A stretch of 56,173 nucleotides of DNA, the filler included, from Catajapyx aquilonaris (taxonomy: Eukaryota): NCBI GenBank assembly GCA_000934665.2. It is 3 parts of 3 records of this genome, joined end to end, with 100 filler letters (N's around TTAATTAATTAA, not from the genome) between each part and the next. Parts side by side here need not be neighbours in the genome. Positions count along the whole stretch, not along the records: positions 1 to 18,556 come from JYFJ02006660.1; 2 more parts are not named here. One strand, given 5' to 3'. Under the pieces are notes generated by a model. The model was not told where the DNA came from and searched no databases. It was given only the letters and a program-made list of their open reading frames with translations. The position numbers and the translations under genes were made by a program. Below, piece after piece: positions 1 to 56,173 of this stretch (its first letter is position 1; every line of letters begins with the position of its first letter).

Positions 1-212
1 AGAGGGGAGAGGAGAGGGGAGAGGGGGGAGGAAAGGAGAGAGGGGGGAGACGCTTGTTCCACGTCACCGCCCAACGGCTTTGTTCCCTGGCTCTCTTGGC
101 TCTCTGGGAAGAACACGGCCTAGGCCTCGCTCCCCTAGCTCCAGTTTGGCTACACACAGCGCGTTTCCTTGCCGGAGACTCCCTTGCTCCAGTCTGAGTG
201 ATCTCCTCCAGC

Positions 213-249
213 ATGCCGCCCACGGGACCCAAGCCCAAGTTTCGGGAAG
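213..249 (+). CDS. MRG15-like gene exon 1 (MPPTGPKPKFRE)
   Basis: ATG at 213; donor GAAG|gtacgt; phase 1. Confidence 0.8.
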
Positions 250-1504
250 GTACGTGCGTTCTTTAGAGCTCGAAAGTGCTGGCTGTAGAATAGAACAATT
301 TTTGGAGGCCATGTTTTGCTCCCCCCCATCCGTCCCCATCTTCCATTGACCTTGCTGGTGCATGAGACTGATTTTTCATTTAATAAAGTTGGCCATGATG
401 GAACAGAGTATTGATGCTGCAGAAGAAAGGTTTTCCCATTCCTTATTGAGTAGGAGTCAGGAATGCGAGACCTACCCTAACAGCTTCTGCCTTCACATTC
501 ACAAGCTCACGAGAACCGAAATGCTTTCTCTGTGCCTGATTCTTGCAAGCTTTGGAACACCTTCATGTTCCAGAAAATAAGGGCGGAAATTTCTGAAAAC
601 TTGCATGCTTATCAAGGGTGATTAGGACTGAACCTAAGGGCCGTTTTCTCGAACAGTGGTTCAAATATAAACCCGGTTCAAAGCAGGGTTTAACCCTTCA
701 CAACAGCCTAACAACAATCAAATCAGAGGGATTAAACTGGCTTTGAACCCGGTTTACATTTGAACCACTGTTCGAGAAAACGGCCCTAAGAGGTGTAGGT
801 TATGCATTGTCATGCATTGCAGTATTAGCCTATTAGGAACCATGTGGAGGTGGCAATTTCGGTAGACTGACTCACTGTGTCTCTGGGCCACTGGCAGCTG
901 TTATTCTAGAGGTTGATCATCAAAAATAGCATCACACACTACTGAGACATCAGATGTTCTGCATCATTTGACATAAGGAATTAACGCTACCCTGCTAGAG
1001 TACTTCAATCAGGCTTTCTTGTGACATATGACATAAAATTATTTTAAATGCACCAGTATTTGTGCAATTTGGGTGCCAATTGAGGTGACATGTTAAATTT
1101 TTGAAATGGATAGCAATTGATGCACTTTCCATGAACACCATGTATTAGTTTTTCAGCAGAATGTATGACTCCATGGGTGCATGAGTTGACAGGAGTGAGC
1201 ATCTGCAAATTTTACTTATACCAATGTGATCTCAATGTCGAAGCACACAGTGTATCTTATGGGAGAGTTCTCTTTAACATGTCAATTGGCAAGAAATTGT
1301 ATTGTCACATTGCCATTGTTGTCATTAATATTGCCAACAGGCATTACCAACAGGGCTAAATGCATATTTGTATGGAGCTCTCTTGAGCATCACTCCCTTA
1401 TTGTGTAACCTGCAACCTTCCAACACTCATGCAAACATTTTTTTAAATTTTTTATTTACATTTCTCCCCCTAGCCCAACTAACTGAACTGGGTCCTAAAT
1501 GACC

Positions 1505-1550
<46 letters not shown>

Positions 1551-2320
1551 GTGTGTTTCTCTTCTACTACCCATGCCATGCAGTGTCTCTTTACTGTACT
1601 TGCGTGGCTTATTGCACTAAAAGTAACTCAACCACATTTCAACCAATGCACCATGGGATACAGTACTTCATGAGATGTTTGGACCAGGAGAAAATCATGA
1701 CCACATTATTATGAGCTACCTTTTACATTGCCATTTTCTGCCTTGTTTCAACTATGAAATTGAGTAATATCTTAATTTTCAGGTGAGCAGGTTCTCTGCT
1801 CATGGGGCTCCCAAATTTACGAAGCAAAAGTTCTGGAGGTCCGCCCAAAGCTCGTATATGTGTGGTATGCACTGCATTTTCCTGGGTGGAGCAAGAAGTA
1901 AGATGACTGATCTGTTCTGACTGAGTGAATGTGCTGACTAAATGTATGCACACTATCTTGCAGATGGGATACTTGGGTGAAGGAGGACAGGCTAATGGAA
2001 TGGAATCCAGATCATCTTAAGAAGCAAAGGGAACTCCCGCAGGCCCAGGGAGCCCACCCGTAAGTAAACGTCTGCTGCAAACCTTTCGATGTAATGTCGT
2101 TTTTTTTAGATCTTGAGAATTTATTAGTCATAACTACTTACAGATTTAGGCCCCAAAAATCTTGAAAATGAGGATTTCCAATACCAAAATTAAGGGTACC
2201 ACCTGCTTCAAATCTTTGGTGAGAAAAGCGAATTTTAAATGCTAAAATACATTTATCTGGGTCAGATCTTTTCCTACCACACCAATAATTTTTTGTATTA
2301 GAAAATGGATTTCATTACAT

Positions 2321-2379
<59 letters not shown>

Positions 2380-2434
2380 TCATCATCATCATCATCATCA
2401 TATGTAATGAAATCCATGATGATGATGATGATGA

Positions 2435-2499
<65 letters not shown>

Positions 2500-4213
2500 T
2501 CAAATAGTGCTTTTCCCCTGGGTGCATAATAATCTCAATGAATCCCTCCTGAGACTTAGCCAGAGATGACCCAAATCCACAAGATATGAAAGGGGCTGCC
2601 TATTCTCCACTTAGGGTTTTCTACCTATTTGACCAAGCATTAATTTAATGATTTACATCATTTAGCCATCACATTTTTTCTAGTGGTGATAGGTGATAGG
2701 CAATTTCAGTAGTGCAAAGCGTTTCATTGCAATCTATTCTATGCTATAGCATCGAATGTGGCATGACAGAGACAGGCTTGTGGCTAGTGTTAATGGAAAC
2801 CTTGGGTAGCATCAGAATGATAGTACAATTGAAGACCTGAATTGCAAGAGGTCCCAAGTCCGTCCAGGAATGAAAACTTTTCAGGAGAGCCAAAAAATCG
2901 TACAACCTCCCTCCTTCTGATCTTCTCTATCTTGGCAAACAGTGAATCGCAAGGTAAAAAACTGTGCCCACTTGTTGGAAAATAGTGGTGCACAGTACTA
3001 AACCTGCCTTCCTGCATGGAAAAACATCACATGTCCATTGAAGTGGGATATTCCATGCAGCAGGAACCAAGGATAGCCAAAATTCCGTGATTCCTTGTGG
3101 TCTTGGGATGATTTTGCATGCGGGCCAGATGAGTTCTTTGCTATAGAACAACTTGGCGACAAAAAAGCAAATTGACAGAAAAATGGACTTGGGACCTTTT
3201 GCAATTCAGGTCTTCAATTGGTGACAATTTCAATATTCACCCCTTGACCATTTTTGGCACAACTGCCTGAAAGCAACAGGATATGGGATGGGTTTTTGCA
3301 GGATTCAATATAAAGCAAGGCACTGGTGGCTTGCTTTCAATGTTCATGGAGAATGCACTTGAATAAACCTTGCACTTCAAGCCATGATTTGTATTGCTAA
3401 TGCATATTGAATTATGAATGTTTATGCAGCAACTGGTTCTGACCATTGTATTTCAGGGAGAAGGTTGAACCCACAAAGAGAAAGAATACGAGTGGACATG
3501 ACTCTCAATCATCACAGAAGAAACGAAAAGGAGTTGAGAAAGCAGTCCCATCACCTGCATCTCTTTCCAATACATCATATCAACTATCTCCTGGATCATT
3601 TCCTAGTACTTCGACATCTAAACCAACTCCACCGCATAAGCCAGCTTCAGTGAGGTTGAGGGGACGAGTTCAGAGAGCAGTGGCATCCCCTCCATCCGGT
3701 CCAAGTACATCAAAAGGTGAACCTAGGCTGTCGCCTAAGGCAGCGTCAGGTGCTAAAGCTGCATCTACGCTTCGTGCTAAGGCCATGAGGAAGAGGTTGT
3801 TGAGTTTCACCAAAACCTCCAAGCTTGGAAAGGGGGCCTCAAGTTCAAGTTCAATCTCAAGTTCGAGTTCAAGCTCTGTGCTCAGATCCTCTATGGGGAA
3901 AGGTGAAGCCTCATCTCAAGCCTCCAGTTCTAGCTCACCCTCAAGAAACACTAGGCTGTCGCCTAAGGCAGCGTCAGGTGCTAAAGCTGCATCTACGCTT
4001 CGTGCTAAGGCCATGAGGAAGAGGTTGTTGAGTTTCACCAAAACCTCCAAGCTTGGAAAGGGGGCCTCAAGTTCAATCTCAAGTTCCTCAAGTTCGAGTT
4101 CAAGCTCTGTGCTCAGATCCTCTATGGGGAAAGGTGAAGCCTCCTCTCAAGCCTCCAGTTCTAGCTCACCCTCAAGAAACACAGCAGCTTCCTCTGACAG
4201 CACAACCAGATAA
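213..4213 (+). CDS. MRG15/MORF4L1-like chromo-barrel (Tudor-knot) protein with Ser/Lys/Arg-rich tail and no MRG domain; 4 coding exons, about 334 aa
   Basis: Exons 213-249, 1783-1897, 1964-2059, 3457-4213; all GT-AG with phases 1,2,2; total 1005 nt. Spliced N-terminus MPPTGPKPKFREGEQVLCSWGSQIYEAKVLEVRPKLVYVWYALHFPGWSKKWDTWVKEDRLMEWNPDHLKKQREL resembles MRG15 (MAPKQDPKPKFQEGERVLCFHG..YEAK..HYSGWNKNWDEWV..LQKQREL). Confidence 0.85.
638..786. mobile_element. PIF/Harbinger (Tourist-like) MITE
   Basis: Long TIRs GGGCCGTTTTCTCGAACAGTGGTTCAAAT.../...ATTTGAACCACTGTTCGAGAAAACGGCCC flanked by TAA on both sides. Confidence 0.85.
1507..1546. repeat. (CT)n microsatellite
   Basis: About 20 CT units. Confidence 0.95.
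1783..1897 (+). CDS. MRG15-like gene exon 2 (chromo barrel core GEQVLC..YEAK..HFPGWSK)
   Basis: Acceptor ttttcag|, donor AA|gtaaga; chromo-barrel motif. Confidence 0.9.
1964..2059 (+). CDS. MRG15-like gene exon 3 (WDTWVKEDRL..KKQREL)
   Basis: Acceptor cttgcag|, donor CC|gtaagt; WDxW motif. Confidence 0.9.
2305..2498. repeat. Inverted (GAT)n/(ATC)n trinucleotide repeat complex
   Basis: GAT runs directly followed by CAT runs, twice, with unique arms ATGGATTTCATTACAT / ATGTAATGAAATCCAT. Confidence 0.95.
2790..3200 (-). mobile_element. Degenerate DDE/D DNA-transposase fragment (Sola-like) in intron 3 of the MRG15-like gene
   Basis: Peptide HHYFPTSGHSFLPCDSLFAKIEK matches the GHSFLPCDxxF..IEK motif of arthropod Sola-type transposases; flanked by stops and frameshifts. 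Confidence 0.55.
3457..4213 (+). CDS. MRG15-like gene terminal exon 4 (low-complexity basic Ser-rich tail)
   Basis: Acceptor tatttcag|G joins exon 3 in frame to ORF 3446-4213; TAA at 4211-4213; AATAAA downstream near 4455. Confidence 0.75.
3723..4181 (+). repeat. Frame-preserving tandem duplication (228/231 nt) inside coding exon 4
   Basis: CTAGGCTGTCGCCTAAGG starts at 3723 and 3951; copies near-identical apart from the Ser run. Confidence 0.95.
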
Positions 4214-4611
4214 ATCAGGTTTGTACTGTACTGTTCTGAACTAGAGAAGTGAATTTGGTGGGTGTTCCCCAGGGAAAGGACACTGGCAAGGATTGTACTG
4301 TAGGAAATCTACAAGATACTTATTTTGGTTTGGCAACTGAAATTTCTGTGCAGAGAGTGAGAGGTTATAATTATTATGTACAGAATGAGTCATAAAAATC
4401 AAACTGACACATTTGGCTGTAGATTGCACATGGCAGCAGTAATTGACTAGAACTAATAAAAAGGCACTTGATGCATGTGTCTCGTGGAGTGGAAGTAGTG
4501 ACTGTTGAAATTTTTATTAAATTATTATTCAATATATTCATTCTGCGAACACACAAGGTAGGAAACTGCCTAGGCATGTTTCATTTGATCTACTTTTGAG
4601 CCACTCATATA

Positions 4612-5327
4612 CGAGGTCGGTTTGAAAAGTTTTGCCTCCTATGCGATAACTTCGATAATACGCAAGATAATCAAATAAACTGTAAGTCTGGTAAAAGCTT
4701 GGAATGTCCTCTACCAGGCAGGGGGTGTCATTACTTATGCACTAGTCACCATCTCTATATCCACACGCATGCACCAACGTCTGACCAGTTGTTGCATCTG
4801 GTTGGAGAAGAAATCTTCTCCTGGCACCAGCAATGGGCATCTGGGTGCACCTCCACATCACTGGTGTAATGGTGAACCTTCAGATGTTCTTTCAGCTTTG
4901 TGAAAAGAAAAAAGTCGCAAGTTAAGAGATCCTGGTTGTATGACAATCGTACACCATGACAACGCTCGTCCACGCATGTGTCGACAAACGCAGGATGCAT
5001 TGCAGCATCAGACCACCACAGAGTCAGTATCTCTCACCTTGCGACTTTTTCCTTTTCGAGAAGCTGAAATCACACCTGAAGGGACACCATTATACCAGTG
5101 ATGTGGAGGTGCAATCAGATGTCCATTGCTGGTGGTGAGAGGAGATGCCTGATTTCTTCTCCGACCGGTTGCAACAACTGGTCCGATGTTGGCACACGTG
5201 TGTGGATAGTAATGAAACCCCCTGGTAGAGGACATTCCAAGCTTTCGCCAGACATTCAGTTGATGTAATTATCTGGTGTATTATTGAAATTATCACCTAC
5301 GAGGCAAAACTTTTCAAACCTACCTCG
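4612..5327. mobile_element. Non-autonomous mariner derivative built from two inverted 3' halves
   Basis: TA target duplication; TIR CGAGGTCGGTTTGAAAAGTTTTGCCTC; (S)PCDFFLFxKLKxHLK motif on both strands; HDNARP motif near 4955 on +. Confidence 0.9.
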
Positions 5328-5827
5328 TACATGCAGTGTGCATGCTCCACTGGAACATTTGCACTACAGTATGATTAGGGCCAAAAGGTGACATCTTATT
5401 GCTGAATATTGCTGAGGTGAATTTTATGCTGAAAATTGAATGCGGCTTTGCACAGAGAAACCGTGTAATTCTGACACTACTGGTTACAAATAACAAATAA
5501 CTTCTGTCATGGGGTATTTAACAGATTCATAGCTACAAGCAGAGCTATTATTGCAGGTGCATTTGTGAATGATTGTGATAAGACTTTTGAGTAGCAGTAG
5601 AAAATTTCATTTGCCACCAGTGTCATATTTCTCAGGTTGCTGGTCGCTTCCATGTACCAATGGCTGTGTTCCACATAGCATTTCATGACCGAATACAAGT
5701 ATATGCAGTGTAAGTGTGGCAACATTTGCTTTCATCAACGGCTTTCATTCGGTCAAATGTTCTATGTTGCATATTCTTTTACTTCCATTGCTCAATTTTA
5801 TAACTATGATGTAGTGTTCTTTGATGC

Positions 5828-5870
5828 TGCTTGAACCTGCTTGAACCTGCTTGAACCTGCTTGAACCTGC
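5828..5870. repeat. 10-nt tandem repeat (TGCTTGAACC)x4
   Basis: Direct reading. Confidence 0.9.
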
Positions 5871-8598
5871 AGTTGCATGGTAAAAATAGCTGCAGTTTGC
5901 CCTGCAATATATTCGATGAAATATGGTGTGGATCTGCCACGTCCAATACAGTAGTAAGAAATACCAATTGCAGGGGGTTGGAATATTAGGATGAAAAGGT
6001 GCAATTTGCACTCCAAAATTGAAGTGTTTCTCTGAAGAATCCCATATGTCAAGTGACAACAATTTTTCCGGAAACAAAAAAAACTGCCTATGGGTCATAC
6101 TGATTGACTTAGCCAGTCTGTTTTTTTTATTTTAGTGTATATGATAGACACTTGCATTCAACTATGCAAATTAAACACTACAATGTTATTTTAAATGTTC
6201 ATGATCTTAATTTGAAAATTGTGACATGGGATTTTTCCGGAATTATCACAAACACTACCTTATTTTCATGGAAATACGTACTTATATTAGCTTGTATGCA
6301 TAGATATATCGATGACACCAATTTCCTCATCATTTGGAAGGATAGAATGTCCTCTTATCAGACACAAGGTTATTGCAGTGCACCATCATGTAGATTGTAG
6401 AGGAACCAGACAACTGATAAAACTTTTCAGCTTTAGCAATAAACTTTAGCAATAAACAAGATGCAGTTCCTTTTCCTGCATGAGCTTGGAATTTTCCGTT
6501 TTATCGACACACTCTGCAATCCTGTACACAAAGTTGTTGCATGTACTGCATGTACTGACAAATAGTCTACTACGCACTACAAGTATACTCTCCACCTTTC
6601 CGCTTAGGTCAGGTCCTAATGATGAGTTGAATCATATTACTCTTGATTTTCTAATTTTAGAGTACAAGTTCTCCAGCCTCTAGGTTCGTATGGTATTTTT
6701 ATATACATATTAATTTAACAAAAAAACAGCCAGTCCCATGGGGCCCCTATACTCCTGCCCCCCCCCCNCCCCCCCCTCCCCGGCAACTGCCCAGCTAGCC
6801 CATACGGTAAGACGGGACTGGCTAAACCCAGTAATTAAAAATTTCCACTCCAAGAAAACAATTCACACTCCAGATAAAGTTTGGGGTGCAAACTTTGCAC
6901 ATGGACCGAAAATTTAAGATTCAAATAATTGCAGGGGTCGAATCTTAAATTTTTTGTCGATGTGCAAAGTTGCAATTATTTTAACCACTACCAAATGCAA
7001 CCCTAATCTGATATCCTGTTCCAGTGGCAAACATTGCACTGTGTGCGAGTCCTGGCTACCTGGCAACCTCCCCTCCCCTTCCCTTTCTCATGTTTAAGGG
7101 GGTCAGGACTGCCCAAAACCTGCTTTGTCTCTCTTTCCAGATGATACCTCCCAGAGCGCCCCTTGCTTCAAGACATGTCCAAGAAGATCAGGTGGCTGAG
7201 CCACATTTTTATATAACTTCCATTTTGGTTAAAAGCACTCAGTGAAAAGTTGATCCATTCCCCTTCTATGTTTGGGGTCTAAGAGTGTTGTGTGCTTGAA
7301 CTGATATGTTTTAACGTGGAGTTTCACATTTTAAATGTTGCCAGGTCGTGATAATGTACCGTTCTGGAAGAGGTGTAAGCTGAGCTGTGATGTTCTCATT
7401 GAATGCAAGCAGGGAAAAAAAATTGTTTAAGTTGAAAGCATATAGTTAAAGTGAAACTTTTTATTATGGTATTTTGTGTGCAATCTTGCAAGTTCCATAG
7501 CATTCCTTTAGTTATTAGTAGTTAATTCCAAGACTGTTGCCAAAAGAATGTTGGAAAAAAAAGGCATCAGGACTGACCTGATCAGTTACTACTAGTAGTG
7601 TGATCTTACATGAAGCCTTCACAGATACTGGTCATGTGAGTTGCATGATGCATCTTTTAAGTACATTTGTAAACACTGCCAGCAAAACATTAAGATTCCA
7701 GCACATTAAAAAATTTATACTAAATAAATTATTATGAACAGTTAAGTTCCATATTTTGGGAATGAACCTAGACCAGCGGTTCTCAAACTTTTCCACATCG
7801 GCCCCCCCTAGAAAGTAATTTCAGATTTCAATTAAACTTACCATTCCGTCAGTGAACTGTTTTTTGTTTTTTCCCAAAACTGATGGAATCTTAATGTTTT
7901 CATCGTAACCATTCAACATTGTTTCAAGTAAAAATAAGGAAACAAATACAAATTGTTTATTTTTTCCATTTCCTGTCATCACTAATAATAATAAGTACCT
8001 ACTCATACTTATGTTAACCAAGTTATTCAGTGAATAGCTGGTCATTCCCATTCTGTGTTTTGGGGTCTTATCTGTTGTGTTGTGTGCCTCAATTGATGTT
8101 CTTATGTGGAGTTTCACTATTTTCAATGTTGCCAGCGCATCATAATTTACCATTCAAAAAATAGCTGTAATTTTAGCTTGTAGATGCATTTTTTCGGCAT
8201 TTTACATTCAAAGGACCACCACGAGTTAAAATTATTGCGATATGCTGCAAAAACCTGAAAGGTACCATAGTATGGGGTGACTTCTGGCGCTTTTTGCCAG
8301 TTTCTCAGCTGTCCCATGAAGACATATTGGTGGAAAATTCAGAATAAATTAACTTAAACAGTAGGAAATGTCCTTTATTGAATACCATAACAATTATTCA
8401 CATAAAAGTTGTTTTTTTGATCCTAAAATATATCATACTTGCTGTTCGGAGTCACCCCACTCAGTGTGGTGTCTTCGGGCACCCCTTTATTTCACGTTGT
8501 AGGATGGGTCCACACATTAATGGTGCAGCCTTGGACATGTATTCATGCTTTTAAAAACTCAAAAAGGTCACCTCCAAATAAATGGTGTTGGTACAGTA

Positions 8599-8760
8599 CA
8601 GTGTCAGACATTAATCGAGACATACTGCTAGGGACATTTTCCAAAGCGGCAGAAGAATGAATCTTCCTCGTATAGCTTGCACTATCCATATCTTCTATTT
8701 GTTCTTGTGCGGCTGTGGAAAATGTCGCTAGCAGTATGACGCGATTAATGTCCAACACTG
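8599..8760. mobile_element. Tc1/mariner-type MITE (short copy)
   Basis: TA-flanked TIR CAGTGT..GACATTAATCG.GACATACTGCTAG; same family as 13524-14036. Confidence 0.75.
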
Positions 8761-9484
8761 TACCAATACCTGCTGTATCTCACAAGGGACACACATATTT
8801 TATACAACAGATATGAACAGCTGTATTGGCATATTCATTCCACATGAGCATCATTGATGTCACTAAAGATAGAACACCCTCTGTGAAGGACTCTGATCTT
8901 CGCCAATTTGCAAACAACCTGGGTCACTATAAGACCTTGGTGTCCAGATACTGATGATTCATGTTGGTGAAAGAAACATAATTCTTCTTCCACCAACTTT
9001 TTTTTGCACATGAATTTGACCTGGAACTGTTTTTTGATGCCGACTCAGCACACTGGACTAACCCTGCACTCAGTTTCTTTTCCTCCTCGAAAGTTAATAC
9101 AGGTTGCCCTCTGTGTTTCTTAGCATGCTTGTTTCAAACCATGTCTGAAATGGTGCTGCATGGGACCTGTGTCTTTTAGGCTGATTTTTAGCTGCCCTGA
9201 TGTAAAGAACTTTGCATTTCTCATCGGTCAAAGCCCATTCACGGTCCTCAGACTTGTAGGGTTCGTAAGACCCCCCCCCACCCCCCCCCACCCCCAACTC
9301 TGCTGTACTTCTTACCCATATCCGAAGTCACTCCACAAAATTACAGAAAGGTACGAAACGTATAGAATTTACAACCCTGAATATTTGTTTCAACCAATAC
9401 TCTGGGACAAAGGAGAGGACTCATGACACTACAAATCAGCTGTGGTGCAGTTTACATCCATGCAGTAGGGAAGTGTGGGCACTA

Positions 9485-10494
9485 CTATCCGTTTATTTAA
9501 CATAGAGCCCTGTGTTTGACTCTAAATAACTCCCAGGCAAATTATCCAAAAAAATGAAGTTATACATCGTTCGAAAGCTTGTTTAAATACACGTTACATA
9601 TATGCGAGTTGTTTTCCTATCGTCAGTCTCTAATTTTTCATCTTAAAAAGAAGGTGGAAAAGTGTCATTTTTTGCCTAGTTGCCAACGTTGCACCGCAAA
9701 GTGAATTTTTTATGACACTTTCAGGAGGTCAAAAAAATCCCCCTGTGAACCCTGGGTAGTGCACATCTTTGTCTATCTAATGATATATTTGAAACATTGA
9801 GATCGTCACTTCTGTAATCATAATTAAGTTAATTGCACACCTCTGTTATCTCGGCCGTTTATAATCCGAATTACTTCGCGAATGTATCGACGGCAAGCCA
9901 GAAATGTGCGTGATAAGATTACATTGTGCTCTATTACACTAAAAATTTTAAAAGTATTGTTTTAGTAAGTTTAATAGAAAAGGACTCCGCCCGCTTTCTG
10001 GCGGGAATAGACGGCGATACTTTTAAATACGTTTAAAATTTTTAGTGTAATAGAGCACAATGTAATCTTATCACACACATTTCTGGCTTGCCGTCGATAC
10101 ATTCGCGAAGTAATTCGGATTATAAACGGCCGAGATAACAGAGGTGTGCAATTAACTTAATTATCATTACAGAAGTGACGATCTCAATGTTTCAAATATA
10201 TCATTAGATAGACAAAGATGTGCCCAGGGTTCACAGGGGGATTTTTTTGGCCTCCTGAAAGTGTCATAAAAAATTCACTTTGCGGTGCAACGTTGGCAAC
10301 TAGGCAAAAAATGACACTTTTCCGCCTTCTTTTTACGATAAAAAATTAGAGACTGACGATAGGAAAACAACTCGCATATATGTAACGCAGATTTAAACAA
10401 GCTTTCAAACGATGTATAACTTTATTTTTTTGGATAATTTGCCTGGGAGTTATTTAGAGTCAAACACAGGGCTCTATATTAAATAAACGGATAG
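9485..10494. mobile_element. 1-kb fold-back DNA transposon (about 470-nt inverted arms, TA target duplication)
   Basis: CTATCCGTTTATTTAA...TTAAATAAACGGATAG; arms near-identical, spacer about 9960-10015; inserted in acTAgt. Confidence 0.9.
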
Positions 10495-10712
10495 TAGTTA
10501 CTTTGACACATATCCAAATGTATGTCATTTTTGAGTAGGGAAAGAACATGTGTAAGAAGTACTCTCAATGTGCATCTGGCTTGCCCTAGTTGCTCATGTT
10601 GTATTCTGCAGCTCTCGAACCCACTCCCAATAAGTGTCCACACTGACCCAAGCCAAGAAAAGTGTAAGCATCTGAAGTCACCCCATTCTATGGTATTCTC
10701 TCTGACCTTATA

Positions 10713-11153
10713 CAGGGTGAAGGGAAACTCGAGGATAATCGCCAGGTAGACTGATAGTACTCGCAAAACTAATAATCTAGGGATGTGCAATTAGTTTTTG
10801 GCTCCGTTGCATAGTTAATGCATACAGCGCCTTTAAAGTGTAGAGGGCCGGATTGTAAAATATTAGGCAAAAACGACCAAGTGCATGGGTGTCGTACCCG
10901 GATTCTGACTAGATTTGATCACCTATTTCACATGGACGATGTGTTATGGACCCAAGGCTGGATTGTTCGGAGGCCCTCAGGCTGGCTTTTGCTTCTTTGA
11001 AGCTGGCGGAATGGATGTGACATCACGAAACTTTGGCGGCGCCGTATGCATCAACTATGCAACAGCGTCCAAAACTAATTGCACATCCCTATATTAGTTT
11101 TGCAAGTACCATCAGTCTACCTGGTGGTTGTCCATGAGTTTCCCTTCACCCTG
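10713..11153. mobile_element. Tc1/mariner MITE interrupted by a hAT-like MITE
   Basis: TA|CAGGGTGAAGGGAAACTC ... GAGTTTCCCTTCACCCTG|TA. Confidence 0.85.
10778..11091. mobile_element. hAT-like MITE nested in the previous element
   Basis: TIR TAGGGATGTGCAATTAGTTTT / AAAACTAATTGCACATCCCTA; 8-bp TSD only partly conserved. Confidence 0.7.
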
Positions 11154-11580
11154 TATAACCTAACCTGAACTGATGTGATCTAATCTAAACTAGGAAGATT
11201 TCACTGAAGGATAAGTGAAGGTTGGTTACATAATGTAAATTAACCAATCCAGACTAAGTCTGATTCAATAGATTTTAATCTGAATGTAAACTATGGCACA
11301 ATATTAGCAAATAATGAGATGCGGATATTTTATCAACTTTATTTGTCTCCGAATTGGTGGGAGAATAAATCATAAGTCTCTAACAACAGAACTTATGCAT
11401 AGAAAAATCTCTGGTCAAATTCTTCATTGATTGGGAGAGTGGTTTCCATTACCTTTATGTTAGAGAGAGAGAGGGGGAAAAAACATTTGATGAGCTTCCT
11501 GGCTCATATATGTATCTTTTTAAATGTTAGTGTCTGTTCCTAAGCTGTACTCATCTTTGTTTCTCACAATGGAAAAGGGA

Positions 11581-11807
11581 TTAATGCTTCCCCTCTTTGC
11601 AATTGTTACACACCCGCACAGGATCATTCCATCCACGACTGGGAACAGGTTCTCGACTGAGTGAACAACCATCACACACTCCTTGTCCGCAAGCCCTGCA
11701 ATGATGTATGGTGATATTGGAAGAAAACTTCACCCCGCACACGATGCATTTGATAATGTCTTTGTCTGGGATCCAATATGAGGGACGAGCTGTATCTTTG
11801 ATAAAAC
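11581..11807 (-). CDS. ZFYVE1: ZFYVE1 last exon (FYVE 2)
   Basis: FIKDTARPSYWIPD..HHCRACGQGVCDGCS..VPSRGWNDPVRVCNNC; TAA at 11581-11583. Confidence 0.95.
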
Positions 11808-14800
11808 CTGGAGAGGGTTTTAAAATTTATGAGTATGTGCAATTCTCACAGAGAAAACACTAACTTATGAGTTACAACACATTACATGATGTTCCCATGA
11901 ATTTTCTATTTATTGTCGAAGGGACATCACTTCAGTACAATTGTATGGTTTGCATTTGATGTAAACGAGACTGAAATCCAATGTTAGTTGAATGGAAGAA
12001 GATTTGACTCTTGCACAAAATCCTTTCCAGGAATTAAGGGAATCCTTTCAAGGAATCAACACTAATCTCGTATTTTAAATTTGAAAAATTTGCAAACACT
12101 TTCAAGCTCAGATTTCCTCAATTCAGGCAATACAAGAGAAAAATAACAGTTTCGTATTTGCAACAATTATTAAATTATTATTAGAAACAACCTCCACTAA
12201 AAATCATCACGCCATATGGTTAAATCAATTCTGGAGGGGTATTTGGAAAATTCTTCCATCATGCTCAGTGTGGAATGAGACAATTTATAATGCTGATATT
12301 ACTAGTGTATACAACCTTTTGGGTAGTCGAAAACAGATGCCACAGAACCAAGGGTTCCCAGTACAACTTCACCATATTTCCGTATGCGTACATCCTCTAC
12401 TGCTTCACTCAAAACTTCAATGTCACTGTCAGTACCTAAAACATAAGTAACTTTTAAGCCTTAACCCATTACTTCTGCTTTTAACCAAAGGACGCAGGTG
12501 TTGAAGAGATATGCTGGACCACAATTTTCCACGTGAACCAAAAAATACACCTGCTGCCCTTGCAACTATGCTCACCCCTAGATTTTCTGGATGCAGTACT
12601 TGGGCAGGGAGTAAGTGGATCTTGTGTGTCATCACTTGAGCCTGTGAATTGGATTGTGTTATGTGTTTGTTAAGTTATCAACTGCATTAGGACACTTGTG
12701 TTAGAAAATTGTGGTCCATTAGTAGTGGCAAAGCAGCAAGGCAGAAATCAGACCTTGAGCAAAGCACGCTTCACACACTCGAACTGGATTCAACCATCCT
12801 TTTTCTGGAACAGGTTTCGTTTTACTAGAGCAGTCCTCACAAAAACCTTCACCGCATGCTCGACAGTGGTGCTTCTCATCAGTTAATTCAAATGGTTTGT
12901 GGCATTTGTGGCAATGCTGAAATTGAAATAATTTAAGCATTTCGTTTACACTATTTAAGATCTGAGTGTCTCACTGTGATGTCAGAATTAGGTCTCCAAT
13001 ACTTCGGAGCAATCTGATCTGCTACCCAACTGGTCACTAACTTTGTTGGTCCCGCACTAACAGTGCTCACAGTTCCTGTAAGGTATGTGACTCCATCCAC
13101 TATCCTTTGGGCAGCATTCTGTGCTCCTTGAGAAGCATATTCCTGAAAATAAAAGTATAAACTTATATAATGCTTTTTACAGGACATATTTATAATCAAA
13201 CTTGGAACTAGTACTAGGCAATATTTCTACGGTCCTCCGCCATAATCTACTATTGCAGTGCTTCCCAAACTTTTTTTGTCGCATACCCCTTTTCAAATAT
13301 GTCAAGACAGTTTGTACCCCCACTCCGATCCTGTTACCTAACAATAGTAATTGCGGGGACTTACCAGTTAGCGTAATGGGCAAGTTTTCTCTCCTTCACA
13401 CAATATTTGGGACAAGTAGCGTCAATTTAAGCCTGAGATCTTTCTGAACACAGAGTCGATGATCTAATTTTGTTTTCATGGACGTTAATGCCGAAAAACT
13501 TGCTTCACATAAATAGGTAGTAGTAGTGTTGGACATAAATCGAGACATACTGCTAGCAACATTTTCCGAAGCGGCAGAAGAGCAAACCGCAGCAATGCAA
13601 TGAGCGAGACAGGCGTGCGAGCAAGAAGTGGTGGGCCAAGATGATGGGGTTCAGGGTTCTTGAAGCACATATAAGCATCACTTATTCATAATTTGGCATT
13701 TTTATTGCTGAATCACCTCATGACAGGGAAGAAACAGCCTTTGTTCCCCACGACACATTTAAAACAGTCAATTTCTAACCACCTTCAAAGTCTTGTGTAG
13801 AGTCGCTGTCACCAGAAATACGGTAGTCCTACTGTTGCACTGCGCCACAAGACTTGCCTCTAAACTTGCCCCATACGATTATACCTGCACATTTAAAAAT
13901 GCCAACCCTGCCCCTACACTACTTGCACAGCCCATCACTTCTTGCTCCTGTCTCACTCATTTCATTGCTTCAGTTCGTTCTTCTGCCGCTTCGGAAAATG
14001 TCACTGGCAGTATGCCTAGATTTATGGCCAACACTGTACACGAAGATGTGTACATGATATTAAATACTCAGAGCACAGGTTGCTAGGGTGGATAGTTTTC
14101 AATTTTTTCAGCCTATAATATCACAAGTGTTTTTGGCACAAATTCAAACAAACTTCCATTCGTGGAAATTTCGATGATCATTTCCGATCCTGCACTGACA
14201 TGTGCAAAAGTGGTAAAGAAATCTCAAATGGATTTCTGATCCAATTGACTGACATGTCCAATTGTCCATCTCTGGAAAATGATATCTAAACTGTTGCACC
14301 AATTGATTCATGTCCTCCAATACTAGTGTGTTGGCATTGAACACCATCTTCCACTGGCCCCTCTGCAGTTGCTTCGAAATTTGACATTTTTGAGTTCACA
14401 CTGTCATGTTGCTTCGTGAGTTTCAAAACTGAATGAAAACAGCATCAGTCAAATTCCTCTGCCATGTATGATGAATCTTCACTAAAATAATACAGTAAAA
14501 CTTCTATAAGTCGAATCTCCATGGGGCCGGAAAAAAACTTCGAGTTATAGAACATTCGAGTTCAAGAAGTTTGGATTTTTTAAAGCACAGAACTCTATAA
14601 GGAAGCCCACCTTTATACCCATCGACAAAAGGTGTTCAAAACTTAAAAATAACTGTCACTATCACACTTGCAATGTTCCTCGTCGTTTAGGGAAATTCGA
14701 CTTACAGAAATTTTACTACCGACCTCGGCTGGGTTCGAACCCGGCCGAGGTCGGTGACTTTTCTCCGGGTGGTAGAAAAGTGAGAGTGCGCCTTCCTTCG

Positions 14801-17716
14801 GAGGGGAAGTAAAGCCGTCGGTCCTGTGTGCTTGTGACATTGCGCGAGTGCACGTTAAAGATCCCCAGAGTGGCCATTGCCAGGAGGAGGACCACCCCCT
14901 GGCATTGGTGTTGAGCCTTGAGGCAGAAATAGGCCGACGTTAAGCCCCACTGAAAAGTGTATATGGAAGGGAGGCGAAGTGGCGCTGCAGTAATTTATGC
15001 ACCCACGGATGTTAAGGTACCAGGATCAAATCCCGCCCCATGTTCCCCCCCTTCACCTTGTGCAGAGTTTGTTAGAGGTCGTCTCTGGCTTCGTCTTGGG
15101 TGGTATCTCCGTTAAGACAAACCACCCAGGGGAGTTCACAAAATGACCACAGCACCGACATTGCACTGCACTATGCACATCCCCACCTGTCACTCTGCCC
15201 ATGGGCCCGGGCTTTTATTAAATAGGCACCAGGTACCATGCACACTGAACAACTCAAAATATAATAAAGGTCCATGTGATATACCCCTGTAGGGGTGAAA
15301 GCATTTCCCACAAATTATAATAATTAAAAAAAAATATTATTATTAATAATTATATGGTATCATATTGCCCTCTGACATCACCATTGTCAAAAAATAAACA
15401 TGCAGATGCAGGAATGCACCCAGGATGCTTTGTTCCTTCGTTTGTTGCCTAACAATGGAATCGAACATAGGTACCTATTGTAATAATGGCTCAATACAGG
15501 TCAGTGTGATATACCCCTCAGGGGGGTGAAAGCACTACCCAGGATTATTATTATTATTGTTGTTGTTGTTGTTGTTTTTCATTAATATCACTCCTACGTC
15601 CTACTACAAATTTTCATTGAGAAAAGAAAAAAACTGCCACAAAAACTCAGCTGTCAAAGGGTTAAGGGTATGAAGTCACTAACTAGATCAAAATAAGATA
15701 CTCCAGAAGCAAGAACTCTCTTCTACCAAACACGCCTGCCCATTCTCAATGCCTATAAGCAAGGTTAACGTAAAATACATGCAACTTGCTGTAAAACTTA
15801 CTCCAGGCCAAACATGCCTCGTTTCCATATCAACAGTTGTCTCCAGTGGATCCCTGTTTCCATACCAGTACTGCCTGCTGCGATATATTATTCCACAAAA
15901 TCTGCATTCCAAAACATACCTGAAAGCAAGCCATATCAGAGTGTAATTGTAGGCCAGCACACGCAACACACAAGACGCATCAACCAACATTCCCGCAGAA
16001 GGGCTCTGCAAACACAAGCATGAAGGAATGGCAGCTTACCCAGACCAAGCAAATTTGGCCAATCCCATCCATGTGGAATCATTTGAAGCTGATGTTTTTG
16101 GATCCACAATTGTTAAGCGACCCTGCTTACGGCATTCCTTGCACATGAACACACGGTTGTCATGCTCATGTTGGTACCTTAACAAAGTAAAATTGCAGTT
16201 GTGTGAAAACACTGAATTAATATAACCGTAAGATGTGGGAAAAAAACCACAACTTACTGGCACAACTTTTCTGTGTCATGAGGCATGCCTTCAGACTCAT
16301 GATTGATGCTCTTGATACATCGAGAGTCGCATACCAAGCACACAGATCCACAGGTGAAATATTTCTCTGGAAATGACATGTGGGAATACTGACTGATTTT
16401 CCCCACAAAGTTGTCATTCAGAGCCTAAAAGATCAAAAGGCAATAATGCTTTTATGCCCATTAGCATTGTAACCAAAAAATTTCACCTTCAAATTGTAGT
16501 AAACAATACTAGGTTGGCGCCACATTCGTGAGCACACATTCTTAAGTTCACGCTTTACAACCCCTCTTATAGGATTGAAGTCAGTGTTCTTTCCTGTAGT
16601 ACGAATGCCAACATATCTGAGATTGCTGAATGAATCAACATCCAAACCAAGCTTCTCTAGACGCTGCCGAAGGAGGATTTCTGTATTCATACCACTTTCT
16701 AAAAAATAAGAATAATGTAAATTATGCCCAACACTGAGAATATCAACAATCTTACTTGGCATAACAGGATCAGTGTGGCAGGTTTCATGGAACACAACAA
16801 CAACTGGCCCCAAATTGGAGAGTGGCTCTTTAGACTCTCGCTTCAAAGACAGTAATTTTAGCTTCTTGTAAAAATGATCTCGATATGATTTTGAAGCATC
16901 AGCCAGAAATCGAAACATATCATTATGGAGGCGTTCTGCACGTGTGCGATATATTACGACGTCACTTATTGCTAAAATCTGCAAGCATATTCATAGTCAA
17001 CTTCAGTTACAACATTGTCATTCTGTACTACCTCACCTTGAGCAAAAGCCTCGTTCTCTTATTTTCGTTGTTTGTTACACCTAAAATCCCTTCCGTGTCC
17101 AAAAATATGACCTTCATGTCCATATTATATGCTGCCCAGACACCAAGCGTGCACGATTCCTGTGAACTGCATGTGCGAAACACCTCTTCACCATCAAAAA
17201 ATGCATGATTCAGGCAATGGGACTTTCCTTCCCCTGTATTCCCAACTATGGCCACAACTTTAACTTGGTCACTGTCATCACATTGCAACTTTGTGCAGAA
17301 AGACTGCGCACTGGTCACCTGAAACATAATCCTTCATGTTAGCAGCATCTTTTCAAAGATTACCATTGATCAGTGGTTCCATCTTTCACCTTCAGCTTTT
17401 CTTCAGCATCCACCAGCAAAATACTGCGTCCATTGAACTCTTCAGGTGCACTGAGCCTAGGGGATGTATAATCCATAGTGGCATCCATTGCAACGTCTGG
17501 AATGCTTGACTTGGTGCTTTCTTGGTCAGATGAAATGTGTCCGTCACTACTTCGCTTGTCACTCTCTTTTCGAGAACACAAACTAACTGCTCCTGGATCC
17601 AAGGATTCCATTATGGCAGCTTGATCCTCCATCACATCCTCTCCAAAAGGGTATGACGCCCGAAATGGGCCGGGTGGAGAAAAAGCCTGTGTAGACTCGT
17701 ATTTTCCAAAGTTCAT
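11581..17716 (-). CDS. ZFYVE1: Zinc finger FYVE domain-containing protein 1 (DFCP1); 12 coding exons, about 736 aa
   Basis: Exons 17390-17716, 17037-17318, 16756-16978, 16487-16698, 16258-16424, 16040-16177, 15802-15919, 12975-13142, 12754-12916, 12576-12641 (optional), 12316-12435, 11581-11807; all GT-AG and phase-consistent. P-loop GNTGEGKS, DTEG, TRLLLKILAISDVVIYRT, YRSRQYWYGN and two FYVE domains (HHCRACG..RVC). Confidence 0.96.
12316..12435 (-). CDS. ZFYVE1: ZFYVE1 exon 11
   Basis: VRIRKYGEVVLGTLGSVASVFDYPK resembles human IARKVGEAVQNTLGAVVTAIDIP. Confidence 0.88.
12576..12641 (-). CDS. ZFYVE1: ZFYVE1 candidate 66-nt linker exon
   Basis: ttcacag|GC..AGG G|gtgagc; symmetric phase 1, no stop; not supported by homology. 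Confidence 0.55.
12754..12916 (-). CDS. ZFYVE1: ZFYVE1 exon 9 (FYVE 1)
   Basis: CHKC..KHHCRACGEGFCEDCS..RVCEAC. Confidence 0.95.
12975..13142 (-). CDS. ZFYVE1: ZFYVE1 exon 8
   Basis: QNAAQRIVDGV..PTKLVTSWVADQIAPKYWRPN. Confidence 0.95.
13524..14036. mobile_element. Tc1/mariner-type MITE (long copy) in a ZFYVE1 intron
   Basis: About 130-nt inverted arms matching the 8599-8760 family. Confidence 0.75.
14725..14870 (+). mobile_element. 5'-truncated tRNA-derived SINE
   Basis: B-box GGGTTCGAACCC followed by CCTTCGGAGGGGAAGTAAAGCCGTCGGTCC, a core I recognise from insect SINEs. Confidence 0.6.
14968..15310 (+). mobile_element. tRNA-derived SINE (diverged copy)
   Basis: Collinear with 36016-36307 (GTCTCTGGCTTCGT, GGGAGTTCACAAAA, CGACATTGCAC..GCACATCCC). 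Confidence 0.7.
15802..15919 (-). CDS. ZFYVE1: ZFYVE1 exon 7
   Basis: YVLECRFCGIIYRSRQYWYGNRDP..HVWPG. Confidence 0.95.
16040..16177 (-). CDS. ZFYVE1: ZFYVE1 exon 6
   Basis: YQHEHDNRVFMCKEC..PKTSASNDSTWMGLAKFAWSG. Confidence 0.95.
16258..16424 (-). CDS. ZFYVE1: ZFYVE1 exon 5
   Basis: ALNDNFVG..SFPEKYFTCGSVCLVCDSRCIKSINHESEGMPH (this frame is not in the ORF track). Confidence 0.92.
16487..16698 (-). CDS. ZFYVE1: ZFYVE1 exon 4
   Basis: FSNLRYVGIRT..TDF..RQPSIVYYNLK. Confidence 0.9.
16756..16978 (-). CDS. ZFYVE1: ZFYVE1 exon 3
   Basis: ILAISDVVIYRTRAERLHNDMFRFLADAS..LGPVVVVFHET. Confidence 0.92.
17037..17318 (-). CDS. ZFYVE1: ZFYVE1 exon 2 (P-loop NTPase)
   Basis: VVAIVGNTGEGKSHCLNH..QESCTLGVWAA..DTEG. 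Confidence 0.95.
17390..17716 (-). CDS. ZFYVE1: ZFYVE1 coding exon 1
   Basis: ATG at 17716, upstream acceptor at 17785; ends LLVDAEEKLK|gtgaaa; start codon choice uncertain. Confidence 0.75.
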
Positions 17717-18556
17717 GATTCATACTTCTTGAAGTTTTGCATGTCAGATGAATGATGTACCTTGAGCAATGACAATCCATCAACCTAGAAAAACAAAATA
17801 TGCACGTAAGCAAGGACATTTTTGGAATGCCCATCAGTTAAAGGTCCAGTTAAAGGTGTATGCCATCTACAGTAGCCTACATGGTAGAATATCAAGGAGG
17901 AGATATTTTCTCATTTTGGCTAAATCATGGAGACAAGAAAGCATCTGCATTTACGAGCTTATATTACCCTGATCCATTCCTATCAAACATTCAAGTGGTG
18001 ACATCACATGACGAAATGCACGAGCCTATTGGAGTCCACCCTTTGCCTCAATTGCTGTGAAATTTTCGCTGGGCATCTCCATGGCAATCAGGGTTTTAAG
18101 GTGGGGATATAGAGAATCCGGACTTCGAGTTCCAACTCTGGCGGAAAGAGGAGACAGTGGATCCCACCCTCCCTACACAAAAGAAGGGTCACGTTTGCTG
18201 ACCATTCCCTCTAGGCACAATAAAAACCGTGAAAATTAGGGTTCCCCCAACTTCTAGTAGTTCTCAAATCAGTCAAATTTTGACAAAATCATTATTTGCC
18301 GAAAGGTTATAGCTAAACATAAAAATCAGCTTCACTGGTCAGGAACACCAATTTTTTGCTCATTTTTGGGTGCTTGTTACAACATCACTTAAAATTTCAC
18401 GTATGCAAATGACTTTTAAAAATACTATATTAAGAATATGGGAAAAGTACCACACACGTGTAAAAGAAAGGTCAGTTACACTTCCACAAAAAAAATCGGT
18501 TAGTTGTTGTTAGCGAGATTTTTACTCCCCATTCTCTTTATCCCCCCCCCCCCCCC

Positions 18557-18656
18557 NNNNNNNNNNNNNNNNNNNNNNNNNNNNNNNNNNNNNNNNNNNN
18601 TTAATTAATTAANNNNNNNNNNNNNNNNNNNNNNNNNNNNNNNNNNNNNNNNNNNN
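18557..18656. other. Artificial scaffold linker/gap
   Basis: N44 + TTAATTAATTAA (stop in all six frames) + N44 = 100 nt. Confidence 0.97.
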
Positions 18657-19494
18657 CGATAGATATTCGCTTGGATGGTCCACGTGCATGCACACGGTTT
18701 GCGTTGTGGCTTATCGCGCGTGAAAGACCAATTTCGGTCAAGGGGAGTTTTCGAAAATATCGGCCAGACAAGTTCAGCTTCATTTTAAGAGTCATTCAAC
18801 AAAAATCAAAAACGTCCAAGTTTGAGAAAAATCAAAATCAAAATTGGAGCGCCAATTTTTGACTTTAAATTTTTGATTCTCGTAATCATCAGTATGGCCA
18901 TCTCATAGAGCGTTAAAATACGTATCCAACGCATACATCAAGTTTAGCATTTGCACTTGTCCTCTGGGAGTTATGGTAATCCAAGTGACTGCATGCTAAG
19001 CAAAAATCCGTACACGGGTTGCGTTGCGGCTTATAGCGCGAGAAAGACCAATTTCGGTCTCGGGGAGTTTTCGAAAATATTGGCCAGACATGTTCAGCTT
19101 CATTTTAAGAGTCATTCAAAAAAAATCAAAAATGTTCAAGTTTGAGAAAAATCAAAATCAAAATTGGAGCGCCAATTTTTGACTTTAAATTTTTGATTCT
19201 CTTAATCATCGGTATGGCCATCTTATAGAGCGTTAAAATACGTATCCAACGCATACATCAAGTTTAGCATTTGCACTTATCCTCTGGGAGTTATGGTAAT
19301 CCAAGTGACTGCATGCTAAGCAAAAATCCGCATAAATTGGTAGATTCCGCACCCTGTAGTTACGCAACCACGCAACGCAGAGGTATAATATTTTGGCTTC
19401 CGGCATAGGTCGATGAGTAGTACATGTCATTACAATTTGGTCAAAGTCCTCGAAGATTTGTCGGAAAGGTGGCCCGCTTGACGTGGAATGCCTC
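18657..19494. mobile_element. End of a non-autonomous DNA transposon (Sola-like) with about 320-nt tandem subrepeats
   Basis: Unit repeats at 18841 and 19161; terminus CCGCTTGACGTGGAATGCCTC|ATAT shared with 37370. Confidence 0.65.
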
Positions 19495-20078
19495 ATATAT
19501 ATATAAAAATAAAAAGGTCTGCGCGCTGTCACCCCCCACCACCACTCTACCCCTCACCCCGAGTGCCTCACCCCTGACCTCGTTAGGGGGGTCGACAGGC
19601 GGATGGAGGGAAACCGGTGTGTGGACTGAGGTCTTGGACTGCGGGTTCCTTCTGGGTCCTTCTTAGTTGCCGCCATCTTGAGAATGGGGTGGGGGAAAGG
19701 CTCCACCGCACCGTCCCGGTAGAACCTGCCCCCCTTCCACTCCGCAAGATTGCTGATTGGTTCCGCAGGTGCGACCAGCTCTTGAGGGAGACTTGGAAGT
19801 GGGGAACAGCTCGGATTGGTCAGATCGGGGCGGGATCAGGGTCACATGACGTGGGAGGAGGTGGAAAGAGGGGTAGCAAGAGCGTGACGTCGCACGGTTA
19901 CTAACCGACCAAACCTGTTTCAAATAGATACGGTCACATATGCCATGGTCGTTGCGACCAGACCAAGTGTAACCCCCTTTCGTCAGTCGCAAAGCGTCTG
20001 ATTGCACGATTGAGGCTCATATCGTGAGGGCGTAAACATGCCTTAACCCTGACAGAGCTGGCCAGACACTCGCATCTA

Positions 20079-20277
20079 CACTGTAAACCGCAAAACATTA
20101 AAAGAGCATCACTGGTGAGTCTCCCATGGAACATCAATTTTCAATGCTCTTGTGATGCTCTTGTGATGCTTTTTAGCAACAAAAAAGCATCACAAGAACA
20201 TTACAAGAGCATTAAAAATAGATGCTCCATGGGAGACTCACCAGTCACGCCCTTTTAATGTTTTGTGGTTTACAGTG
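20079..20277. mobile_element. Palindromic MITE with CACTG termini and TA duplication (CACTA/CMC-like)
   Basis: TA|CACTGTAAACC.CAAAACATTAAAAG ... CTTTTAATGTTTTGTGGTTTACAGTG|TA. Confidence 0.8.
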
Positions 20278-20530
20278 TAGTGGGCATGCCCTGTGCATGT
20301 GGAATGCATGCAGAGACATTTAATATTCTAATCACTACTGTAATCTGTCCACTTTCCTCAGACTTTTAGCATACATTGCAATTCTCACTTAATTCTGCCA
20401 CATGAACTCCAATCATAATGTGAAAAAAATGCAACAAAAAAACAATAAAACCACTGTCCTCCTTACGAGACAACATTACATATAAATAGTAAAGAACCCA
20501 GACAATTAAAATTGCCTCCTACTTGCATAT

Positions 20531-20822
20531 GAAGAGTCCAGGGGAAAATGGGGGAATGTCACAAAAACAATGTTTGTGAGAAATCGAAAAAATGGCTTTA
20601 ATTCTTCATGTGTCTATCCCGTTTTCTGCCCTGTACGACATGGACCTTCCTTGTTCTTCTCTAGTACGGGATATCTTCACTTCATTATATATCTGAAACT
20701 GTCCCCCTTGTTCCCATGGAAAGCCTCCAGGTATGAGCGGCACCTACGCTACTATTGTACTGTGCACTTGGCAACAAACCCAATGGAATTTGACATTCCC
20801 CCTTTTCCCCCCTGGACTCTTC
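20531..20822. mobile_element. MITE with 4-bp ATAT target duplication (Sola-like)
   Basis: ATAT|GAAGAGTCCAGGGG..GGGGAATGTCA ... TGACATTCCCC..CCCCTGGACTCTTC|ATAT. Confidence 0.7.
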
Positions 20823-22444
20823 ATATGTTAGGCTCAAACCACGAAAATGGCCACTGAGCAAGAATAAACGACCATTTCGCGAAATGCTCCTTTTCAAACG
20901 GCCAAATAGCAAAATAGCCAGAGCACTTTTCTGGACTACACAATAGTGTCAGGATGCTAGTTTAGTGTCGTGGCTGGTTCAGAAAAAGCCCATAACCACC
21001 TGTGGCAGTTTCTGTTTCTCACCACGCCATGTAGATGCTGGAAATAAATCACCCTATTGTTGTTTGGCAAATGGGTGAAATACTTAACATGTAATTACCC
21101 TATTGGCACTGTGGCATTATTATACTGTTTTAAAAATATAATTTCGTGATCTGACCGTTTTTTCGTGGGCATTTCATGAAACGGATGGTTTGAAAGGGAG
21201 CATTTCGCAATCTGTCCATTTTGAAGACAGCATTCCGTGAAATGGTAGGTTTTTCCGCTCAACGGCTGTTTTCGGAGTTAGCGCCTTACATGTATGGTAC
21301 TGTATATTAATAATTAATTAAAGTAATGCCATATGAACCCAATCTTTGAAACAGTGAAATTTCGATGCAAGTAACAATTTTAAGGGCCTTAATCTGGACA
21401 CCAAATGTAACTTACCATTGAGGTAACATGTTGTTTACTTCTAACATTTTACATTCAGTACATTACCATGAGTAAGTTACCTCTGGTGTCCATAGGGTCC
21501 TACTTTGCATGATATGAAAAAAAAAAGATCACGCAGTACATACATGGATCAAAGCTAGCATCCCAGGTAAGGGCACCACTTTTTCAATTACAAGAAAGTA
21601 TGGCATGAATTAGCGTAAAAAAAAAAGAAAAAGCTCACACAATGCTATTCAGTCAATTTCTGTTTTCAATGCATAAAAACACAGAAGAATGACAGTACTG
21701 CATGACAGCCATGCAAAGGCAAAATTTGAGCACTTTTGTGTGCATAATGAGAGTGTGTGAACAGATGAAGTCATACATTAAAGCTTCAATGTTTGACAGA
21801 TTTCATTGTTGAATATAATTTTGTTGAATATAATTAGACTTAGCTAAAGTTACTTCAATTACCATACCTCAATAGGTTTAAAGTAAAATGAAGAAAATTC
21901 ACATACAAAAGTAATGCAGACCTTGTCTTGAAAGTGATATCATTTGGTTTGTGCTTCTTTCCAATCACGTGGCTGAAAAAAGGAGACCTAGACTCGGTTG
22001 GCATATAAATAAGTTAGAAGGCAAGATGTCAGTTGATACTGACATCTCCCAATTCATCTGGGTCAGTCAGAGCATCTGCTCCTATGGTTTGTAAAAGCGC
22101 TTCACAAAGTCCGCCAGGTTTAGAACTTCCCCATAGCCTCTCTTGGGGGTCATGTTGATAAAATCCTCCAAATTGTTTCCCTTCCCTGTGAAAACAAGAC
22201 ATACTGTATAAAAATGCTCCTTACATGTCAAGTTGGTATTATTAAAATTACAACATGCAGTGAAAATATGTACAGTTACAGTACAGTGAAAAATGTTTTC
22301 CAATGAATAGGCTAACTACGTATATCAAAACTCTTGTCACATCCCTCAACATTTCCAGCCCACTGCTTCTGTGTTGAGAGTGCCAAAAAAGCTCACAGGC
22401 TGCATTAAAGGTAAAATCGGGGCCACATCCATCAATACGTTTAA

Positions 22445-24135
22445 AGGGACACTCCACTGGGCTCTAAATAGGGTAAACCATAGAGTTACGGGCCACCATA
22501 CAGTTACGGGCCACCATACAGTTACGGGCCACCATACAGTTATGGGCCACTAAGAGTAATCTTATTTATATTAAGGCGTGTAGTGTAAGTAGTGATCATT
22601 TTCGGCCATGGGTGGCTGCACTGCATTGTTGGACGAACGTTGGTTATATTTTTTCCCGTTGGACCGCCATCAAGGTCGCCAGAGCCTCACATCTCTGAGT
22701 CACCTCCAATATGGCCGCTTCCTTAAGTAGTTGGTAAGGAGCAGCACTGCAGCTAGTGACAAGTTACAAGGGTCTTCGTCACTCCAGGTTGCCGATGTCG
22801 ATTTGCATGGCTAGGGTAGACTCCATACTTTCATATTTTGTAGATAATGATGAGTCAGTGGAGATAGCATGAGTGGAAGGGGGTGGCCCATAACTGCGTG
22901 GATCAAAACCATCACTTTACAGTAATGGGCATACCCTACCCAAAACTGCATTTCGAGGTCAATTTCAATAAAAATTGCTTTTCGAACTTCCTCCCCCTCT
23001 CCATTCATCTTTGGTCATCAGTAAGCAACCCCCCTGACCCTAGAAGAGGATGAACTAATGTGTGTTTTCAGTTACGGTATCTGTATATTAGCCTACACTT
23101 AGCCTGCATAATTTTATCCAATAGTGCCCCTAGACCCTACCCAACATGATGGAATAAGAGGAAACAGGGAGGTGGACACCTCCAGAAGTGGGCAGGTAGG
23201 TGAATATGTGACAATCATGAAGGAATTTCAGGTGAGAAAGTCATCTGTTCTTGACGAAATTCTTTGCTTGGCAGGCAGGTTCGGTGATTCCGGAGTAAAT
23301 GCGTCTTTCACGCAAATGACGACAGAGGCTAGGCGGGTGGTCATAAAAACTTGAAAAACTGCTGAGGCAGTAGGAAACAATGCTGGGCAACACCCTGCAC
23401 CACGAAAGTGTGGCAAACAACAATAGAGTCCCTACAATTAGGTGGCCCATAACTATCCCAAAGACGGCCCATAACTGTGAAGAGTGGCCCATAACTGTAC
23501 TTTTGTGACTTTTTTGGAACTTTTCATTACCAAAGATGACAGTAAGGGAGAATTTCAAAATTGCAGTTGCTCCTTAAAAGAGAACATTCTGACGATTCAG
23601 AAAAAAAAATATAATCAAACTGCAGATGTAATTACTGTGGGTCATGTGACGATGTGAACTTGGAAAATTTCTTAAGTGGCCCATAACTGTATGGTTTACC
23701 CTATCAGGCAAAAATTCCCGATTCTCAGCGTATAAGCAGTTTTCCTGAGAGACGAACGGTAAGGCCACGGCGAGCCGTCAAAGTTCGGCAATTCGAATCT
23801 GGCGCAAAAGAGCAGCGCCTCTCCCGGGTCTGGGCAGAAATTGGGATAATCCTCAGCCATCTTTGGTCTGTGCCACAGTCTTATTCCGGCCACCTCCCAA
23901 CCAGACCGGACTTTAAGGCCCAAACCAGTTTCGCCTAGTATCCAGTGGCGGCGCGGACTAGTGGGATGGGCTAGACTGGCGGGGCAGCTCATTAACAGAC
24001 GACGTAAATTCTGAGACTTTGACGGCTCGCCTTGGCCTTACCGTTCGTCTCTCAGAAAAACTGCTTATACCCTCGGAATCAGGATTTCTTGCCCGATTTT
24101 TAGAACACAACTTGTTTTTTGAGTGGAGTGTCCCT
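22445..24135. mobile_element. Kolobok-like non-autonomous element (TTAA target)
   Basis: TTAA|AGGGACACTCCACT ... AGTGGAGTGTCCCT|TTAA; inner arms 23704-23790 and 24010-24100 are inverted. Confidence 0.8.
22471..23701. mobile_element. TA-target TIR element (pogo/Tc1-like) nested in the Kolobok-like element, with 18-nt subterminal repeats
   Basis: TA|GGGTAAACCATA ... TATGGTTTACCC|TA; (CCATACAGTTACGGGCCA)x4 at 22478-22550; GGCCCATAACT copies near the other end. Confidence 0.85.
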
Positions 24136-25947
24136 TTAAATGATTTCTAAACACAAGATAATAACATGAATAATAATTGCAATGTTATAATTATTCCATG
24201 GAATTGAACAAAAACACATTCGAGTATGTTGTGGTGCCCTTATAGTGTATGTATGTTAGTAACCAGTTTGTTTGTCTCTGCGACTATTGGTTCCAAAACT
24301 ACAGGGTGTCAAATGTGCCAATTTTCGGATATTTTTGCTACGTTCGCTGTCACTTAAACGACTATATCTCCTAGAGACCCAGATGGTCAGATCAAATCTC
24401 ACATATGATAGGTGCATTTGGAAGGGAATTGTATGCTCCAGGAGATGGTCATATACTCAAAATTGAAAAATCCAAATACTTTAAATCAAATATGGCGCCC
24501 AAAACATTGATTTTGATATTTATTGGTCATTAATCGACCCCTACGATTTCTTTTGAATGGCACTTAAAATGACAAGGGCAATGTTTACTTCCCATTTACG
24601 AAAAATCTGGAGAACCCTTTTTCGATATTGGCCAACAATAATAACTTTTTTGGTTTCAAACGCGTCCCGCAAGTGTAGTCACCTCATTTGGAGGACCATA
24701 ACTTTGATCATAACTAGGAGACGGTCAGGTCAAATCTTATATTAATTTGATACTAGAAAAACCCTCGCTACGCTCGCTTTCTCTAGGCCCGCGGCCCGCA
24801 GTGCCCACCATATTTTTAATCGCTTCGGACTTATAGCCAGTGACGATGCCCATCCCCTATCATATGCATNNNNNNNCCCCCCCCCCCCATTCCTCCGTGC
24901 ATTCACATATCTGTGATGCGACCCTTATGAAATCCCACCTTTCCATTGGCTGGGAAATATGCATTCGCCCATCTCAACACACCAATACCTTCTGAATTTT
25001 TTAAAACCCCAATTATTGTATGAACAGAAATTCACCACCTAGCTCTACCGCCTCTACTCGCACTTTCCGATCAAGCTTTTCTAACTGCTCATAACTCCGC
25101 TTATTATGAACATCCATGTAACTCGGCAGTGTTTGCATTAGATGATCAAAAACTGGTTTCATTCTTCCCGACCACGGCCTATTACTCATGTCGCGCAACT
25201 CCCTCCCCCTATGCGTGAGCTTATCTGCGCATGGACTTGGTGCTTCCGTCCCTCCCCAGAGCACTACTTCGGGCCTTGTTCGGGTGGTTGGCTCTGTAAA
25301 TTACTCTACTCACCCAGCTGAATTGGAAAGGATGGTTTAGGTTGGTTCAGAAAAGCGTCCGCCCGAACGTGACCCTAAAAGTACTTGTAGTGCTCTGTGG
25401 AGCGAGCGACGCACAGTGCTCCAGAATATCAGAAAGTCCGGACATAATATATTATTAGAAAATGCATGAATATGTGGTGTATCACCATGAAAATCGGACC
25501 GATGGGGTTTCTGAAGTCGCTGAGTCCGAATTCGATGCCAAAAATACACATTTCAAAATGGAGGATCCAAGATGGCGACGATTTTTAACAACATTGTCGG
25601 AAGTTCGTGAAAATTGATACCCGGGGGTTTCAGCAGGTTCTGAATACGAATCTGCTATAAAAAATTCCATTCAAAGTGGGGGATTCAAGTTGGAGTAACT
25701 CTCCTGTTTACACTGAATTCAGAGAAAATAAGTAACTGTGCAGTCTTTGCGTAGGACTGAATTTAGCCTATTGTTGGTTTCATTTTCAAGCATAAATCTT
25801 ACACATTGTACAGTATGTATATACAGTATGTGACATTCAACAATAACAATGGCAATAACAATATCTTGCGAAGAACAGGCTTCCTGCTAGTGGTAAAAGG
25901 TTATTGAAAAAAACCAGTAAAAAGAAAGCGATGATATCTTCATCATG

Positions 25948-25949
<2 letters not shown>

Positions 25950-25985
<36 letters not shown>
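25950..25985. repeat. (CAT)n microsatellite
   Basis: Direct reading. Confidence 0.9.
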
Positions 25986-26693
25986 TTCGTCATTTAATTA
26001 TAAACTTTATAGCACATAGCATTTACATATTGGAACACTAATTTGATGGACCAGCCCCACAATCTGCGAATACCTTCTACTGTCTCCTACAAAAGAACAA
26101 AATTGCTCACTTTGAGGCCATAGGATCCGTTTCGCGCATGCGCACTTGACTAAACTTGTTACCAAATAATTTGTGTAATCGTACCGAAAAAAATGAGTAA
26201 TTAATTATAATTACTCTGGGCCCGCATATGGACCCTTTCTCGTCATAGCTCCCATGAAGATGCATTCATGAAGGTGGGCGCACCGTGCACGCGTCGTCTT
26301 CATGCCCCCTAGAAGAAACAGCTGGTAGTCGCTGGTACCGGACTTGACTTGCCCCTCTTTGGGATACTCTCCTGCACATTTTGTGCCTAAATTGGTACTG
26401 TTCTGGGGTGTTCTCCTCTTCGTAGCTCTCAATTCATTTTAAAAATGACGGTGGCCTTGGTTTAAGTACTAAATGTAAAAGTAATGAAAGTGATTTGATG
26501 CCCATTGTGCACTACTTGATATGCGACTTCATATGGTATGACAGCATCTGATATTTATTCATCACATAATTGATGATGAACGTTTCAATTCTGGCGGAAA
26601 ATGACTATTTAATTGAAGCAAAATTTCCATTGACTTTAGGAGGCTGCACACACCTCTATGAATACATATGGGTCAAATTATGTACTATACAGC

Positions 26694-29600
26694 TGTCACA
26701 GTGTGACATGTGGCAACCGCGCGGTTTCCCCCACGCCTGCACTTGGCCATGCTTCCAGGCCGCCTTTGTGTGGTGGAGGAGGCTGGCGGGTATGCGGTGG
26801 TGTTTGACGGGGCTTTTGTGCACGTCGTTGACGTGGCGCGCTCGACGGAGTAGTCGTCGGAGGGGCGAGCCAAGGGNGCGGAGGTTGCGTCGAAGATTTT
26901 TTTCGGCGGGAGAGAGGTGCCTCTGGTAGCCCAGTGTTGGGCGTGATGCGGGGCGGTGGCTTTCGGTGGGCTTTGTGTCCGTCATTGGCGTGGCTTGCTT
27001 GACGACTGCGTCGTTGGAGGGGCGAGCCATGGGCGAAATTTTCGCGGAGTTTTAATGTCGCAGATTTTTCTGCGGGGCATTGTGGCTGCTGATGGCTCGA
27101 GCATGAGCGTGATGCAGGGCGATTTTGGATCGTAGTTTGGTGTTGGTGCGCCGGTTGGGTTTTTTTGGCCATGCGGTGACCAACATGGAGGACACGCTTG
27201 GCGTGCTGCTTGGGGGGTCGGTAGGGTGGTGCCCTGGAATTTCACGGTTCGGCCATTTGGTTTCTGGTAAGCCTCTGGGCGTTGCTGGAATTTCCCTAGA
27301 AGCTCTTTGTGAGTTGGGAATGGCAGCGGGGGGTGAGAAGCCGGGGAGGCCGGATGGAGGTGAGGGGCGCCTGCTTGGCGACCTGGGGGAGTTCATGGTC
27401 ACGCAGGCGATGTTGCCTGGTGGTTGGCTTGGACGGTTTCTTGGGGGTTAAACCCAAGGTCGTGGCCCGCTAGTTTTGGCGGGGGGAGAAGGGGACAGGT
27501 TTGACCTTGTCCTGACTGGAATCTCTCATGCGCCGTTGGCAAATGCTGGGCGATGGGAGGAAGGGGCAGCGTTGCGCTGCAGACATGGAGGATGGCCATG
27601 CAGGCCATGGATGCCAGGTTGAAAAATCTGGTTGCATCGACTGGCAAGTCGAGTTCACTGCTTGGGCGGTGGTGCCAAGTCCGTCATTGACGGAGGGGGA
27701 AGGCATTGTAGCGTCGCAAGGCGCGGCCCTGGGTGCGGCTCAGGGTGGCACGGTGGGGGTGTCAGACCGCTTGGGCGGTGGGTATTGGCACTCCTGGGTC
27801 TCGTTTACGAGAAGGGAGCATTTTGCTGGAGCGGATTTTCTTCCAATGCGGATGCTCGGGTTAAGGCTGGTTCACACTAGCTGACGGTAGCATACGAAAC
27901 GAACGGAACGGTATGACGGGACTAGCGGAAAGAGGGGAAAGGTGTTCAGACACAAAAGCGAGTGGCGTGGCTTTAGCCTCTGTATCCCGCAGCGCATGCG
28001 CTGTGCTTGAATTCTCGGGGAGGAAGCCGGATCTCCCTCGGGCTCTCCCTCTCTTCGGACCGGTATCATCCCCTTCTCTTCTCCCATCTCCCGAGGCCCG
28101 CTCCCCCTGGGTCTCGACTCCCGACTGATGTCCTTCGTCCTGTCCTCGCCAGAGGCGCTGCCGGCTTTCCCTTTCACTTTCGCTCGCCACACCCCTACCG
28201 CTTTCCTGGCTCTTCCATTGGTGGATAGGTCCGTAAGCCTACGTATTCCGTATTCCGTGTCCGTCAAAAGTTGATTTCTCCCAACTTTTCCGTTTCGTAA
28301 TCCCTTTCACTTTTCGTCATCCTCAAGTGGGCTCTGATTGGTCCACTCTTTCGGATCGTTCTTTTCGTATGCTCCCGTCAGCTAGTGTGAACCCCCCTTT
28401 AGGCTCGATGCCGATGACAGCCCGGTGGGAGGCGCCTCGGCTGTAGCGCCGTCTGAGGAGGTCCCTTGGGGGACAGGCCTCGATGACGGTGTGTCGGGGA
28501 GGACGACCAGAGAGTGGTCACATTACGGCCAGAGGCTAGTGCCTTGGCTTGTCGGAGGTCATTTCCTCTGGACAACGCGGCAATCGGCCGGCTTCGTGGA
28601 CATCAAGTAGGTGTTTGGGGCTCTGGTGCAGGACCGGGTTTTTGGGGCGTGAGTGCCAGGTGCGCACGTCTCATGTTGATGACCTCGGGAAATGGGGTCG
28701 CGGGCCAGCGCTGGAGTTTCCGGCATTTCATACGTCGTAGTCAAGTTGGCTAGGAGGCGTTTACGTACTGCCTAGTGAGGGCATGGGCGTGTCGCCTGGC
28801 AACAGCCTTTAAGCTGTTGGGTCCGCGCGTGTTGCGCGACGATGCCTTGAAGACATGTAACGGTACCCGGCATTGCGGGTGCATTGGAGACTGGCCCATT
28901 TGTAGGGTGGATGGGAGTCGCTTTACGCGGTGTTTGACCGCGGGGTTGCCACATGTCACACTGTGACAGTGCCGGCGACATGGTTCTCAGGAGGAATCAC
29001 AAGCTTAGCAATGCGGCTGAGGGTTACGCTCAAGGGCTTGCTAAACAATACACCGGCCCCTTACCGGGTGGAAAAGGTGGTGAGTGACGTCGGGGTGGTG
29101 AGTGACGTCACTTACATGCTGTTAGATCCCCAGAGGAATCGGCAGCTCGGACCAGCTCACATTTCGGACTTGACGCGGTATATTCCCCCACGGGGGCAAC
29201 GACCGTTGCGTAGCACGTGACATGCCTTATCTGATGGGAGGCGTCGTGCTGCGAGGGGCAGGTGCGGCGTGTTTGTGTTCGACACCTGGGAGTCGCCAAT
29301 CTTAGCGACGCGGGGTTATTTGAGGGGCATCTTGCCTCTTCAGTGCCATTTTTTATCATTTTTATTTTTATTTTTGAGAACGTCAAGTGCTTTCTTGTGG
29401 TGATTTGGGAACCTTTGAACCCGAGGCGTGAGTGTTGCTTTTGTGGCGGCTACTAATCCTTTTCCTCCCCCTTACCCCCTTTTCCCCGGAGTGTTCTGTT
29501 GGACTGGTGGTCTGTTTCCGGTCTGGCTGAAAGACGGTTCCTGACAAGTGTGGAGGACGAGGTCGTATGAACGCCGCTGTGGAGCCTGCGTACGTCAGGC

Positions 29601-30235
29601 TATGGTGGTGCCAGACTACGCGGTCGTATGGACTCCGCTGTGGGGCCTGGGTGTGTCAGGCGGTTGCGGTGAGTACGTCTGCGGGGCCTGGCGGTACCGG
29701 AAGAGGCGTCAGCTGTTGAAGACGTGGCGGGGCGTGGCACCATTGGAGGGGACACGTGGGTGTCCGTACCAGAAACCGACATGCAGCTTGTAAAAGGAAG
29801 TCATGCAGCCTATCTATGGGATCCAGGGACCTGCCCGTCGCGTCGTAGTGACCGGAATTCGGACAGTTGATGTTTTTTTTCTTCTTCTCCTTCTCTCCCA
29901 TTCCCCACCCCTCCGCTGCTGTTTGTATGTTGAAGCTGAGATGTCGCTCATGGCCACTGTCGCTTGTTGCTGTTGTTACTTTCATTGTATTGTTTTGAGG
30001 GGGGGGGCACTGTCACAGTGTGACATGTGGCAACCCCGCGGTTGCCCCCACGCCTGCACGGGCTGGGGGAAAGAGGAATAAAGAGGGATTCTGAGCTGGG
30101 ACTTGGTGCTGTTCACTTGTGGGCTGGGGGGGGGGGGGNGCTCTCCCCCTTGTATTGCAGGTTACCGGTAAGTGGCAGTTCAGGGAGCTGGTAGCTCGAC
30201 GTCGGAGACGACGTGCACGTCATTGGGACGTGATA
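26694..30235 (+). mobile_element. Rearranged, non-autonomous Gypsy LTR retrotransposon
   Basis: 4-bp TSD CAGC; TGTCAC start; G-rich PPT before the 3' LTR (30011-30235); integrase C-terminal GPY/F-like remnant (PYRVEKVVSDV..TYML..GPAHISDLTRY) at about 29040-29190. Confidence 0.8.
27864..28398. mobile_element. PIF/Harbinger MITE nested in the Gypsy remnant
   Basis: TTA|AGGCTGGTTCACACTAGCTGACGG ... CCGTCAGCTAGTGTGAACCCCCCT|TTA. Confidence 0.85.
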
Positions 30236-32565
30236 CAGCATGAAGACATTATCTAAGAGTATATTGGACCAAATAATGGCATTGCATTACAAAGTTTAAA
30301 AATCTATTTATGCCCGGACTTTCTACGATTCTGGAGCATTGTGCGACGCCAGCGCCAAATACAACATTCTACCGTGGGGGAGCGCAACTAAGCTCACGGC
30401 CTTCCACGTAGGGCTAGATAGGGAGTTGCGGGGAGTTGTTCCAGACACTTTCTTTTGACGTTCTCGACCTATCCTCGGGTTCAGTGTTGAATATCGCAGC
30501 CTGCTTACCAACTCAGGCAACTCTCCCCCCCCAGGGGTACCAGTAAGGACCTTGTTTTAAAAACTGAAATTATTTTACTTTGTTTATAAACGTCCATGGA
30601 GTCCCGACCGCAGCCTATGTTCGGTTTGTTTACGACGTTCCATTCCCCCCTCCTCTCCCCCTCCCCTGTTGTGAGGTCACCGTGACGACGTGGGTGGAGG
30701 AGGGTGGAAGGGTAGAGGGGTGTTCACGAGAGAGGAGATGTGTCCTCGTTGACGTCCAGCAAGCGACTGAGGCGTTCTTCCACCCATTGCGCATGCTCGG
30801 AAAGGGGGCCAAGAAAGGGGGATGTCACGGTAGCAATACGTCGCAGTAACAATGGGCGGGGGCCAATAGGAAGCGGTGGCGGCAACAACAATAATTATGT
30901 GGCCGGGCCAATAGGAGGGCTCGGTCGTGCAACGAAGCATTTTAATATTATAGATGCGTATTCGGAAGGTATTTTCATGATTCAGGAGATGGTCATACTA
31001 AAAATTGAAAAAATCCAAAAAATTTAAATCAAAGATGGCAACCAATGTTTGATTTTGATATTGATCAATTATCGACCCCTACGATTTCTTTTGAATGACA
31101 CTTAAAATGATCAGGGTAATGTTTACTTGAGATTTCCGCAAAATCTGGTGTACCTTTTTTGATATTTGCCAAATATAAAACTATTTTAGTTGCAAGACGC
31201 GTGCCGTAAGAGTAGTCACCTCAATTATGAATAAAATTACTCCAAATATGTTGCGATAAATATTCATGCTACACATAGTGAGAATACCGCATTCTAGCGC
31301 TCTACATTGGTAGTAATAAATAGCAATTTTAGTAACATACTAACAAGATAAGTCGCATAAAGTTAACAGAAGCTCCCATTTTTAAGCCGGTATTAACTTT
31401 GTGCGGATTATCTTTTTACTAGGCAATAGCGAAATCGGTATTTATTATATTCCATGTAGTGCTAGAATCAGGCATTCTCACACATGATGTGCAACATGAA
31501 TATTTAACGCAACAAATTTGGACTAATTTTATTGCTAATTGAGGTGAAAATATTTTTTTACGGTACGCGTCTTTCAACTAAAGTGATTTTATATTTGGCA
31601 AATATCAAAAAAGGGTTCTCCAGATTTTGCGAAAAACTCAAGTATACATTACCCAGATCATTTTAAGTGCCATTCAAAAGATATTAAAAACCTAGATAAG
31701 CAGTCTCCGATGAAGAAGCCAGATGAGGGAGAGGGGACCTCACCTTGGGGCATGTGCTTCGGGTTCCATCAAACCAGGATGAAAGAAAGAGTCTGGGACG
31801 ACCTGGCCAAATCTTTTTGAAACCGATAGTACCTGGCCAAACAGTGCCAACCTGAGTAAGGCACCGGCTCCCGGAAAAGGATGGGTTGCAACTTCGCCTG
31901 TGGGTCACAAACGATAGGATCATTACGACTGATATCGTGTTTGAGCAGCCCCCTGTCTGGCAGGACTGGTGGCAGCCATCTTGTATCCAATAATGGACTC
32001 TTAATAATAATAAATAATCGAGCGTACCGAGCAGGAAAGATCACGGTGGTTCATGCAAGCCTGTTCTTGTGTTCTCAGCCAGCGTTTTGACCTAAATTGG
32101 TAGCAAATATCTGATGCTGCGGGTCAGTTTCCGTCCTTCGGAGCCGACATAGATCCAAAATGGTGGCATGAATCAGGGAGACAGACCTATGCCCATCGCG
32201 TCAGAATTCGAACATGGCCGAACAGAGATCTAGCTGAATTATGCTTTTCTCTGTATTCTCTTCTTGCGTGGTTCTTCAGATTTTCTTTATTAATTAACAA
32301 TATGATAATCGTTCTAGATTTATGGACTACACTTAAGACCCAGAAGATTAGTGGAAAGTTCCAATATGACAATAGCTTATACACATAATAGTTTCACATC
32401 TCTCCACTGGAGGCGACACTATCCACCCCATGTATTCGAATGGGGACTGACGTCATAATTTCGCAATAAGTATCGAAACCAGCGCAGCGCTACGAAATAG
32501 CATTTGGGCTTTGGGCTGGGTCAACAATGTATCCAACTGTGACCCAAGTTGCAACCCATCCTTTG

Positions 32566-32662
32566 TCTGGCCGAAGAAGAGCCTAGTTAGTTTGTTATTC
32601 ATTGTTGACAGAATTGTTGACAACAATGAATAACAAACTAACCTGGCTCTTCTTCGGCCAGA
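32566..32662. repeat. 97-nt hairpin (about 41-bp arms)
   Basis: TCTGGCCGAAGAAGAGCC.AGTTAGTTTGTTATTCATTGTTG and its reverse complement. Confidence 0.9.
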
Positions 32663-35600
32663 AAAATTCCAGGAGCCTATGCAACCCCGCCCAGCCTAAG
32701 TGAATATTTTCATACCTGATTTCATAATAGGTGGGTAAATGGGTGGTGGGTGCTTCCAAGAACCATCAGGATTTTTCATATGTCCACGGTCTGACGAAAA
32801 GTTGTCAAAAAAAATTGGTGCTGGGATCACACGAAAGTACCTGTAATGGAAAAGTTACTAATTACAGGAGAAATGCCTATAAAGGCTATCATTCTGTTGT
32901 ATTGCCCAACAATAGCGAAACAACGCACTATTACCTCCAGGTTGCACTTTGCATATTTCTCACCCTGTGACTCCTGCAGGCTCCAGAAAAGACAGGTGCT
33001 GAGAGAAACTTGCACTGCAGCATTGGTTACGATCTGTCTATTTCTGCCTTGAGAGAAGGCATGCACATGGAATGCAGCAATTATCATCGCAGTGTTAGTC
33101 ACCTCCATCAAATCCGCTTGCATGTATCATTCCTCAAGGCAGGAATAGTGTAGTATAGGCCTACAGAACCAATGCGCTGCAGTGAAATTGAACGGTTCCA
33201 TTGCAAAACATTGAGATTCCAAAAATGTGGGAAATGAGCGGGTCACTTTAGGTGCGTTTTTCATCCCTAGGGGTGGGCTACCAATGTACCACATTTCACG
33301 AAAATCCGTGAGTGGCACTTGGAAAGTTTCCCTTGTGAGTTCGAGAGGTCATAACGTTTGACCTTGTGTCGTTCCGCAGAAAATGCTTGCAACAACAACA
33401 CCACCATCACGACATTTCCCTATAAGGGGTAGTCAGCGATGACGGGAGCCACAAGCTAACCCGAAATATGAACCAAATTAAAACTCGTAAAAATCAACCT
33501 ATTAACCACCCATCCGGCTCCCCACCCCTGCCCATCTCAGACGACAAACTCTCAATATTAAATATTAAATTTAAATATTACACGACTATGCAACGCGGTA
33601 CTTAAGAACCCCCCCCCCCTCCCGGAAGAGGAATCAGCAACTGTTAAATTCCTCCAAATGACTAGAATATTCTCCTCCAAACGACCAGAACACCCACAAG
33701 CCAGCGCACAGTGATCTAGATTCGGAAAACCCTGGTCACAATATAGTTATCATCCTAGAAGGATAAAAATAAGTGTTTAGGGGTTTTCCTAGTCGGCGAG
33801 TACGAATTTGAAGTCAAAATTGTCAAATTATTGACAGATGTTCACGTACAGGGATTGGACAAAATAATAGGGGGCAAATAGGGGTTGAATCTTTGCGTCT
33901 ATTTTCTTGGGAAAATGTAAAGGTTACAAAGATACCTTATGCTCAAGCTCAGTCGATGTAAATTTGTGTAGGTATGTTGATAACGCAAAAATCACGAGAG
34001 GGGGAGAAAAACAAAAGACGAACGATACACCCCAGACCCCATTTTTGACTAGAGCGTCCCACCCCTTTTCATTTGAAAACGAAAACAGTTACAGATTTGA
34101 ACTTGACTTGGTTTTAAAGGTCCATCGATGTCTCCTATTTTGGTATACAGATGGACAAATAATCGTATGCGGGGGCGGAGAAAAAGTTAAGCAACACCCA
34201 CCTCCCCGGCACTGCAGAATGGGAAGAATATTAATTAGAAAACCAAAACAGTTGCAGAAATTATCTGACCTCTGCGTTTCAATATAATTATAATCAAGGT
34301 ACAAATTTGCCGGCCACAAGATATACATAATTATATGCGTACGACGTATAAATCATTATACATATAATTGTATGTAAATGTGTGTGTCTCATAGATAAAA
34401 TAATTAAGGATAATTCAAGGATAAAGTATAGGAAATTATTATAACGACAGCCCAGAAAATAAGCTATAGTAGATTATTATTTCCACAAGACTTGCCTTTC
34501 ACTCGCACGCACACCAAAATATATCCCCTCCTCCGCCGAGGAAACATAGGAAGTAATGTACGATATCAACAGGTATCAATGTGTCACTAATCTGGTCAGT
34601 TTGGCCACACTTCGAATTTCTCCCCCCTTCCCGTCACTGGACTCCAGCCCGTGCACTATTTGTTTCAGGCATTAGCTCGAGCGCGAGGGTGGAAATACCG
34701 CCACGGCGAAAATTACGAATTACGATAAAATTAGCGAATTTTAGCAGCTGGACTTTGTTGACCCTTCACCTACACACTATTTCGCACATTACGCACCAAA
34801 AATGAAAATGTCCTTTTTTGAGTGTCCATTTTTTTGTATGACTCGATTTAATTTTTGAAATGACACATTTGAACTGCTATACCAAAATTCGATTTAATCA
34901 TTAAGTTTATAATTTACAAAAATGAAATATGAACAATTTTGCAAGTAAATGTATACTCTACAACACAGTGTAACCAAAATTACCGTTGACATATGTTTCA
35001 GAACATTTAGCAAATGGTTAAAATAGGCCTGCCGTGCATGTCTATTCAGAACAACGATTACCCCCAAATTTAAATGCCTCCGCGCTGCCGAATAACTTTT
35101 TTTTCAGGAACAAACTATAGGCCAGAGTATAGCTCCATTATCATTGATTATGCAGGCATGAATGGGAATATCATACTACAAATTAAAAAATTCTGATTTT
35201 GACCAGGGTTTTCCGAATCTAGATCACTGTGCAGCGCATCGAGAAGAACCAGCATATGGAAATCCGCACTCGAACTCCAAGTGCTGTGCAGGACAGAAGG
35301 GCAATTCCACGTGAACGTGATCACCTTTTGCACGAAAATATTTGCCCGTCGATGAGTGTGAGATATGTTTAGGTCCAGGTCACGTTAGGGCCTTTCCCAT
35401 AAGGATTTGGTCCGCTGTTGCGTGGTTGCCTATCTACAGGTGCTAATTGCACTTGGATCATAGTTAGAGGCGCCCCCCTATTACATTTACATGACAGCGT
35501 AAATGCATGATGTAATACATGTTTCATGTGTGAAATTGTCTCCTCTTTCCGACAAAAATAGTCACTTTCCGACAGCTGTGCAAATTCATGTCAAAAAGCG

Positions 35601-35929
35601 ACATTTTTGCAAACAAATGACATTTTTGAAAAAGGGCCGAAGTCAAATGTCATCACATTTATATCAAAATACACCTCACAGTGTCCTCTATCAGTGATAC
35701 AAACGAAATTTTGGAATACGAAATGGCTACGGAGCTGTAGGTACTGACGTGGAGCGCTGCGCTAGTGGCCACGCCCACAGAATGAAAAGGAGCGGCCCAC
35801 TAGGTCCGTCTTCATGTCTCAGGTAGTGTACGCTTGTCTTTTGTGTTTAATTCACTTAATAATATAGTTAATGTAGTTATAGTTTTAGTATATCTCGAAA
35901 TATAGTTCAAATAAATTTGGTCCGCTACT

Positions 35930-37370
35930 GGGCAATTCCACGTGAACACATTTGGAGTAATTTCATTACTAATATTGATGTGAGTACTCTTACGCTACAC
36001 GTCTTGCAACTAAATTTCCTTTAGGGGGGTGGAATACCACCATTTGGGTGGAACCGGTATACTAAGATAGTATTTAGTGTGTTCCAAGGGTAGGTAGGAG
36101 GGGATGTGCAAAGTGCGTGTGCAATGTCGTTGATGTGCCGTTTTGTGAACTCCCCCGGGTGGCATATGTGCAAGGATCGCCACCCGAAACGAAGCCAGAG
36201 ACGGTCTCACTCTGCACGAAAGAAGGTGGGAACCCCGGGTGGGGATTGAACCCGGGACCTTAGCTTCCGTGGGCGCACGCGTTACCGCGGCGCCACTCCG
36301 TCTCCCCATATTTGGCAAATATCAAAAAAAAGGGTTCTCCAGATTTTGCGGAAATGTCAATTAAACATTACCCTGATCATTTTAAGTGCCATCCAAAAGA
36401 TATCGAAAGGGGCCATCAATAAGCAATATCAAAATCAAAGTTTTGGGCGCCATATTTGACTTTAAATTTTTGAATTTTTGAATTTTGGGTAAGACCATCT
36501 CCTGGAGCATAAAAATACCTTTCCCATACACATATCAAATATAAGATTTGACATGAGCTTCTCCTAGTTATGGAAACCAAAAAAGTTATTATTGTCGGCA
36601 AATATCGAAAAAGGGTTCTTGAGATTTTTCGAAAATGTGAAGTAAACATTGCCCTTGTCATTTTAAGTGCCATTCAAAAGAAATCGTAGGGGTCGAATAT
36701 TGATCAATATCAAAATGAAAAATTGGCCGTCATCTTTGATTTAAAGTTTTTTTATTCTTCCATTTTGAGAATGACCATCTCCTGTGGCATAAAAACACCT
36801 TCCGAATACACATATCAAATATAAGATTTGACCTGACCTTCTCCTAGTTATGATCCTCCAAATGAGGTGACCACACTTACGGGACGCGTTTGGAACCAAA
36901 AAAGTTATTATTGTCGGCAAATATCGAAAAAGGGTTCTTGAAATTTTTCGGAAATGTGAAGTAAACATTGCCCTTGTCATTTTAAGTGCCATTCAAAAGA
37001 AATCGTAGGGGTCGATTCACGACCAATATCAAAATCAAGGTTTTGGGCGCCATATTTGATTTTAGATTTTTGGATTTTTCAATTTTGGGTATGGCCATCT
37101 CATAGAGAGTAAAATTATCCTTCGAATACACATATCAAATGTTATATTTGACCTGACCTTCTAGGAGATATGGCCATCTTAGTGACAGCGAACGTATAAA
37201 AAATGGTCGAAAATTGGCATCTTTGACACCCTGTGGTTATGCAACCACGTAACGCAGAGGGATAATAATTTGGATTCCTGCATAGGTCGATGTGTAGTAC
37301 ACGTCACTACATTTTGGTCAAGGTCCTCAAAGATTTAGCGGAAGGTGTGCCGCTTGACGTGGAATGCCTC
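35930..37370. mobile_element. Sola-like non-autonomous element with about 280-320-nt tandem subrepeats
   Basis: TTTTAAGTGCCAT units near 36380, 36661 and 36980; ends GGAATGCCTC|ATAT; inverted relative to 24275-24752 plus 30955-31260. Confidence 0.65.
36016..36307 (-). mobile_element. tRNA-derived SINE
   Basis: Head GGGGAGACGGAGTGGCGCCGCGGTAA (A box) ... GGGTTCAATCCCC (B box); interrupts the host repeat. Confidence 0.8.
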
Positions 37371-37525
37371 ATATATATACAGGGTGTTTATTGTAACTCT
37401 GCAAAGACTTTCAGGGGTAATAGAGGACGACCAAGACAAGAATTTTTGACATAGGAACCCGTGTCCGGAAACGCCATCTAGAGGGGGTTCATAGACAAGG
37501 AACGGGTGCGCTCAGACGCGTCACG

Positions 37526-37625
37526 NNNNNNNNNNNNNNNNNNNNNNNNNNNNNNNNNNNNNNNNNNNNTTAATTAATTAANNNNNNNNNNNNNNNNNNN
37601 NNNNNNNNNNNNNNNNNNNNNNNNN
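37526..37625. other. Artificial scaffold linker/gap
   Basis: N44 + TTAATTAATTAA + N44. Confidence 0.97.
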
Positions 37626-40518
37626 ACCTCCTAACTAGTCCAAACAAATCCCTGAGGTCAATTCTTGCCGTCCCGTCATTTCCGTCTACACCCCCTTTTT
37701 GAGCATTCATTGCCTGGACTATTAGTGAGAAACCTTGAAAAAATCATCATGGTAAGCACGGGGTAGCACTGACTTGTGAGGCTTTGGTTGCTTGCCTCCA
37801 AACAATGGAGAGGGAAATGTGATGACTGTAAAGAGGATCCAAGATGTTCATAGAAACTAGCAAGGGGGTAGTGACTCCTCAAAAAAGTATACACCAGCTC
37901 TCTTGAATTGTGGCTCTCCCCAGCATCAGTGAGTCAGTAAGACCATGGGCAAGCCGGTTTAAACTCGCTGATACTTGGTGATCCGGGAGAGCCGAGGAGA
38001 GCTGGGGGTGGGCCAAGGAGGCCGCCGTAGGCAAAATTACGTCACATGATGAGTAACATTGGCGTTTTTTGCCCCAGATCTCTGTGGCCCTCCTCGGCTC
38101 ACCAGCGAGTCTTTTCAGTCTGAGCCACTTGGCAAATGCCAACATTCTCGCTCTTCGCATAACAATCCACTCCATGTTTATACCTGTCCTATAATATTTA
38201 TTGGTGGGGCCTCAGCACATTTCGCACAGGTCCAAAAATTTTATATAGCCATTAAAGAAACGAAAAATAGAAACGAGCTGCTTTTCTGGATGGCCAGTAT
38301 AATAGTGTGCATTATTAGCTTCACCACACCTTTGCCCAATATTAGGTCTCATGCACTTAGCCTAGCCCTTCCCTTCCCAAGACCTCTTCCGTATGATAGC
38401 TGACCTGAACCAACTGGCTGACCAGCACAATTTGGGCCCAGCCTCTCCTGCACAATAATAGTGTCTCCAGATTCACTGCCGGCATGAAGAGGATCCAGCA
38501 TCAAGCCATCAGTGAGGAGCTTCCTCACCAAAGGCCAAGACAGAGTATTGGGGCCGTCCATTTCCTTTCATTCGTGCAACCCACAATCCCTCTTCAGTTG
38601 ACAGGAGAGATGTCCAAAGGTATGAAGCCTAAAATATCATGGAGACTTGACCCATTGCCACTTTCAATGGGTTAAATGAAAAACAGCGATATTGATGTTC
38701 TGGTGGAATAAATTGAAGGTCTGTCGGTCAGTGTGTGTTTATGGCAACTCGTGTAAGTCTGGATCAAATTATGGGTTACCCAAATTCAGGAAATACACTT
38801 ACGCTGTGAATATTACAAAAATTATTTTCTTACTTTGTTGTAGATGAGGGTTTGAACTTCCAAATCATAATGTAAATTCTAACATGAAACATAGATTAAA
38901 TTCTTCTTCCATATGGTGAAGTTATATGGTTATTTGGCCACCCTCTTCATGACTCATGATGAATGCTAAATAACTTGTATAACAGGTGCAAATATTATTT
39001 ATTAAAGGCGCTATAAGTTGACATGCCCACAACATTCATACATAACTGTCAACTCTGTGGGTGGAGAAAACAAGAATGAGTAGTTAAAAGCTGAGGGCAT
39101 TTTCCATGTTGCCGCAGAAAATATCAAAGATTGAAGAATATTATTTCAGGTAGTACTTTCACTTTTGAACTATAATCCTGGGCCCCCATAACTCACAATG
39201 CTTCAAGTGAATTGCCAGTGAAATATGCACTTTATTAAAAACAACAAGGTAGTCTAGGCAGGAGAGTGTTTTCCATATTAACATCAACAAAGGAACTCCT
39301 CATCCACAAGATCACTCTAGGTAAAGGCATCGTTTGCTCTCAGCACATTGAATATTTGTTTACGTCACTATCAGTCCAAGTAAAATGTGGGTCAAATTGT
39401 GCAGTAGCCACAACTGGTAAGCACTTTAAAGTATGCCACGAGTAAAACCTTTTATTCTTGTGTGGTCGTATGCAAACCTTCTATGCTACACTATTTAAAA
39501 GCCCACTGTGGAACCTAATAATCCTCCAGAAAGTTTGTTGATGTTATAATGGAACACCCTGTATAAAGTCTTGTCCAATTCAATCTGTGCTGGAACGTGC
39601 TCTCAGAAACAGTTTGTTTCACGCAATACAAGCGTACCATATACAAGCTGTTGACTTATTCTGATGAATGTCTTATCTCCCAAATTCACACCAGATAATA
39701 AGAGGCTCACCTACCAACTGGAGCCCTGTATCTATAAATAAATAATGATAAAATGTTCCTTTACGTATACTCATATCAGACTGCTATTTGGGAAGAGTGA
39801 CTTAGCAACCAAGCCAGGAAGAAGTAGTGGTACAACTGGAGAGGACAGGGATGAAGGGTGAATTCTATGCTGTGAGGCCATGGATAGATTTGATGTCCAA
39901 TGAGAAAGTGTAATAGTCTTAATGACAATTCGCAACACTTTACCAGTATGTTCAACTTGAAAAATTGTTGGGCTATGGGGTTCTTCAACAGGACACGGGA
40001 ATTTGTCCCTGGAGATTCTGACCAAAATTCAACGAGCATCATGTGAGATTACAGCGCCAAAGAGCTTCTCTTTGTCTTAACAGTTGATCCCTCATACCCC
40101 ATATCGTTTCCGCAGGCACTGAGATTCACTGGCAACAATAACATGTTTTTAAAAATACTGATATTATTTTTCAATTTTCTTTGTTCCCAAATTTTCCATT
40201 CCAATATGAAAATAGTTTAAAATTCGTTACCGACCGATAATTCAAACTGTCAAGAACTAGTGTCAACTTTTAAAATTTGCAAGCAAACAATTTGGTTACG
40301 ACTGAATGGGCACTGCAACTGTCATGCTCAATCTCGAAGCATGCCAGTCATACAAAGCAATGTACATGTCAAAATAATGGAGAAGCTAAGAGAAGAGAAA
40401 AGAGATGGTAGGAGGAGAAGGGCACAGAAAAGCACTGGAGGACGTTGCCCAAGTACACTTTTGGAGGATGGAGTGGGAAGGGTTGGGTGCCAGGATTATT
40501 TATAAGGTAGGTGAGGTG

Positions 40519-41227
40519 TCAAGGATTCGAGGCATCCCAGGGGTACAGCTCGATGCTTTCCTGCCCCTGGGAGTGTTGACTTTGGTCCCGGTTTGCTGCT
40601 GCTGCGGCTATCTCGGAGGAAGAAGAAGGGCTGTCTGCTGGTGTCTCTGGCCTGAGCTGCTGCTGTGGGGGAACTGGCACTAGCAGCACTACCTCAGTTG
40701 GAGGAGCACTGGGGTTGGGGTCCTCCATTGGAGGGGAGAGGGAGGGGGGGACCCTGCTCAGCCCAGGGTAAGGGGGCGGGGGAAGCAAGGGGCAGGTGAG
40801 TTGCATCTGTCCCCTTGAGGGCGGGATGGAGCTGAGGGTCACTCGCTTCTTCAGAGCCACTTTGTGTGTCCTGTGGGGAGGAGCGTCTGGGCTGGCAGAC
40901 CACTCCGCACGATTGTGCCCGACAGTCAGGTCACCCCCCTTGAAAATAGGGGTGTTGGGCTCAGAGGCCATCTTACTGTCTGTGAGTATGGCTTTTGCAG
41001 TGGGGGTGGGGGATGGGGTGGGTGATGGAAGAGAGGAGGCAGCGTCTCCTTGTGCCACCCACACCCTGGTCTTGCGGTCCTCCATGTACATTTCCAAGAG
41101 CTGGTCCAGCTTGGACTCAATGTCATCCACCTGGCGCTCCACCTTCACAACTCGAGATGCCAAGCTCAGCTTTGATTCGTACACATCCTTGGCTTTTGAG
41201 CCCTGCTTGCCAAGGATCACATCCAAC
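40519..41227 (-). CDS. KCNQ: KCNQ last exon (helix D and Pro-rich tail)
   Basis: [41 protein letters not shown]; stop at 40519. Confidence 0.93.
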
Positions 41228-44200
41228 CTGTAATAACCAAGAAAGAGTTGAAACCCAGATAAATCCAGTTCAAACTTTAAAAATTACTCTGCTTGTTCAC
41301 TTGAGGGATGGATGATATTCAGCCCATGTTTTGTAGTTTAATACTCACCTGCCTTGGACATTCTTAACACGCCCTAGGAGATCAACGTGCCCCGCTGAGT
41401 ACTGCTCCATCACGTCTTTCACATCATAGGGCTTGAGCGCCTCCTTAAACTTTCGTCGGGCAACAAAGTACTTGAGCTGGAAGGAAATCCTGTCACAACA
41501 CTTTCTGTGCCAGGCAATGTCAATGCTAACCTTCCGAAAGAAGCGTATTGCTATTTTGTGCTGAGACGTCAGCTGAATAAATGGGGCCTCCTCCTCATCA
41601 TCTGGAAAAAGAGAGATGTATCTCAATAGTGCCATAAGTGCATTCTTAATGCTCTTTAATACCTCTACCAATGTGTCAAGTGTAGCGTGAAGGTGTTATG
41701 TACAAAATTATTCTTCCCTTCTCCAAGGAGCAGAAAACAGTGGGGCAGTGCTTTGGAGGGGACACTTACACAGACCGTGCCCTAGAGGCAAGTGTCCATT
41801 GAGCAGGTGGAGTGAGCGAGTAGGCCGATTACAAAGTGCCAGGTGCAAACTGCTTGGGGGACCATACCCAGGGGGAGGAAATCTACAACGCAGGAAGAGC
41901 CATCTATTCAAAGTCTTGATGGTGGCAGAAGACCCAACTATAGGGAAAACAGGCTTAATAAAAGAGGGGATAGGAAGAGGGCCAGCAGGTCACCAATCCT
42001 ACAAAATACTCTGTACAAAAGTAGAGGGAGGGAAATGAAAGAGAGAGATAAAGAGAAGTGCCTGCCAAAGGATGTTTTCTGCCATGTTGTCATAGGCGTC
42101 ACGTAACATCTGTCCAAGGTTCATATGATCTACTACTTGGTCTGCCAGTCACGCTATCCCTTGCAATATGTAATGCAATATTACGTACACTGGTCACTTT
42201 AACTGAAAGGTGCATGCAATATTCAAGGCCTCACAGCGAGGTTAATCATATTTTCCTTTGACAGATGTTGGTATAGCTGATAAAGGTTTCTTCACAAGTT
42301 GTTGAAGCACCAAGTGAGTCTTAAAATCACAACAGTTAAGCAAAACTGTCACTGCTTCACACTGACACAGTGAAGCATATATGATTTGGCATGATAATAG
42401 TGCACAAAAGCAATTGGACATGTCTTAAAATTCTTTTCCTGGCCTTGTTTCATGGTACTTTAATAACTTGTGTGTAAAACTCTTATCATCATCAAATTCA
42501 CTTTAGTGTTCATATCCTGTCTAGCAAGTTCACAGAGTGTACCTGTTTCATTTAGTCACTTTTACCCTGTTGCAGTCCCCATTCATCTGATACCAGTACT
42601 TGACAACAAGATTAAAGAATTGTTTCTAGTGCAATTTGAAATGGACAGTGTTCATCTCTGATGTATTTTAAGTAATTTAAATATTTCTTCCAGAAATTTC
42701 ATTTCAAAGAAAGAAAAAATTGTTGCCAAATTTTTGTGGCCTTACAAGTTTTCACACTATCACATTGGCTGCCGAAACTGAATCTCCTGAGAAGTAGGCC
42801 TATGTCATACATTTCTCTACAATTTGAATTCCTTTAAATTTTCTTCCTGGATGAAAACAAGCACATTCAATTTTAGGTTCGGCGCCCATGACAACATGAG
42901 GGAATAGGCCTACCAAAGGATTATGCTGAATGTTGAGGATGAAGAATAAGGAAGTGGGTGGGTCCAGAGGGGTGGAGAAGGAACCTTTGTCTTCCGGTCC
43001 ACCAAATTCCTTGCGAAGGAGGCCACACAGCAGCAGGGGAAGGGCCGACTCTTCCAGGCCAACCATCGAGGCCGAAGAAGGCGGGATAGGGGAAGAAGGC
43101 GCTTGCTCATCTGATGGTGACGTCCATCCTGCTGTATGTGCACGCAATTTCCTTGGAACCAGTAATTCTATCCCATTCCCCAACCCACTCAACCTTCTAA
43201 CCCAATTTGCTCAGCCAGCATGGTTCATACCACTGCATTCAAGACATGGCAACTCACATGAAAAGCCAATGCTCATGCATTTTGCTGGGAAAGCTTCTCC
43301 GCCCCCTAGTCATTTCACCTAGTAAAAATGATTCACAGCACAAAACTGGAATATGAAATTGTCAGCAAAATGAATCAAAGCAATCTCTACAATTTATCTA
43401 ATATTTGATGATCTTCAGCACACTACTTGGAATACCCATATCAGTACCGTATATTATCTGAAGAGATTGGTATAGCATAATGCTAAGCGCCCTTGATTTG
43501 GTGGCCAAAAAAAAACAAAAAAAAAAACAGTGAAACTCACAGCAGGATGGGAATATTGTGTTCAAAGCCACTCGTGAACTTTTTAAGGAAAAGCTTTATT
43601 TAAATAAATAAGTCAGTCTTTTAAGAAAGCATAGCATTTTGATGCTTCAAAGATCCTAGTGTAATAATGAGTTATTCTTATTCTGGCAGCACTGAGAGAA
43701 AATGATCTTGTCGTGAATCTGTGTGTCTGCCAATAACTCAGTATTGCACAACTTGATTCTTGAAAAAAATTTCATAACTTGAAACATGCATGCCAAGTGA
43801 GTCAAATGTAATCAGTTTTATTGTGATCAGAAGTGAAACATAGTGATCAAACGCTTCTTTAAAAGATCAACTTATGTCCCTTTAATAACCGATCAAAAAC
43901 TCACAGCATGCTAGACTGAAATCAATTTGTTCTCACTTCGTTTTCTTAGCTTCAGAAGGGAGTACTTGGTGCCAAGTGTCGAGTGTTTGGCTACTCGTCA
44001 TGTAAGGTACAAACATTGAACATATTAAATGACGTAAGGGAAGTCCTAAAAGAAATATGGAATACCCATCCACAGTAATTGACTTTTTAAATCACACAGC
44101 ACAATGCAGACTAGGCATTGCATAGAATCTGATTTCATCAGTCACGTTGATCAAGTGCCCCACTGGGGAGCCAGGTATGAAATGTCAGTATCATAACGAC

Positions 44201-47106
44201 TGAGTGCTCTAATATGGCACATGTTTTTAAGGGAACACAAATTGAGCAAGCTTCTCAGGGAACTCTATGTTGACTGAGAATAATCCAACCAACAATGATG
44301 TGGCCCTTTGACAGGCGTTTAGTGAACTTCAGCATAGGGATCAAAGGCCTGCTGCAGCTCATCCATTTACTGCATCCAATAAGGTCAACATACATCCAAT
44401 GCATATTATCTGATATTATTTACTTCTCTTGTTTAATGTGAGCTCTGGCCAGGTCAACCTGAGGTACGCTTAGATCAAAAAGAGCACTTTAACAATTTCA
44501 TGTTCAACACAATGAAGTATACTGTAGATTGGCATACTTCAATTTCTTTCAGGACACCACATATAAGCTAAAGGCTTTTAATACGTTACCTGCATTAAAC
44601 TTGTTAGCATTATGTTGCACCGATCCTTTTAATTACAGATGCCCAAACTACAACACAACAGCCACTTCTGGCCTCCACATCCACATAGTTAGGGAATTTA
44701 ATATCAAATGGCATGTTGCATTTAAAAAATCACGGAAGATTCTCTAATTTGTACAATGAAGTCACTTTTCTAATATAAAGCAAGCCGACCAGGTATAAAA
44801 TCGTTATGATATTCATGGTCATCTCAAGTCATCCCTTTCAGACCTTGCTTCACTGCTACTTGGCTGAGCATTGTTGCAAGAATTTGGAAACAGGCTTACA
44901 GGCATACATTTAGGGATATTTACATAAGTGTTTCATTAGGTTTCGTGTGTCTATTTTTCCTTGCATTAATGAAAGAAATGCTGCAATATAGTGACAGGAA
45001 TAGATTCATTCCTATAATGATTTGTCTAATAACCTAACTGTGTGTTTTTGGTTGACTCTTTGCTTCCAGTAATAATAGTAAAAACACACCTTCTGTTAGT
45101 TATTTGCATCACGTGTGTTTCAAATGCTGCACGCCTGCAACTCTCACATGAGTCACTAACAGAAGATGGTATTTACCAATCTACTTTTACTCATCCACGA
45201 TCTGCCTAATTACTAGAAAAAGTTACCATTTCTTTGGAGACAAGGAATCTTGCCTGATTTTTTTACTGCATCATGACTGCCATCTTTGCCACAAGTTCAG
45301 TAACAAAAAAACAAAAAAAAACCATTATGGATGCCTATGAGAGCTTGACATTATATAATGCAACACTCCACGTGTACACTTTTACTTTCAAATAAGGAGC
45401 TCATAATTATATCAAAGCATTCCTCATAGTGTCATCTAATAAAAGTGGATTTAAAAACATCTTGTGTTAATTTTATATTGTAGAGCCCATCATTCTCACT
45501 AAATTCTGATTTCATTCATAAATTTAGTTGTTATTCCACTTATCCACACAAGACATCCATCCTTTCCTCTTTGGCGCATCCAGATTACAAGTTTGGGCAC
45601 CTTTGCATGTAACAATAATTCCTTAGGAAGTCATTGGCATGGAATGCCAACAAACATTTTTTTTTAAATTCCCCATGAGAACTCACCATCTGAAGCCTTC
45701 TTGGAAAGGGATGTTTGGGAGGCATCCGGTGCACCATCATCACTGGAAGAGCCGAGGCGAGCACCACCATTACCGACATTTCCTGTCTGCTGAGCCTCCC
45801 CCCTCACTTTGCTGGCCAGAGAAGGTGAGTATGCAGAGGGAGTCATCTTGGGCCTCCGGATTGTTGGCAACCTCGCCACAAACGAAGCATTGTGCTTAAA
45901 GCTGAAATAAAGATTCATTCAGCTCTCACTTGACCAGCTAAGATGGCACACACCATTCAAGACAAGCAGCAAGCTTGGAAGAAGCGAAAATGACATGAAT
46001 CAAAGTGCAGAAAGGCTCGGCCTGCTCCAAAGAGTTACCTTATGCGACGAGATGGGGCAGAAGTGAGCGAAGGTAGAGAGAGGCCGAGACCACCACTCTG
46101 CTCCCCGAAAGAGGAGTTGTGCTTGAACCTGCATCAGCCGTGGTAGAAGAGGGAGAGGCAGAGAGAATGAAGAGCGTGAGTTGTGGCCGCATGCAACTCA
46201 AGCAAGAGGATTCAAACCCGAAGGCCACATTATAAAACACACGCAAGCACACAAACACTGCAAGTACTCACGACGGTGGACTGGGCAGTGGAACTTGATG
46301 CACCTTCCAGGTGGCTATAGAAATGGAATGCTCGTCTGCAGCATAACAGCGCCACAGACACTGGATTAAGTTGGCAGCTGGCTGTCTCCTGCGGATCATG
46401 TGCTTCTGCCTCTGCTGCTGCTGAACCTTCAGGGCAAATCCAGATCCAAGAATTCCCTGAAATAAGACCAGCCTCATAGTAAATGAGATTCTGAGGGGGA
46501 AATTATTCACAGAAGAGAAAACACATGCAAAATACACTTAGAAAGGAGTAGAATACTGACAGCAGGAAGGGCAAAGAAGGAGATCCCCAGCAGAGCACAG
46601 AAGGAGGCAATAACCTTGCCTTGCCAGGTGATAGGCACTGCATCTCCATAACCAACCGTGCATAGAGTAATCTGAAAAAGAAGCACTATCATCATTTAAG
46701 CCTACCCCACCATTAATCACTGAACTTACCACGCCCCACCACAAGGCATCAGCAAAATTTGTAAAGTGCTCGTTGATATCCTTCTCGGCCAGGTACACCA
46801 GGAAGGAAGAAAAGATGAGGCCCAGAAACCCAATATACAGGGTAGTGATGAGTTCCTGTGCAGAGGAGAACACACTGTGAAGTTAAGACGCTCAACATTA
46901 ACTGGCATGAAGAAGCATAAGGCTCTCTACCTGTCTGTGAGCATAAACCACAGATCCCAGAAGTTTCCATGTGCCAGCGCGACGATCCATTCGCACCATG
47001 CGGAGAATCTGGAAGAAGCGCAGGCCCCTGAGTGCGGAGGCAGCAAAGACCTGTCCGCCAGTCCCCAGGCTTAGCACCACAACAGATGCCATTATGGTGA
47101 TTATAT
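40519..47106 (-). CDS. KCNQ: Voltage-gated potassium channel KCNQ (Kv7), 5'-incomplete (S3 to C-terminus)
   Basis: Exons 46931-47106, 46730-46855, 46561-46671, 46272-46456, 45687-45901, 41531-41601, 41349-41476, 40519-41227, plus candidates 46039-46128 and 41770-41937. S4 [17 protein letters not shown], filter [29 protein letters not shown] helix [16 protein letters not shown], helix D. S1-S2 exons not found in the window. Confidence 0.97.
41349..41476 (-). CDS. KCNQ: KCNQ exon helix B-C
   Basis: [38 protein letters not shown]. Confidence 0.96.
41531..41601 (-). CDS. KCNQ: KCNQ exon helix B
   Basis: [24 protein letters not shown]. Confidence 0.92.
41770..41937 (-). CDS. KCNQ: KCNQ candidate 168-nt cassette exon
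   Basis: ttttccctatag| ... T|gtaagt; phase 1-1, open frame. Confidence 0.35.
45687..45901 (-). CDS. KCNQ: KCNQ exon, helix A-B linker
   Basis: [16 protein letters not shown].. (arthropod KCNQ motif); G|gtgagt. Confidence 0.88.
46039..46128 (-). CDS. KCNQ: KCNQ candidate 90-nt cassette exon
   Basis: Long pyrimidine tract plus gatgcag|, AG|gtaact, phase 2-2; [29 protein letters not shown]. Confidence 0.55.
46272..46456 (-). CDS. KCNQ: KCNQ exon S6-helix A
   Basis: [35 protein letters not shown]. Confidence 0.96.
46561..46671 (-). CDS. KCNQ: KCNQ exon selectivity filter-S6
   Basis: [27 protein letters not shown]. Confidence 0.96.
46730..46855 (-). CDS. KCNQ: KCNQ exon S5-pore helix
   Basis: [34 protein letters not shown]. 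Confidence 0.96.
46931..47106 (-). CDS. KCNQ: KCNQ exon S3-S4
   Basis: [49 protein letters not shown]. Confidence 0.96.
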
Positions 47107-50100
47107 CTGCAATGAACAATAAGGTACCTATAGTAGAGATTGACGGGAATGTGCATTTCATCTGCACATACAAAAGACGCAGCTGAGAGTAATATCAAGA
47201 GCTTGGTAATATTGAGTAAATGCATGTAACTTCCTGTTCTCTACATTTACAGTTCTATGTACACTTGAGGGTGAGGTCACAAATACAGAGCAGAGAAGGT
47301 AAAATAGGTATATAGAGGTGCTCTCAATCTCATGCCAGGTGTGGCTGACAATAATAATCATATGTATAACTTTTGGGGGACTTCCACTCACAGATCTATA
47401 AATCAACAATGAGAGAATGATTGAGCATCTACCCAGAATGAATGGAGTTGGTTAGAAGTCTATCGTATTGATGTGACATCTTCTAAGCCACGCATTTTGA
47501 TTTCCTGTGCTGAACTCCTCCTCCACATAACGTTGAATCTTGAATGGTCTTAATCAGACCACAATGTATTCTAGGCCCCAATGTGACATCAATCAAGTCA
47601 TTTCGTAGGCCCAGTTGAATGATGGATGTTAAATCAGAGCAAGTGGTTACATTGTTTCGAAAAATGAATAACAAGGTACAAGGATCAACAACTTGTTTAG
47701 AGATTCATTATTGATCATGCCACCCACTCTTAGGCATCGGGTACACAAAAAGTGTCCCGATACACTGGCATTTTCCTAAATTGAGGGGACATAAGAACAT
47801 GACAAAAAAATCCCTTACTAAATTTTTCACTCAGATATGATCCAGCCACAGGCACAGCTATTTCACGACCAAAGAATATTATGGGTGCCATTAAGGCTGG
47901 CATAAGTCACTTTTTATCATTTTTTTTTCTGTAAGTGTCAAAGTTTGGCAACCACACTTCACTGCCTTCCATTATTGTGCATTTTCTAAGCATTAAATGG
48001 TAATTTTTGGACACACTTCAAGCAACATGGATGTATGGAAATTGAATCTATTAATATCGTGCAATTTATCATTATCTATTGGTCAGACTTTAAAATTTCA
48101 CGGATTACTGGTACCTCTGCCATAATCTTGCTATTACACAGCTCCACCAGTTTTTTAATAATGGACTGGATTGTTCATTATCATTGAAGGTGAGGCAGGT
48201 GCATCAATAATAGTAGAAGCATTAGCTGCTTCTCCTAATAACCCAGGCTGATAATAAGCTAATGACAGACGTGGCCTTGGGAAACAAGATATCCAGTTAC
48301 GACGTAATTGCTTGGCTTGGACGCTTGGTTACTGGCTAGTTTACAAGGAATGGCTGCCTTAGGACTGACTATAATACAGCAGACCAGAAGACCTCGGAAG
48401 TTCATAAGCAAGAACAGAAATGTAAAATAATACACAACTTCCGTGACGCGGGAATTACTGCATATTTCCCCTCTACACATATGCGCAAGGACTATCTCTG
48501 CTTCACTGTCTCCCAATAAAAAGTAGACTATGCCATTCCTCTCTACGTCTCATTTGTCCCACTCTCCCTTATATTTACGTCCTTAGATTTATTACCACCG
48601 ATAACCGCCACCAGAAAAATAAAATGCAGAGAAGGTACTTTAGCCAGATGAATAATGTTAAAGGGTCCAAGAATGGACACCCTGATTAACTAATCTAACT
48701 GGGCTGAATAAATGGATCCCATCAAATCGGCGGGGATCAGCTAACACATCGTGCGAAGTTGCGCTCCGGATCAAATTTCGTGTTCATTCTTGATTTATGA
48801 GCCAGCTGATTCTTCTCCGATTTGGAGGATCCTTTTATCCCATCCCACTGGTATTGACTGATCCTGGGCGTGCCCGCTCCTATGGATGTTGGGTTTATTA
48901 ATAATTTACCAAGTTTCACTTTCCAATTATCCACTGTTCTAGGAGAGCATCGCACTAGGACGATGGCATAAAGGCCAAAAGACGAGCCTGTATATTGCAA
49001 TCAAGCAATGTGGAAAACCCGCGACTGTGTGCCTTCACCTTCAGGGCACTGCATCAGTTGAGAGTAAATGTTGAAATAGGGCACAACGTCGCTTGGGCTA
49101 ATGATGCACTTTATTAGCCCCGCATCATCATAAGACCTATAACGTTCCTCCTGAGACGTGGAATCAAGACCCTTGAGAATAACCCGACGCAACTAGGCTT
49201 CTCCTTCACCTCTGGGGTATACCCTCAGGGTCCTCTGTAACCTGGCATCCTCCCAATCTGGCCCACCATACCAATCCTTGATTGAACTCCACCATTCAGG
49301 TGGTCACTACCATTCCTGCTAGTGATGAGGATGTTAGGTTCAATAAAAAGATTCGCATATGTATGCACTGTTATCTATTATTCCTATCAGTGACATCGGA
49401 AACAGAACGACTGGCCCGAAGCTTCTGCAAATGATCTATTACGATCGCGGAATATTTTTCGAAAATCGTTATGCACTGTAACGCTACCGGTGTCAAAGCC
49501 TTGGGGGCTTATAAGCGGATCAGTCAACACACAAAAACATTGCATAACTCATCGCAACCGACATCGTCAAATAGGCGTACAAACAAAGGGACGAGAAATA
49601 GAGAGGCTTGTCTTTCGCATTAAGAATCCCCGGCTTCGTGGGCCTTTATGTAAATTTAGCAGTTAATTTGATTGCCCAGAAACATGTTCGGAATATCGAA
49701 TGTGTAGAGGTCGAAGGCATCTTAGAACGCGGGCACATCGGCCAAAGTCATAATTTTAAGCAGGAAAAGGAGGAAAACGAGAAAAGGTATAGGCGCATTC
49801 CGCCAGAGTCAATTTCCTCCAGCTCTGTCTCTCGCCTGGCGATTCTATCATTCTTCAGATAGTGGTGCCTCTTTGAATGTAGATGTAGCCATTCTCACTG
49901 CACCATGTGGTGCGGTTAGCTATTCTCGCCTAGAAGTGCGAGCATGCACCTCACAGTCAGGCCCTGCACACCGTTTTTTTCACCCGAACTTTTTTTTCCC
50001 CGGCGGAAAAAGCACGGTTTCATTATCTTCTACGATTATGTTTCCATATTCAAGAGATCCATGAAGCAGCAAAAGTTCCTCTGGATTGAGCTTGGATAAG

Positions 50101-50659
50101 CCCTCACAAAGCCACACTGGGGAAAAGCGCTCTTCGTTTTTTCTTTTCATTTTCTTGTCTTGTATTCACCTTCGGGCTTTCAGAAGGTAACGCAATCGTC
50201 TATAGATATATGCACGTTCCAACTCAAACTGAAATGGTGAGCAATTTTTGGCACGAAACCTATTATCTTAAGCAGTATGTTCTAGCAGTGACCAAAAATA
50301 CTAGCTGACATTATTAGGTTGAATCAAGGTTGAATGGAAGAATTCCTGTGAGTTCTGAAATGCGATTAATTTTTGAATGACTTTTTTAAAAGTCATTGGT
50401 CAAAGGAAATGGTTGGACGAATTAGACTCTCCATCTAATTTGTCCAGAACCTCGATAAGTAGTTGCTTATACCACTAGAAGAACAGCGTGAGTTTGCTGA
50501 CCTATGCGCATGCGATAAATGTGTTTGCACAATCTCGTGCAGGAATGTATAGCCACACGGGCTTTCACCATTACTCTGAGCATAGGCCATCTTCGGTTGC
50601 CTATGCGGCGCGGAGTGAAGAGTGGAACGATATACTTTTCTGTGGCTACACAAGCTGGG

Positions 50660-50767
50660 AATAGATACATATCCAGCGCCGACGTAGGCACATTCACACG
50701 GTGGATAGACACACATCCAGCGTCGACGTAGGGACCTTCACACGGATGATAGATACATATCCAGCTG
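50660..50767. repeat. About 45-nt tandem repeat, 2.3 copies
   Basis: ATAGATACATATCCAGC..CGACGTAGG..TTCACACGG repeated. Confidence 0.8.
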
Positions 50768-50825
50768 AATTTTTAGAGCCCTAAGTTTCGTATACGAAAC
50801 TTAGGGCTCTAAAAATTCAGCTGGA
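50760..50825. repeat. Perfect 66-bp spacerless palindrome
   Basis: TCCAGCTGAATTTTTAGAGCCCTAAGTTTCGTA|TACGAAACTTAGGGCTCTAAAAATTCAGCTGGA. Confidence 0.97.
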
Positions 50826-53800
50826 ACACACTATACATACTGTATATATAGGTAAAGATGTTGACAATATAGGTACATAAGCGATATCCAGCTCTGCATA
50901 ATTTGACCTGGAGGGCAACCCAAATATTTCCTCCAACGAATAATGAGGAATGCCTGACATATTGTCCCAGTTTTTTATACATACCTCAGCCCCAGACAAT
51001 CAAAATTTTAGATTTATAACAGATATTTCTGACAGAAAATTGCCTGTCTCTGAGCGCCCATTTCCATTCTTCAAACATTCCTTTTGTCTTATTTTTTCTT
51101 CTGAAATATGCAGTGGGCACATAATATTGAGCAGGGCCACGACAAGGAATGGCTAACCGCAACTCATAATAAATAATGAATTCGCTCTCTATACCGAATA
51201 GAACAGCATGAGATTGATTGATTTCAGATTTTTCTACTATAATTTGTAAGCCGAGCAAGACCTGCGGGCCACCACATCATTCATAATGAGGAACACAGCA
51301 ATAATGGCCGCAAAATATTTTTAAAGGTGGATTAGAGAATGAATCACATGCACTTTTGAATAACAGGAAAGTAAACATGTTGACTGTTTATGATTAGTTT
51401 GTCACTATATAGGGAAACCACTTCATTATGTATAGTCATCCGTGGAGGTGAAGGGGCGTCAACTTGTGGTGGAAGCTCGCGTGCATACCGGATTTGCATA
51501 TTATACGCCGGATCGACCACAGTCTGCCTATGCCTGTAAGGGCTTAATAAAGTCTGCCTTTGCACGACACCGTGACGTTTGCTTCTGACATGTTTAATAT
51601 TCTCGAACACGCGTAGTCTATATGGACACAGCAGGCTAGATGTTCCTAATTAAAAGAATCTGGCCATTTGTCAATTTAGCACAATATTGCAGTTCCCCAT
51701 AAGTGTTATCAAAATTAATTTCCTATCACGATTGACTCCCAGATGCATTGGAGAATACCAAACAACAATACTCTCGACCTTTTCCTATCCGAGTTGTACC
51801 TGGCGAGTAAATATTACTCCAAGGGCCCCGCTGCCAGGAGGGGGATGGAGCTTAAGATAACCTGCAGGCCTGCTGTATATTCATTTACGCATTTATACCT
51901 CCCACGAGTTTCCCACCCTATATCAAGTTAATGCCCGGAGTTGCTATGGGTGTTCGAAAAGTCACGCATCGGGAGGGAGACCCCCCCCCCCCTCCCATAG
52001 ATCTTCGAATCGCGTGATACTACAGGGTGATTTCCATCCGAACACCTCCTCACATCAGCACCACTTATCGCGTGCAGGTAATTCATGACAAATCGCCCAA
52101 GAATCATCAGAAATGCCACCTTGCAGGGGTTTCTTTCCGCCCTAAAATGATCGCGTTGAAAACTAGAGAACACATTATTTTCCTGTTAGGGTCAATATGC
52201 CAGCATGCAAGAATTAATAAAATAGGCTGAATAATATTGAAATTTGGGTTAAATCAGTAATGACCCGATCGTTTGCTAGGCTAAAGATACTATCTGATTC
52301 AAAATAGTGTAGGAAATCCATCTGAGGCGGCAATTAAAAATGAAAATAAGGTCGATCGAATCAAAATATCAGCAGGCCTGCAACTCTCAACCTTTTCATT
52401 TTTAATGGAGCTTTTTTTCCACCTCAAGATATGCAACTATACAGCACAAAGTCCTGCTCAAGGAGTATTCACTGCCACTGAACTGTGCACTTTTTGTCAT
52501 TTACAGAAGTTCTACAACTTTTAACGTAACCTTTGATTACCTTCCTGTGCTACTCCTGTAGGCTACGCTGGAAGTTCGTTACAATATGCCGCAAGTTTCA
52601 CAAAATTTTGGTTCTAAATCACACACTTAGGGCATATTCAGCTATTAGTGACTTTTTGACTAATTAACATAATTTACGTTCAGTGCTACTATCAATAATT
52701 CACAGATATTTGATTTTGAAAATGACTATATGTTTCAGTGAAAGTTTAATGAATGAATGAATGAATAGTACTCACACGAAACATGCAATTAACTCTTTAT
52801 GTGCCGCAAAAGGTTTCGTTCCATGGATTGCTTTTAAAGGCAAATGCATCATACACGAGTGTGAAAAACCGGTGGTGGCAAAGTGTCAGGTAGAATTTTG
52901 CAGTACGGCATGCTTTGGAAACATGACGCCCCTTTAACCCGAAGCATTTTCGGAGAATAATATGGAATTTTGAATCATGTTGAATCATGAATGTTGGATC
53001 ATATCAGTGTACAATCGGTTAAGGACTGGGATTACCTTTCCACACCAGGCTGAGAAAAGCCTCAAACAGAGGTGCTGCCTCCCGCTGATGCAACATTTGA
53101 CTCGCATTTCCCTACGTAACACCTCTGCTGGAGGCTATTTCATGAGCCGGGTGTTGAAAGGTAATCCTTTAACCGACTGGTACTCGCTCGTAGATTTTGC
53201 CAAGTTTAGCAAGGTCAAAATACAGTATACACGTTAATAATCACCTTTTGAAACACAGACTGAATTATTGCGTCATTGTCATTCCTTCGTATTTCCTTTT
53301 TCCTCAGTATTGCTATTTCCTTTTTTATGTACTGCTCTTAAAATCAATTTCCCGGCAGAATCGGAATAACATGCGACTAAAATCAAATGACAATCACGAC
53401 CACAATCAACCCGCGTTTCTCACTCTTTCGCCTTCATATCTACAGAACATCTCATTTTGAGAAAAATCTAATGGTGAGCGTGTTCCCAGGCTGTGCATGA
53501 CATAGCTTGCAATTTGTATATCTGGCAGCAATATTCCGCGAGTATATCTACAGTACGAAAGTCTAGTGGTAATTAAAATGCGGCAGCAAGTGGGACAAGA
53601 GAGGCGCAGAAGTTGCCTAACTTACAGTAAAAATCCATTGAGGCCTCTATTATAAAGGCGATAGACAGCCGTCAGATCTGTAAGTCGTCACGCAGCAAAA
53701 CAGCTATCGTTCTTGTCATTGTGTGGATAAAAAAGCAATCAGTCGCCGAAATGAAGTTATTACATTGTAAGAAACTTTTGAATTCCACTCTCAATCTCCC

Positions 53801-56173
53801 TCTTCACTGGCGGGAGCTCAAGATTTCAGTGTTCTCAGCTTGCTTCTCAAGTTAGACATAACAAAACTACGAGCAACTCTCCAGACCTAACCTTTCTCGT
53901 GAGGACAAAATTGTCAGCCGCTTTTGCACATTTACAATTACACCCTAAAAATCAACAGAATCTTAACAGCTATAATATACTCTAACAATATCATTACTGT
54001 CCTCCATCGAAAATGACACGAAAACAAACCCTGAAAGAAGTGAACAAAACATGCTAACAAACTCGCATATATATAATTCAGTGTTATATACTTATTTCGA
54101 TGACATTCTTCTATTCCTAAGCATTTGGCCGCGGTAGTATATACTTATGCAAGAAAGGAACAGGTTCTTCATTCGCATAGCAAAATAGGGCCTATATCTT
54201 AGCAACTATCGTGACGTTACTCTATATGATATCTTTAGCTGTAATTTATTTAGTTTATTTGTGAGTTTGTGGATTATTTTGTTTGTTTGTGGCTTCGCTA
54301 TAGAAATCCAGGGGAATGCCCCTATACACCGCCTTAAACTGTAGGTCCTCGGTGGTTACTTTTTTCCAAGAATTTAATGGCGCATGTTTCAGCTTCAGAA
54401 AATGAGCCATACTCGCACGACACTCTATAGCTACTTTCTATGATCCATCATTCGACAATATTATTCGACAATTTTATTTGTTTGATGTCATTTCCATGGA
54501 AACTTGAAAAGTGAGAACTTCCAGGGGTGCATTCTCGGGTGTCCGCTTTCTACGTATTTCTCCATCAAATGCCTCCAAAGAACCGTTACACGTTTGGACA
54601 ATCTCCTGCTGCACAGAGGGAGCAATACAACAATGGCTTTCTATTTTGGCTACATTTATCTATAGCCTACTGACTTTGCAACATGTGCAACAACTTTGGC
54701 TCTGGAATCGTCAAGAATTGCTGCAATAATTGAGGGGTATGGTGCAAGAATGGGGTAAGTCAATTTTTGATCGGCGTTCATTTAACCCTGCCTGAGTTTT
54801 TTTGGCCATTTTAGTCTCTTTATGAAAAAAAATTCTAGTAGGAGTAATATTAATGAAAAACAATATGCTCCAATATTTATCATTTCAACTCGTGGTGGTC
54901 CTTTTGAATGTAAAATGCAGAAAAAATTCATCTACAGGGTGGTCCAGAAAAATTTTTAAAGTGCAATTAACTTGAAACGTAATTAAATTTACTTCAATTT
55001 TTAACGTCACTATAAAATTGTTACTGTGGTTACATAATACAACTAAAACACTGTACTTTGAGAAATTACCACGAGTCCAGACTTTGCATGTTGTCAAAAA
55101 CTTTCAGGCGGGAGGGGGTATGCTTAGCTCCCTCTGGGAGGCGGGAAAACTGATTAGCATACGCCATGGTAGTTGAGCCCCCTTCCACGAGGTGGTAGGT
55201 GCAGTTTGAGCCTCAAACTGCGCCATTTTTGTGTAAACTCTAGCGCTCCCAGTTCAAAAACCAGCAGGACATCATATGATGTCCGTAGGCATCAAAGGGT
55301 TAATGGGTGTAGACTATGGATAAAAAATTGCCGGATCGTTTGGTACAAGAACGGGAATCATCGCCCTGTGCAGGGTTACACCCTTCTGCCCTTTACAGGT
55401 AATGACAAACTTTGGCTTATTGTTGTCAATTAGCCCACTCCACAATGACCCGTTTTAAGGCATATCGATTATCGAGTGTACATGAAAAGCGAATTTTATT
55501 AACAAATAAACTTCCTAAAAATACAGATATGGATATCCCGACCACTACCACCACAACATATACCCGGGCAACGCCGGGTAACCTGATAGTTGTCTATAAA
55601 CACCAATGCGGGTGCAATCTCAGTACCTTCTCAGTACAGTGTTTCATTCCACGCATGGCAAGTGACAATGGTTTGTTACTATTCGAGCCAAAAAAAATCA
55701 GTATATTCAAAAATCATTAAGAATAATAGCATTAGTTCTGCTTGGAGAACCACCGTCCCCTAGTCTGGGACAGTTGGTGAGTTTCCCAGGTGCCGGTGAC
55801 GGGAGCAAGGCAGTTATTGCCGCGGTTTGCAGCCAAGCTGGCATTTGAAAGTCACGTGAAACACCCTGTACACCACAGGCAGCAGAGGATGCAATGGATA
55901 AAGGTGAAACGAGGCTTCACATTTTTCTCCTTGTTAGGAAAACTAGACAGAAGCACAGCGCACATGCCACAGATGCACGAACTCATGTGAGAACCCTACA
56001 GGCTTCTTATTATACGTGCATATACATGCATATACTGTATACAGGGGAGTGGATGGTAATTATGTTGCGCGTTTTTAAAAAAAGACACTTGTTCTACTTT
56101 ATCGCGGTTATGATTATTTAGGTAAACAATGCTTGTTTATATATACGAAGATTAAATATAATTTGCATAAACA

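What the first reader, a model, noticed from the sequence alone, without database searches (positions are those of the whole stretch)
213..4213. Hidden MRG15-derived gene: chromo-barrel reader fused to a basic Ser-rich tail, MRG domain missing
Seen: four GT-AG exons splice in phase to a stop-free 334-aa protein; the first three are too short for the ORF track. Known: the first ~75 aa follow MRG15/Eaf3 from the start (PKPKFxEG..VLC..YEAK..HxxGW..WDxWV..KQREL), and MRG15 normally ends in an MRG domain that links it to NuA4/Tip60, Sin3-HDAC and PALB2. Here the stop follows a low-complexity tail, and I see no MRG-domain exons before the convergent ZFYVE1. Inference: a lineage-specific 'reader-only' paralog that could compete with MRG15/MSL3 for methylated histones or compact chromatin.
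Basis: partly seen in the sequence, partly recalled or inferred. Interest (0 to 1): 0.8.

Follow-up and report, generated by a model that had tools for sequence, protein, structure and literature searches.

The report
MRG15-like reader gene without MRG domain
An animal (arthropod-like) genome carries a four-exon gene whose first 83 residues are a copy of the histone-mark-reading barrel of MRG15, but which ends in a disordered, basic, serine-rich tail in place of the domain that normally ties MRG15 to its enzyme complexes; whether it is expressed is untested.

Summary
Exons 213-249, 1783-1897, 1964-2059 and 3457-4213 all have GT-AG borders and splice to 334 codons plus a stop. Exons 1-3 align without gaps to MRG15/Eaf3 residues about 2-80. 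All five aromatic-cage positions stay aromatic.

Exon 4 encodes 251 residues with no relative in any search. It is about 30% Ser with pI 12. It is open in one frame only, while the other five frames carry 5-25 stops. It contains a very young in-frame tandem duplication.

None of the 424 plus-strand reading frames scanned downstream hit the MRG domain. A convergent ZFYVE1 gene ends by 11.6 kb.

Not settled: expression (no RNA run was listed), conservation, and whether a full-length MRG15 exists elsewhere, because no genome is held.

The main rival (0.3) is a young relic with no function. MRG-less chromo-barrel proteins exist in databases, so this is a new variant of a known kind and of moderate interest.

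The parts
213..249 (+). Exon 1: start codon and 12 codons plus 1 base (MPPTGPKPKFRE, G split), donor GT at 250
   Evidence: borders, phase; the frame 198-263 hits only the MORF4L1 N-terminus in the PDB (PKPKF.EG aligned, E 0.52 and 1.8, weak alone).
1783..1897 (+). Exon 2: strands 1-4 of the chromo barrel (spliced residues 13-51), holding cage positions W20, Y25, F45, W48
   Evidence: PF22732 positions 5-50 of 78, E 5.4e-4; PF11717 positions 5-42 of 55, E 1.7e-3; fly MRG15 2lrq residues 17-53, E 3.6e-7, no gaps; human MORF4L1, E about 2.7e-4.
1964..2059 (+). Exon 3: last cage tryptophan (W52), last strand and the long helix of the barrel (spliced residues 51-83)
   Evidence: PF22732 positions 53-77 of 78, E 6.5e-3. 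S. pombe Eaf3 residues 47-73, E 1.2e-4; fly MRG15 residues 55-82, E 3e-4; human MORF4L1, E 4e-3.
3457..4213 (+). Exon 4: 251 codons of basic Ser-rich tail plus stop TAA 4211-4213
   Evidence: 0 stops in frame against 5-25 in the other five frames; 3 of 20000 shuffles of 3458-3950 stay open; tail 30% Ser, pI 12, K+R 45, D+E 7; no family, homologue, PDB or Atlas match.
3518..3532 (+). KKRKG, a likely nuclear localisation signal (spliced residues 104-108)
   Evidence: Read from the translation. The assignment as an NLS is inference from the classical basic-cluster pattern (recalled).
3725..3952 (+). Tandem repeat copy A, 228 nt = 76 codons
   Evidence: identical to copy B except for slippage in the Ser run and two synonymous third-position changes.
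3953..4183 (+). Tandem repeat copy B, 231 nt = 77 codons
3734..3814 (+). Predicted basic helix in copy A (exon-4 residues 93-119)
   Evidence: single-sequence AlphaFold2; the 10-residue blocks 101-110 and 111-120 average pLDDT 80 and 75, and the rest of the tail is mostly below 55.
3962..4042 (+). Predicted basic helix in copy B (exon-4 residues 169-195)
   Evidence: the 10-residue blocks 171-180, 181-190 and 191-200 average pLDDT 66, 85 and 62.
4455..4460 (+). First AATAAA after the stop, 242 nt downstream: candidate polyadenylation signal
   Evidence: Pattern match only.

Best explanation
This is a real protein-coding gene that arose by partial DNA-level duplication of an MRG15 (MORF4L1/Eaf3-family) gene. 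It kept the start codon, the first three exons with their introns, and so the whole chromo barrel.

Downstream of exon 3 it has one long terminal exon. That exon encodes a nuclear-targeted, disordered, basic Ser/Ala/Lys-rich tail with two copies of a predicted basic helix.

Likely mechanism:
- The barrel recognises methylated H3K36 on nucleosomes through its aromatic cage.
- The polycationic tail adds non-specific DNA or nucleosome affinity, and its many serines make that affinity tunable by phosphorylation.
- Without an MRG domain it cannot dock to the MRG-domain partners of MRG15, named from general knowledge as NuA4/Tip60, Sin3-HDAC (Rpd3S), Ash1 and PALB2. It would therefore occupy or shield H3K36-methylated chromatin rather than recruit enzymes.

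Shown here: the gene anatomy, the barrel homology, the kept cage, the open frame, and the absence of MRG exons in the window. Inferred: expression, histone binding, DNA binding by the tail, and competition with MRG15/MSL3.
For: - All six splice sites are GT-AG and in phase.
- Exons 1-3 align colinearly and without gaps to MRG15.
- The human 362-residue MORF4L1 chain 8bpa_D matches exon 2 at residues 15-51 and exon 3 at 92-119. Its extra segment therefore sits exactly at this gene's intron 2. That fits a conserved intron position and argues against a retrocopy.
- The cage positions named for MRG15 are Y26, Y46 and W49, with H21 partly filling the pocket (PMC1747190 passages). MRG701 has five cage residues, H37, Y42, Y62, W65 and W69, which the paper calls conserved with those of MRG15 (PMC5084153 passages). 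W53A abolishes nucleosome binding (bioRxiv 10.1101/2020.04.30.070136 passage). By the and 35 offsets, the gene has W20, Y25, F45, W48 and W52 at these positions, so all five are aromatic although overall identity to fly MRG15 is only 20 of 37 and 11 of 28 residues.
- Helix contacts L70, K72 and L76 are kept (L69, K71, L75).
- Exon 4 is open in one frame only, and 3 of 20000 shuffles stay open. All six Ser codons are used, so the Ser richness is not a single microsatellite.
- The duplication is in frame, 228 and 231 nt.
- AATAAA lies 242 nt after the stop.
- 0 of 424 plus-strand frames hit MRG.
Against: - There is no expression evidence of any kind.
- No relative of the tail, and no close relative of the barrel, turned up in 5.8 and 1.84 billion proteins, so there is no evidence of conservation or purifying selection.
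- The two repeat copies differ by only two synonymous changes outside the slippage zone. That is too few to test selection, and it shows the tail is still changing.
- Two barrel-core contacts named in PMC1747190 are replaced by polar residues (F20 to S19, L24 to Q23). H21 is replaced by W20, which could block rather than extend the pocket.
- Each exon alone scores below Pfam's gathering threshold.
- The exon 3/4 junction has no homology support.
- Low-complexity sequence is less likely to hold stops than random sequence.
Confidence: 0.45

Rival explanations
1. This is a young relic of a partial MRG15 duplication with no selected function. The promoter and exons 1-3 were copied. The frame happens to run on through unrelated low-complexity DNA, and any product is an unstable by-product on its way to becoming a pseudogene.
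For: - The tail has no relative anywhere.
- It is low-complexity and mostly disordered: mean pLDDT 51.7.
- It carries a near-identical tandem duplication, so it is in flux.
- The barrel has lost residues that human and fly share, including two core contacts.
- No conservation could be shown.
Against: - There is no frame break or lost splice site in any of the four exons.
- All five cage positions are still aromatic.
- The 164 non-duplicated tail codons are open in one frame only, with 3 of 20000 shuffles staying open.
- The duplication kept the frame.
Confidence: 0.3
2. This is the 5' part of an ordinary full-length MRG15 gene. The MRG exons exist but lie outside what can be seen, through misassembly or a very long intron spanning neighbouring genes. 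Exon 4 would then be an alternative terminal exon or a false exon.
For: - A published precedent exists: the Magnaporthe EAF3 gene was wrongly annotated as a chromodomain gene plus an MRG gene (PMC11343894 passages).
- Donor-like sites lie inside exon 4.
- The exon 3/4 junction has no homology support.
Against: - 0 of 424 plus-strand frames in 2021-56118 hit the MRG domain, although the same kind of scan caught the 31- and 37-residue barrel exons and the FYVE exons.
- No N run lies between 4213 and the ZFYVE1 3' end. There is a single N at 6768.
- ZFYVE1 converges on it from 11584.
- The barrel is unusually diverged for a sole orthologue.
Confidence: 0.1
3. This is gene fission. The species has no fused MRG15. 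The barrel (this gene) and an MRG-only protein are encoded separately, and either work together or have divided the ancestral roles.
For: MRG-only relatives are known: mammalian MORF4L2/MRGX and MORF4 (recalled), and a chromodomain-less Eaf3 form noted in earlier finding e1-7503409 (unchecked). Nothing here shows that a full-length copy exists.
Against: - There is no evidence for an MRG-only gene, because the genome is not held.
- The barrel's departure from residues that human and fly share suggests relaxed or altered constraint. That is more typical of an extra copy than of the only copy.
Confidence: 0.1

Closest known systems
MRG15 / MORF4L1 / Eaf3 (Drosophila MRG15 chromo domain 2lrq; human 2f5k, 2efi, 8bpa)
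   Same: The N-terminus, the chromo barrel and its helix are colinear without gaps. All five cage positions are aromatic. An intron sits where the human long isoform carries its extra segment.
   Different: No MRG domain in the window. Identity to fly MRG15 is only 20 of 37 residues (exon 2) and 11 of 28 (exon 3). H21 is replaced by W and Y46 by F. The tail is unrelated to anything known.
MSL3 (Pfam PF22732, MSL3_chromo-like)
   Same: It is the best-scoring Pfam profile for exons 2 and 3. The Phe at the Y46-equivalent cage position is also MSL3-like, but that point is recalled and was not tested.
   Different: MSL3 also ends in an MRG domain. The PDB hits point to MRG15/Eaf3; no MSL3 chain was among the hits.
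MORF4L2/MRGX and MORF4 (mammals)
   Same: They are truncated members of the same family that keep only one of the two domains (recalled; earlier finding e1-7503409 names them too).
   Different: They are the mirror image: they keep the MRG domain and lack the barrel.
Database proteins made only of chromo barrels: P0002 (Caenorhabditis tropicalis, named Tudor-knot domain-containing protein, 451 aa; Pfam matched three Tudor-knot stretches, and I read four barrel-like repeats in the sequence) and P0001 (Pavlovales sp., 522 aa, two barrels with K/S/A-rich linkers)
   Same: MRG15-type barrels without an MRG domain. P0001 also follows its barrels with basic, low-complexity segments.
   Different: They have several barrels and come from unrelated lineages. 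Identity to exon 2 is 51% and 33%. They are uncharacterised and share no tail.
C-terminal tail of linker histone H1 (what the tail works like; recalled, not tested)
   Same: A disordered S/A/K/P-rich polycation with SPK-type motifs. Such tails bind linker DNA and are regulated by phosphorylation.
   Different: No sequence relation was found. This tail is much richer in Ser (30%) and has no globular winged-helix domain.

Membership tests
MRG family (MRG15/MORF4L1, Eaf3, MSL3) | C-terminal MRG domain (Pfam PF05712) | tested here: not met
   0 of 143 plus-strand frames of 30 aa or more in 2021-15289 at E<=1. 0 of 140 and 0 of 141 frames of 40 aa or more in 15324-56118 at E<=0.01. 0 of 112 minus-strand frames of 45 aa or more in 4244-26438. 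Exons under 30 aa and sequence outside the window are not excluded.
MRG family (MRG15/MORF4L1, Eaf3, MSL3) | N-terminal chromo barrel colinear with MRG15 | tested here: met
   Exon 2 aligns to fly MRG15 residues 17-53, the junction codon to residue 54, and exon 3 to residues 55-82, with no gaps. The exon 1 frame aligns to the human N-terminus.
MRG family (MRG15/MORF4L1, Eaf3, MSL3) | Aromatic cage for methyl-lysine (human H21, Y26, Y46, W49, W53) | tested here: met
   By the alignment offsets these positions are W20, Y25, F45, W48 and W52. Three are identical, Y to F is conservative, and H to W is a real change. Residue roles come from PMC1747190, PMC5084153 and bioRxiv 10.1101/2020.04.30.070136. 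Binding itself was not tested.
MRG family (MRG15/MORF4L1, Eaf3, MSL3) | Orthology or paralogy to the species' own MRG15 | not testable with these tools
   No genome is held. Notes on other windows of the genome mention no MRG15.
Pfam Tudor-knot (PF11717) / MSL3_chromo-like (PF22732) | Score at or above the curated gathering threshold | tested here: inconclusive
   Each exon could only be scored alone: 20.4 and 16.9 bits against the 28-bit cut-off of PF22732, and 18.7 bits against 20.8 for PF11717. The two exons hit adjoining parts of one profile, and their simple sum (37.3 bits) would pass. The spliced protein could not be submitted.
Expressed protein-coding gene | Transcript with the predicted junctions | not testable with these tools
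   No RNA run was listed, so no reads could be laid.

The most novel reading that the evidence does not exclude
A natural 'reader-only' antagonist. A lineage-specific MRG15 offshoot couples an intact, possibly strengthened (H21 to W) methyl-lysine cage to a phospho-tunable, H1-like polycationic tail. It sits on H3K36-methylated nucleosomes and keeps NuA4, Rpd3S/Sin3, Ash1 or MSL complexes off them. That would be a genetically encoded competitor of H3K36me reading, perhaps acting in the germline or at one developmental stage.
Probability: 0.15. Interest if true: 0.65.

Novelty: new variant of a known kind. Interest (0 to 1): 0.4.

Why it matters
MRG15 and Eaf3 are usually described as adaptors: the barrel finds H3K36-methylated chromatin and the MRG domain brings in acetylases, deacetylases, methylases or repair factors. 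It would also be a possible endogenous competitor of those complexes.

It is a clean example of new-gene birth by partial duplication with a new terminal exon. If it proves unexpressed or decaying, it is an ordinary truncated duplicate.

Tried and rejected
- **RNA evidence.** The look-up of sequencing runs on 150-4400 listed no RNA holder.
- **Whole genome.** None is held, so I could not search for a full-length MRG15 or other copies.
- **Exon-4 protein.**
  - Word-based search of 5.8 billion proteins (candidate lengths 138-440 aa): none at E<=1e-3.
  - PDB: none at E<=10.
  - Atlas: no usable hit.
  - Pfam: nothing.
- **Exon 2.**
  - Too short for the word search.
  - Re-sent as its 41-residue stop-to-stop frame with 'longer': no candidate.
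  - Exhaustive phmmer: 4 hits at E<=1e-3. Two are spurious (a TPR protein and a MucBP protein) and two are barrel-only proteins of distant lineages.
  - Atlas: best score 0.82, to chromo-barrel clusters, a lead only.
- **Long six-frame stretches to Pfam.** I replaced them with lists of stop-to-stop frames.
- **Earlier notes of the scan.** Nothing near the finding, by sequence or in relatives. Nothing on MRG15 in this genome.
- **Literature.** Three searches found no paper in the held library describing a natural MRG15 paralog that lacks the MRG domain. Subscription journals are not covered.
- **Selection test on the two repeat copies.** Only two synonymous differences, too few to use.
- **Retrocopy origin.** Rejected, because the introns are present.
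- **Other copies.** None in the window.
Full report
**What is in the sequence.** The four stated intervals are 213-249, 1783-1897, 1964-2059 and 3457-4213. Each is bounded by AG and GT as claimed. They join to 1005 nt, which reads as 334 codons ending in TAA at 4211-4213. The extended splice signals are good by eye:
- Donors: AAG|GTACGT, AAG|GTAAGA and CCC|GTAAGT.
- Acceptors: each lies behind a pyrimidine run ending in CAG.

If intron 3 were retained, the frame would stop at once (CCG TAA at 2058-2063). That would give a barrel-only product of 83 residues.

- Exon 2 (37 aa) matches Pfam MSL3_chromo-like at profile positions 5-50 of 78 (E 5.4e-4, 20.4 bits). It also matches Tudor-knot at 5-42 of 55 (E 1.7e-3).
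- Exon 3 (31 aa) matches the adjoining positions 53-77 of the first profile (E 6.5e-3, 16.9 bits).
- Each exon is below the gathering score alone. Their simple sum would pass.
- Against all PDB chains, exon 2 is closest to the fly MRG15 chromo domain (2lrq, E 3.6e-7, residues 17-53, no gaps, 20 of 37 identical by my count). Human MORF4L1, S. pombe Eaf3 and plant MRG701 follow. The consensus-TPR hits in that table are repeat artefacts with no stretch passing on its own.
- Exon 3 hits S. pombe Eaf3 (E 1.2e-4), fly MRG15 residues 55-82 (E 3e-4) and human MORF4L1.
- The 22-residue frame around the start codon hits only two chains in the whole PDB, both MORF4L1. It aligns M..PKPKF.EG with the human N-terminus (E 0.52 and 1.8, weak alone).

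Taken together, the three junctions restore an unbroken alignment to MRG15 residues about 2-80. That is strong support for junctions 249/1783 and 1897/1964.

The 362-residue human chain 8bpa_D matches exon 2 at 15-51 and exon 3 at 92-119. The shorter constructs leave a single residue between the two matches. I recall that this longer human form carries an alternatively spliced insert. If so, the insert sits exactly at this gene's intron 2, which fits a conserved intron position. The gene is therefore a DNA-level copy and not a retrocopy.

Three papers give the roles of the cage residues:
- PMC1747190 (passages read) names Y26, Y46 and W49 as the hydrophobic pocket of human MRG15, with H21 partly filling it.
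- PMC5084153 (passages) lists a five-residue cage in MRG701 (H37, Y42, Y62, W65, W69) and calls it conserved with those of MRG2 and MRG15.
- A bioRxiv preprint (10.1101/2020.04.30.070136, passage) reports that W53A abolishes nucleosome binding.

With the offsets, the equivalent residues here are W20, Y25, F45, W48 and W52. All five are aromatic. The helix contacts L70, K72 and L76 are kept.

Two of the strand contacts named in PMC1747190 are replaced: F20 by S19 and L24 by Q23. Several residues that fly and human share are also changed (R to Q, FHGPL to SWGSQ, WDEWVPE to WDTWVKE).

The domain has therefore diverged a good deal while keeping its functional cage. I read this as a paralog under altered but not absent constraint. 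That reading is an inference. PMC1747190 notes that SMN Tudor has a Trp at the H21-equivalent position, so H to W could complete the cage rather than block it. I cannot tell which.

**The tail.** Exon 4 contributes 251 residues. Its properties:
- The 250-residue stretch after residue 84 is 30% Ser, 11% Ala and 10% Lys, with 45 K+R against 7 D+E and pI 12.
- It matches no Pfam family.
- It has no hit among the 8000 candidates scored from 5.8 billion proteins, restricted to lengths 138-440 aa.
- It has no PDB chain at E<=10 and no Atlas cluster.

It still looks like coding sequence:
- The frame has 0 stops in 251 codons, while the other five frames have 6, 20, 25, 5 and 20.
- The 164 non-duplicated codons stayed open in only 3 of 20000 base shuffles.
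- All six Ser codons are used.

It contains an in-frame tandem duplication, 3725-3952 and 3953-4183 (76 and 77 codons). The two copies differ only by slippage in the Ser run and two synonymous changes. The duplication is therefore very recent, and it gives no power for a selection test.

Single-sequence AlphaFold2 gives a disordered chain (mean pLDDT 51.7) with one helix of about 27 residues per repeat. Those helix regions reach block-mean pLDDT of 62-85. A KKRKG cluster near the start of the exon looks like a nuclear localisation signal. RKRLLS and RLSP look like sites for basophilic and proline-directed kinases. Both assignments are recalled patterns and were not tested. AATAAA lies 242 nt after the stop.

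**No MRG domain.** I scanned stop-to-stop frames against Pfam:
- 143 plus-strand frames of 30 aa or more in 2021-15289, at E<=1.
- 140 and 141 plus-strand frames of 40 aa or more covering 15324-56118, at E<=0.01.
- 112 minus-strand frames of 45 aa or more in 4244-26438.

None hit PF05712. The same procedure caught the 31- and 37-residue barrel exons and the neighbouring FYVE exons, so it can see exon-sized pieces. Exons shorter than 30 aa would escape.

The downstream neighbour on the minus strand has three recognisable parts:
- Two FYVE exons, at 11584-11826 and 12722-12970.
- A P-loop exon, at 17031-17333.
- A 185-residue exon whose 113 database hits include many named ZFYVE1.

Between the stop and that gene there is only a single N, at 6768, and no assembly gap. 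No other copy of any part of the gene lies in the window.

**What could not be learned.**
- No genome is held.
- No RNA run was listed.
- The species and its close relatives are not in the protein databases. Over most of the exon the ZFYVE1 query reaches only 34-45% identity, with spiders, molluscs and echinoderms among the hits; a few hits covering about 40% of it reach 51-61%. The lack of database relatives for this gene therefore says little.
- Notes on other windows of the same genome describe arthropod-type genes (unchecked). That fits the fly protein being the best PDB match.

**Comparison with what is known.**
- By domain content the gene cannot be filed as an MRG-family member, because the defining MRG domain was tested and not found. 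By descent its head clearly comes from that family.
- The mirror-image truncations, the MRG-only proteins MORF4L2/MRGX and MORF4, are known (recalled).
- Barrel-only proteins exist in databases. The exhaustive search with exon 2 returned a Caenorhabditis tropicalis protein (three Tudor-knot stretches by Pfam; I read four barrel-like repeats in its sequence) and a Pavlovales protein of two barrels with basic low-complexity linkers. Neither has an MRG domain. Both are uncharacterised and unrelated in lineage.
- Three literature searches found no description of a natural MRG-less MRG15 paralog in the held library.
- One caution from print: in Magnaporthe a chromodomain 'gene' and an MRG 'gene' proved to be one EAF3 gene (PMC11343894 passages). 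Here no MRG exons follow, so that explanation would need sequence outside the window.

**Verdict.** The evolutionary and functional half is plausible but untested. I put:
- 0.45 on a functional reader-only gene,
- 0.30 on a young relic without function,
- 0.10 on hidden MRG exons or misassembly,
- 0.10 on gene fission.

Interest is moderate. It is a tidy and testable case, but truncated duplicates are common and nothing yet shows that this one is used.

Noticed in passing
window 11584-17719, minus strand: A convergent ZFYVE1 (DFCP1) gene. It has two FYVE exons (11584-11826, 12722-12970), a P-loop/GBP-like exon (17031-17333) and a 185-residue exon (16436-16990). The database hits covering most of that exon are only 34-45% identical (spiders, molluscs, echinoderms among them).
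   Followed up: partly
window 40522-47240, minus strand: A KCNQ-type potassium channel gene. KCNQ_channel C-terminal exons lie at 40522-41283 and 41348-41695, and an S5-pore exon at 46541-46882.
   Followed up: partly
window 634-790, 2305-2417, 2826-3220: Three MITE-like inverted repeats lie inside the gene's introns: a 157-nt palindrome, an (ATG)n/(CAT)n hairpin with inverted flanks, and a roughly 400-nt element with 36-nt terminal inverted repeats that are 97% alike.
   Followed up: no
window 26000-30000: A GC-rich block (GC 0.53-0.57 against about 0.41 around it) with ORFs of 110-180 codons in several frames on both strands. Two of the long minus-strand frames had no hit at E<=0.001, and no plus-strand frame of 40 aa or more had one at E<=0.01. 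Its nature is unknown.
   Followed up: partly
window 18557-18656 and 37526-37625: Two pairs of 44-nt N runs, 12 nt apart in each pair, of identical layout at both places. This may be masking of a repeated element.
   Followed up: no
P0002 (Caenorhabditis tropicalis) and P0001 (Pavlovales sp.): Uncharacterised proteins built only of repeated MRG15-type chromo barrels, with no MRG domain. P0001 is an internal near-perfect duplication of a barrel plus a Lys/Ser/Ala-rich linker.
   Followed up: partly
window 1-50: A GA-rich repeat (AGAGGGGAGAGG type) lies about 160 nt upstream of the start codon. It is possibly a GAGA-type promoter element, but the window starts here, so the promoter is cut off.
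   Followed up: no
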